From a virus, in IMG/VR virus record IMGVR_UViG_3300045988_159892, positions 1-36,017 of that record: 36,017 nt of DNA; one strand, written 5' to 3'. Below, piece by piece: positions 1 through 36,017 of the stretch. Each line of letters begins with the position of its first letter. The first letter of the stretch is position 1. The translations under genes and the position numbers were made by a program. Below the pieces are notes generated by a model that saw only the letters and a list, made by a program, of their open reading frames with translations, had not been told where the DNA came from and made no database searches.

Positions 1-22
1 TCTTCGCGCAAGTGTTTCAGAA

Positions 23-63
23 CATGCAGCTCCGCTCTTTGTGGCGGGGCTGCATGTTTTTTT
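23..63 (+). terminator. Rho-independent terminator of an upstream (off-window) plus-strand gene or RNA
   Basis: 13-bp stem (23-35 pairs with 44-56, one G.U), 8-nt loop, then T7 at 57-63. Confidence 0.8.
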
Positions 64-80
64 GTGCGATATGGTGAAGT

Positions 81-163
81 GGGGGGGGCTGATTGTGTGT
101 GGAGAGGGGGGGGAAGCGAAAGAGGGAACGCTGTGGTAGTGTGAAATGATAGATAGGGGGGGG
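81..163 (+). repeat. Three G8 homopolymer tracts in a C-poor non-coding stretch
   Basis: GGGGGGGG at 81-88, 106-113 and 156-163, plus GGGG at 171-174. No ORF of 60 aa or more in any frame across 1-535. Confidence 0.9.
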
Positions 164-244
164 AGTACGAGGGGCAGAAATGCGCTTTGGTCCGAATCGC
201 GTGCTGAGAGAGTAGTGGTGATCCGGGAAGTTTTTTCAGGAGTA

Positions 245-266
245 GGCCCGGCAGAGGCCCGGCAGA
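245..266 (+). repeat. Perfect tandem duplication of the 11-bp unit GGCCCGGCAGA
   Basis: 245-255 and 256-266 are identical. Confidence 0.9.
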
Positions 267-290
267 GGTGTTTTTGATGCTGTAGGTGGG

Positions 291-330
291 CTGCAAAACG
301 AAAGAAACCTGCTGTGTGTCAGCAGGTTTC
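291..330 (-). terminator. Hairpin with a T-rich tail on the minus strand
   Basis: Perfect 11-bp stem 304-314/320-330 with a 5-nt loop. On the minus strand it is followed by TTTCGTTTT. No minus-strand gene lies immediately to its right, so its role is unclear (host remnant?). Confidence 0.5.
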
Positions 331-473
331 GCGTAGTGGATAGGGGACTATACCTTATAGAAAGCATTGAAACAAATCATTTCAATATGCTTTATTCTAT
401 TGTTGGTTATCAGCATATTGCGGCATAACTGTAAATCAAAGCAAAGCATAATGTTTCATTCCCTTTTGCAGCA

Positions 474-495
474 AGTCGCCAAAATGTCGCCAAAA
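474..495 (+). repeat. Direct repeat GTCGCCAAAA x2 (11-bp period) just upstream of the integrase promoter
   Basis: 475-484 and 486-495 are identical. They lie 12-30 nt upstream of the -33 element. Confidence 0.85.
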
Positions 496-506
496 ACTCG
501 GCAAGG

Positions 507-538
507 TTGCACAATGTAAATAAACTTCATTATCTTTG
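507..538 (+). promoter_or_regulatory. Bacteroidota-type promoter for the integrase
   Basis: -33 TTG within TTGCACAATGT (507-517), a 21-nt spacer, then -7 box TAtcTTTG (531-538). The ATG is at 557. Confidence 0.6.
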
Positions 539-556
539 CCATACATCTTTAGATAT

Positions 557-1906
557 ATGGCTACTGTTTATTTTTCCTTGTCGAGGAAAGAATCTGCTGC
601 GACACCAGGACTGCACGAGATTCTCGTGCGCTTTTGTCATGGACGCATCAACCTGCGGGCAAAGTCGGGCATATTCGTAAGGTCTGAATATTGGGACGAA
701 AGATTACAGCAAGTTGTTATTCCGAGATTCCGCATCATGTCGGCAGAACAACGTGCCGCAATAGAGGAGCTGTCCTGCACGCAGAATAACCTGCAAGAGT
801 TGCAGGCTTCCATCATGTCAGAGTTTATAAACGCCGGATCAGGAAAGGTGCCTTTGCATAAGAATTGGCTTTCAGACGTAGTAATATCTATCATGCGTCG
901 CCGGCTAAATCTTTCCAATAGCGCAAAAAGCAAGTTCTTCGAGGCGTGGGATAGATTTATAGAGAGTAAACAGGTAAGCGCCCGACGCAAAGCTATGTTC
1001 AAGGTGGTGCGCAACATGATGTGGCGATATGAGCGTGTTGAAAGAATGCGCAATCCATCATTCTACTTATCTTTTGATGCCATGACAAATCGCACGTTAT
1101 TGTACTTTGAACGTTTCTTATTGGAAGAAGTAGAATATGTGGATCAGTATCCGCAAATATATAAGAATGTTCCCGATAGAGACTTACCAAAGCACCGAGG
1201 GCCTAATACCATATCGCATCGTATGGCGATTTTGCGGACGTTCATAATTTGGGCGATTGACAATGAACTGACAACAAACGATCCATTTAAAAAATACAGC
1301 ATAAAAGCTCCTGTTTACGGCACACCTATTTATATAACTATATCGGAGCGCAACACCTTATACCATGCACCTATGCCATCAAAAAGGTTGCAGGTGGTGC
1401 GCGATATATTTGTATTCCAATGTTTGATTGGTTGCCGTGTCGGAGATCTGTTGAAGTTAAAGAGACAAAATATCATGCGCGGAGCTATTGAGTACATTCC
1501 GCATAAAACAAAAGACGGTCGCCCAGAAACAGTGCGAGTTCCGTTGAACGATACGGCAAAGGAGATAATAGCCAGATATGACGATGCCGACAGGGAAGCG
1601 CTATTACCATTTATATCTGCACAGAAGTATAACGATTATATAAAGGAGTGTTTCAAAATTGCTGGACTTGATAGATATGTTACTGTACTTAACACTCAGA
1701 CAAGAGAGTCAGAACAGAAACATTTGTATGAAGTCGCCTCGTCCCATATGGGCCGCCGAACATTTGTCGGGAACTTATACAAACAGGTAAAGGACCCTAA
1801 TCTGGTCGGGGCCTTATCAGGGCATAAGGAAGGCAGCAAAGCTTTTGCCCGCTACCGCGATATTGACGAGGAGATGAAAGTTGACCTTGTAAAACTACTC
1901 GAATAG
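557..1906 (+). CDS. int: Tyrosine-type site-specific integrase
   Basis: The ORF track starts at TTG 536. ATG 557 (MATVYFSL...) fits the promoter better. C-terminal catalytic motifs: LIGCRVGDL (Arg), SHMGRRTF (H-x-x-R), GHKEGSKAFARY (His/Tyr). Confidence 0.92.
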   Translation: MATVYFSLSRKESAATPGLHEILVRFCHGRINLRAKSGIFVRSEYWDERLQQVVIPRFRIMSAEQRAAIEELSCTQNNLQELQASIMSEFINAGSGKVPLHKNWLSDVVISIMRRRLNLSNSAKSKFFEAWDRFIESKQVSARRKAMFKVVRNMMWRYERVERMRNPSFYLSFDAMTNRTLLYFERFLLEEVEYVDQYPQIYKNVPDRDLPKHRGPNTISHRMAILRTFIIWAIDNELTTNDPFKKYSIKAPVYGTPIYITISERNTLYHAPMPSKRLQVVRDIFVFQCLIGCRVGDLLKLKRQNIMRGAIEYIPHKTKDGRPETVRVPLNDTAKEIIARYDDADREALLPFISAQKYNDYIKECFKIAGLDRYVTVLNTQTRESEQKHLYEVASSHMGRRTFVGNLYKQVKDPNLVGALSGHKEGSKAFARYRDIDEEMKVDLVKLLE

Positions 1907-2019
1907 CCTACATAGCGTTCCTTAACTCGCATACTACCGTGTCATGTAGCGGCGCACACCATTCGCTGACTTCAAGCAGCGAGAGCAAATATTTAATCAT
2001 ATCATTCATATAAGTATGA

Positions 2020-2041
2020 AGCCCCTGTTTAAACAGGGGCT
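2020..2041. terminator. Palindromic hairpin between convergent int and the cargo operon
   Basis: AGCCCCTG-TTTAAA-CAGGGGCT, an 8-bp GC-rich stem. It lies between the int stop (1906) and the stop of the 2058-2549 ORF. Confidence 0.55.
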
Positions 2042-2057
2042 ATATTTGCGTATTGTC

Positions 2058-2549
2058 TCATACTTCGAAATACTCGCGTATGAATCGAGGCCGATCCATA
2101 TCCGTGAGTTTCTCGACAGCCATCTTGTAAATAACCAGTGGCAGGTCGGTGTCCGATACGATTTCTTTAAGCGACTTCGCATGGTCGGAATATATCATAT
2201 TGGCAGTAACCCACAATGCATATTTGTTGTACTTGGGTTCATGTTCCATATCTCCACCGAGCGATGTTACAACCGATTCGAACTGAGCAAAGGGCCATTT
2301 TGCTCCCTTCGTGCCATCCTGGTTCTGCAACTCGGACGCTATTTTCTCGGCCTCGGCCTGCGAAAGATAATTATACCATTCTGATGCCTCAAGCTTATCC
2401 AGCCACATCTGCGCCATCTTGGTATTGAGTTCCATCATCTTGTTAAAAGCCCAGCGTTCGGCAGAGCCAAACACCTGCATACGCGAGACGTCTTTTGACG
2501 TCGCCATTTTGTTATACAGATAGTCGTATCTGTTTTTCATATCTTCCAT
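2058..2549 (-). CDS. Hypothetical protein (163 aa)
   Basis: ATG-initiated ORF with protein-like composition. I recognise no motif. Confidence 0.6.
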   Translation of the reverse strand: MEDMKNRYDYLYNKMATSKDVSRMQVFGSAERWAFNKMMELNTKMAQMWLDKLEASEWYNYLSQAEAEKIASELQNQDGTKGAKWPFAQFESVVTSLGGDMEHEPKYNKYALWVTANMIYSDHAKSLKEIVSDTDLPLVIYKMAVEKLTDMDRPRFIREYFEV

Positions 2550-2690
2550 ATTATTAACAATTAGGGCATCCGTTCTTGAATCGAGGGATGGGTTTGTACG
2601 TTACTCTTGTGATACGTGGACGAATCGCCGGCGATGAAGTTGTAATTTGAACAGTTGAAATAATGTTATCTGTAGCTGTTTTCTGTGAAT

Positions 2691-2996
2691 CTATTTCGAC
2701 GGCGGCTTCAGTTTTTTGTTGTTTTTTTGCCATAACTTTTCGTATTTTTCAGCGAGCCATTCCAGCAATAGCCCGAACCAATTGGATATGTATGCCATAA
2801 AAAAGGATAGCGCGACAGCCTCGAAAAAGCCTGATCCAAGAATCAACAGCACAAATAGGGTACCCCACATCGTTGAGCACATAGCACATTCAGCAATCTT
2901 GCTGCAGATCGTGTATGCTTTTTCAACGAACCCCAGATGATGAGCTGTAGAGATCACTACCATCGAGACTGCCGCTATTACTATCCAATGAAACAT
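2691..2996 (-). CDS. Small integral membrane protein (101 aa, about 3 TM segments, several Cys)
   Basis: Hydrophobic segments WIVIAAVSMVVIS, WGTLFVLLILGSGFF and ALSFFMAYISNWFGLLL. Its ATG lies 1 nt after the stop of the upstream ORF. Confidence 0.6.
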   Translation of the reverse strand: MFHWIVIAAVSMVVISTAHHLGFVEKAYTICSKIAECAMCSTMWGTLFVLLILGSGFFEAVALSFFMAYISNWFGLLLEWLAEKYEKLWQKNNKKLKPPSK

Positions 2997-2997
2997 A

Positions 2998-3432
2998 CTA
3001 CGCCGTAGTTACTGTTACCGCCAGCGGAGTCTCCGAAACGAAAGCTCTCGAGCAGGTTTGGCAGGCTGCCGTAGCAATACTGTTTACGGTGCTGCCGGCA
3101 GCGATCGTTACCGCAGTTGGAGCTGTTGCCGAAGCAATCTGGATGTTGAACTCCTGATTGATTGGGAGCGATTTCGTGCAGGCGCATCCTCCGTTGCAGG
3201 GAATATAGTCGATAGTCCCCTGCACCTGAATAGTTACCCCGTACAGGCCCGTGTTAAGCAGCACGGGTGATCCAACTACCGAAAATTGCGGCATAAATAC
3301 CGGAACTTGCGCGGCGCATACCGGATAACACAGTCGCTGCGAAATATTGACGGTGTACTGATACGGCGAGGCTGTCGATCCTGCCGCGAGTTCGGCCGTG
3401 ATAGAGGCCGGTTGAATTTTGTTGCAACTCAT
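2998..3432 (-). CDS. Cys-containing hypothetical protein rich in Ala/Thr/Val/Ser (144 aa)
   Basis: ATG ORF tightly coupled to 2691-2996. Contains CNGGCAC and CQTC. No recognisable family. Confidence 0.55.
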   Translation of the reverse strand: MSCNKIQPASITAELAAGSTASPYQYTVNISQRLCYPVCAAQVPVFMPQFSVVGSPVLLNTGLYGVTIQVQGTIDYIPCNGGCACTKSLPINQEFNIQIASATAPTAVTIAAGSTVNSIATAACQTCSRAFVSETPLAVTVTTA

Positions 3433-3458
3433 ATCTTTGAAGAGTTAAGTGATACCAC

Positions 3459-3935
3459 CTATTGTCCTATTGTTTCCGCGCCGGTGGCTGTAGGCTCGGA
3501 TGTAGTCGTGATGTCTGTCTTTAGGACATAATCATCGCTCTTCTTGATTGGGAGGTTGCAATCGAGATATTTCTTGAACTCTTTGAGATCGTTTTCGTCT
3601 AATTTGACATATCCATCCAGCAATTCAACGTGTCCAGCGGCTATGCCTTTGTCGGCAAGAGCATGAAATATTGCGGGAATAGCACTGTCAGGAATCTTCG
3701 ATAACTGCGCTTCAAGTATTGGCCGTACCAATACATCGCCACTTATCGATCCTAATCCAGATGATAACTCTTGTGCCATAGAGTAATTGGGTGATACGAT
3801 GCCTATTCTCTTAAGCATATTTTCTGCGGGAGTTATCCAAGAAGCTCGAGATACCCATCCAGAAATAATCGTAGGATATATAGGTTCGATGAACTTCAAT
3901 ATTATTTTGGTGAGGATTTGTGCGTTTGTAAACAT
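3459..3935 (-). CDS. Hypothetical protein (158 aa)
   Basis: ATG ORF with protein-like composition and no motif I recognise. Confidence 0.6.
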   Translation of the reverse strand: MFTNAQILTKIILKFIEPIYPTIISGWVSRASWITPAENMLKRIGIVSPNYSMAQELSSGLGSISGDVLVRPILEAQLSKIPDSAIPAIFHALADKGIAAGHVELLDGYVKLDENDLKEFKKYLDCNLPIKKSDDYVLKTDITTTSEPTATGAETIGQ

Positions 3936-3954
3936 GACTTTGAGATTTTGGGGT

Positions 3955-4001
3955 TAAATAAAAAGAGCGGGGAGAAACCCGTTTTACGAGTTCCCCTCCG
4001 C
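3955..4001 (-). terminator. Intrinsic terminator after the 4009-4500 gene
   Basis: On the minus strand, a 12-bp stem (4001-3990 / 3978-3967; one mismatch, two G.U) is followed by TCTTTTTATTTA. Confidence 0.6.
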
Positions 4002-4008
4002 TTGCCGG

Positions 4009-4500
4009 CTACTGATTGCAACTCAGGTCGCAAACATTTTTAGCCGGAATGACCAACTGCGACAGCGACTGCAGCTGTGCAATTTGTCCCTGCATACAGC
4101 TGATGGTAGCTGTTGCGGTTGCATTCATCGTCGCCTGTTGCAGGTTGATAGCAGCCTGTGCGTCCTTGTTGGCCAGCACCTGTGCCTCTACGCCGCGAAT
4201 CTGCCCTTGAAGGTCTTTGTACGCCTCGACGATCTTCTGGTCGGTGTACTTGTCAGCCTCCAGCAGAGCGATGTGCGAATCCTTTGCGTTGAGTTGCTCA
4301 ACGAGATTCAGTTCATAACGGTTTACAAACTGGTTCTCGCTGCACGACGCAACGGCACCGTTACGCATACCTACACCCAGATTCCCGAGATCGAATCCCA
4401 GAAGAGATGCGATACCTGCGATAGCTCCAGCAGTGTTGAAGTTGCCCTGACCTTGGCCAGTTACATGGTACGAATGGCCATCTGCACCTTTGATTTCCAT
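4009..4500 (-). CDS. Hypothetical protein with a Gly-rich N-terminus and a coiled-coil-like Q/A-rich C-terminal half (163 aa)
   Basis: ATG ORF. GQGQGNFNTAGAIAGIASLLGF, then heptad-like LQGQIRGVEAQVLANKDAQAAINLQQ, ending CDLSCNQ. Confidence 0.6.
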   Translation of the reverse strand: MEIKGADGHSYHVTGQGQGNFNTAGAIAGIASLLGFDLGNLGVGMRNGAVASCSENQFVNRYELNLVEQLNAKDSHIALLEADKYTDQKIVEAYKDLQGQIRGVEAQVLANKDAQAAINLQQATMNATATATISCMQGQIAQLQSLSQLVIPAKNVCDLSCNQ

Positions 4501-4572
4501 AAAGCTTTGTGTTTAATACTCCGGCACTATTGCCGGTATCACAAAGGTCTTAAGGTGTGGCAGGTAAGGCAA

Positions 4573-4869
4573 TTAGATATGTTCAAGTTTCGTACGGATT
4601 GCGTCCGCATTCTGCCTGATAAGATTCCCGTGCAATTTAACACGTAAATCAAACAACTTATGAAGCCTGCGGACACTATGAGGCGACACATTAATAAGTT
4701 TAGATATTTCGGAGGCGTTCAATCCTTTCTCAAAGAGGAAATGCACAAGTATACAACGTGCATCAACTACTTCTGCTCGTCTACATCCGCTTGTTATCTC
4801 CGCAGAACTGATTTCTGTCTCTTTAGTTACCGCTGCAAGGATAATAAGAAAAATTTTTGTCCGGCACAT
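4573..4869 (-). CDS. Small HTH protein resembling DnaA domain IV (DnaA C-terminal-like)
   Basis: Pattern RRAEVVDARCILVHFLFEKGLNASEISKLINVSPHSVRR resembles the DnaA C-terminal DNA-binding helix-turn-helix. Assigned from memory of that motif only. Confidence 0.5.
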   Translation of the reverse strand: MCRTKIFLIILAAVTKETEISSAEITSGCRRAEVVDARCILVHFLFEKGLNASEISKLINVSPHSVRRLHKLFDLRVKLHGNLIRQNADAIRTKLEHI

Positions 4870-4911
4870 ATTGATTTTTCAAATACTTTCCATATATTTG
4901 TTTAACTCTCT

Positions 4912-4974
4912 CAAACAAAACAATTCCACAACAACCGAATTTAAGGCTTTTATGCCCCCGCTCGGCTGTTGTGG
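4912..4974 (-). terminator. Intrinsic terminator after the lysis cassette, nested inside a longer inverted repeat
   Basis: On the minus strand, a 13-bp stem (4974-4962 / 4938-4926, one mismatch) is followed by AATTGTTTTGTTTG. An outer 12-bp inverted repeat lies at 4904-4915 / 4991-5002. Confidence 0.65.
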
Positions 4975-5051
4975 CGTTGTTTCCCGGACTTTTGAGAGAG
5001 TTTTCTGGAAATAGTAGCGGGGGCTTTTTATACCCGCCCCCAAAGGCATAA

Positions 5052-5687
5052 TCACTTACTCCATATTGGAACCGATGCTTTTATGCCGATGCGCGGCGCC
5101 GGCGATTTAAATATATTATCTGCCCCAAACGTTGCGCTAATTGTGGCGAATCTTAGATCAACAGCAAAGTCGATTTCAGCAAACGGCGTCCAGCCAATAC
5201 GCGAATATTCTGTGCCGGCGCCCGCTGAAAATATAAACTTCGATCGTGATTTTACAGTTCGAGTAATCGTAGTGTTGTAAGTCTCAAAATAATCCAATCT
5301 TGGAGATAATGATCCGATAACAGGCCCAACTACACGCGCATAATATGTAGAGTCTTTATATTCTATCGTACGAATAATAACCTGCATTTTAATACTGTCA
5401 TTATTCGTTACAGAATCTATATCAATAGCTCCATTATTCGGGACTATAATACTATCCGCTTCGTCATATATTTTTACTATCTTAGGCGGAGCAAACAGCC
5501 ATTTTGGGACATTGACCGATATTAAGTCATCGGATATGCTAAATGGCATAGGTTTCCAGTAAAATACTGTATCAATGCGTACTGTTTCGTCAACAATGGA
5601 TTCATTATTATTCTTGCCGAGCCACCAGCCAAGCAGAAATAATAAGGCGCATATGATAGGTATTATGATTATTCTTACGGTCTTCAT
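5052..5687 (-). CDS. N-terminally membrane-anchored protein, possible lysis accessory (spanin-like position)
   Basis: I place the start at ATG 5685-5687 (MKTVRIIIIPIICALLFLLGWW...), which overlaps the upstream stop as ATGA. The C-terminal part has alternating beta-like character. The function is positional inference. Confidence 0.6.
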   Translation of the reverse strand: MKTVRIIIIPIICALLFLLGWWLGKNNNESIVDETVRIDTVFYWKPMPFSISDDLISVNVPKWLFAPPKIVKIYDEADSIIVPNNGAIDIDSVTNNDSIKMQVIIRTIEYKDSTYYARVVGPVIGSLSPRLDYFETYNTTITRTVKSRSKFIFSAGAGTEYSRIGWTPFAEIDFAVDLRFATISATFGADNIFKSPAPRIGIKASVPIWSK

Positions 5688-6112
5688 CGAATGCTTTGTA
5701 TAAAGAGATCCCAACCGGATTCTACATCTCGCATATGAGCATTTATGCCATTTTCATATGCCGACATAGCTGCAACAACAGCGATCATGATATCTTTATT
5801 AGTTGTTGTAATGCGCACATCGGGAGATACTAACGATCGTTCAGAAACGAATTCGACATACTTGTCTGTATTGTTCTCGGTGGATGGCGCCCAACGCGAT
5901 ATCAATTTTCGCAAAGTATCCAACCCATATTTGCGCTGGTAGTTGTTGAGCAACTTGAAAGCTGCTCGATAGCCATATGCTATTGATGTGAATTGTGCAA
6001 AACGGCTGTCAGCCGATGGCACTATTTCACCTTGCCACGGGTTACTGCCTTTAGTCTTCTCAATATTCAGCGGATTATTGTTCCGCAAACCTCTTGGCTG
6101 AGACATGATCAT
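5684..6112 (-). CDS. Putative cell-wall hydrolase / endolysin-like protein (142 aa)
   Basis: N-terminal RNNNPLNIEK motif, which I recall from phage virion/lysin-type proteins. Lies between two small membrane proteins, with ATGA overlaps on both sides. Confidence 0.55.
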   Translation of the reverse strand: MIMSQPRGLRNNNPLNIEKTKGSNPWQGEIVPSADSRFAQFTSIAYGYRAAFKLLNNYQRKYGLDTLRKLISRWAPSTENNTDKYVEFVSERSLVSPDVRITTTNKDIMIAVVAAMSAYENGINAHMRDVESGWDLFIQSIR

Positions 6113-6288
6113 TCCTCCTTTTCTTTTTGACGATCATACCATATTTTCGCCAATACGCCGGCTATAAAGCCTACTGCCGCTGATATTGTCGATGCAATGC
6201 GTACGCTATTGGGCAGAATGTTGAATACTATGATCAGCACGATCGCTGCAGCGGTGCCAATCAGAATTTTTTTTGTTGTTGTAGTCAT
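6109..6288 (-). CDS. 59-aa two-TM protein, holin candidate (absent from the ORF track because it is under 60 aa)
   Basis: My own translation: MTTTTKKILIGTAAAIVLIIVFNILPNSVRIASTISAAVGFIAGVLAKIWYDRQKEKEE. Its TGA overlaps the endolysin-like ATG (ATGA at 6109-6112). Confidence 0.6.
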   Translation of the reverse strand: MTTTTKKILIGTAAAIVLIIVFNILPNSVRIASTISAAVGFIAGVLAKIWYDRQKEKEE

Positions 6289-6299
6289 AATATTAATTT

Positions 6300-6908
6300 T
6301 TATAGTTTGGACTTTACTTCTGGAAGAATATATTGGATCGCACTTGCTGCATCAGATAGCATTTTGCGAGCAAAGACTGGATCACATTCCATAGTATGAG
6401 TATATTCAAGAAATATCGATCCTTTCCAATTATTCTCATCATCAATCAACCTACGTATAATAGCTGATACACCGCCATTTGTTGCGAGAATAGCTCTTGC
6501 CTTTTTATCCTTGACCTCATCGTTTACATTCTTATAAAACATGAACTCACGTGATGAAAGCTCTGCTGCAAACGATGCTATATCAGAAATATGCATATTC
6601 TGAATCACTGGTTTCATAGCCGCTATTCCATTACGCTTCACTTCTAAAGAGATGGATACATAATGATTAACCCGCTCAGGGTGAGGTTGTAGAATATATA
6701 CCCGATCTACTGCAAGTTCATGAAGAATCTGCCATAAAATGCCGTATATTTTAGCGACGTTCTCACTTCGTTTTGAGCTCTTCTCTTGCTCTTCGCGTTT
6801 CCATTGTTCGATCTTTGCGTCTGTAGTCTTATTCTTGGTGTACTGATTGTACGAAAACCACGCTGCAATAATCACTCCGAGGGCTGTAATGATTTGTGCA
6901 ATATCCAT
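6300..6908 (-). CDS. Single-pass membrane-anchored protein with a soluble domain of about 150 aa and unknown function
   Basis: TM segment IITALGVIIAAWF, a charged linker, then a globular-looking domain. Sits between the tail genes and the lysis genes. Confidence 0.6.
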   Translation of the reverse strand: MDIAQIITALGVIIAAWFSYNQYTKNKTTDAKIEQWKREEQEKSSKRSENVAKIYGILWQILHELAVDRVYILQPHPERVNHYVSISLEVKRNGIAAMKPVIQNMHISDIASFAAELSSREFMFYKNVNDEVKDKKARAILATNGGVSAIIRRLIDDENNWKGSIFLEYTHTMECDPVFARKMLSDAASAIQYILPEVKSKL

Positions 6909-6919
6909 TGTCTTTATTA

Positions 6920-7231
6920 TTAATAAATTAAGTATATTACTATTATAACCGTCCAGATTCTTATGCCTCCAATGATTGTGGCAATAATATCTTTCCAGTC
7001 AGGACTGGTGTCATAGATCAGGTCTTTCCAGAGCGCACAGCTTACAGTCGCTACAAGTGAACAGGCTAAGGCTATAACCAAAATTATTTTTGTGCTGGCG
7101 ATTAGACCAAACATCATTACAAAAATGAAACTCCAAGCAGCAATACGTGAACCTAAAGCATCATGCTGATATTTATCCTTCGGGATATTTGAAAGGATTT
7201 CAAATAGCTTATTCAATAATTTCTTTATCAT
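6920..7231 (-). CDS. Small integral membrane protein (103 aa, about 3 TM)
   Basis: Hydrophobic segments AAWSFIFVMMFGLIA, IILVIALACSLVATV and IWTVIIVIYLIY. ATGA overlap with the tail gene stop. Confidence 0.6.
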   Translation of the reverse strand: MIKKLLNKLFEILSNIPKDKYQHDALGSRIAAWSFIFVMMFGLIASTKIILVIALACSLVATVSCALWKDLIYDTSPDWKDIIATIIGGIRIWTVIIVIYLIY

Positions 7232-10200
7232 AAATTAATCCATGTGTTTGTTGAAGAATTCCACTTTCTTATTCCTGCTTCCGACACCATGAAGCCTACA
7301 TTACCGCACCGTATCTGGAATACCGTCCGAGCCTCGTTGTTGAAGAAGCCGATATACTGCGACGGTGATTTGCCAAATATGTAACCGTTACCATATATAT
7401 CAGACCTCACCTCTCCGCTTTCAGTCTCGTATGTAAGAGCTTCTGTCGTAGAAGTGGTCAGATTATACACATATTCTGTTTGAGGCTTGCCACTAAAACA
7501 AGTTATCGTCGCTTGTAGAATAACGTCGTAAGTACCGGATGCCAAATTCTGGGATGATTTTACAGAAGATATTTCTGTTGTGGAATAATCTTCCTTTACC
7601 ACACCAAACTCATGTATAAGTGTTGTTGCCCCAGATTGTCTGTTTCTGAAGAATATCTTTCCGTCCAGCGAAATACCCGAGCCGTCACCAACAAACGATG
7701 CAGATACCGTTACTGCTGGCACAGTCACTACATTCGTTGCCGTATCAGCTCCGTCGATTACCAACCCATTCAATAAGTATCCCTCAAAAGTGTGGGAAAG
7801 CATCTCGATGCTTCCGCTTGTCAGCGATAAGGCTTGCAGCGTTTTTGATCCCGACGAGCCGGTGACATTCAACAACTCTCCAAAAGGGTCATCCCCGCTG
7901 GCCATCTGGAATTGGTTCGGTGTAATCCCCATTGACCGCTTCGACGTACCATTCTCGATCAAACCAAACTCTAATCCCTCACCTGGGGTCTGCAGCATGT
8001 ACTGCATTTGGTTTGAAAGCCGGACAACACCGTTTTTGTACAACGTATAGCCTGCATTCTGGAAGTCTTGGTCATCCTGCACATCAGCCATGATGAACGG
8101 CAGGTTATCCTGCCCATTGGTTACGCCTGCGCGAATTTTGTCACCCTCACGCGTAACGACCGCTCCGGTAAGTACAACACCGTTGGAGATTTCTGTCGTC
8201 TGATCTGCAAAAGCGTCTTTCAGATATTGGATGCTGTCTATGTCGGCTTTCGTAGCATTAGCGATTGCTTCGAGAATCGTTGTTCGTGCCGCATAATAAG
8301 CCGCTATATTAGCATAATCTGATTCGATGGTTATACTCTCCGGCGAGGACGCTGTGTACTTCGTAAGAGCCGATTTTGCCACGGTATAGGCCGCTGTGTA
8401 ATCCGTTGTGGCAACACTATACGCCGTAGCTTCCGCTATTATCTGAGTATATTCTGCCTCTATATCGGCGAGAATTTGTTTCAGATATGACTTTTCCGGA
8501 GGCGATACAGTGTCGTCGGATGCGATCTCATCAAGGCGGCTGGATATAGCATCCACCAATTTTTTCTGATCGTTGTATGACGGCTGCCACGACAGCGCGG
8601 GTTTGTTACCGCGAACAAGCATTATTTTGTTATAGCGTGCTGTATTGCCAGCGCTCCCTCCGCTGGGGCCAGAGTACAGCCATAATGTACCCTGCTCCGC
8701 GTTACGGTTAGCGGTGAAAACCCCCGACATCACTTCCCCTGGTTTTAGGGTTAGAATATTCGAAGCCACTAATGACTGTTCTCCAGCATATAGAAGGCAT
8801 ATATATTCTGTCGGTGAACCTACAACATTCTCAATACTCTCTACCGATATTGCATACTGCTCGCCTTTTTTAAACGGCCCGAAGCTTGTTTTTGAAATAC
8901 CTACCGCAGTCTTACTTTCTGATCCATCCAACAGATTTACCGATGAAAACTCGGCGTTTGCTGCCTCCTCTGCGGCCTTTTGCGCATCGTCTATCTGCTG
9001 TTGCTTTTCGGCCCACTCGGAAAGGTTCGTAAGGCCCGATGAGCCGGCTCCGATCTGCACATCGGCCGATATGCGCAACTTACGTTTGGTATCGCCTGCA
9101 GCTTTTTGATATGTAATAAAGTTCGCGCCTTCTGCCGATATATCGCGATCACCATAGAAGACGTCACCATATGCATACATATAGGCTTCTCCGGTATTGG
9201 GATTCACTCCCATACCGACATAATTCTTTTCTGGTAACTGATATGAATCTATATGGGCATAGACTTCTATTGAGCCTCCATTCTGCGGATTGATAACTAT
9301 TGCAGATTGACGGGTCTTGTCTGTCCGGTTGCCAAATTGCGGTATTTCATCTCCGGCTTCTGGGATACTGCTGCCGTCGACATCAGTTTTTGATAGATCG
9401 ACGTAGTTCTCGCTAACTGCAACAACCAAACGCCAATAATATTTTACAATATTGTTTTGATTGGCATCATATCTTTGGCATCGGACTTGATCGTCAACGA
9501 CCAATCCACTGTATCGAGTTCCATTCTTGTTGTCAAAATAACATCGGTACGCGGTATCAAGCTCTTCGACCGATGTTATCTCACATCCACCATTGGAATG
9601 AACAGTCGCTCCAATTTTGAATGTGACTTGATTAATTACAGCTTCATTGAACTGAGATTCTTTACGTACAACAAGTTTGTCTATCTCGGCAACTGAATCA
9701 CCGTTTTCATCTTCATAGATTGAATATCCAGACCCGGCGAATCCTCCTTGTCTAAAATTCGATGAAACTATATTCCCACCTACTGATACATTCTTTCTTA
9801 CTGTAATATTTTTTTCGAACGAGACGTTGCCTTTGAATGTTTCGTCAATTTGCTTGTTAGCAAACTCCCATAATGATCTTGTGGCAGAAAATACATTGTA
9901 GTCTGTTGCTGCAGTACCATCATATCGTGTTATCACGTAGATTGCAGCTCCAGAGGTAGTAACACCTATCCGTTGCGCATATAAATTCGCTTTTACGTCG
10001 TTCTCGATCTTTCCGGTACGCGAATATGTGCGGTTATCTCCTACAGTGTATGTGGCGATATATTCGTTGTAGAGCTTCTTTTCGAATCCTTGAATACGAG
10101 ATTTACGGCCTTCAGGCCCGAATCGAGGATCTTGAAGAATAACAACCTGTCCAGCATCATAATTCTTTTCGTTAAAAGCGCAATACACTGGATTTGTCGG

Positions 10201-11475
10201 GCAATCATATACGGTAGTGTCGCCACTATGCTTCGAGGCATACTCCTCACCAGCTGCCAAAAGCTCCTCTTCGGCCTCCGATATACGGGCCTCGGGAAGT
10301 TTCACACCCGTGAGAATGAATGTGTCGCCCGACTTGGGCTTCATGTTGGCATTGGGAATGATCGAAACGCTATCTCCAGAAGTCTCGATCTGCGCGACGA
10401 CCTCAAACTTTTTGTCGAAGCCGTCCTCCGGCTTCCAGGTCTTGGGGTCGTAATTAATAGATACGTCAAACGTCAGCCCCGTAAGGTCCCCGCTGGTAAA
10501 CGTAGCCTGCAAATCCTCTCCCTCGACAACATCCGAAGGAACAAATGGGGTTTCGCCGGCATATATAACATATGCAGGATACGGATCTCCCTCGTCAGGT
10601 GTAATCGTTTTTTCTTCAACACTGGTAACAGTATCGGTATTCTTGGGATATATGTCATCGAAGAATACGACTACCGGCGTGATTTCGCTTTGCGTGAGAT
10701 CTGGACGTGCATCAATGTATTGTTGTCTATCAGGCAGGCGCAGACGTATCTCGGATACGTGGTTGGTTACGCCGCCCTGCTCGGCCTGCCCGTAATCGCT
10801 TGTTAGGTTACGTGTCGAGCCGAAGACATAGAAACGTGTGCCATACCCGTCGTTATTATTGCTATTGCGAGGCGGTATGTCACTTATTACATATCCTTTT
10901 TTGAATATTTCGTTTGATCCGAATTCGAGTTTGCCGAAATATAGCGATATAATGCCGCCGTTCTGCTGTGTCCACCACTCGCAGTCAAATGTTTCGGCAA
11001 TGTTGTTCACCGCATTCCAGCATGTATCCCCTTCGAAGGATACTACCTTGACCGTTTCCGGATTATCAACACCCACAAGACCGCCAAACTGCCATGTTGA
11101 GCCGCCTAACTCCTTGTTCATGTTTTGAACGATCAGGTTGCCGAAATACTCAAGGCTTGTCGTGTTGTGAAACACTACCTCGGGATTGCTGCCTCCAAGC
11201 CAGAAACAGATGACTTTCTTCATCTTATTCTGCTGGTGCTCAAATTTGAGATTATACTTGTATCCTTGCCCAGAACTTTCGGGATATACAGGCGACATGA
11301 TCTCGTATTTATCGCCTTTGTAAAGGACGTATGACCCCTCGGGAATATCGAGCGCAGTGAGCGAGTTTACGGGCAGACTGATGTAATAGTCGCCCATGAG
11401 TACGAACTTGATAATGGCTTCTTTGGATACGGGAGCATCAATAATTATGCCTCCGGAGGGATTATATATTGTCAT
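7228..11475 (-). CDS. Large tail tip / tail-fibre (Tal plus receptor-binding) protein, 1415 aa
   Basis: Position directly after the tape measure and Dit-like gene, size, an internal coiled-coil (AEKQQQIDDAQKAAEEAANAE) and a beta-rich C-terminus. Confidence 0.7.
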   Translation of the reverse strand: MTIYNPSGGIIIDAPVSKEAIIKFVLMGDYYISLPVNSLTALDIPEGSYVLYKGDKYEIMSPVYPESSGQGYKYNLKFEHQQNKMKKVICFWLGGSNPEVVFHNTTSLEYFGNLIVQNMNKELGGSTWQFGGLVGVDNPETVKVVSFEGDTCWNAVNNIAETFDCEWWTQQNGGIISLYFGKLEFGSNEIFKKGYVISDIPPRNSNNNDGYGTRFYVFGSTRNLTSDYGQAEQGGVTNHVSEIRLRLPDRQQYIDARPDLTQSEITPVVVFFDDIYPKNTDTVTSVEEKTITPDEGDPYPAYVIYAGETPFVPSDVVEGEDLQATFTSGDLTGLTFDVSINYDPKTWKPEDGFDKKFEVVAQIETSGDSVSIIPNANMKPKSGDTFILTGVKLPEARISEAEEELLAAGEEYASKHSGDTTVYDCPTNPVYCAFNEKNYDAGQVVILQDPRFGPEGRKSRIQGFEKKLYNEYIATYTVGDNRTYSRTGKIENDVKANLYAQRIGVTTSGAAIYVITRYDGTAATDYNVFSATRSLWEFANKQIDETFKGNVSFEKNITVRKNVSVGGNIVSSNFRQGGFAGSGYSIYEDENGDSVAEIDKLVVRKESQFNEAVINQVTFKIGATVHSNGGCEITSVEELDTAYRCYFDNKNGTRYSGLVVDDQVRCQRYDANQNNIVKYYWRLVVAVSENYVDLSKTDVDGSSIPEAGDEIPQFGNRTDKTRQSAIVINPQNGGSIEVYAHIDSYQLPEKNYVGMGVNPNTGEAYMYAYGDVFYGDRDISAEGANFITYQKAAGDTKRKLRISADVQIGAGSSGLTNLSEWAEKQQQIDDAQKAAEEAANAEFSSVNLLDGSESKTAVGISKTSFGPFKKGEQYAISVESIENVVGSPTEYICLLYAGEQSLVASNILTLKPGEVMSGVFTANRNAEQGTLWLYSGPSGGSAGNTARYNKIMLVRGNKPALSWQPSYNDQKKLVDAISSRLDEIASDDTVSPPEKSYLKQILADIEAEYTQIIAEATAYSVATTDYTAAYTVAKSALTKYTASSPESITIESDYANIAAYYAARTTILEAIANATKADIDSIQYLKDAFADQTTEISNGVVLTGAVVTREGDKIRAGVTNGQDNLPFIMADVQDDQDFQNAGYTLYKNGVVRLSNQMQYMLQTPGEGLEFGLIENGTSKRSMGITPNQFQMASGDDPFGELLNVTGSSGSKTLQALSLTSGSIEMLSHTFEGYLLNGLVIDGADTATNVVTVPAVTVSASFVGDGSGISLDGKIFFRNRQSGATTLIHEFGVVKEDYSTTEISSVKSSQNLASGTYDVILQATITCFSGKPQTEYVYNLTTSTTEALTYETESGEVRSDIYGNGYIFGKSPSQYIGFFNNEARTVFQIRCGNVGFMVSEAGIRKWNSSTNTWINL

Positions 11476-11561
11476 TTCGTCGTCGGTTTGCCTTGCATCA
11501 TCACAGGGTTAATACAAAGATCAAAAGCCTCGGCGCATTATCCAAATCCCCAGGCTTGTTT

Positions 11562-11978
11562 TTACTCCGCTGCCCTGTCTGTCGGATCGGGCTCTCGGAA
11601 TTTCACTGACAACTTGCAGGCATTCAGCCTCCAGTTTTCGAATTGCGTCGCACTACTGTACAGCAGACGATAATAGCTGTTCAGGTCGGGGACGTACAGC
11701 GTTACTATACCCGAGCGCAAAACATCCATGAAAGCCGCGTATTTTGCGAGAAAATCACTATGCGAATTGCCGCTGACAAGAAATGTCAGTGTTACGTCCC
11801 GCTCATTTTGAATAAGTGGACTTGTCGGCAGTACCTGCACGCCGTCTTTCAGAGGGTCATCATTTTGTATCACATCCTTGATTGGCGCCGGCGTGAGCAG
11901 CGCCGCATAAGCTCCGTTCTCAATAGTTACCCCCATCGAGGAGAGTAGTACACCGTTTATCTTTATGTCTGTCCCCAT
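11562..11978 (-). CDS. Distal tail protein-like (138 aa)
   Basis: Immediately downstream of the tape measure. Assigned by synteny only. Confidence 0.45.
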   Translation of the reverse strand: MGTDIKINGVLLSSMGVTIENGAYAALLTPAPIKDVIQNDDPLKDGVQVLPTSPLIQNERDVTLTFLVSGNSHSDFLAKYAAFMDVLRSGIVTLYVPDLNSYYRLLYSSATQFENWRLNACKLSVKFREPDPTDRAAE

Positions 11979-11982
11979 ATCA

Positions 11983-14900
11983 TTACAGATTATCCAGTTT
12001 ACGGTTCATGGCGGCCAGCGAATCTCGCATCTCCGGCAGAACCTTTGTGAAAGTCCGAATGTCGGCCACGTTGCCGTTCATTTGCACCAAAATGTCACGG
12101 GTGTCGGTCATGCGGTTCAGTTGCTCGATGGAGATGCTGCGGCCGTATGCAGCCTGCTCGACCAGAATGTTTATCTTGCCCTGAATGTCGGTGAAGCGTC
12201 CATTCAGTTCGCTGGCCGTGTCCTGTGACATCGTAGAAAAGCCTCGCGAGGTTCCGGATTGGGAGGATTCGGTTTCAGTATCTTGGAGGTATTTGTCCGC
12301 CCAGCCATATTGATTATTCAGTTCGTTAGTTATATCGTCAACCATTTGATTAATGATACCTTCTTCAGTCGGAGATATAACACCGTCAGACCAGAACTGT
12401 TGAAGCTTGTCTCGTATGGCTTGCATTGGAGATGATATGTCTGCCTTCATGGCCTCGATAACCATCTGTTTGATCATATCTTTTACAAAATCCTTTGCGC
12501 TCTTTGCCCGATCTTCGCCTTGCGCCCATGCGTTTGCGTACGCTTCGGCAAAATTGTCTATGGCTGACTGTACATCCTCGCCGAATATGGCATCTTGAGC
12601 CTTGTCAATATTTTCTTGAATCAGTTTATTGTTTTCCTCGATTTGGTCTTGCCATTCTTTTATCCGATCATCATCTGATTTTTTCTTGCTTTGTTCTTCT
12701 CTGATCTGCTTTTGCAACAAAACATTCTGCTGTTTCAGCATGTCATTCTGTTGACCTATAAGATTAGAGGCATCGGTTGAATAGGCTTTATTAATAGCAT
12801 CGCCAAGGGCATCATACGATTTTGCTAATGCGTCGACTTGATCCTGAAGGGCCTCGATTGTACGCTCCTTTCGACGATCTCCGCTCAATAGACTCCACAA
12901 ATTTGAAATTACCGACACAACTCCCTGAATCCCCTGCACAGGATTTCCCGAAGCGAACCCTGCTACCGCTTGTGCGGTTCCTCCAACGGCACCGGCTATC
13001 TCGTTTATTGATGCTGTGGTATCTTCATCGGCTCCAAATGTGGATGCAATGGATGAAATGCCGCTTATTGTAGACGACACAATATTCAACGCCTCGGACA
13101 CACCTAACCATGCTTGCTTACGTAATTCTACAGCGCGTATGTCGTCTTTATTAGCAAGAGCCTGCTTGTAGGCTTTGAAGTTGGCCGATATGCTTGCAAA
13201 TGGATTTTTTCGCGTGGCTGTCTCTGCTGCCTCGTCAAGCTTGTCAGTGACGGTTTTCAGATTGATTGGATCGAGATCGGCATCTTTCAGCAGGCTGTTG
13301 ATATTATCAATAATACGCAATATCTCTCGGCTCGATAGAGCATCGAGATTCTGAAACAGGTTGATCCAGTCGTCCGTTTTCATCAGCTCCTCGGCGCGAA
13401 TCTCGCCTACCTGCTGTGCTTCTGACTTATTTATCTGCGGGATCAAATCTTCGCGTCCGCCGGCCGTTGCTGCATTGCGTGCGTTCTCCGCATTCTGCCG
13501 AATCTTCGCTATTCTATCTTCGGCAGAACGATATTCTTCGACTACGGCATTCAGGCTTGCAGCAATCTCGGCACGGTCGATCCGTATGCCTAAATCTGTC
13601 GCCTGCTCTTGCGATATATTGCCAGCCTTTAGAGCGTTATCCACCCACTTGCGGAACTCCTCGTATTTCTCCTTTATGCTATTTATACGGCGATCCTCCT
13701 CCGATAGCGTGTCGTCGGTGATCTGTTTGTATATTCGGTCAAGCTCTTGGGCGTATTTCAAGTCTACGGCGGCACGATCATCAGCATCAATTTGTCTGAT
13801 ATTAGATTCCCTCTCTTGAAAATCTTTCGTTTGATTCGCTGTTAGTGATCCTCCTTGCGCGGCTTCAAGTTTCGATTTATCCTCTTTCAGTTTGTCAAGT
13901 TCCTCTTTTGTGCGCAAGTCTATTTCGGCCAACTCTTTCTGCTTTCCATCTTTCATTATGTCGATGCGCGACTGTTGTAACTCCCGATCATTAGCAAGAA
14001 TAAGGTCGGACAGTTTTTCCTGCGCCTTCGTAACAGAGGTTGTGGTTTTGTCATCGACCCCCGCCAACTTTTTGGCTTCGTCGAGTGTTTTTTTCGCATT
14101 CTCGACCGCACTTTGCTTCTCTTTGACTGTCTCTACATTTTCTCCACTACTGATAGCAGATTTCCACGCTTTTACAGCTTCGTCATAGGCTTTTTGGGCG
14201 GATTTGAGATTTTCAGTGGCCGATACGATAGACCCGGCCGCTGCGCTGGACTGCTGCCCTCCTGAAGTAATGCCGGCAAGGGTTTTTTCTCCATTTGTTA
14301 TTGCGTCAATCAACTGCTGCCGTTCGGCATACAACTCGTTCGCCTTTCGTGCTGCATCTTCGATCTGCTTTTCTGAATATGGAACTTTCTCCAAATCCTG
14401 CAGCACCACAAGTTGCCCACCAACCGTTGTAGTTTTATTGCGGTAATAATATTTATCCTGGTAGATAGAACTTAATCCTGCAAGTTCTCTGTCTATATCA
14501 GAAACACGTGTTTTTGCCGTGCTAATTTGCGACGTTACGTCTATTTTTAAAGCCTCCTTCTGTGCATCGCTGAACGCTCTTATCTTTGTAATATTGATAC
14601 CAAGGACACGCCCATACTCGTCAAACTGTGAAATAGCCGAAGGGACAGCACTTGCCAATTTGTTCATAGTATCGGCAAGCTGGTCATTTTCAGTTTTAGT
14701 GCGGGACGTTTTTGACGCAAGTACTTCATAAGTATCTGCCAAATCCGATATGCTATCTGCATTAGACGCATAGTCCGAAGTTACAGCGTTCAGATCTGAT
14801 ACAATGTCGGTAGTTGATTTTGCTTTCTTTGAAAAGGTGGTCAATGCCGTAACAATGCCTATCAAAGCACTTGCCGCAAGCACATAAGGATTCGCCTTTA

Positions 14901-15891
14901 CTGCCTTATTGAACAGAATCTGCGCCTGGGTTGCCCGCGTCAGCATCTTGGTCTGCTCTAAAATGGCTTTTGTCGCCTCAACTATCGTCTGCACTTTCTG
15001 TGCTGCAGCCACCGCAATGAGCGCTGCTTTATATGCGCCGTAAGCCGCAACCAACGGTATAAGAATATCCAATACCTTCTGGTAATTCTCAACAAGCGAG
15101 ATCGTCCCCTTCAGCACTCCAGCAATAATGCCCTCACTCGACTTTCCCATGTTGTTGAACATGGTATCGATTGCATCACTGAGGTTGGAGATAAGACCAG
15201 AGATTGTCTTGGACTGCTCCTGCATAAGGTTATAGAACTGCCCCCCTTCGTTGGTCATACCCTCGATAACCTTTTTCACGTCCTCGAATCCGATCTTTCC
15301 GGCCGTTACCATAGCATTTATCTCATCCGTGGTCTTGCCGTACATCTTAGCCATCTCTTGCAATACCGGAATGCCCGAACTGGTGAATTGAAGCATATCA
15401 CGCGCGTACAGGCGTCCCTGCACAGCCGTTGTACCGTACAGGTAGGTCAGACGTTCGAGAGGCAAACCCAGCCCGGCCGCCACGTTACCCAATCGGGTCA
15501 AGGTGTCGGTTATATCCTCGGCAGCAAATCCGTAGGCAAGCAACTGACGGGCACCGTCGGCTACACCCTGTAAATCGAACGGAGTCTTGGCGGCCAGCTC
15601 TACCATTTCAGCCATCAGCGCGTCAGCCTTTTCCTTGCTTTGCAAAAGGGTTGTAAAGGCAACTTCCAGCTGTTGAAATTCGCCACGGGTCATAGCAAGC
15701 TGCCGGACAAGTCCAGCCAACGATATCCCTACGCCTATTTGTGCCAGCGTATTGCCCAATTTGTGCATGGCAATATCCATGCGGTCGGCGTCATTTACGA
15801 CATTAGACGTTACTGTTCTGGCGGTTTGCTGAAGCTCTCTGAACTTGCGTACGGCCTCCTCATTATCTATTACGACAGTAAGATTTATCAT
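11983..15891 (-). CDS. Tail tape measure protein (1302 aa)
   Basis: Size and extensive coiled-coil. N-terminal segment ...AAKTPFDLQGVADGARQLLAYGF... is typical of the tape-measure domain. Position after the G/GT chaperones. Confidence 0.9.
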   Translation of the reverse strand: MINLTVVIDNEEAVRKFRELQQTARTVTSNVVNDADRMDIAMHKLGNTLAQIGVGISLAGLVRQLAMTRGEFQQLEVAFTTLLQSKEKADALMAEMVELAAKTPFDLQGVADGARQLLAYGFAAEDITDTLTRLGNVAAGLGLPLERLTYLYGTTAVQGRLYARDMLQFTSSGIPVLQEMAKMYGKTTDEINAMVTAGKIGFEDVKKVIEGMTNEGGQFYNLMQEQSKTISGLISNLSDAIDTMFNNMGKSSEGIIAGVLKGTISLVENYQKVLDILIPLVAAYGAYKAALIAVAAAQKVQTIVEATKAILEQTKMLTRATQAQILFNKAVKANPYVLAASALIGIVTALTTFSKKAKSTTDIVSDLNAVTSDYASNADSISDLADTYEVLASKTSRTKTENDQLADTMNKLASAVPSAISQFDEYGRVLGINITKIRAFSDAQKEALKIDVTSQISTAKTRVSDIDRELAGLSSIYQDKYYYRNKTTTVGGQLVVLQDLEKVPYSEKQIEDAARKANELYAERQQLIDAITNGEKTLAGITSGGQQSSAAAGSIVSATENLKSAQKAYDEAVKAWKSAISSGENVETVKEKQSAVENAKKTLDEAKKLAGVDDKTTTSVTKAQEKLSDLILANDRELQQSRIDIMKDGKQKELAEIDLRTKEELDKLKEDKSKLEAAQGGSLTANQTKDFQERESNIRQIDADDRAAVDLKYAQELDRIYKQITDDTLSEEDRRINSIKEKYEEFRKWVDNALKAGNISQEQATDLGIRIDRAEIAASLNAVVEEYRSAEDRIAKIRQNAENARNAATAGGREDLIPQINKSEAQQVGEIRAEELMKTDDWINLFQNLDALSSREILRIIDNINSLLKDADLDPINLKTVTDKLDEAAETATRKNPFASISANFKAYKQALANKDDIRAVELRKQAWLGVSEALNIVSSTISGISSIASTFGADEDTTASINEIAGAVGGTAQAVAGFASGNPVQGIQGVVSVISNLWSLLSGDRRKERTIEALQDQVDALAKSYDALGDAINKAYSTDASNLIGQQNDMLKQQNVLLQKQIREEQSKKKSDDDRIKEWQDQIEENNKLIQENIDKAQDAIFGEDVQSAIDNFAEAYANAWAQGEDRAKSAKDFVKDMIKQMVIEAMKADISSPMQAIRDKLQQFWSDGVISPTEEGIINQMVDDITNELNNQYGWADKYLQDTETESSQSGTSRGFSTMSQDTASELNGRFTDIQGKINILVEQAAYGRSISIEQLNRMTDTRDILVQMNGNVADIRTFTKVLPEMRDSLAAMNRKLDNL

Positions 15892-16313
15892 AGCACTACG
15901 ACCGTTTTATCCTTGTTGATACTCACTTCTCCGCCGCTGATATTTACGACCTTCACCACGGCATAATTCTCGGCATTAATAGTCGCCGAGGCTCCGTGCA
16001 TCAGAATAACCGTATGCGTAAAGCGAACGCCTGACACATATATCTCGGCATGGGTATTTCCGGCGAGGCATACGTTCTTTTTCCCCTTTATCACCACATC
16101 GCCACTATCGACGTACACACCTCTTGGTCGCACGTCGTACTTTATTTCCCGCAGCGATGCAATAGACGGGTATTTGTATTTCTCGCAGAACTCCTGTCCC
16201 TGCGGAGAAAAGAATGCGGCGACCAACGTGCGGTAGTCTGATATTTTATCCAACTTGCTGCACGCGCCGAGGCTGTAGGCTGAATTGATTATGTCGTGGA
16301 TTGATTTTTGCAT
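15888..16313 (-). CDS. Extra 141-aa protein between chaperone and tape measure; paralog-like to the repeat protein at 35614
   Basis: ATGA overlap with the TMP start. Shares GAC...FC.KY... and xSATINAEx features with the right-edge ORF. Confidence 0.65.
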   Translation of the reverse strand: MQKSIHDIINSAYSLGACSKLDKISDYRTLVAAFFSPQGQEFCEKYKYPSIASLREIKYDVRPRGVYVDSGDVVIKGKKNVCLAGNTHAEIYVSGVRFTHTVILMHGASATINAENYAVVKVVNISGGEVSINKDKTVVVL

Positions 16314-16314
16314 A

Positions 16315-16704
16315 TTATCGGCACATTTGGCGTAATTTATCTATTGACTTGGGGTCGTTCAGATCGATAACCTCATTTGATCCATATTGAGCCGGACTGC
16401 TCGCTGAATTAGACCTATAATCAGTTCGCTGTGCATCTTTATACATTAGCCTTAAATTGGCCCACGAAAAATCCCACATGACTTGCATGGGTGACATATT
16501 AAGCGTACTGCATATAGCTGAAATCATTCCCCAGATGCTGCAGCCTCCGTAGATGCTATCCGCTCCTTCGGGGTTATCTGGGAAATCATTACCCGAAGCG
16601 TTCTTACCGAGCGAATAGCACTCATAAAATCCGCATAGTACGATTGCACTACAATCGTGTACAGCACGTTTGCCAGAGCCTGCTGCGTCATGGTCGGCGA
16701 CCAC
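16315..16704 (-). CDS. Downstream (-1 frame) part of the tail assembly chaperone (GT-like frameshift extension)
   Basis: Overlaps the 16524-17033 ORF by 181 nt in the -1 frame relative to it. This is the classic G/GT arrangement upstream of a tape measure. Confidence 0.6.
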   Translation of the reverse strand: MVADHDAAGSGKRAVHDCSAIVLCGFYECYSLGKNASGNDFPDNPEGADSIYGGCSIWGMISAICSTLNMSPMQVMWDFSWANLRLMYKDAQRTDYRSNSASSPAQYGSNEVIDLNDPKSIDKLRQMCR

Positions 16705-17033
16705 ATGATCAGGTCAACGCGTTGCTCGAAATCTTTATCTATATCCTGCTTCGTGCGCAATGTGGCGATGGCGATGATCTCGGCTACCTCGCGCGGCTTT
16801 TCGGCGCAGATCGTCCAAAGCTGCTTCACGGAATCCTCGACATGCTCCTCGTCGAATACAAAGTCGAGATTAAGTAATCTGCGCGATATGATGGCCAGCC
16901 GTCCCAGTTGCAGAGGATATAGATACAAAGTCTCCTTCTTACCGGATTTATTCTCCAGCTCGAAAGATTCGATTTTCTCGGTCAATACATCGAGAGCTCG
17001 TTTGTCTATTGTGTTGCTTTTCTTCTTTGCCAT
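16524..17033 (-). CDS. Tail assembly chaperone (G-like)
   Basis: Position between the tail tube and the tape measure, plus the -1 overlapping downstream ORF. Confidence 0.7.
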   Translation of the reverse strand: MAKKKSNTIDKRALDVLTEKIESFELENKSGKKETLYLYPLQLGRLAIISRRLLNLDFVFDEEHVEDSVKQLWTICAEKPREVAEIIAIATLRTKQDIDKDFEQRVDLIMWSPTMTQQALANVLYTIVVQSYYADFMSAIRSVRTLRVMISQITPKERIASTEAAASGE

Positions 17034-17112
17034 AACACCGGATTATTTGCTCCCGCCCCGGTCTCGCTCCGTGATGCAAGTCGTGAACTTTCCGGCGGGA
17101 TTGAGTGGGTGG

Positions 17113-17631
17113 TTAGGCCTCAGCGTCTTCGGTATATGATGGCGTCTCAATGGGCCACCACGCATAACCGCCTTCTGCCGGTGCAAGCACATCGGCCGAA
17201 ACTGCGATTTGAAGAGGATCGGAAGTGTTCAAACCTCCCGTTAACGTTGCCGTATATTTCAGTCGCGCAAAGGCAATAGAATCTCCTGATGCGGCATCGA
17301 AAACAAATGCCTTTTCACCCTCGTACAGCTCGCCGGCCGCAGGCTCGGTAGTTCCGAAATAGAACTCCAGCGTGTCGTCGTCGAAGTCAGCTACGTTCCA
17401 CGTCACCTCTTTCGAGCCGGTGGTCGGGTCACGCATGGAGAAGAAGGGATCGGCCTCGCCCTCTCGATGGAATTTGTTGCTGGTCGGATTAGAGAAGTTG
17501 AAGGTTATACCACCCTGATAGGGCTGGGTAATCTTTGTTAACGCCGCAAGCAGTGTGCTTGCCCCCGCGTCCTTGACACCTTTGGGTAGCGGATTGCCCG
17601 CATGGCATGATTTAAGACCTACAAGTTGCAT
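17113..17631 (-). CDS. Major tail (tube) protein
   Basis: Synteny (after the tail terminator-like genes, before the chaperones), with suitable size and composition. Confidence 0.6.
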   Translation of the reverse strand: MQLVGLKSCHAGNPLPKGVKDAGASTLLAALTKITQPYQGGITFNFSNPTSNKFHREGEADPFFSMRDPTTGSKEVTWNVADFDDDTLEFYFGTTEPAAGELYEGEKAFVFDAASGDSIAFARLKYTATLTGGLNTSDPLQIAVSADVLAPAEGGYAWWPIETPSYTEDAEA

Positions 17632-17634
17632 AGT

Positions 17635-18039
17635 TTAGTACCTTTTGAGTTTGATTTTGATATTCGAGAATGTGTAGGAGATATTCTCCTCGCTGATAAG
17701 CGCCTCATCCTCCACGTTGAAGAACCAGCGCTCGTTGAGAGGATAGCACGCCAAAGATTCGTATGCTATTTGGGACAGTTGTTTGAGGCGTGAATCATCG
17801 GGATAGCGTTGCTCCTCACGACCAATCGTCGGCGTTGAATCCGGGACATAGATGTTCACGTTCACCGATGCCACCTGCAGACCTCCGGCGGTATTGTCCA
17901 GTGTCGTTACGACGATAAACTCTCCCGTAGGATTATTCGGGTAGTGATGTCGATACAATACCGGCACGGCCTTACCGAGTTCGGTTGCCCGAATGCGGGT
18001 AATAACCATGTCGAGTATTTCGCTTGTCGTGAGATTCAT
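17635..18039 (-). CDS. Tail completion / terminator-like protein
   Basis: Synteny only. Confidence 0.45.
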   Translation of the reverse strand: MNLTTSEILDMVITRIRATELGKAVPVLYRHHYPNNPTGEFIVVTTLDNTAGGLQVASVNVNIYVPDSTPTIGREEQRYPDDSRLKQLSQIAYESLACYPLNERWFFNVEDEALISEENISYTFSNIKIKLKRY

Positions 18040-18491
18040 GTTTTCTTCGATTTCAAGTAGCGTCTAAACTCTTCCTTCAAAGACTCCACATTCGATTCCA
18101 CCCAGTTGCCTGAGCCCTGAATCACGTCGTACCCTCGGGCCTCGACGTAGCGAGCGTATTCCATGCCTGCGACCCACACAAGAAATGTGTGCACCTTGGG
18201 CAATTCGTTGACTACCTTCATGGCGGCATCGCGTGCTCCTTGCTGCGCATCCGGATAGCCGTTTCCGCTGCTGAAATTCTCCGATACAACCTTACCATAC
18301 TGGATAATCACATAGCCGATTGAATGTCGGAGATTGCCCGTCTGGTCGGTGTAAGAACCGTGTTCGCGGGCATACTTTACCACCCGCTCGCCGACTGACT
18401 GAAGAAATACAATGGCCTTGCGGTCATATTCCTCCTTTGCGCGGATAAATTCCAGATCGAGATCGCGCTTGTTTGTCCACTTCAGAGCCAT
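18036..18491 (-). CDS. HK97 gp10-like tail/neck component
   Basis: Motif DQTGNLRHSIGY and GMEYARYVE are reminiscent of the HK97 gp10 family. 4-nt overlap with the next gene. Confidence 0.6.
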   Translation of the reverse strand: MALKWTNKRDLDLEFIRAKEEYDRKAIVFLQSVGERVVKYAREHGSYTDQTGNLRHSIGYVIIQYGKVVSENFSSGNGYPDAQQGARDAAMKVVNELPKVHTFLVWVAGMEYARYVEARGYDVIQGSGNWVESNVESLKEEFRRYLKSKKT

Positions 18492-18859
18492 AACCGTGTG
18501 TCCTCATAGCGTTGTCCGCTTTTGTAGAATCCCTGCACCGCATAGGTGTCGCTGTTATCCTTCTTTGGCTCGGCATCGCTCTTCGGCCGATGGTCGAAAA
18601 TGTTGATGCCGTTGCGGTCGATTATCCTGACCTGCGTCCCCAGCGGGATTGGCTCGGTATTCGACGGCATGGTAACCTCGTAGGAGTAGAGGAAGTCTTG
18701 ACCGTTTGCGCCCTTGACCATCTGCGCCTGCCCGTTTTGGCGGGCATTGCATCGGCCTACCGTGCGCCACTCATGCGTCCCCTCGGTGAATGTCCCGTCG
18801 GGGTTGAGTACGGCGTCCTCCTCGTACCAAATGTCCAGCGTGCAGGGATAGCGGATCAT
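18482..18859 (-). CDS. Head closure / head-tail adaptor-like protein
   Basis: Synteny only. Overlapping stop and start with its neighbours. Confidence 0.45.
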   Translation of the reverse strand: MIRYPCTLDIWYEEDAVLNPDGTFTEGTHEWRTVGRCNARQNGQAQMVKGANGQDFLYSYEVTMPSNTEPIPLGTQVRIIDRNGINIFDHRPKSDAEPKKDNSDTYAVQGFYKSGQRYEDTRLWL

Positions 18860-19170
18860 AGAAACTTTACCGTTGGTCGTGCGTTGAACTCCTCGGCAAT
18901 ATCAGCAAAGCCATTATCCTTTGCGATGGCGTGAATCCGGCGGCGCAACTCGTTCACATCATACACCAGCGAGTAACCTCCGTTGCTCTCTGACGCCAGG
19001 ACTATAAGTTGTCGCAGAACGTCGATAGCGGCCTTTGCCACGTTCTTCTTAGCCTCGGCTGAGTATTCGCCCTCTTGCACAAGGCCTGCATCCACACATG
19101 CGACTGCAATCAGATTGTCGTCCACGTTGTAAGGATAGAGCCTCGCTGATATTGCGTCGTAGTTCGTCAT
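18856..19170 (-). CDS. Head-tail connector-like protein
   Basis: Synteny: the first gene after the major capsid protein. Confidence 0.45.
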   Translation of the reverse strand: MTNYDAISARLYPYNVDDNLIAVACVDAGLVQEGEYSAEAKKNVAKAAIDVLRQLIVLASESNGGYSLVYDVNELRRRIHAIAKDNGFADIAEEFNARPTVKFL

Positions 19171-19172
19171 GG

Positions 19173-20273
19173 CTATCCGAGTTGCGTAAGATCAGCGATT
19201 GCCATACGGTTAGGAATCTCGATGTCGGGAATCGCTTCCATGCCGTATTCCATGAAGCGGCCCTCCGAGGTGCGATAAGACGAAATGAACATCTTGTTGT
19301 CCTCGGCCATCGTATAGGTGCGGACTGGAATCGGATCTCGCATCTCATACGGCTCTTTCCACTTCATGAATCCGAGCTTGTTGGCTCCAAGCGCGGGCAG
19401 GAATGATACGTAGTCGTCAGGCACGGCGTTCTTCGATTCAGTTTCCGATACCTGTACCCACTCGTCCTTGATGCGGAAGCGGAACGGGATGTCCGTAGCT
19501 TCGAGCAGGCGGTTGGCCATTGCCTCGGTGACGATGTTACCAGTCGAAAACTCCATGTCGCCGAACTTCATGGTGTACTTGCCGATGAACTCCGAGGATG
19601 ACGCAATGCGCTTGTAGAAAGTCGCACGGTTCATCTCTGCGGTAGCGAATGCGTATCCCATCGGGCGCATCTTGTCCACGAACTCGGTCATCATCCACGT
19701 CAGAATGTTGCTTTTGTCGCCAGATGATGCCTGTTTTTTGACGATGGGCAGCCTGATGTCCGCGATGGAAACTCCTCGCTTGTTCGCTTTGGCATTCACG
19801 GCGGCTTCGCCCTTGAATCGCAGATCGCCCATGATGAGGTCGAGCCGCTTCATCGGAGCCAGCATACACTGACGCATATCGTCTGCGAGGAAGTTGATGA
19901 TTTCGTTCAGGACATCAGGCTGTGCGGATCGCAGTCCGTTGTTGTAGGTGTCGATCAGGATCTGCAGGCGTTCCAGACGGCTGTTGTCCATTTGATACGC
20001 ATCGCCGAAGCAGGCCACCTCGCCGACGCCGCTTCCAAGCGCATGACGCTTGCGGATCGGTTTGTTAGCGTAACGGTCGATGACCGTACCGGCTATCACT
20101 CTGGTCTGGTTACCTATGTAGGTTTTGAACGTGCCGTCGGGATTTGCTCTGTCGTAGTTCAGGTAGTCTTTCCAGAATACCTTGTCCATCTCCAGCAGAT
20201 TCACGGCTGCACGGTCGATGATTGCCGACAATACACCTTTATTGTCAAGCAGGGATTCGATAGTCAATACCAT
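19173..20273 (-). CDS. Major capsid protein (lambda gpE-like arrangement)
   Basis: 366 aa, preceded by scaffold-like and decoration-like genes as in lambda Nu3-D-E. Confidence 0.8.
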   Translation of the reverse strand: MVLTIESLLDNKGVLSAIIDRAAVNLLEMDKVFWKDYLNYDRANPDGTFKTYIGNQTRVIAGTVIDRYANKPIRKRHALGSGVGEVACFGDAYQMDNSRLERLQILIDTYNNGLRSAQPDVLNEIINFLADDMRQCMLAPMKRLDLIMGDLRFKGEAAVNAKANKRGVSIADIRLPIVKKQASSGDKSNILTWMMTEFVDKMRPMGYAFATAEMNRATFYKRIASSSEFIGKYTMKFGDMEFSTGNIVTEAMANRLLEATDIPFRFRIKDEWVQVSETESKNAVPDDYVSFLPALGANKLGFMKWKEPYEMRDPIPVRTYTMAEDNKMFISSYRTSEGRFMEYGMEAIPDIEIPNRMAIADLTQLG

Positions 20274-20286
20274 TTTCTTTCAGTTT

Positions 20287-20886
20287 TTAGATGAACATGA
20301 ACCGATCGCCCAGCGCCTCTTTGTCGGCCTCAGTGACGGGGATGTAAAGATCGTCCTCGACGATGCCGAACACCCGTCCGATGCACGCTACGGTGCTGAT
20401 TTCAGAGATTTTGCGCACTCCGAAAGAGAGGCAGTTGGGAACATACTTCGCGTCGGCCTCGGCTGAACTCTTTGCCTCCACGAGGACGTCGCCGGCATTG
20501 AGCGTAGCCGTAAAGTTTGCTGCGGCAGTGATCTCGTCGTAGCCGTCGTACGAGGTGTCGACAGACGATACGGTGATGACATTCGTGCCATCAGACAGAT
20601 ACATTCCGGCTTTGACGAATGTGCCGTTCAAAAGGGGATTCTTTGCGACCTTGACCTTCTTGACCGACGTGCCGGCCTCTTCAAGCACCTTTACCCGGAG
20701 ACATACATGGGCCTTTCGTTCGGCCTTGTCTCGATAAAGGGGTGCAAGCTCTGGCAGCCAGCCGTCAGCAGGAAGATTAGACTTGTCCAAGTCCATACCG
20801 CCGTCGTTGATGCGGTAGATGGTGGTTTCGTCGCAGACCTCCCGCGTAATCGCGGGCGCGGTCTCGTACTTCATACCTGCGGGCAT
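20287..20886 (-). CDS. Putative head decoration / capsid accessory protein
   Basis: Lies between the scaffold-like gene and the major capsid gene. TAATG overlap with the scaffold stop. Confidence 0.45.
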   Translation of the reverse strand: MPAGMKYETAPAITREVCDETTIYRINDGGMDLDKSNLPADGWLPELAPLYRDKAERKAHVCLRVKVLEEAGTSVKKVKVAKNPLLNGTFVKAGMYLSDGTNVITVSSVDTSYDGYDEITAAANFTATLNAGDVLVEAKSSAEADAKYVPNCLSFGVRKISEISTVACIGRVFGIVEDDLYIPVTEADKEALGDRFMFI

Positions 20887-21560
20887 TACTTACTTTGATT
20901 TTTTTGTTCGACAATTTGTTGGGTGCCTTTTTCGATCTCGGCGATCAGATTCTCTTCCTCGGTTTTCTGCTGCGCCTCGGCAGGCTGTGGCGGTATCACC
21001 TGCTGAAATCCCTCATTGGCCAACTCCTGTTTGAAATCGCCGTAGTCCTTCACGGTCTTTTCGACGTAGGCGGTGATTTCCTCTTCGTCTTTGAAATCAC
21101 GCCCTTCGATGCGACCGATGTAGTAGGATGCGGGAATTTTTGCCTCATCGAGTTTCGTGCGCAACGTTGCGGAAAGCGCCTCTTTGCGCTTCTGCCCGTT
21201 GATGATGTCGCCAAACTCTTTGAGCAGATCGGATTTGAATTTTTCGGGATCGAAATCGATTTTTTGAGCCGGTTCGGGTTTATCCTGCGGTTTCGGCTCG
21301 GGAGCAGGTTGCTCGATAGGCTTCCCGTCTTTCAGGTTATGCTTACGCTCGTAATTCCCAATAGCTCTTACGGTAGCATCCCCAGCACGGTAATCGCCGT
21401 AGCTTTGAAGCACGTCCGAGAAGCCTATCCCCTCTATAATTGCCGGTAACTGGCTCTCGTCCGTTACGTTCTCGACACGTTTCGTTGCGATACGGTCGAG
21501 AATTGCATCGTCAACCCCCTGGAATTTGGTTTTGAGCAATGCTAAAAGTTTTTCTTTCAT
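20886..21560 (-). CDS. Putative scaffolding protein
   Basis: Highly charged and helical with a Pro/Glu/Lys linker (PAPEPKPQDKPEPAQ). Positioned upstream of the capsid genes. Confidence 0.55.
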   Translation of the reverse strand: MKEKLLALLKTKFQGVDDAILDRIATKRVENVTDESQLPAIIEGIGFSDVLQSYGDYRAGDATVRAIGNYERKHNLKDGKPIEQPAPEPKPQDKPEPAQKIDFDPEKFKSDLLKEFGDIINGQKRKEALSATLRTKLDEAKIPASYYIGRIEGRDFKDEEEITAYVEKTVKDYGDFKQELANEGFQQVIPPQPAEAQQKTEEENLIAEIEKGTQQIVEQKNQSK

Positions 21561-21618
21561 GTCCTTTTCGTATATTTGGTTTTGAATGCGTCATCACATT
21601 CAATCTCTGTGGAGTAAT

Positions 21619-21649
21619 AAAAAAGGCTGTCAGCTTGCAGCTAACAGCC
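21619..21649 (-). terminator. Promoter-proximal intrinsic terminator in the leader of the capsid operon
   Basis: On the minus strand, a 10-bp stem (21649-21640 / 21634-21625, one C.A mismatch) with a 5-nt loop is followed by U6 (21624-21619). It lies about 70-100 nt downstream of the predicted start of promoter 21724-21755 and 59 nt upstream of the scaffold ATG. Confidence 0.6.
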
Positions 21650-21723
21650 TACGTCATACACCCATGACCGTTCCTGTCTTTTTCGTGCATTGTACGTGGC
21701 TTGCAACATCACAAGCATCTATT

Positions 21724-21755
21724 GCAAAGGTGATTTTCTTCGGCACATTGTGCAA
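21724..21755 (-). promoter_or_regulatory. Phage promoter, copy A of a duplicated 32-bp module
   Basis: Minus strand reads TTGCACAATGTGCCGA-N7-CAccTTTGC: a -33 TTG, 20-nt spacer and -7 box cAccTTTG. The 16-bp block (21740-21755) and 9-bp block (21724-21732) are identical to 29040-29055 and 29024-29032. Confidence 0.6.
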
Positions 21756-21805
21756 GGAATTATCAAAAATTTTTTACCTTTGAGGAGAAGATATAAACGT
21801 AACTT

Positions 21806-22120
21806 ATGGTACACAAAGATGAGCCGCCCAAAACAGGACAAAATGAAGTATCGGGGGAAATTATTCCTCTTGACGGATTTGATGAAATCAAATCGTTTTT
21901 GGGCGAAGTGTCGGAGTTTGAGAAGGACAGACGAAAGATGCTCCAAGACATTCAGCGGGCAGTGTCCTCATTCAAAGACAAATACGGAATAAAGAAGTTG
22001 GAGATTTACTGCGTGAATATGGCAGGAATAGATATTTGGGAGACTAATCCGCTCTCGCTGCCTCGCAAACGCATCCTGAAATCCAGCCCACAAGGTAAGA
22101 AAACGGCTCCTGATTTTTGA
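21806..22120 (+). CDS. Possible antisense-oriented small gene (104 aa) inside the head module
   Basis: The only protein-like ORF in the 480-bp gap. TAccTTTG box at 21774-21781 lies about 25 nt upstream of the ATG. Its 3' end overlaps the 22044-22412 gene by 77 nt, which lowers confidence. Confidence 0.4.
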   Translation: MVHKDEPPKTGQNEVSGEIIPLDGFDEIKSFLGEVSEFEKDRRKMLQDIQRAVSSFKDKYGIKKLEIYCVNMAGIDIWETNPLSLPRKRILKSSPQGKKTAPDF

Positions 22121-22412
22121 CATCCGGAACGGCCCCTACATAGTCGAATATACACATTGCGGCGTGTGATGCTTCGTGCGCAACAATAGAATAACTCCGT
22201 GCAGCTTTCTTCGATTCAAAGCGTATCAAAATACCGCCTTTCTTCGATATTTTGTCGTATGCCTCAATGACATCTGCGTCTGTGGTTTCGTCCATGTCCG
22301 GGATATTGTCAAACCGGTCAGATATGGCCGCCCCCTTCTTCTCTCCGATAACCACCCACAACAACCTCGGGTATATTTGCGGGTCGAACTGATGTATGAT
22401 CGTTCTACTCAC
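22044..22412 (-). CDS. Small HExxH (zinc metallopeptidase-like) protein, 122 aa
   Basis: Motif VAHEASHAAM. GTG start overlaps the MuF-like stop by 8 nt; the first in-frame ATG is only at codon 40. Confidence 0.6.
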   Translation of the reverse strand: MSRTIIHQFDPQIYPRLLWVVIGEKKGAAISDRFDNIPDMDETTDADVIEAYDKISKKGGILIRFESKKAARSYSIVAHEASHAAMCIFDYVGAVPDVKNQEPFSYLVGWISGCVCEAARAD

Positions 22413-23487
22413 GGCTCGAGGTATGGATGTAGGTTTTATTTTCGCTGATCCAGTATGGCTGCGTTCCTTTCTTTGCCGCAGCGTTGATTCTGCCTTTGTT
22501 GCCCTCTACCCACTTTTGCAGACCCTTTGGCAACTCTTTGACTTCATTCTGCGGATTATCCCACCAGTCGGTACCAGTACCTTCGTTTGCGAGGATAGGC
22601 ACGGCATAGCACCGGCAGTTCGGGTGCCAGCCGATAAACTTGAAATCCTTGGGATATTTCCCCTCCATGGCGTCGCATATCTCCAGCGGAGCGCGCCCTT
22701 TCTTGAATCGGGGATACCAAAACTTGGCCAGCCATTTGGCGTGCGCCTTGGAGGTCTTGACCTCATAGCCAACAATGAAGTCCAGCTGCTGCCATCGGAT
22801 ATAATCGGCCTCCATGTATGCCGAATTGATCTCCGTGCGGGCCATACGCATGGCATTCTGATACGACGACCGATATACGCCTTGCCCGGGGTGATACGAC
22901 ATGCCCTTTTTCGACAACACCTTTTCGCCAAAAGCGTTGCGCACCTTACGAAACAACTTATCCGGATCATTAAGGTATGCCCTCACGTCTTGGCTGATCT
23001 TTGCCGCGCTGCGACCCTCGCTGATGCCAACAGATAGCGACAGCTCGACCTGCTGCTGAAACTGCCGCGTGATATTCCACACGCGCCCCGAGAGCGTATG
23101 CCCGTATGTTGTCCGTTTGGCAAAAGCATCCAGCGCATCGAGGTTGTGCAGCAGGTAGCCGTCTTTTGGGTTGGAGAAAAGTTCCTTGACCCACGAATCT
23201 ACCTTTTCGTTGGCAAAGGCCCATTCGGAGGCGATGCCAGCGCTTACTATTGTCTTGAGGCGATCTTTGAATGCCGAAAGCATGGCGGACGCATTTTCTT
23301 GACGGGCCTTGTTGCTTGCGAAAGAGAACAAATCATCGTCTTGGGCAGAGTAGCCGTATTGCATCCCCATCTGCACCAAATCGCGTGTATAAGCCTCGTA
23401 CAACGCATCAATTTCCGATAGATATTCGTCTATGTGCGCGTTGTGTTTTTGCAGCCATTCACTCGATTGATGATTGAATCTGGGCAT
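22405..23487 (-). CDS. Head morphogenesis protein, SPP1 gp7 / Mu F-like
   Basis: Motif GWHPNCRCY is typical of the Mu F family. Positioned directly after the portal. Confidence 0.85.
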   Translation of the reverse strand: MPRFNHQSSEWLQKHNAHIDEYLSEIDALYEAYTRDLVQMGMQYGYSAQDDDLFSFASNKARQENASAMLSAFKDRLKTIVSAGIASEWAFANEKVDSWVKELFSNPKDGYLLHNLDALDAFAKRTTYGHTLSGRVWNITRQFQQQVELSLSVGISEGRSAAKISQDVRAYLNDPDKLFRKVRNAFGEKVLSKKGMSYHPGQGVYRSSYQNAMRMARTEINSAYMEADYIRWQQLDFIVGYEVKTSKAHAKWLAKFWYPRFKKGRAPLEICDAMEGKYPKDFKFIGWHPNCRCYAVPILANEGTGTDWWDNPQNEVKELPKGLQKWVEGNKGRINAAAKKGTQPYWISENKTYIHTSSRE

Positions 23488-23497
23488 ACGTCAGACG

Positions 23498-24985
23498 TTA
23501 ATAGGTGGCCTCGAAAGCGTTGTTTGCTGATTGCTGCACCTTGCCTTCCTCAATCTCTCGCACTTCATCGTCGATATTATCTACGATTCCAGCCAGCATA
23601 ACACCCGTGCGAAGTGATGCCACAGGTTGACCGCACGCCTCGGTAGCGATGCGCACCTTCTCTTCGAGATCGTCAATATTGAAGGGCTGAATCTCTACAT
23701 CAATGTCGATGGTATTGGCAGCATCCTCATAGGCCGGATTCAGCGAGCCGATGGCAGACGCAAGGAAGTTGTATCGGCGTTGCAGATACTCGCCGACGAT
23801 CTCGGCGTGATTGTCAACGGCAAGCTGCGTACCCATAAACAGGAAATCGAACGCACGACCCGAAGGTACACTCCCCAACCCCTTCATATTGTCAAGAGAC
23901 AAACGGGGTGTATTCGTGAGCTGATAAGCCATATCGAGCAGGTTCTCCAGCTCCACTTTCGCGGCTCCGCCCACCTGTTCAAGGTTCAGATAGTACACCT
24001 TGCCGCTGTTTTGAATTTGAATCATGCGGTTTTTCCCGACCTTCTGCGGCAGCCCTTCAAGATCACCTTCGACAATAAGGTTCGGGAAAAAGACCATATC
24101 CACGCAGTCAGCATAGTTCGAAAGCAACTCTTCGATTCTCCGGCGTATGGCCTGTATGTTGTGGCATAGAGATATATTGCGGTGCATATACATCGTCGGG
24201 TTCTTCTTGAATCCGTGCGCAAAGGTCATCTCCGGAATAGGCGTCCACGCGCCTGCATCAAGCCGCCAGGTATATACGTTAGTCGAGGTGACGGTCATGA
24301 AATATTGTATCTCGGCCTTGCTCTCGTTGTCTTTGATCGTGTAGGCACGGGAAAGAGCCACATAGTCGCCGTTTGCGTCGAAGAAGGGATACAACGCATC
24401 GCCTCGGAACGGCGACCATATCGCACAGCGCAGTTTGTATTTGTCGCTATTCTTATATCCAAGCAGCCCTTTTATCTTTGCCTTTGCGCGCGTCCAGAAG
24501 CCGTTATCCTTGACCGCATACCAATATTCGGCCACGTCCTGCTCGCAGAACAGCGACCGAACGATACGCTTGTTGTTGTAGCGCATCTTGTTTTTCCTGA
24601 CTACGCTTTTGATGACCTGCAAAAGCGACTCTTCGGCCTCGTCGTTGGGTGTGCAATTCACGTTAGGATCTTTGCCTACGGTGAATGCCGTGTGAATGTT
24701 CACGATGTCCTGCTCCAGTGGGATGGATATGCGATTCACTGGATCGGGTTCATACACTGCGGCATGATGCGTTACCGTGCCGTCTGAATTGGTTACGTCC
24801 TTTTCTTCGGAGACCAGCAGCTCCCCGTCCTTGCGCAGGTTTTTGTCGTTGACTTCGTGCATATCGGGGTTCCATTGCTTCATCAGCTCACCCACGCGAG
24901 GCATGGGCGTTTTGCGCTGCGTCTTCAAAAGCTCTATTTTCGCCGTTTCGTCGCTCATGGCGAGAATTTCATCCAACGTCTTCAT
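23498..24985 (-). CDS. Portal protein
   Basis: 495 aa, immediately downstream of the terminase large subunit and upstream of the MuF-like gene. Confidence 0.8.
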   Translation of the reverse strand: MKTLDEILAMSDETAKIELLKTQRKTPMPRVGELMKQWNPDMHEVNDKNLRKDGELLVSEEKDVTNSDGTVTHHAAVYEPDPVNRISIPLEQDIVNIHTAFTVGKDPNVNCTPNDEAEESLLQVIKSVVRKNKMRYNNKRIVRSLFCEQDVAEYWYAVKDNGFWTRAKAKIKGLLGYKNSDKYKLRCAIWSPFRGDALYPFFDANGDYVALSRAYTIKDNESKAEIQYFMTVTSTNVYTWRLDAGAWTPIPEMTFAHGFKKNPTMYMHRNISLCHNIQAIRRRIEELLSNYADCVDMVFFPNLIVEGDLEGLPQKVGKNRMIQIQNSGKVYYLNLEQVGGAAKVELENLLDMAYQLTNTPRLSLDNMKGLGSVPSGRAFDFLFMGTQLAVDNHAEIVGEYLQRRYNFLASAIGSLNPAYEDAANTIDIDVEIQPFNIDDLEEKVRIATEACGQPVASLRTGVMLAGIVDNIDDEVREIEEGKVQQSANNAFEATY

Positions 24986-24988
24986 ATC

Positions 24989-26245
24989 CTAACCGAAATA
25001 TCCTCTGTAACTTTTGTTTACTTTCTTTATCTTTCCGAGAATCATGCCCAAGACATAATAGCGTATTGCGTCGATCAAGTGGTCGGCCTGTCCGTCCTTC
25101 GGCCTGTTCAGCGGCAAGCCGTCTTTATCCTCGTCCCATACATAATTGCGGAACTCCATCATGGCATTGTATGATCGCTCGGTAACGTATATCTCCATTT
25201 CGAGCATCTTTTCGATGCCGGCAATAACTGACGGGCCGCTCTTGTCGACAGGGTAGATGTTGATTCCTGCATTATGTATCTCGTCGATCAGGCGAGGATC
25301 GGCCGATTCCGATATGACCTTCAAATCACGGTAAGGCTTTAGTTGCTCGATAATCTCCTTCGTCAGCATATGCGTGCGGTAGCATATCTCGTCGATGTAT
25401 AGCGCATTGCCAATAATTCCACATTTGGCAATAGCTGTCGGATCGTTCGAGTAGCCGAAGTCCTGACACAAGGCCACCTTCTCGCACCATTGCGGAAACT
25501 CTTTAACCATATGCACATTCTTGAATATCGCGCCCTCGGCAACGTCTATCCACCTGCCCATCACGACGTGCGCATACTTGTCGGGATTCTCTATCTTCAT
25601 TCGCTCAACTTCCTGCAAAAATTTGTCGGAAAGGTTGTCGAGATTATCGAGGTACGTTGTGTGGATGTGCAGGACATTCGGGTGAGTGCTTATCTGCACG
25701 TCCACGCCATCTATATTTACCAGTTTATGTGTTTTCTCGATGTACTTGCGGTAAATGAAGTGGTTTGAATCAGTCGGATTCATGATAATGATGACCCGAT
25801 TCTGAATTCCCTTCTTACGTATTGAAAGCATGATCTTGTCAAAGTCCTTCTCGCTCGTCCACTCCTCCGCCTCGTCGCACACGAACGTCGTGATGCCATT
25901 TATGGACTTCAGCTTTGCCGTCTGATTGCCAGATGATGTATTGATGCCACGGAACAACACACGGCTGCCGGACACAAGGTTTTCGACGTCCATCTTGGTT
26001 ATGTGAAAGAACTCTTTTGTTCCGTCGGCATCGATCTTTTCCGTGAACTCGGGAATCACAGATATGGCCGCAGATACCATCGTATAACGACAATACAGAA
26101 TAACATGACCCGCCTCGAACGTCAGCCGCTCGATAAATGTCCCAGCATTGAAAGACTTTCCCGACCCTCGGCCTCCTGTTATCAAGATAATGAAGTGATC
26201 GGTATCTTCATACAGAGGCAGGTATATGTCCTGCGGTTCTATCAT
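24989..26245 (-). CDS. terL: Terminase large subunit
   Basis: Walker A ITGGRGSGKSF. I prefer the start at ATG 26243-26245 (MIEPQD...), which forms an ATGA overlap with the TerS stop, over the GTG 26275 in the ORF track. Confidence 0.9.
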   Translation of the reverse strand: MIEPQDIYLPLYEDTDHFIILITGGRGSGKSFNAGTFIERLTFEAGHVILYCRYTMVSAAISVIPEFTEKIDADGTKEFFHITKMDVENLVSGSRVLFRGINTSSGNQTAKLKSINGITTFVCDEAEEWTSEKDFDKIMLSIRKKGIQNRVIIIMNPTDSNHFIYRKYIEKTHKLVNIDGVDVQISTHPNVLHIHTTYLDNLDNLSDKFLQEVERMKIENPDKYAHVVMGRWIDVAEGAIFKNVHMVKEFPQWCEKVALCQDFGYSNDPTAIAKCGIIGNALYIDEICYRTHMLTKEIIEQLKPYRDLKVISESADPRLIDEIHNAGINIYPVDKSGPSVIAGIEKMLEMEIYVTERSYNAMMEFRNYVWDEDKDGLPLNRPKDGQADHLIDAIRYYVLGMILGKIKKVNKSYRGYFG

Positions 26246-26670
26246 TTCTTCTTGTTCAGACGATCTTTTACCCACTCCTTGATGTCCACGGACCCCTTCA
26301 TACTTACGTCTGCTTCGATCTCGGAACGCTCGACGTATCCACGTCTCTTGCCCCGTGTCTTCAGAGTAAAGATGATTGCCGTCTCGGAGGGCCGTTCAAT
26401 CCATCCCGCAAACCTTTTATTTCCGTCCTCGTCTGCTTCAATAGCGGGAACCCCGGCAACAAGCTTGCGGAGATTGCTTTCAGCCAGGTCGATGAACCGC
26501 TCCCGAGAATCCTCGAGTACTTGCGCAAATTCTGGATCATCCTTGCACCATGTGTAGATTGTGCTACGTTCGACGCCCAAATTGGCGGCTATGTCTGATA
26601 AAATCCCTCCACAAGCGTTTGCAACCTTGCGGAATATATCTGCGTCAGGCTTCTTAGTAGGCATTGCCAT
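26242..26670 (-). CDS. terS: Terminase small subunit (HTH)
   Basis: N-terminal HTH (ILSDIAANLGVERSTIYTWCKDD), size, and translational coupling to terL. Confidence 0.75.
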   Translation of the reverse strand: MAMPTKKPDADIFRKVANACGGILSDIAANLGVERSTIYTWCKDDPEFAQVLEDSRERFIDLAESNLRKLVAGVPAIEADEDGNKRFAGWIERPSETAIIFTLKTRGKRRGYVERSEIEADVSMKGSVDIKEWVKDRLNKKK

Positions 26671-26693
26671 TTTTTATATCGTCTTTTTTGTTG

Positions 26694-27413
26694 TTATTCC
26701 ACTCGTTCTACCATGTCGGCAAACATCTCTCCAGGGATGACTTTTTCGTCGGGTGAGAATCCGAATCGAAGCATGAATGCCGATTTTGCCCGATAGGATT
26801 TGAAGTTCAGCATCACGTAAGATTCAATGTCTCCAACCTTCTGCTCGGATTGTTGACGAATCTGCTCTTTCATCTGCTTTACGGCCGCTTTTCGTTCTTC
26901 ATACGGTCGTTGTATCTCCTCGAAATCATCCACGATGGATGCTGCACTGGCACTCACTTCGTCCTGCATGATGGATATGCCATAGATATTCATATCTGCC
27001 TCTGAGAGCCCGGCTGCTTCGTAATCGATACCTGGTACCAGTATTTTCATCTTCTCCATATCAAACTCTCCCATGGCGGAAGGGGAATTCATGAAGATGT
27101 TTTGCTCGCGTTCGGTCTTATCGTCCAATTCAACGGCCTCGACCTTGATGTCGTAATCTGTTGCGGGTGTCCCGTCATAGCCGTTGATGATGTCAAGTGT
27201 TTGTATTCTCTTGTGTCCGGATACGAGATAAGACGAGAGACGGTTCCACACGATACCACCCAGGAAGCCCACCGTTTTGAAGTTCTTTTTGAGTTTTCGG
27301 ACTACCTCGGGATCCTCTTTTCGGGGATTGTATGGTGCAAAGCTGATTTGCGAGCGCCGAATAACAACGGTCTCACTTTGCTTGTATTTGGTTTGCTGCT
27401 TTTTCTGCGTCAT
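26694..27413 (-). CDS. ParB/Srx-fold N-terminal domain protein (IbrB / DndB-like class)
   Basis: Motifs FAPYNPRK and SGHKRIQ resemble the ParB-like nuclease domain signature. The C-terminal half is acidic and helical. Confidence 0.7.
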   Translation of the reverse strand: MTQKKQQTKYKQSETVVIRRSQISFAPYNPRKEDPEVVRKLKKNFKTVGFLGGIVWNRLSSYLVSGHKRIQTLDIINGYDGTPATDYDIKVEAVELDDKTEREQNIFMNSPSAMGEFDMEKMKILVPGIDYEAAGLSEADMNIYGISIMQDEVSASAASIVDDFEEIQRPYEERKAAVKQMKEQIRQQSEQKVGDIESYVMLNFKSYRAKSAFMLRFGFSPDEKVIPGEMFADMVERVE

Positions 27414-27468
27414 GGCGGAGTAGGATGTTTCGGGAGAGGGGGAATACTGCGTATATCTTTTCGAGGTC

Positions 27469-28068
27469 TTAGGGATAATGCTGGCGGAGAAAGTCGAACA
27501 CCTCCGGCGAAAACGTCAGACCTTGCGATTTGTTTTTGTTGTAGGATATGGGCTCCGGCAGTTTCCTTGCTTTGATGTAGGCCATTACGTCCGCCTTCTT
27601 CCATTTTGATAGAGGATAGACTTTTCCTGTGTGGCTTATGGCTTCGTTTTCGTATCCGCGCAACATAAGACAACGATTCATGCCGTCCGACTGTTTCATA
27701 CCGTAGAAAGAATATGGAATGCCGGTCTTCATGCGGACCAATTCATCAACATCTTTCAATGACAGCAGCTTTATGTTGGGATTGGGGATACAATATAGCC
27801 CACAGCGCAGAACGCGCGTCAGCGTCCAATGGGGTATCTGCATGATGCGCACGTTCGAATAACGGGTTTTGACCGCCCGCAGGTAATTGTCGATATGGTC
27901 CAATCCTTTAACGAAGTACATGAACACGCAAACGACTTCTTTGAAGTGCGGCGCCATAAGATCAAGTAGTACCTCGCTGTCTTTGCCGCAAGAATAAAAA
28001 AGGATTGCCCTGTCCGTTTTTTGACGGACAGAGGCAATCACTTCGTTTGCATGGTCTATCGGGGTCAT
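27469..28068 (-). CDS. PAPS-reductase-family PP-loop ATPase (IbrA / DndC-like class)
   Basis: PP-loop SCGKDS near the N-terminus (FYSCGKDSEVLLDL), with size and layout of phage PAPS-reductase-like proteins. Confidence 0.75.
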   Translation of the reverse strand: MTPIDHANEVIASVRQKTDRAILFYSCGKDSEVLLDLMAPHFKEVVCVFMYFVKGLDHIDNYLRAVKTRYSNVRIMQIPHWTLTRVLRCGLYCIPNPNIKLLSLKDVDELVRMKTGIPYSFYGMKQSDGMNRCLMLRGYENEAISHTGKVYPLSKWKKADVMAYIKARKLPEPISYNKNKSQGLTFSPEVFDFLRQHYP

Positions 28069-28247
28069 ATTTAACCTGTCGCCATGCCAAAGGCGGCGCG
28101 AACGTCACGATACCGACCTTGCCGGTTGGTCGCTCGCCCGCCTACTGTACGATAACGAACACGACTAACGCCGGTCGTCCGATTGATTCGATTTCTTACT
28201 GAATTTCGAGTGTGGCTTGAATCTTAAAAGTTTGACAATATGATTTA

Positions 28248-28514
28248 GCCTGCGGAAAGGCCCAGATAGGTTCGTCTATCAACTCTTCTCGTATTATTTA
28301 CGAGTGGTACTCCATTTCGCGTAGAAGTCATACCGCGAGCATTTGCGATATTATTTATGTAGCGATTGGCAGCATTGAGCGCCCGACGGCCACGGTTAGT
28401 TCCATAAAAACCACTACCAGACGATGCTCCGCCTAATTCACCAATTCTACGTAATTGATTACTGATATCATTAATTGATTTCCGTCTTCGAGTGCAGCAA
28501 TGTTTTTTAAAGGT
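28248..28514 (-). other. 89-codon open frame with no ATG/GTG/TTG start, in frame with and directly following the ASCH TAA stop
   Basis: My own translation: TFKKHCCTRRRKSINDISNQLRRIGELGGASSGSGFYGTNRGRRALNAANRYINNIANARGMTSTRNGVPLVNNTRRVDRRTYLGLSAG, then TAA at 28245-28247. The first canonical start is codon 61. Otherwise 28069-28514 has no credible ORF. Confidence 0.3.
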
Positions 28515-28922
28515 TTAACAATTTATTTTCTCGATTACTTTACCGAGGTGGTAGTCTATCTCGGTCATGGTGTATTCGTTGCCGTTGTATTCGTACACGA
28601 TCGGCTCGTTGGTCTCTTCGTCGCATACGTCGATCAACTCGGCACCTTTGACCTCGACCAATGCACCGGGGCGATTCTTTTCGTAACCTACCCAGAACTG
28701 TATGGCGTCGTAGTGATTAATGATTGTATCGACGCCTTTGTTACTGTCCCATGCTGATTCGGGCACGTCGCTGTCTTTCTTATAGACCTTGCCTGTATTG
28801 TTGTCTCGATACGAAATGTATTTAGTGTTGGTAGGTCGAACCTCGCGCGTTTCGACTGTCTTTTCGCCCGACAAAATCGCATCGAACCATTTCTGTTTGA
28901 TGATGAGAGTTAATACTTTCAT
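28515..28922 (-). CDS. ASCH-domain protein
   Basis: N-terminal MKVLTLIIKQKWFDAILSGEKTVETRE matches the ASCH signature (K..W...I..G.K..E.R). Confidence 0.75.
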   Translation of the reverse strand: MKVLTLIIKQKWFDAILSGEKTVETREVRPTNTKYISYRDNNTGKVYKKDSDVPESAWDSNKGVDTIINHYDAIQFWVGYEKNRPGALVEVKGAELIDVCDEETNEPIVYEYNGNEYTMTEIDYHLGKVIEKINC

Positions 28923-28938
28923 AATCTTTTAATTTTAG

Positions 28939-29011
28939 TAGCGGGGACAAGATTCGAACTTGTGATCTGCTGGGACACTAACCCGCCGTGTTACCATTGC
29001 ACCACCCCGCA
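28939..29011 (-). tRNA. Phage-encoded tRNA with non-canonical features; anticodon loop UUAGUGU (AGU, Thr, if read canonically)
   Basis: Reverse complement folds as a cloverleaf: U8, A14, GG in the D loop, A21, T arm ACAAG-UUCGAAU-CUUGU and a 5-nt variable loop. Odd features: U1.U72 mismatch, C13.A22, an extra A in the 3' strand of the anticodon stem (GCGGG / CCC-A-GC), and no encoded CCA. Confidence 0.65.
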
Positions 29012-29023
29012 TATATCTCATTA

Positions 29024-29055
29024 GCAAAGGTGCGCATAGTCGGCACATTGTGCAA
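29024..29055 (-). promoter_or_regulatory. Phage promoter, copy B of the duplicated module, driving tRNA-ASCH and downstream genes
   Basis: Same TTGCACAATGTGCCGA-N7-CAccTTTGC as copy A. The predicted start is about 6-13 nt upstream of the tRNA 5' end. Confidence 0.6.
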
Positions 29056-29187
29056 ATCTTGACCCCTATTTTTTATGTAAATATATTGTTTTTTTGCCTC
29101 TTCTCAAACCCCGACGGCCGAATTACCGCCGGGGGCCTCACAAAAAAAAATGCTGTTGCTTTACAGACTTTTGATATTTGAGAGAGA

Positions 29188-29508
29188 CTACATTATTTCA
29201 AGATTCAGTCGCTTGAAGCACCGCCACTCGTTCTTCTCGGTGTCGAAATACACCTGAACGGTGTCGTTCTTCTTGCGGGTGTCGTTGTCCTTTATTGAAG
29301 GCACGAGGTCAGTGCGCAGCGTGCCCCACGCCTCACGCAGGGTGCCGTCCACCTTGCGAAAGTAGAACCGCACTACCTCGGTGTGCATACGGCGCATGAG
29401 ATTGAAATTGCGCCAGGCAAGTTTTAGGCACTCGGCAAAGGCCCGGCGGGTTGTATAGTAAAATCGCCACGCCATACGCATGATGTTTGAAAGATCGGTT
29501 GTTTTCAT
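29188..29508 (-). CDS. DUF2693-like small protein
   Basis: Motif FYFRKVDGTLREAWGTL is typical of a family common on Bacteroidales mobile elements (recalled, not searched). Confidence 0.6.
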   Translation of the reverse strand: MKTTDLSNIMRMAWRFYYTTRRAFAECLKLAWRNFNLMRRMHTEVVRFYFRKVDGTLREAWGTLRTDLVPSIKDNDTRKKNDTVQVYFDTEKNEWRCFKRLNLEIM

Positions 29509-29792
29509 AGCGGTAAATCGTATTTCAAACCTAAATCGTTAGAATAAAGATTATCAAAATCATAATCTGAAATTCGCCTCGTCTTGTCAAGGTATATCTC
29601 TAAACCTCGCGTATATGATGAATGATATGAAACGACAACCCGTTGTTTTTCTGTAAGGTCTTCTTCTATATGCCTTCTGTAAAATCTGTGGTCTTTGGTA
29701 ACATACTTTATCGCCTCTTCGATCAACTCGTTCAACTCATCACCCACCAATCGAGGGGCATGAAACTTGTTTTCTTCAAAAAACTTCGTCAT
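29505..29792 (-). CDS. Hypothetical protein (95 aa)
   Basis: ATG ORF. Its stop overlaps the next start as ATGA. Confidence 0.55.
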   Translation of the reverse strand: MTKFFEENKFHAPRLVGDELNELIEEAIKYVTKDHRFYRRHIEEDLTEKQRVVVSYHSSYTRGLEIYLDKTRRISDYDFDNLYSNDLGLKYDLPL

Positions 29793-29806
29793 GGTCGTAT
29801 CGTTTG

Positions 29807-30085
29807 TTAGTTCAACATTTCTTGCAGAAACTCGGCAGCTTCTTTGTCCTCTTCGCCATCATTATTAAGAACCGCTTCAACGGTTGCGGTTTCGCTTTCG
29901 ATATACCGTAAAGGAGCTGTCCAATACGTGCCAGGATCTTCACCAATTTCTGCTTCATAATTAATGTAAGCCGTGAAATTATCTGTAGCAACTTCGAAAG
30001 AATCTTTTTGACCGTTCAATCTGGTAATATAGTCAGCTGCAAGTCTGGCAAGGTTCAGCAGCTCGTTATTGATTTCTGTTGTCAT
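29807..30085 (-). CDS. Strongly acidic small protein (92 aa; 20 D/E vs 5 K/R)
   Basis: Composition counted from the translation. Located in the early operon. Confidence 0.55.
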   Translation of the reverse strand: MTTEINNELLNLARLAADYITRLNGQKDSFEVATDNFTAYINYEAEIGEDPGTYWTAPLRYIESETATVEAVLNNDGEEDKEAAEFLQEMLN

Positions 30086-30097
30086 GGTTATTTTGAT

Positions 30098-30619
30098 TTA
30101 ATACTTTGACAAAAAACTATTATTAGAATAAAAGCACCCATTATACTCAATGAATTGGCCGAAAGTTCGTAATTCGCCATCTTGATTAAGAAATGCGAAT
30201 TTTGATCGGCCAATCATTGTTTTTATCAAAGCGTCGAATTCTTTCGAGTAAAACCCATATTCTTTTATTGTAGACACAAAATAGAATCTGAAAGCCGTCT
30301 CGCTGTCAGTCATGTCATTAAAAGGTGTGACATTCAGAATACCGTTATGAGCGAATGATATACCTGTAGTCTCGTCTCTAAAAGGGTGACAATTCGCTGT
30401 GCAAATAGACCCATGTGTAGCATATCTAAAGTGAATAATTGCAGGTTCGTCTATTGATACAATAGAGGCATATTTTACAAAGGTATTAAACCTCAAAGTC
30501 TTATATATTTTTGACATTGTCGCTATGCCACAACCGTCTGGGTTAACCGTAGCACATTGCTTTAGTAAAGCAATGTGCGGCATCGGTACACCTTTAGGCT
30601 TGATTATTAAAATACACAT
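30098..30619 (-). CDS. Class-II glutamine amidotransferase-like Ntn hydrolase (N-terminal Cys)
   Basis: I set the start at ATG 30617-30619, giving MCILIIKPKG (Cys2 as nucleophile). Motifs HFRYATHGS, NCHPF and FAHNGIL. Confidence 0.75.
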   Translation of the reverse strand: MCILIIKPKGVPMPHIALLKQCATVNPDGCGIATMSKIYKTLRFNTFVKYASIVSIDEPAIIHFRYATHGSICTANCHPFRDETTGISFAHNGILNVTPFNDMTDSETAFRFYFVSTIKEYGFYSKEFDALIKTMIGRSKFAFLNQDGELRTFGQFIEYNGCFYSNNSFLSKY

Positions 30620-30623
30620 ATAA

Positions 30624-31523
30624 TTATTCGTTAAATAAATTTTTACGATCATTGAAGAATTTCTTTTGCGAGGCCGTTAAAAACGGCAATTCGTCTATTG
30701 TAGTAGCTGTAATCAATTCAGTATTATTAAGAGAATGATTTATCAATGCGCTTAAGAATTTGACCCATTGATTTATTTTTTCAAAATTGGTCGTGCCTTG
30801 ATGCTGCCTGAACTCAATTGTCTTATGATTAACAAAAGACATGATATTCAACTTATAATATCGATCGCTATTGAATATCTGAATCAAGTCATTGAAACTC
30901 GTGATATTAGCATCTTTAATATTGCGTGCTATATTTATGATAGATTTACAGTACCTATTATTATTAGCACGTCGACTTTGTGGCATAAATGAATCTATAA
31001 TAGGCTCAATAATAGCATAATTGACTATTATACGCTGCCATTGTTTTATGGTGAATGATTCTGCCCCGAAATGAACGTGCAGGCCACATGATCTATTAAC
31101 ACGGGCTTCGTTGTCATTCAATACCTTGCAAACCTTTTTCAAGGTATTCAAACTTCTTAAAATAGGTGAAACGACTTCGCATGAATTGTAACCGTCGATC
31201 GAACCGTCTGACCCTAATTTATATGCCTTTTTCTGATCGTTATGATTATACCCGGTCACTATAGACTGAATGCCATATTCAGACAAAGCAGTGCTAATAA
31301 GATTCTTGTCTATATTATAGCATTCTATCTCAATACCTAATGTAAAACGTCGATGATTGTCTTTTGCCGCAATCTGTTCACCCTCTACATATTGTACAAG
31401 AGTATAATATTTATTCGCATCGTAACGCGAACACTTTAAATCTTTGACTAATTTGTTAATCTTTTCAGCTTTAGTAGCGTTACTTAAGACGATCGCGCGA
31501 ACTTCTGTAAAAAAATCTGACAT
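30624..31523 (-). CDS. Amidoligase_2-like (GCS2/glutamine-synthetase-fold) enzyme
   Basis: Motifs GIEIEC, GSDGSI, CEVVSP, CGLHVHFG and TIEFRQHQGT. I set the start at ATG 31521-31523 (MSDFFTEV), not the GTG 31556 in the track. Its stop lies 4 nt before the GATase-like ATG. Confidence 0.75.
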   Translation of the reverse strand: MSDFFTEVRAIVLSNATKAEKINKLVKDLKCSRYDANKYYTLVQYVEGEQIAAKDNHRRFTLGIEIECYNIDKNLISTALSEYGIQSIVTGYNHNDQKKAYKLGSDGSIDGYNSCEVVSPILRSLNTLKKVCKVLNDNEARVNRSCGLHVHFGAESFTIKQWQRIIVNYAIIEPIIDSFMPQSRRANNNRYCKSIINIARNIKDANITSFNDLIQIFNSDRYYKLNIMSFVNHKTIEFRQHQGTTNFEKINQWVKFLSALINHSLNNTELITATTIDELPFLTASQKKFFNDRKNLFNE

Positions 31524-31560
31524 AGTAGTAATATTTAATTGTTGTTTTGATTTCACGACG

Positions 31561-31592
31561 CAAATGTAAATGTTATTTTGATTTTATGCAAA
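31561..31592 (-). promoter_or_regulatory. Early-left promoter
   Basis: Minus strand: TTTG (31592-31589), 20-nt spacer, TAcaTTTG (31568-31561). The ATG is at 31523. Confidence 0.6.
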
Positions 31593-31628
31593 TTTTTCAG
31601 CAAAAAAATTTAATTGTCGTTGAAATAT

Positions 31629-31659
31629 TTTGTCTGTAATATAAATGTGACTATATTTG
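31629..31659 (+). promoter_or_regulatory. Promoter for the HTH cassette
   Basis: TTTG (31629-31632), 19-nt spacer, TAtaTTTG (31652-31659). The ATG is at 31680. TGTAAATG occurs at 31564-31571 and 31664-31671. Confidence 0.6.
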
Positions 31660-31679
31660 CGGGTGTAAATGACACATAA

Positions 31680-31928
31680 ATGCGAGTTAAAGAAATTCTA
31701 AAAGAAAGAGGTATAACCGCAAAAGAGCTTGCGGCTAAAATAGGCATGACCGAAACGGGATTGAGTATCGCGATAAGCGAAAAGGGTAATCCGCCATTGA
31801 AAAGATTACAGGATATCGCTGCGGCATTGAATGTCAGCGTCGCCGAACTGTTCGAGCCGCAGGATGCATCGCAACCTACAGGCCGATGCCCGCATTGCGG
31901 GAAGCTAATTAAAATAAAGATAGAATAA
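31680..31928 (+). CDS. XRE/Cro-type HTH protein with a C-terminal CxxC zinc-ribbon-like tail
   Basis: ITAKELAAKIGMTETGLSIAISEKGNPPLKRLQDIAAALNVSVAELF is a classic HTH_3 pattern. C-terminal CPHCG. Confidence 0.85.
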   Translation: MRVKEILKERGITAKELAAKIGMTETGLSIAISEKGNPPLKRLQDIAAALNVSVAELFEPQDASQPTGRCPHCGKLIKIKIE

Positions 31929-31929
31929 G

Positions 31930-32262
31930 ATGGAGAATGAAAATCAATTCAACGGCAACAACTCAAGTGGCTATAAGCCGTTGTCAATGGAAGCTGCAAT
32001 AAGGTTGGAGAGGCAGTTTAACGAATTGAGAGATTCAATGAGCCAATTATCTAAATTACAAGATGATTTCACTCATTTGGTTGTCAATATTCTGAGACGC
32101 AATCTTGAGATGGAATGTGATCATTCGTTGAAAATGGAAGCGCAGTATGCCTTGAAATATGATCGTGCTTTGTTTTTTACAAAGTGGTATTATCGAGGCC
32201 GGTATCGGAAATATAGGTATCGAAGAATATGCCTTGAGCGGCTTATTCGAAACATACAATAA
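31930..32262 (+). CDS. Hypothetical protein (110 aa) with a very basic/aromatic C-terminus
   Basis: Its ATG lies 1 nt after the HTH stop. C-terminus WYYRGRYRKYRYRRICLERLIRNIQ. Followed by a terminator. Confidence 0.55.
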   Translation: MENENQFNGNNSSGYKPLSMEAAIRLERQFNELRDSMSQLSKLQDDFTHLVVNILRRNLEMECDHSLKMEAQYALKYDRALFFTKWYYRGRYRKYRYRRICLERLIRNIQ

Positions 32263-32267
32263 ATAAA

Positions 32268-32306
32268 AAAGGCCGGGGATTGCTCCTCGGCCTTTCGGGT
32301 TTTATT
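32268..32306. terminator. Bidirectional intrinsic terminator between convergent cassettes
   Basis: 11-bp stem 32268-32278 / 32285-32295 (one G.U) with a 6-nt loop. T-rich on the plus side (TTTCGGGTTTTATT) and A-rich upstream, which reads TTTTTTATTTATT on the minus strand. Confidence 0.75.
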
Positions 32307-32322
32307 ATGTAATGGGTGAATG

Positions 32323-32814
32323 TTACCAGTTTTGGAATCTATACGTTCCTGTTTCTTCAAAGCTCTTTATCACAAAAACCTTTTTTTCGGTTTCCCCTTG
32401 ATAATCTGAATTGACTTGAATCGTTTTATACGATGAATAGAATACGGAATAAGTATTATACGTTACCCACAGAATATACGATCCATTTTTTACGTTTTCC
32501 AACGTAAAAACGCCCGGCAAATATCCCGTCTGATATTCAGGCTCTGCAACTGTTCCGTCAGAATAGGTTATTTTGCCATCCGATACAACCGAAGATTTAC
32601 TTTTTTCGGCATCAACTGTTTTTCCGATATTTTCAAATAAGCATACGCAAGCCTTGTCAGCTAACTGTTCTTGCTCCAACTCACCCGTAAAATAATTTTC
32701 GTATTGAGTATATACTTGAACAAAAAAGGTTTGTTGCTCCGACTCTTCGTCTTTTTCGCATCCGTAAAATATAAGAGCCGATGTGGCTATTGCCAAAAGT
32801 AGAATCTTTTTCAT
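32323..32814 (-). CDS. Lipoprotein, predicted surface-exposed (163 aa)
   Basis: Signal peptide MKKILLLAIATSALIFYG followed by Cys19, then the acidic stretch EKDEESEQ resembling the Bacteroidota lipoprotein export signal. Its ATG lies 2 nt after the nuclease stop. Confidence 0.75.
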   Translation of the reverse strand: MKKILLLAIATSALIFYGCEKDEESEQQTFFVQVYTQYENYFTGELEQEQLADKACVCLFENIGKTVDAEKSKSSVVSDGKITYSDGTVAEPEYQTGYLPGVFTLENVKNGSYILWVTYNTYSVFYSSYKTIQVNSDYQGETEKKVFVIKSFEETGTYRFQNW

Positions 32815-32816
32815 CC

Positions 32817-33878
32817 CTATTTTATATAAAATTTGACGACCGAGATAAGTTGCTCGGATAACTTATATATGTCATTGAACGATTCGATTAAGTGCTTTGT
32901 CCCCACCTTGTTTTCATCGAACGTCTCGACATACTTTTTTGATCCGTTGAAGTGTAGCCGACATATCGGCTTCCTGTTATTGTCATCAAACAGAATCGCG
33001 AAATAACTTTGCGCGTCCCTGCTTACGATCCGGTTAAGGTCTACGACATTGCAAAGAATAGCCCGAACGATATAAAATCCCTGGATTTCGTCCTCTGTTG
33101 TTACGATCTTGCTTTCGTCCGCCTCTTCGACAGGTTCCGATTCCTTGCTTGGGCCTACGGCCGGAATATCGGGCGTAATTGCCGACTTTAACCGATCATT
33201 CACGTAGTCGTTTGTGTATAACTGAAAGGCCCGTTGAATCATGGGACGGAAGTCGTCCATCACATTGCGCGTAACGCTGCCGGAATATACCTGCTTGGTG
33301 ATGAACTTCACAAAGTCATCCGTAGGTTCCATGCTTTGGGCAACGATATAGGATCGGATGGCGTTCGTGTATTTCATCTCCGTGGCCGAGTTGAGTATGA
33401 CGGTAGTATCATACTGGCTTCGGCAAAACTGCTTTAACTTGTCTATGTGGCTATCCTTCAGGTCAAGCAAATTGATCTCGAAAAACGGTCTTTCATCCAT
33501 CTTGTTCGGCTCGTCGAGGTCAGCAAAGAATTTGTAGACGATTCCGTTGGTCAAAACGCCGAACTTCGCCTTTGAGACATGGTAATAGCGGAACAGCTGG
33601 GCTTGGTACTTGTCCAAATCCGCCGACCAGTGCTTGCATTCGATCAACATGATCGGATTGCCGTTGAGAAATACCGTGTAATCTATCTTCTCGCCCTTTT
33701 TGATGCCGTAGTCGCAATCACATTCGGGTGTTACCTCGGTAGGGTTAAAAATATCATATCCAAGCGTTTGGATGAAAGGTAAGACAAAAGATGTCTTTGT
33801 TGCCTCCTCTGTTTTGATGTTGTCCTTCATCTTTGCAACCTTGTCGGACAGTAGCTTGATTGAATCTTTGAAGTCCAT
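32817..33878 (-). CDS. PD-(D/E)xK nuclease-fold protein of the HsdR N-terminal-like type, with an uncharacterised C-terminal domain (353 aa)
   Basis: EEATKTSFVLPFIQTLGYD, IDYTVF...PIMLIECK and GVLTNG match the HSDR_N-type restriction-endonuclease-like core. No helicase, methylase or specificity partner in the window. Confidence 0.7.
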   Translation of the reverse strand: MDFKDSIKLLSDKVAKMKDNIKTEEATKTSFVLPFIQTLGYDIFNPTEVTPECDCDYGIKKGEKIDYTVFLNGNPIMLIECKHWSADLDKYQAQLFRYYHVSKAKFGVLTNGIVYKFFADLDEPNKMDERPFFEINLLDLKDSHIDKLKQFCRSQYDTTVILNSATEMKYTNAIRSYIVAQSMEPTDDFVKFITKQVYSGSVTRNVMDDFRPMIQRAFQLYTNDYVNDRLKSAITPDIPAVGPSKESEPVEEADESKIVTTEDEIQGFYIVRAILCNVVDLNRIVSRDAQSYFAILFDDNNRKPICRLHFNGSKKYVETFDENKVGTKHLIESFNDIYKLSEQLISVVKFYIK

Positions 33879-33890
33879 ATCGTATAAGTT

Positions 33891-34577
33891 TTACATTATA
33901 TTCCGCTTGATTACCCCCGTTACCCGAAACAGCCTTTTAACATCTTCGAGCGGTATTTCAAACTCGGGATAAAAATATTTCCCCTCGCGAGGCCCGTTTT
34001 CGTGCTTCATGTGGTTGTCGCTGATGCAGCTAAAGGCTGTTTTGTTCTCGTTGTAATATAGCCTTTTGAGAAATCGGTTCTCGGCTGTCTCGATCACATA
34101 AACGGTTCCAGGTTCGATGAAATTTTCGGTATATCTCCGTAATCCAATCACGCACCCGGCAGGATAGTTTGGAACCATTGAATTTCCATATACGCGCATC
34201 GCAAACTCGCTATCTTTTAATATCCCGCCGATCTCTATCCACCCTGCCGGTGCCGCAGGTGTCATCTCCATGCCATATTGTGTTCCGGCGGCTACCTCAG
34301 CGTCAAAGTATGGAATAACTTTCCCGGAGCTTATCTCCTGCGACGCACTGCTTTCTTCGCCAGATTGAGCCTCTTTGAGCATATTGCCTTCTCCAGTAAG
34401 AAGCCATGCAATGTTTAAGTCAGGGTATGTAGCCTTTATTCGTTCTACATATTCAGGTCCTATTCCTTTGCTGATACTATTCACGAATGAACTTGACGCG
34501 CCAATCCCAAGAGCAAAAGACCTTCTGCTTATTCTTTTATGGTCTATAAATTCTATAAGCCTTTCCTTAACTCCCAT
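33891..34577 (-). CDS. CI/LexA-like repressor (N-terminal HTH plus S24 peptidase domain)
   Basis: I set the start at ATG 34575-34577 (MGVKERLIEFIDHKRISRRSF), not the TTG 34604 in the track. S24 motifs: VYGNSMVPNYPAG (Ser) and FLKRL (Lys). Confidence 0.85.
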   Translation of the reverse strand: MGVKERLIEFIDHKRISRRSFALGIGASSSFVNSISKGIGPEYVERIKATYPDLNIAWLLTGEGNMLKEAQSGEESSASQEISSGKVIPYFDAEVAAGTQYGMEMTPAAPAGWIEIGGILKDSEFAMRVYGNSMVPNYPAGCVIGLRRYTENFIEPGTVYVIETAENRFLKRLYYNENKTAFSCISDNHMKHENGPREGKYFYPEFEIPLEDVKRLFRVTGVIKRNIM

Positions 34578-34607
34578 ATCGTCAATTAGTTTATAGAAAT
34601 TCAATTA

Positions 34608-34639
34608 ATATAAATATTATTTATATGTATTTTGAATAC
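34608..34639. promoter_or_regulatory. Candidate operators in the divergent lysogeny-switch region
   Basis: Perfect 9-bp inverted repeat ATATAAATA-T-TATTTATAT (34608-34626), then GTATT-TTG-AATAC (34627-34639). The region is AT-rich, so significance is modest. Confidence 0.4.
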
Positions 34640-34645
34640 ACATTC

Positions 34646-34676
34646 TTGTTACATGAATAGAATTTCTATATATTTG
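34646..34676 (+). promoter_or_regulatory. Early-right promoter
   Basis: TTG (34646-34648), 20-nt spacer, TAtaTTTG (34669-34676). The ATG is at 34718. Confidence 0.55.
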
Positions 34677-34717
34677 CATTGTGATATTTAATTAACACTC
34701 AAAAATAAAGGTTTTAT

Positions 34718-35005
34718 ATGAATAATGCAAACGAAAATAATGCGAATGCTTGTGTTTTACCAGCACAAAGGTATTACAAGAGCCTGCCGAAGAAGGTAAA
34801 GGGCGAGATACTGCGTACGCTTGAAGAAACTATTGGCAAGAAGTCGAAGATAACATACATACGATGGTTCTACGGGCAGGTATATCCCCAGACGATTGCC
34901 GAGCGCAATGCTGTGGCCCAAGCCATGAACCAATACGCCGGCTGCACGCTCACAGGCGACGAGCTGTTTCCCGAGGATTTCCCTTATCGCGGGGCTAACA
35001 ATTAA
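34718..35005 (+). CDS. Hypothetical early protein in the Cro position (95 aa)
   Basis: First gene divergent from the repressor. No clear HTH recognised by eye. Confidence 0.55.
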   Translation: MNNANENNANACVLPAQRYYKSLPKKVKGEILRTLEETIGKKSKITYIRWFYGQVYPQTIAERNAVAQAMNQYAGCTLTGDELFPEDFPYRGANN

Positions 35006-35019
35006 TAAATCTTGTTCAT

Positions 35020-35592
35020 ATGGCCTACAAACTTCACAATATCGAATTTCAGCGCACGCAAGACCGCTCGATCATCTATCAGCAGGCAGGCGGTGAGTTT
35101 GTGATGCTGACCGAGAAAGACCCGATCATCGTGATCCTCGATGAGAAGATTAAGACCGAGTATCCTGAAGCGTATGCGGTGCTTGACAAAGAGTTCAGCA
35201 AGAGCAGGGCCGACATCCGCAAGCACCGTTTCGACATCGTATGCGCATTCCTGTCGTGTAACTGCGGCGGATCAGACGAGAGAATGGACATCGACGAGGA
35301 TGGAGATTTCAATTTCGAGACGGCCAACTGCCCGTCGCTGTTCTGCAAGTATCGGGGCGTAGTATGCTGCGGTAAGTTCAAGACTAATATGACAAAACGA
35401 CAGGAAGAGACGATGTGGTGGTATATCCACTACATGAGGATGGGATTTGAGCCGCAGCAAATTCGTGAACTGGTGGGCGCGAAGCTGGGAATATCTCCCG
35501 AGACAGTCGACACGAACAAGAGGGACGCCTTCGACCGCGAGGGTGTCAACTCTATGGCCGAGTTCATCTTGAAGATGGAGGGGAAATTATAG
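35020..35592 (+). CDS. Putative transcription regulator: Cys cluster plus C-terminal LuxR/GerE (sigma-70 region 4-like) HTH
   Basis: CNCGG...CPSLFCKYRGVVCC, followed by TKRQEETMWWY...QIRELVGAKLGISPETVDTNKRDAFDREGV (GerE-like pattern). Confidence 0.6.
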   Translation: MAYKLHNIEFQRTQDRSIIYQQAGGEFVMLTEKDPIIVILDEKIKTEYPEAYAVLDKEFSKSRADIRKHRFDIVCAFLSCNCGGSDERMDIDEDGDFNFETANCPSLFCKYRGVVCCGKFKTNMTKRQEETMWWYIHYMRMGFEPQQIRELVGAKLGISPETVDTNKRDAFDREGVNSMAEFILKMEGKL

Positions 35593-35613
35593 TAAAACTC
35601 AATACCTACACCT

Positions 35614-36017
35614 ATGAATACGAATTACGAAAAGATCAAGTCCGACCTTCTGGCCTTTGGAAAGAGGAACGGCGCCTGCGCAGGGCAGTATCAGCGGCTC
35701 TACAAAGCGGAGAGCATCGAGGATGTGATCGCCGTTGTCAAGGATAATTTTGTGTGGTGCGCCAAGTACCGAGACTTCGCCGACGTGATTATGGCTAACC
35801 GCGAGCAGTTCGCCGAGCATCAGATATGGGCCAACCAAGACGTCAAGATTCAAGAAGGCATTGGTTATCTCCTGGCCACAGAGGGAGAGATCAACGCCGA
35901 GAGCTGGGGCACCTCGACGATCAACGCTACGAGCAGAGATGCCTCGACGATCAACGCCGAGAGCTGGGGCACCTCGACGATCAACGCCGAGAGCTGGGGC
36001 ACCTCGACGATCAACGC
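35614..36017 (+). CDS. Partial ORF (runs off the window) with 10-aa tandem repeats INAESWGTST
   Basis: ATG at 35614 with no stop to the window end (my own translation: MNTNYEKIKSDLLAFGKRNGACAGQYQRLYK...EINAESWGTSTINATSRDASTINAESWGTST...). Absent from the ORF track because it is open-ended. Confidence 0.7.
   Translation, partial: MNTNYEKIKSDLLAFGKRNGACAGQYQRLYKAESIEDVIAVVKDNFVWCAKYRDFADVIMANREQFAEHQIWANQDVKIQEGIGYLLATEGEINAESWGTSTINATSRDASTINAESWGTSTINAESWGTSTIN
35890..36017 (+). repeat. 30-bp in-frame tandem repeat, at least 4.3 copies
   Basis: The unit ATCAACGCCGAGAGCTGGGGCACCTCGACG is identical at 35890, 35950 and 35980, with a partial copy at 36010. The copy at 35920 is diverged. Confidence 0.95.

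Follow-up and report, generated by a model that had tools for sequence, protein, structure and literature searches.

Amidoligase_2 genes are among the more widespread phage enzyme genes without an assigned role. One such gene is located in the window analyzed here, a 36,017-nt stretch of viral DNA (IMG/VR record IMGVR_UViG_3300045988_159892), where it is directly followed by a gene encoding a short class-II amidotransferase (GATase)-like protein. The element is a temperate Bacteroidales prophage from the gut, equipped with an integrase and a CI-like repressor. The question raised by this locus is which bond the two proteins make or break, and on which molecule. A preliminary description considered them the first genes of an early phage operon and suggested the early modification of a nucleic acid, protein, or metabolite. 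In this study, we evaluated the pair through its predicted active sites, its genomic neighborhood, and the partners of related ligases.

Gene boundaries, family assignment, and predicted active sites

Both genes are on the minus strand. The first encodes a 299-aa Amidoligase_2 protein (30624-31523), a carboxylate-amine ligase of the GS/GCS2 fold according to Pfam, PHROG, AF2, and Foldseek. The second encodes a stand-alone, short class-II GATase-like Ntn hydrolase of 173 aa with a Met-Cys start (30098-30619), as assigned by GATase_4, AF2, and Foldseek. The ligase ORF extends from a GTG (30624-31556), and the ATG at 31523 yields the 299-aa protein. The GTG lies 5 nt past the promoter motif (31561-31592), approximately at the expected transcription start, and all aligned ligase homologs start with M-x-x-F-F, with M1 and F5 invariant. 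The GAT-like ORF covers 30098-30652, and all full-length homologs begin at the internal Met-Cys (30619). At the junction, the ligase stop codon TAA (30626-30624) is followed by TTAT and the ATG of the second gene (30619-30617), leaving a 4-nt gap. The sequence and its translations agree with the preliminary description in that both ORFs are real and tightly coupled, and the motifs quoted there (GIEIEC, CEVVSP, CGLHVHFG, TIEFRQHQGT, HFRYATHGS, NCHPF, and AHNGIL) are all present. Judged from the sequences, neither protein carries a signal peptide.

The ligase matched PF12224 (Amidoligase_2) with an E-value of 2.3e-35 (123.1 bits; cut-off, 22), its residues 60-260 aligning with profile positions 3-244 of 245, and phrog_2443 ("amidoligase enzyme") with 8e-46. 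The match of the GAT-like protein to GATase_4, the family of EgtC and YafJ, was marginal (E-value, 1.3e-6; 28.0 bits; cut-off, 23) and confined to residues 59-130; its GATase_6 score was below the Pfam cut-off. The family placement proposed beforehand was borne out by these searches, with the predicted fold in support of the marginal match.

The AF2 model of the ligase had a pLDDT of 87.3. Its best PDB match in Foldseek was YbdK (1r8g; E-value, 7e-5; probability, 1.0; TM, 0.41), and further matches were glutamine synthetases (GS), GCL, and PafA, with probabilities of 1.0-0.7 and a TM of only ~0.4. Models of viral amidoligases matched it with a TM of 0.66-0.69. The ligase profile matched no PDB chain sequence even at E ≤ 10; hence, the active site was mapped from conserved motifs and the fold. 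E65, E67, E116, H149, H151, E237, and R239 (ExE, E, HxH, and ExR) are invariant in 31 sequences, so that the metal- and ATP-binding residues pointed out earlier are conserved. We take them to be the GS metal ligands, an equation made from knowledge of GS rather than by structural superposition. The catalytic domain spans residues ~60-299, preceded by a lineage-specific three-helix extension (residues 1-55). The idea that the ~77-aa partner encoded in non-GAT lineages had been fused to the ligase as this extension was rejected, as no similarity was detected.

The model of the GAT-like protein (pLDDT, 92.3) displays the Ntn alpha-beta-beta-alpha fold. The GlmS glutaminase domain (1xff; E-value, 1.8e-5; TM, 0.69) was among its top Foldseek matches, followed by PurF and AsnB. 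Its profile matched the YafJ-like structure 1te5, with the RxATxG, NxHPF, HNG, and TDSE motifs aligned. In the hhalign alignment with the GlmS N-terminal domain, R65, T68, N92, and G93 fell on R73, T76, N98, and G99, respectively; D105 of the TDSE motif corresponds to GlmS D123 by motif only. The Glu/Gln-binding and oxyanion-hole residues are invariant in 35 sequences. The N-terminal Cys is likewise conserved, with an MC start in all 34 short-GAT lineages and in the longer or fused homologs of the alignment. The Asp of TDSE is not retained in the fusion proteins and in the mycobacteriophage partner, which counts against the model favored below. No synthase domain is fused to the GAT-like protein within its 173 aa. 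In these models, the predicted folds and the catalytic residues of both proteins are intact.

Regulation, neighborhood, and mobility of the pair

A pattern search revealed a Bacteroidota-type promoter motif (TTTG, 20-nt spacer, TAcaTTTG; 31561-31592, minus strand) ~37 nt upstream of the ligase ATG. A divergent motif of the same type (31629-31659, plus strand) precedes a gene encoding an 82-aa XRE/Cro-type HTH protein (31680-31928, plus strand; HTH_3, 1e-11). The pattern occurs five times in the whole window against 0.85 expected, and none of 100 shuffles reached five. The pair was correctly described as promoter-proximal. The -7 elements of the two promoters pair as an inverted repeat (I1); no other convincing operator repeat was found in 31524-31679. 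In at least 20 of the 34 short-GAT lineages, the gene for an HTH homolog adjoins the pair on its upstream side in divergent orientation, including three lineages (L107, L015, and L140) in which the pair follows the portal gene. Since the HTH protein accompanies the cassette to these after-portal sites, it was rejected as a phage Cro; it is likely the cassette's own regulator.

Two small minus-strand ORFs (29505-30085), encoding an acidic 92-aa protein and a 95-aa protein, lie immediately downstream of the pair in the same low-GC block (GC, 0.37-0.41). They had no Pfam or PHROG match and were found only in the near-identical loci L005-L008; because they are not conserved in relatives, they probably lie outside the conserved pair. 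On the other side, a strong bidirectional terminator hairpin (32268-32295; 12-bp stem with 7 GC pairs) splits the unit of the HTH gene and a 110-aa ORF from a convergent operon encoding the CI-like repressor, an HSDR_N protein, and a lipoprotein (32323-34604), which ends at this hairpin.

The position of the pair varies among related Bacteroidales lineages. It precedes the ASCH-PAPS-ParB-terminase genes in 14 lineages, follows the portal gene in seven, and is inverted relative to the packaging genes in one; the cassette therefore occupies at least three positions or orientations among collinear phage genomes. The divergent XRE-type regulator often moves along with it. The GC3 of the cassette is 0.33 versus 0.55-0.71 for core genes, and in the window the pair is a low-GC island. 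The ligase and GAT genes overlap in the closest relatives; across the short-GAT lineages, the median gap is ~28 nt, and a gene is inserted between the two in three lineages. The hosts of the prophages carrying the cassette are culturable gut bacteria such as Bacteroides, Parabacteroides, and Alistipes. In our interpretation, temperate Bacteroidales siphophages carry the pair as an accessory cassette (moron) that is autonomous and horizontally mobile, transcribed from a promoter of its own and probably controlled by an XRE regulator of its own.

The proposal that the pair heads an "early-left operon" was not substantiated. The CI operon is a separate unit terminated at 32268-32295, and the pair leads into the packaging and capsid genes: only a few accessory genes follow on the same strand, and then directly TerS, TerL, portal, and capsid genes. 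This layout does not match a lambda-like early operon, which would be transcribed from the repressor-controlled divergent promoter and contain early genes for replication, recombination, and regulation. The neighbors named in the preliminary description were all located: a ParB-like gene (26694-27413; phrog_620, 2e-15), a PAPS-reductase/PP-loop gene (27469-28068), an ASCH gene (28515-28922), and tRNA-Thr(AGT) (28938-29011). From this context it had been suggested that a nucleic acid may be modified. In such a scheme, the pair, with the ParB-like, PAPS-reductase, and ASCH genes or alone, would introduce hypermodifications into phage DNA or host RNA at an early stage of infection, for example by decorating an amino-bearing base and hence protecting it from restriction. 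The ParB, PAPS, and ASCH genes are on the strand of the pair in the window, and in several unrelated phages a ParB-like or ParB-methylase gene is found no more than a few kb from the ligase. Lee et al. (2021; PMC8989533) also noted amidoligase and amidotransferase genes, as assigned by Pfam, in some viral thymidine-hypermodification clusters. However, eight related lineages have the pair separated from ASCH, PAPS, and ParB: in these collinear relatives, the three genes keep their place upstream of the terminase, and the pair has another location or orientation, so the linkage reflects synteny rather than a shared system. The genes that define the thymidine-hypermodification clusters (5-HMUDK, aGPT-Pplase, and dUMP hydroxymethylase or TET/JBP), as well as DpdA/QueC-type genes, were not detected in the window and the 4.6 kb beyond its right end, as searched by Pfam scans of the 42 window ORFs and precomputed Pfam matches for the flank in L005-L007. 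The temperate lifestyle of the element also speaks against hypermodification, and exocyclic base amines would be poor nucleophiles toward acyl-phosphates. We consider hypermodification by the pair very improbable.

Alternatively, the cassette might act as a set of auxiliary metabolic genes, raising the nitrogen, glutamine, or gamma-glutamyl-peptide metabolism of the host while the phage infects it or persists as a prophage. Such a role was given for Planctomycetes and Pseudomonas phages carrying an amidoligase, a GATase, a glutathione-synthase-like gene, and a GGCT (PMC10945688), although on the basis of annotation only. The neighboring PAPS reductase is filed by PHROGs as "moron, auxiliary metabolic gene". 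Against this, conjugative elements and strictly lytic phages of many phyla also carry the ligase, and its partners are interchangeable, a pattern more characteristic of conflict genes than of genes that complement a host pathway. In addition, the window and its right flank contain no linked genes for a transporter or a pathway. A metabolic role of this kind is, in our estimate, very improbable. Ligase relatives are carried by lytic phages, prophages, and conjugative elements, the last including Bacteroides elements in which the gene adjoins ParA, DUF3408, and TraG genes. Given this distribution, the cassette would more likely be used to manipulate the host or in conflicts between elements than for assembling virions or for core metabolism. 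Neither protein matched a defense-system model of PADLOC-DB v2 at E ≤ 0.01.

Partners of the ligase family and the proposed chemistry

A megablast search with the pair as the query gave no match among 50,697 phage records, so tblastn was needed to find homologs. Similarly, a scan of viral contigs with a single protein as the query retrieved nothing, whereas an alignment-based scan succeeded. Amidoligase_2 genes were found in phages of Bacteroidales, Firmicutes, Actinobacteria, and Proteobacteria, in crAss-like viruses, and in a giant virus. The partners of the ligase were surveyed in 107 non-redundant lineages. A GAT-II-like partner is encoded in 47 lineages (34 short and 13 long), a GGACT/AIG2 gamma-glutamylamine cyclotransferase (PF06094, 1e-9) in 12, and a Peptidase_C26/class-I GATase in one. 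A small protein of ~77 aa is the only partner in 26 lineages. The 22 lineages with no detectable partner are an upper bound because ORFs were called by a crude greedy selection of the longest ORF. Both groups weigh against the model favored below. GAT-like and GGACT proteins were never encoded as separate genes beside the same ligase among the 107 lineages, and in two phages a short Met-Cys GAT-like domain is fused to a GGACT domain. Phage C75C1 carries a GAT-like-GGACT fusion gene 0.85 kb downstream of its amidoligase gene, and in Bacillus phages the amidoligase is paired with an annotated gamma-glutamyl cyclotransferase. This exchange of GAT-like, GGACT, C26, and fused partners points to a gamma-glutamyl amide being formed on, and removed from, an amine.

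The explanation we favor, with about an even chance of being correct, is an autonomous ligase/hydrolase cassette that writes and erases a gamma-glutamyl amide on a cytoplasmic amine. The GS/GCS2-fold ligase would bind ATP-Mg via its ExE, E, HxH, and ExR residues and phosphorylate a carboxylate, by analogy with all characterized members of the fold most likely the gamma-carboxylate of L-glutamate. YbdK, GS, GCL, and PafA all activate this carboxylate. The fold match of the ligase is moderate (TM ~0.4), and the choice of glutamate as the acyl donor thus rests on analogy. Reaction of the activated carboxylate with an amine would yield an N-(gamma-glutamyl) amide. In the GAT-like protein, removal of Met would expose Cys1 as the nucleophile; R65, T68, and D105 may hold a free Glu/Gln moiety, and N92-G93 would form the oxyanion hole. 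The protein would then hydrolyze the gamma-amide to glutamate and the amine. The net outcome would be a write/erase or protect/deprotect pair, with a polyamine, another small amine, or a protein lysine as candidate targets. The fold, family, and intact active site of the ligase are supported, and the acyl chemistry outlined here is the most likely one by analogy. For the hydrolase, the fold and residues are likewise supported, and a gamma-glutamyl amide is the most likely substrate. Of the "ligate/remove or amide-transfer pair" suggested earlier, ligation and removal of an amide is the best reading of the chemistry; its extension to nucleic acids, drawn from the neighbors, did not hold. A ligase and a hydrolase of one bond in one operon look futile unless an extra step or a regulator intervenes.

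The same active sites would suit a split glutamine-dependent amidotransferase resembling MurT/GatD or AsnB. The GAT-like subunit would release ammonia from glutamine, and the ligase would use it to turn a carboxylate of, for example, a metabolite, protein, or cell-wall precursor into a carboxamide. The glutaminase set (Cys1, R65, T68, N92-G93, and D105) is intact, the nearest structures are the true glutaminase domains of GlmS, PurF, and AsnB, and ammonia is the nucleophile of GS. The 4-nt gap and the gene overlap in the closest relatives suggest stoichiometric co-production. The class-I GATase partner of one lineage is also in line with it; an ammonia-supplying role fits class-I and class-II partners equally well, a point against the write/erase model. 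However, GGACT, which replaces the GAT-like protein in 12 lineages and is fused to it in two phages, cannot supply ammonia. The best Pfam and PDB sequence matches are stand-alone GATase_4 proteins of the YafJ/EgtC type, not synthase-linked domains, and the tight coupling is not kept in the lineages with longer gaps or an inserted gene. We know of no GS-fold glutamine-dependent amidotransferase. A split amidotransferase appears unlikely.

The ~77-aa partners bear on another proposal, Pup-like tagging, in which the ligase would join the terminal Glu of a small protein or peptide to target lysines and the Cys hydrolase would mature the tag (Gln to Glu) or remove it, as Dop removes the tag joined by PafA. 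PafA is among the fold matches of the ligase, the conserved ~77-aa protein is tightly coupled to the non-GAT ligase relatives, and peptide-tagging roles were reportedly predicted by Iyer et al. in 2009 for related ligase-peptidase systems. The GAT-type cassette, however, has no conserved small protein: the adjacent ORFs of 92 and 95 aa are lineage-specific, with Asn and Leu rather than Gln/Glu as their last residues, and the 77-aa family, with varied, non-acidic ends, has no homolog in the window. R65, T68, and D105 would also imply recognition of a Glu moiety whose alpha-amino and alpha-carboxyl groups are both free rather than of a peptide C-terminus. Tagging by this cassette is hence very improbable.

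The write/erase model can be carried further. Phages and conjugative elements might use the cassette to gamma-glutamylate a host amine (a polyamine or a host-protein lysine) reversibly and covalently, with the Cys hydrolase, cyclotransferase, or C26 protein resetting or tuning the mark; we put this forward as a speculative, rather unlikely possibility. If true, it would be a previously unrecognized host-takeover or counter-defense chemistry, and a host polyamine or protein as the target would mean a new covalent modification in phage-host interactions. If the function is ordinary metabolism, many "amidoligase" annotations could receive proper names. The partner-swapping and fusion pattern narrows the search for the substrate to gamma-glutamyl amides. 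The Bacteroidales cassette is minimal (two enzymes, an own promoter, and a probable regulator) and resides in culturable gut hosts; hence, it offers a clean system for finding the substrate.

Comparison with known systems

Iyer, Abhiman, Burroughs, and Aravind are said to have described computationally, in 2009, Amidoligase_2 genes beside a gene for a GAT-like thiol peptidase or an AIG2 cyclotransferase. The cassette shares with that pairing the ligase family, the class-II GATase-like Ntn neighbor, and the alternative AIG2/GGACT partner. Distinct from it, the Bacteroidales version has a minimal 173-aa GAT-like protein, a 55-aa helical extension of the ligase, and a divergent XRE regulator, and it shifts position within one phage lineage. 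Their description is cited in PMC11318856. No experimental function or biochemistry of any Amidoligase_2 member or pair was found in the literature searched.

Isolated phages with a ligase and GATase pair include the LUZ24-like Pseudomonas phages tf and UFV-P2, Arthrobacter phage Ottawa (gp65/gp66), and Mycobacterium phages Marvin and Tesla (gp108/gp109). In Tesla, what looked like a GAT-ligase fusion proved to be a pair of neighboring genes, with the first mis-annotated. As in the window, a GAT-II-like gene comes after the Amidoligase_2 gene or is located nearby in the same orientation. In contrast, the GATases of these phages are of the GATase_6/7 type and longer (299-486 aa), additional genes for ATP-grasp or COOH-NH2 ligases are often present, and the hosts are Proteobacteria or Actinobacteria; the ligases share ~16-35% identity with the window ligase where measured. 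The pairing itself is thus already known, being computationally described and annotated in isolated phages. The literature found and these annotations agree with the earlier remark that it has no demonstrated substrate.

GlmS, PurF, and AsnB have in common with the GAT-like protein the Ntn fold, the N-terminal Cys, and the RxATxG and HNG motifs. With 173 versus 238 aa, the GAT-like protein falls ~65 residues short of the GlmS glutaminase domain (target-normalized TM, 0.53), and it lacks a fused synthase. In EgtA/EgtC of ergothioneine synthesis and PuuA/PuuD of putrescine utilization, a gamma-glutamyl ligase of the GS/GCL fold is combined with a GATase-type gamma-glutamyl amidohydrolase, of class II in EgtC and class I/C26 in PuuD, and the hydrolase later removes the glutamyl handle. 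In these cellular pathways, several enzymes take part and further reactions separate ligation from hydrolysis, whereas the cassette, which has no close sequence relationship to them, comprises two enzymes only and is carried by a phage.

Gene models and families of the pair

The longest open reading frame of the ligase gene spans positions 30624-31556 on the minus strand and begins with GTG. Because the ligase homologues all have an M-x-x-F-F N-terminus, and this GTG follows the promoter motif (31561-31592) by 5 nt, close to the expected transcription start, the gene was assigned to 30624-31523 (299 aa; ATG at 31523). The longest second frame is 30098-30652, and its internal Met-Cys, the start in every full-length homologue, gives the 173-aa GAT-like gene (30098-30619, minus strand). 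The junction reads TAA-TTAT-ATG; hence, the 4-nt gap of the preliminary description is confirmed, and every motif quoted there was found in the translations.

Profile searches bore out the Amidoligase_2 assignment of the ligase (Pfam, E = 2.3e-35, bit score 123 with a cut-off of 22; PHROG phrog_2443, 'amidoligase enzyme', 8e-46). No PDB chain was matched by ligase sequence. The predicted model (pLDDT 87.3) had YbdK as its top structural match, followed by glutamine synthetases, glutamate-cysteine ligases, and PafA, with TM scores that are modest for all (approximately 0.4). E65, E67, E116, H149, H151, E237, and R239 are invariant across the ligase homologues, so the proposed metal/ATP-binding residues are conserved; they are the ExE, E, HxH, and ExR set expected of this fold.

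The class-II GATase assignment of the partner is supported by fold and motifs, and its Pfam match passes marginally (GATase_4, 28 vs 23 bits, residues 59-130). The AF2 model (pLDDT 92.3) superposes on the GlmS glutaminase domain (TM 0.69), PurF, and AsnB. In a profile built from 35 GAT-like homologues, RxATxG, NCHPF, HNG, and TDSE align with the YafJ-like structure 1te5, and hhalign equates R65, T68, N92, and G93 with R73, T76, N98, and G99 of GlmS. The N-terminal Cys is conserved, with an MC start in all 34 lineages that have a short GAT-like gene. Both proteins are predicted from their sequences to be cytoplasmic.

Genomic setting, promoters, and composition

The window is from a temperate siphophage of human-gut metagenomes, and the same region occurs in four independent contigs. 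The leftward string (minus strand) runs from the ligase and GAT-like genes through two small unknown ORFs, WYL_2 (PF10902; 29188-29508), tRNA-Thr with anticodon AGT (28938-29011), an ASCH-like gene (28515-28922), and PAPS-reductase-like and ParB-like genes to TerS, TerL, portal, a 360-aa MuF/SPP1 gp7-like head-morphogenesis protein (22405-23487), capsid, tail, and later genes; the integrase (536-1906, plus strand) lies at the far end. The match of the MuF-like protein to a PHROG named 'Bxa ADP-ribosyl transferase' is limited to its MuF part. The WYL_2 and ASCH-like proteins belong to PHROGs without assigned function (phrog_1086 and phrog_625); in many Bacteroidales phages they are again found close to the cassette and to the PAPS-ParB pair.

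To the right of the ligase lie a divergent 82-aa XRE-type HTH gene and a 110-aa ORF, followed by a strong bidirectional terminator (12-bp; 32268-32295) that ends the CI unit. This convergent operon (32323-34604, minus strand) encodes a CI-like S24 repressor, a 353-aa HSDR_N-domain protein, and a 163-aa lipoprotein; the latter two are probably morons expressed in lysogeny. A 30-nt tandem repeat (35889-36017; 4.3 copies, 83% matches) extends past the right end of the window and may represent iterons or an intragenic repeat.

The Bacteroidota promoter pattern TTTG-N17-23-TAnnTTTG was found five times in the window against 0.85 expected, and three of the sites are at expected promoter locations, preceding the ligase, HTH, and CI genes. 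The pair had been described as promoter-proximal in an early-left operon. The motif upstream of the ligase supports the first part; the early operon was not upheld, since the pair is outside the repressor-proximal unit and its strand continues directly into genes for packaging and the head. The ligase and GAT-like genes (GC 0.34-0.36, GC3 0.33) form a compositional island relative to core phage genes (GC3 0.55-0.71). The low-GC block, including the two small ORFs, covers 29505-31523 (GC 0.34-0.41, GC3 0.33-0.38), and the 156-nt promoter region (31524-31679) has a GC content of just 24%.

Distribution, mobility, and partners of the ligase

More than 1,600 ligase and more than 1,000 GAT-like homologue clusters were found. 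Genome scans recovered the subfamily from Alistipes, Prevotella, Bacteroides, Parabacteroides, Muribaculaceae, Hymenobacter, and their relatives. Viral contigs, genomes, and phage records together supplied 171 loci; collapsing these at 90% identity left 107 ligase lineages, and a GAT-like gene of 167-189 aa follows the ligase in 34 of them. In 9 of the 29 lineages measured, the two genes overlap or are at most 6 nt apart; the median gap is approximately 28 nt, and three lineages have an inserted gene.

Placement variants were compared within one collinear phage lineage. The pair precedes ASCH, PAPS, ParB, and terminase, as in the window, in 14 lineages; in seven it lies after portal or MuF and before scaffold and capsid, with ASCH/PAPS/ParB still ahead of terminase, and in one its orientation is opposite to that of the packaging genes. 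Relatives L096 and L097 lack the MuF-like gene and carry the cassette in its place after portal. At least 20 of the 34 lineages, after-portal sites included, have a homologue of the 82-aa HTH gene immediately upstream, on the opposite strand. The variable placement, with the HTH gene travelling along, points to a mobile two- or three-gene cassette, and adjacency to ParB, PP-loop, ASCH, and tRNA genes would thus reflect synteny rather than shared function. The modification role drawn from these neighbours was not supported. Nucleic-acid hypermodification is very unlikely: a search of the window and right flank for 5-HMUDK, aGPT-Pplase, dUMP hydroxymethylase, TET/JBP, and deazaguanine genes detected none.

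Besides the short GAT-like protein, ligase partners were a long GATase_6-type protein (13/107 lineages), a GGACT/AIG2 gamma-glutamylamine cyclotransferase (12/107), a Peptidase_C26/class-I GATase (1/107), a conserved protein of approximately 77 aa alone (26/107), or nothing detectable (22/107). Separate GAT-like and GGACT genes beside one ligase were never seen among the 107 lineages. Phage C75C1 and a spring-water podovirus encode single polypeptides that join a short GAT-like domain, starting Met-Cys, to a GGACT domain (L173:3501-4397 and L174:3001-4218; annotated just as 'gamma-glutamyl cyclotransferase'); in C75C1, the fusion gene follows an amidoligase at a distance of 0.85 kb. In Bacillus phages, the partner of the ligase is annotated as a gamma-glutamyl cyclotransferase. 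The 75-80-aa protein directly follows the ligase, frequently with a 4-nt overlap, in lineages without a GAT-like partner (28 of 107; L120:8708-8935, also L109, L116, L130, L134, L142, and others); it had no Pfam match and no homologue within the window. Bacteroides ligases with this partner are in conjugative elements, adjoining ParA, DUF3408, and TraG genes. Mycobacterium phage Tesla gp108 (L172:1558-2919), annotated 'glutamine amidotransferase domain protein', has the Amidoligase_2 fold and matches the corresponding Pfam family weakly; the gene after it, gp109, is the actual GAT-like one.

Proposed chemistry and relation to described pairings

Three unrelated folds are involved, GATase_4 (EgtC type), C26 (PuuD type), and GGACT, and by established enzymology all their characterised members cleave gamma-glutamyl amides. 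Those relatives of the ligase fold that have been characterised all activate, to our knowledge, the gamma-carboxylate of glutamate. Together, these make the simplest reading one in which the ligase would make an N-gamma-glutamyl amide that the partner (GAT-like, GGACT, or C26) would remove. That the pair is a mobile accessory cassette of a gamma-glutamyl-amine ligase and its Cys-Ntn amidohydrolase has, in our estimate, about an even chance; a split glutamine-dependent amidotransferase is unlikely, and Pup-like protein tagging by the pair is considered highly improbable. Neither protein matched in PADLOC. Lytic phages of many phyla carry other ligase relatives; with the conjugative elements, this spread is easier to reconcile with a role in host manipulation or conflict than with virion assembly or supplementation of a host pathway. 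Similar phage genes have been called nitrogen-metabolism AMGs by annotation alone (PMC10945688), a role that is scarcely probable here. The preliminary description stands in its genes, motifs, and families, and in part in its interpretation.

The ligase plus GAT-like pairing was reportedly described computationally by Iyer and colleagues in 2009. It is annotated in isolated phages, namely LUZ24-like Pseudomonas phages, Arthrobacter phage Ottawa, and Marvin-group mycobacteriophages. PMC11318856 cites Iyer et al. (2009), and amidoligase and amidotransferase genes without assigned role occur in thymidine-hypermodification clusters (Lee et al., 2021; PMC8989533). A full-text literature search found no experimental function for the pairing, consistent with the earlier statement that it had been noted computationally without a demonstrated substrate. 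Being minimal and tractable, the window cassette offers a way into an unsolved question of phage enzymology, and its pair is a further example of an already described, uncharacterised ligase plus GAT-like pairing.

What the first reader, a model, noticed from the sequence alone, without database searches (positions are those of the whole stretch)
32323..34577. Repressor-linked nuclease + surface lipoprotein operon: candidate prophage defence/exclusion module
The S24 CI/LexA-like repressor is followed after 12 nt by a 353-aa protein. That protein has an HsdR-N-type PD-(D/E)xK core (IDYTVF...IMLIECK...VLTNG) and an uncharacterised C-terminal domain of about 110 aa. Two nt further on comes a lipoprotein whose Cys19 is followed by the acidic stretch EKDEESEQ, which resembles the Bacteroidota surface-export signal. 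All three genes are on the same strand and end at a strong bidirectional terminator, so they should be expressed in the lysogen. This is the genomic niche occupied by lambda rexAB/sieB-type exclusion genes. No methyltransferase, helicase or specificity subunit is present, so it is not a classical R-M system. Pairing a cytoplasmic nuclease with an outer-surface lipoprotein in the immunity transcript is not a described system as far as I know.
Basis: partly seen in the sequence, partly recalled or inferred. Interest (0 to 1): 0.75.

Follow-up and report, generated by a model that had tools for sequence, protein, structure and literature searches.

The report
Prophage immunity operon carrying two cargo genes
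A temperate gut phage co-transcribes its repressor with an uncharacterised restriction-type nuclease and a swappable surface lipoprotein; they are two independent passenger genes rather than one two-part defence system, but the nuclease family sits next to phage repressors in several bacterial phyla and is a good untested defence candidate.

Summary
On the minus strand lie an S24 CI/LexA-like repressor (33891-34577), 12 nt later a 353-aa HsdR-N-type PD-(D/E)xK protein (32817-33878), 2 nt later a 163-aa lipoprotein (32323-32814), then a strong two-way hairpin (32268-32295).

The nuclease belongs to a very large family (full-length match to phrog_4225, over 7,700 homologues). D66, E80-x-K82 and Q94xxxY98 are invariant. 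Its C-terminal domain has no Pfam match and no significant PDB fold match.

In phages the nuclease gene lies directly downstream of an immunity regulator (S24 repressor, XRE HTH or ImmA protease) far more often than other genes do: 17/28 versus 23/248. Annotated pneumococcal and Corynebacterium phages show the same arrangement.

The lipoprotein is not its partner. Sister phages with 90-97% identical nucleases carry a zinc-ribbon membrane protein in the same slot. Of nine lipoprotein-homologue contexts read, only a near-identical sister phage also has the nuclease. The others lie in tail-module moron islands, directly after a repressor, or in a chromosome.

Best reading: an immunity operon with two independent lysogen-expressed cargo genes. 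An unexplained excess of unrelated envelope proteins just downstream of this nuclease keeps a Rex-like reading alive.

The parts
34578..34717 (.). Divergent regulatory (switch) region between the repressor and the oppositely oriented early genes. It is 17.9% GC.
   Evidence: Bacteroidota-type -7 motif TAnnTTTG on the minus strand at 34700-34707 (upstream of the repressor) and on the plus strand at 34669-34676 (upstream of the gene starting at 34718). Inverted arms TATAGAAATTC / GAATTTCTATA at 34592-34602 and 34660-34670. GC. These are consensus matches only: TAnnTTTG is not enriched window-wide (28 found versus 23.5 expected).
33891..34577 (-). CI/LexA-like repressor, 228 aa, with an N-terminal DNA-binding part and a C-terminal S24 self-cleaving peptidase.
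   Evidence: Pfam Peptidase_S24 E=1.7e-8. phrog_4 transcriptional repressor E=1e-21 over residues 10-235. 85% identical orthologue in sister phage L001, also directly upstream of the nuclease.
33474..33878 (-). Nuclease protein, N-terminal HsdR-type PD-(D/E)xK domain (about residues 1-135). Catalytic codons: D66 at 33681-33683, E80 at 33639-33641, K82 at 33633-33635. Also carries the Q94xxxY98 motif.
   Evidence: Pfam HSDR_N and HSDR_N_2 above their cut-offs. E24, E25, D66, E80, K82, Q94 and Y98 are invariant in 31 diverse homologues. In the AF2 model these blocks average pLDDT 85-97, apart from a dip to 63 at residues 51-60; whole-protein mean 85.8. Top Foldseek PDB matches are the nuclease domains of BpuSI, V. 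vulnificus HsdR, DrdV and EcoR124I HsdR, with probabilities 0.96-1.0 but E-values of only 3e-3 to 5e-2.
33108..33473 (-). Nuclease protein, middle helical region (about residues 136-233) and a disordered acidic linker (234-257).
   Evidence: AF2 secondary structure shows helices at 142-234 and pLDDT below 50 for residues 234-257. The linker varies in length and sequence across the family.
32817..33107 (-). Nuclease protein, C-terminal alpha-beta5-alpha domain of unknown function (residues 258-353) plus the stop codon.
   Evidence: AF2 on the domain alone: pLDDT 93.8, pTM 0.86. No Pfam family. Best PDB fold match has E=0.07; the T4 MotA DNA-binding domain reaches TM 0.46-0.50, which is not significant. 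Invariant T260, E264, D288, Y292, D298, C306 and R307. The domain is found in 1,510 clusters at 50% identity and lies at the C-terminus in nearly all of the 150 hits listed.
32323..32814 (-). Surface-lipoprotein cargo gene, 163 aa: signal peptide residues 1-18, lipidated Cys19 (codon 32758-32760), export signal E-K-D-E-E.
   Evidence: Read from the sequence. Cys19 is invariant in five homologues. The LES rule C-X-K-(D/E)2-X comes from PMC5080379. No Pfam, PHROG, PADLOC or PDB relative. 47 homologues were found with a profile. GC is 36.6% against 45% for the two upstream genes. Sister phages carry a different gene in this position.
32268..32295 (.). Two-way intrinsic-terminator-like hairpin that closes the operon and also the convergent plus-strand genes at 31680-32262.
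   Evidence: 12-bp stem with 7 GC pairs. dG is -22.3 and -24.6 kcal/mol, z -5.6 and -5.7. The same hairpin sequence follows the alternative cassette in L001 and the lipoprotein in L002.

Best explanation
This is the lysogeny-maintenance (immunity) operon of a temperate Alistipes/Rikenellaceae-type siphophage. A promoter in the AT-rich switch region drives one transcript: repressor, then nuclease, then lipoprotein, ending at the hairpin. Behind the repressor ride two functionally independent cargo genes.

(1) The 353-aa protein is a stand-alone HsdR-type PD-(D/E)xK endonuclease with a private C-terminal domain. It needs no methyltransferase or motor partner. I infer that it cuts incoming foreign DNA in the lysogen, and that the C-terminal domain selects the substrate (modified DNA or a particular DNA structure). 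That would make it a restriction-like or type-IV-like barrier that temperate phages of several phyla have placed under repressor-operon control.

(2) The lipoprotein is a mobile moron. It is lipidated at Cys19 and flipped to the cell surface by its K-D-E-E signal. I infer that it changes the cell surface, most likely masking or blocking a receptor (Llp/Cor/Ltp-like superinfection exclusion), or otherwise acting as a lysogenic-conversion factor.

Shown here: gene order and spacing, the terminator, the catalytic motifs, family membership, linkage of the nuclease family to immunity regulators, and the cassette swap with independent distribution of the lipoprotein. Inferred: co-transcription, nuclease activity and target, surface exposure, and any anti-phage effect.
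For: Operon anatomy:
- Gaps of 12 and 2 nt. No -7 promoter motif lies on the minus strand between the repressor promoter region and the lipoprotein start codon; the only other minus-strand match (32794-32801) is inside the lipoprotein coding sequence. Strong hairpin.

Nuclease:
- Pfam HSDR_N and HSDR_N_2 above their cut-offs; full-length phrog_4225 match at E=4e-129.
- Invariant D66, E80-x-K82 and QxxxY.
- Fold matches to HsdR, BpuSI and DrdV nuclease domains.
- No conserved neighbour among 94 chromosomal flanking genes (111 different Pfam families, and no methyltransferase family among those matched by two or more of them), so it acts alone.

Linkage to immunity regulators (same-strand HTH, S24 or ImmA gene within two genes upstream):
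- Viral loci 17/28 versus 23/248 other genes, p=1e-9.
- Metagenome loci 11/48 versus 8/242, p=2e-5.
- Genome loci 4/65 versus 5/486 (Pfam check).
- S. pneumoniae phage IPP25: repressor, hypothetical, nuclease, integrase. Corynebacterium phage Juicebox: repressor gp34, endonuclease gp33.

Independence of the lipoprotein:
- Cassette swap in L001 and L007.
- Contexts of its homologues, including repressor followed directly by lipoprotein, with no nuclease (L254, L255).
- GC step at the junction.
- The surface-export motif matches PMC5080379.
Against: - There is no expression data and no phenotype for either gene.
- No PADLOC model matches any of the three proteins.
- Immediate neighbours of the chromosomal copies are rarely defence genes.
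- The family is unusually conserved for a defence gene: 42-55% identity across phyla and 58 invariant columns. That could point to a housekeeping DNA transaction.
- The function of the C-terminal domain is unknown, so 'substrate selector' is a guess.
- The gene immediately downstream of this nuclease is an envelope protein more often than a plain 'independent cargo' model requires: 9/16, 15/21 and 14/24 against matched backgrounds of 13%, 36% and 36%. An ion-channel partner recurs in both Bacteroidota-type and Firmicutes-type loci. These figures rest on my own crude ORF calling and a hydrophobicity heuristic.
Confidence: 0.55

Rival explanations
1. Obligate two-component nuclease plus surface-lipoprotein defence system. 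The two proteins would need each other to exclude phages.
For: The genes are 2 nt apart on one transcript. The pair is also present in L002.
Against: L002 is a near-identical sister phage (92% identical lipoprotein). L001 and L007, with 97% and 90% identical nucleases, carry a different gene in the slot. Eight of the nine lipoprotein-homologue contexts lack the nuclease. The GC content steps down at the junction. A surface-exposed lipoprotein has no obvious way to contact a cytoplasmic nuclease.
Confidence: 0.04
2. Rex-like module. The nuclease-fold protein would be the conserved cytoplasmic sensor or effector that works with an interchangeable envelope partner, such as an ion channel, a zinc-ribbon membrane protein or lipoproteins. 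This would mirror lambda cI-rexA-rexB.
For: The same-strand downstream gene within 150 nt is an envelope protein in 9/16 viral, 15/21 genome and 14/24 metagenome clusters, against matched operonic backgrounds of 20/159, 106/295 and 51/143. The upstream neighbour is not enriched in two of the three sets. Gaps of -4 to 2 nt are common. Ion_trans channels follow the nuclease in L053/L056/L058/L129 and, as a separate lineage, in L065. The zinc-ribbon membrane partner is retained between nucleases only 52% identical (L001 and L042).
Against: The partners are unrelated to each other, and about half are secreted proteins or lipoproteins that cannot touch a cytoplasmic protein. The same envelope families (this lipoprotein, DUF4468, Big_2 and lipocalin-like lipoproteins) also populate tail-module moron islands without the nuclease. 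A moron hot-spot at the end of the immunity operon therefore explains the phage cases. Most chromosomal copies have no such partner. The envelope calls are heuristic.
Confidence: 0.12
3. The nuclease serves the phage's own DNA metabolism, or a host housekeeping transaction such as recombination, repair, or processing at induction. Its position next to the repressor would then be incidental.
For: Conservation across phyla is high. Many chromosomal copies have no mobile or defence context. PHROGs files the family under 'DNA, RNA and nucleotide metabolism'.
Against: The gene lies in the lysogeny operon, on the strand opposite to the early lytic genes, in phages of Bacteroidota, Firmicutes and Actinobacteria. 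Replication and recombination genes are normally in the early lytic operons; the YqaJ recombination gene in L001 is an example. The gene is patchily present among related phages, which is typical of accessory genes.
Confidence: 0.15
4. Addiction or toxin module. The nuclease would be a toxin held in check by co-expression with the repressor, stabilising the prophage.
For: An XRE-HTH gene followed by an effector gene is a common toxin-antitoxin layout. HicAB lies next to the homologue in Porphyromonas phages.
Against: Most chromosomal copies stand alone with no HTH partner (4/65), so the protein is tolerated without an antitoxin. The upstream partners are bona fide phage repressors or ImmA proteases of differing families.
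Confidence: 0.06
5. For the lipoprotein only: it is a lysogenic-conversion factor that benefits the host (adhesion, nutrient capture, immune evasion or vesicle cargo) rather than a phage-exclusion protein.
For: A homologue lies in an ordinary chromosomal neighbourhood (L249). The tail-module islands hold several unrelated lipoproteins. No similarity to Llp, Cor or Ltp was detected.
Against: The family is found mostly in phages, in positions typical of lysogen-expressed morons. Two of those contexts are behind the repressor (window/L002 and L254/L255).
Confidence: 0.35

Closest known systems
Lambda immunity operon PRM-cI-rexA-rexB (also P22 sieA/sieB)
   Same: The repressor is co-transcribed with exclusion cargo. 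The gene order is repressor, then a cytoplasmic protein, then an envelope protein, then a terminator, with expression in the lysogen. This comparison rests on established knowledge of lambda.
   Different: No sequence or fold relationship was detected, and no PADLOC model matched. RexA is not known as a PD-(D/E)xK nuclease. RexB is a polytopic inner-membrane protein, not a surface lipoprotein. Here the third gene is swappable and distributed independently.
Nuclease domain of type I restriction subunit HsdR (EcoR124I, PDB 2w00; V. vulnificus, PDB 3h1t)
   Same: Pfam HSDR_N family. D...E-x-K catalytic core plus the QxxxY motif. These domains are among the best structural matches.
   Different: The protein is only 353 aa, with no SF2 helicase motor and no HsdM or HsdS partner. 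It carries a helical middle region and a unique alpha-beta5-alpha C-terminal domain.
phrog_4225 'endonuclease', also annotated 'type I restriction enzyme HsdR N-terminal domain-containing protein' (NCBI) and grouped with COG4748/COG2810 predicted restriction endonucleases
   Same: Full-length match at E=4e-129. NCBI names on close homologues. PMC3424549 groups HSDR_N and HSDR_N_2 with COG4748 and COG2810 and notes predicted type IV enzymes. PMC8649781 counts COG4748 among restriction endonucleases.
   Different: These are annotation labels only. I found no experimental work on the family. Membership of COG4748 itself could not be tested here because no COG library was available.
Phage lipoproteins that block superinfection: Ltp (S. 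thermophilus TP-J34, lysogeny module), Llp (T5), Cor (phi80/N15)
   Same: A small phage-encoded lipoprotein sitting in the lysogeny module (as Ltp does) or near tail genes (as Llp and Cor do, and as the homologues in L003 and L251 do). This comparison rests on established knowledge.
   Different: No detectable homology. The host is Bacteroidota and the protein has an outer-surface export signal. No exclusion phenotype is known.

Membership tests
Pfam HSDR_N (PF04313) / HSDR_N_2 (PF13588) | Whole-protein score above the curated gathering threshold | tested here: met
   59.8 bits against a cut-off of 25.1, and 44.3 bits against 25.
PD-(D/E)xK nuclease, HsdR type | Catalytic D...(D/E)-x-K triad and the downstream QxxxY motif conserved in alignment | tested here: met
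   D66, E80, K82, Q94 and Y98 are invariant in 31 homologues of 42-90% identity and in 48 closer ones.
PD-(D/E)xK nuclease, HsdR type | Fold resembles solved HsdR-type nuclease domains | tested here: met
   Top Foldseek PDB matches are 3s1s (BpuSI), 3h1t (HsdR), 7lo5/7lvv (DrdV) and 2w00 (EcoR124I HsdR), with probabilities 0.96-1.0. The E-values are only 3e-3 to 5e-2, so the support is moderate.
PD-(D/E)xK nuclease, HsdR type | Mg-dependent DNA cleavage activity | not testable with these tools
   Needs a biochemical assay.
Type I restriction-modification system (HsdR subunit) | SF2 helicase/translocase domains within the R subunit | tested here: not met
   The protein is 353 aa and the only Pfam hits are the HSDR_N families. 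The AF2 model shows a nuclease domain, a helical region and a small C-terminal domain.
Type I restriction-modification system (HsdR subunit) | Adjacent hsdM methyltransferase and hsdS specificity genes | tested here: not met
   The neighbours are a repressor and a lipoprotein. No methyltransferase was found among the scanned window ORFs or in the sister locus. None recurs among 94 chromosomal neighbours.
phrog_4225 (phage 'endonuclease' family) | Full-length match to the family profile | tested here: met
   E=4.1e-129, residues 1-352 aligned to profile positions 2-355 of 357.
Known anti-phage defence systems (PADLOC-DB v2.0.0) | Match to any of the 5,027 models for any of the three proteins | tested here: not met
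   No family at E<=0.1. DefenseFinder and later PADLOC releases could not be run.
Type IV (modification-dependent) restriction enzyme | A recognisable modified-base reader domain (SRA, EVE/ASCH/YTH, Mrr-N and similar), or cleavage of modified DNA only | tested here: inconclusive
   The C-terminal domain matches no Pfam family and no PDB fold significantly. Activity is untested.
LexA/CI-type S24 repressor | S24 peptidase domain with Ser/Lys dyad, an N-terminal DNA-binding domain, and divergent early genes | tested here: met
   Pfam S24 at 34.6 bits against a cut-off of 23.3; phrog_4. GNSM and KRL are visible in the sequence. Divergent genes start at 34718. Self-cleavage is untested.
Bacteroidota surface-exposed lipoprotein | Signal peptide ending in a lipobox Cys, followed by the export signal C-X-K-(D/E)2-X | tested here: met
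   MKKILLLAIATSALIFYG-C19-E-K-D-E-E. Cys is invariant in homologues, which carry CEKGEE, CSKDDD and similar. The rule is from PMC5080379. The lipobox F-Y-G-C is non-canonical at position -3. Lipidation and surface exposure are untested.
Two-gene nuclease + lipoprotein system (as proposed) | Co-occurrence of the two families beyond close relatives | tested here: not met
   The two co-occur only in L002, a sister phage. They are absent together in L001 and L007 and in eight of nine lipoprotein-homologue contexts.

The most novel reading that the evidence does not exclude
The HsdR-N/C-terminal-domain protein would be the conserved cytoplasmic half of a widespread Rex-like exclusion module. Its envelope half would be interchangeable: a cation channel, a zinc-ribbon membrane protein or various lipoproteins. 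The module would have been recruited repeatedly into the repressor operon of temperate phages in at least three phyla. On this reading the lipoprotein here is the local envelope partner, not a random moron.
Probability: 0.12. Interest if true: 0.8.

Novelty: new variant of a known kind. Interest (0 to 1): 0.5.

Why it matters
Prophage genes expressed together with the repressor are a known source of anti-phage functions such as rexAB and sieB. For gut Bacteroidota phages almost none have been characterised.

This work shows three things:
- A very large, uncharacterised stand-alone nuclease family (phrog_4225, with a C-terminal domain that has no Pfam family and no significant PDB fold match) is placed in that niche. 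It sits next to CI-type, XRE-type or ImmA-type regulators in phages of Bacteroidota, Firmicutes and Actinobacteria.
- The slot behind it is a hot-spot where unrelated envelope proteins are exchanged.
- Both points give concrete, cheap experiments: single-gene expression with phage challenge, and catalytic point mutants.

If the nuclease protects, it would add a common methyltransferase-independent single-gene defence that PADLOC v2.0.0, the only defence catalogue available here, does not contain. It also corrects the idea of a dedicated nuclease-lipoprotein system, which the comparative data do not support.

Tried and rejected
- Nucleotide search of the 4.2-kb region against 50,697 phage records found nothing.
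- PADLOC on the three proteins gave no hit. NCBIfam gave only sub-threshold noise.
- A sequence search of the nuclease against the PDB gave only chance matches.
- Foldseek of the full model against viral structures returned one relevant hit, an 'HsdR N-terminal domain' protein, which added nothing.
- The C-terminal domain alone gave no significant PDB fold. I considered the resemblance to the T4 MotA C-terminal domain (TM 0.46-0.50) and did not rely on it. Pfam at E<=10 gave only a sub-threshold DUF2004 match.
- The search with the C-terminal domain against 1.84 billion representatives was meant to reveal other architectures. It mostly returned fragments of the same family.
- A lipoprotein profile against the PDB found nothing.
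- A 144-aa lipoprotein downstream of the nuclease in the Alistipes putredinis prophage group looked like a homologue after HMM iteration. BLASTP showed the similarity is confined to the signal peptide and GCEKDE, so I rejected it as a homologue.
- A classical R-M reading is rejected because there is no methyltransferase or motor.
- A defence-island test on chromosomal neighbours was weak: few of the 94 neighbours match PADLOC models.
- Literature searches for HSDR_N, DUF450, HsdR-like and COG4748 combined with prophage or repressor terms found no description of this arrangement.


Full report
**What is there**

The window is a temperate siphophage or prophage. It has an integrase at 536-1906, a tape-measure protein and large tail proteins at 7228-15891, a large terminase at 24989-26275 and a tRNA-Thr at 28938-29011.

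At its right end three minus-strand genes are packed head to tail:
- A 228-aa repressor at 33891-34577. Pfam Peptidase_S24 E=1.7e-8; phrog_4 E=1e-21.
- After 12 nt, a 353-aa protein at 32817-33878.
- After 2 nt, a 163-aa lipoprotein at 32323-32814.

A hairpin at 32268-32295 follows. It folds at -22.3 kcal/mol on the minus strand and -24.6 on the plus strand (z -5.6 and -5.7, 0 of 200 shuffles as stable), and U-runs follow it on both strands.

Upstream of the repressor lies a 140-nt region of 17.9% GC. It has Bacteroidota-type TAnnTTTG motifs facing both ways, at 34700-34707 (minus) and 34669-34676 (plus), and divergent early genes from 34718. These motifs are consensus matches only. On the minus strand no further such motif lies between the repressor promoter region and the lipoprotein start codon. 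The only other match, at 32794-32801, is inside the lipoprotein coding sequence. One transcript is therefore the simplest reading, but this is inferred.

**The nuclease**

It scores above threshold for Pfam HSDR_N (59.8 bits) and HSDR_N_2 (44.3 bits). It matches phrog_4225 'endonuclease' over its full length (E=4e-129).

The family is very large. More than 7,700 homologues were scored in the 90%-clustered database. The close ones are named 'type I restriction endonuclease' or 'HsdR N-terminal domain-containing protein' in Alistipes and Rikenellaceae. The capped scans of species genomes and of metagenome contigs each returned well over 500 confirmed matches (580 and 567), and the genome loci kept include Bacteroidota, Pseudomonas, Planctomycetota and Clostridia.

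In 31 phage homologues of 42-90% identity, E24, E25, D66, E80, K82, Q94 and Y98 are invariant. This is the PD-(D/E)xK triad plus the QxxxY motif of HsdR nuclease domains.

An AlphaFold model (pLDDT 85.8) shows four parts: a nuclease domain, a helical middle region, a disordered acidic linker (residues 234-257) and a compact C-terminal alpha-beta5-alpha domain. The best PDB fold matches are the nuclease domains of BpuSI, V. vulnificus HsdR, DrdV and EcoR124I HsdR.

The C-terminal domain modelled alone is confident (pLDDT 93.8). It has no Pfam family and no significant PDB fold match (best E=0.07; T4 MotA C-terminal domain TM about 0.5). It occurs in 1,510 clusters at 50% identity and lies at the C-terminus in nearly all of the 150 hits listed.

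There is no helicase, methyltransferase or specificity gene, so this is not a type I system. No PADLOC model matches.

**Linkage of the nuclease to immunity regulators**

I fetched 79 viral, 80 genome and 80 metagenome loci encoding relatives. I called ORFs with a simple greedy script, dereplicated loci by nuclease similarity, and marked regulators with HMMs iterated from seeds. The classes were checked by Pfam: HTH_3, Peptidase_S24 and Peptidase_M78/ImmA.

A same-strand regulator lies within two genes upstream of the nuclease as follows:
- Viral clusters: 17/28, against 23/248 other genes (p=1e-9).
- Metagenome clusters: 11/48, against 8/242 (p=2e-5).
- Genome clusters: 4/65, against 5/486 (p=0.014).

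Annotated phages agree. S. pneumoniae phage IPP25 has repressor, hypothetical protein, 'type I restriction enzyme related protein', integrase. Corynebacterium phage Juicebox has repressor gp34 followed by endonuclease gp33. In Porphyromonas phages the gene follows HicAB.

Chromosomal copies are mostly solitary. Their 94 immediate neighbours fall into 111 different Pfam families, with no recurrent partner, and few match defence models.

The protein therefore appears to work on its own, and temperate phages of at least three phyla have placed it in the repressor operon. That position argues for a function in the lysogen. A restriction-like barrier is the most economical guess, but it is an inference.

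**The lipoprotein is an independent, mobile cargo gene**

Its N-terminus (signal peptide, Cys19, then E-K-D-E-E) fits the experimentally defined surface-export rule C-X-K-(D/E)2-X (PMC5080379). It has no Pfam, PHROG, PADLOC or PDB relative.

A first search found 4 homologues. A profile search found 47.

Sister phages show a clean cassette swap. L002 keeps the lipoprotein. L001 (nuclease 97% identical) and L007 (90%) instead carry a 128-aa zinc-ribbon protein with two transmembrane helices. It sits between the same nuclease 3' end and the same terminator. The lipoprotein gene has 36.6% GC, against 45.1% and 45.0% for the two genes upstream.

Of nine homologue contexts read:
- One is the sister phage L002, with the nuclease.
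- One has the lipoprotein directly after an S24 repressor, with no nuclease (L254, L255).
- Six lie in opposite-strand islands of several unrelated lipoproteins and secreted proteins, inserted among tape-measure and tail-fibre genes of other phages (the places L003-L006, L251-L253 and L256-L261).
- One is in an ordinary chromosomal neighbourhood (L249).

**An unexpected pattern**

Using one heuristic for signal peptides, lipoboxes and transmembrane segments on all ORFs, I asked how often the same-strand gene within 150 nt downstream of the nuclease is an envelope protein:
- Viral clusters: 9/16, against a matched operonic background of 20/159 (p=1.5e-4).
- Genome clusters: 15/21, against 106/295 (p=1.5e-3).
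- A later replication set from metagenomes: 14/24, against 51/143 (p=0.03).

The upstream neighbour is not enriched in two of the three sets.

The partners are unrelated to one another: Ion_trans channels, the zinc-ribbon membrane protein, and Big_2, lipocalin-like and DUF4468 proteins. Two partner types persist across divergent nucleases. The Ion_trans channel is retained between nucleases 53% identical, and a separate Ion_trans lineage occurs in a Firmicutes-type locus. The zinc-ribbon protein is retained between nucleases 52% identical.

In phages the simplest explanation is a moron hot-spot at the end of the immunity operon. The same envelope families also fill tail-module islands. The pattern nevertheless leaves a Rex-like reading open, with a cytoplasmic component plus an interchangeable envelope partner. 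I give that about 12%. These statistics rest on crude ORF calls and a hydrophobicity heuristic and need redoing with proper tools.

**Comparison with known systems**

The layout works like the lambda cI-rexA-rexB immunity transcript. The lipoprotein resembles Ltp, Llp and Cor in kind. In both cases there is no homology, so these are analogies and not memberships.

The nuclease is a member of HSDR_N and phrog_4225. PMC3424549 groups HSDR_N and HSDR_N_2 with the COG4748/COG2810 predicted restriction endonucleases, but I could not test COG membership here. It fails the definition of a type I HsdR subunit. I found no paper describing the repressor linkage or any experiment on the family.

**Verdict**

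- Observation: confirmed.
- Interpretation: partly supported. The niche and the intact nuclease hold. The two-gene system does not.
- Best explanation (confidence 0.55): an immunity operon carrying two independent lysogen-expressed cargo genes. One is a stand-alone restriction-like nuclease of an uncharacterised, repressor-linked family. The other is a swappable surface lipoprotein moron.
- Novelty: a new variant of a known kind.
- Interest: 0.5.

Noticed in passing
window 30098-31556 (minus strand): An Amidoligase_2 gene (E=2.5e-35) overlaps a class-II glutamine-amidotransferase-like gene. Both have low GC (33-35%). A Porphyromonas phage carries an amidoligase a few genes from its copy of the nuclease. 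This may be a peptide- or metabolite-ligating accessory pair.
   Followed up: partly
window 26694-28068 (minus strand): A PAPS-reductase-like gene (PF01507 E=6.5e-10; phrog_424) lies next to a 239-aa protein that matches phrog_9353 and, more weakly, ParB-like and methyltransferase PHROGs. The pair sits just upstream of the terminase and is conserved in sister loci L001 and L002. It could be a DNA-modification module. I did not examine whether it relates to self-protection from the nuclease.
   Followed up: no
window 35889-36017: A 30-nt tandem repeat of 4.3 copies (83% matches) runs off the right end of the window. It reads through as a repetitive ORF on the minus strand. It could be iterons or an origin-like array.
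   Followed up: no
window 34592-34670: Perfectly complementary 11-nt arms, TATAGAAATTC and GAATTTCTATA, lie about 57 nt apart in the switch region between the repressor and the divergent early genes. They are candidate operator half-sites, but the region is very AT-rich, so chance is not excluded.
   Followed up: partly
L053 2246-3019, L056, L058, L129, L065 7100-7864: A roughly 256-aa Ion_trans cation-channel protein follows the nuclease homologue with gaps of 0-34 nt. This occurs in Bacteroidota-type loci and, as a separate lineage, in a Firmicutes-type locus behind an ImmA protease. The nuclease-plus-channel pairing resembles RexAB.
   Followed up: partly
L003 5010-8367; L251-L253; L256-L261: Opposite-strand islands of three to five unrelated lipoprotein or secreted-protein genes (including DUF4468 and this lipoprotein family) are inserted among tape-measure and tail-fibre genes of Bacteroidales phages. 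They look like a shared pool of mobile envelope morons.
   Followed up: partly
L001 11054-11440 and L007 7080-7466: A 128-aa zinc-ribbon protein with two transmembrane helices (weak match to Lar_restr_allev, E=1.7e-3, below threshold) occupies the lipoprotein slot. The gene table returned with locus L001 lists no gene at this position, but a 40%-identical copy follows the 52%-identical nuclease in L042.
   Followed up: partly
window 31680-32262 (plus strand): An 82-aa HTH_3 protein with a C-terminal CxxC zinc-ribbon-like tail and a 110-aa protein converge on the operon's terminator. Sister loci have an HTH_3 gene, with or without RhuM and NYN genes, in this position. This is a second variable cargo region.
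   Followed up: no
window 28515-28922 and 29188-29508 (minus strand): A borderline ASCH-domain protein (E=3.4e-4, 21.7 bits against a cut-off of 21.2) and a WYL_2 protein (E=1e-22) lie in the early region next to the tRNA-Thr gene.
   Followed up: no
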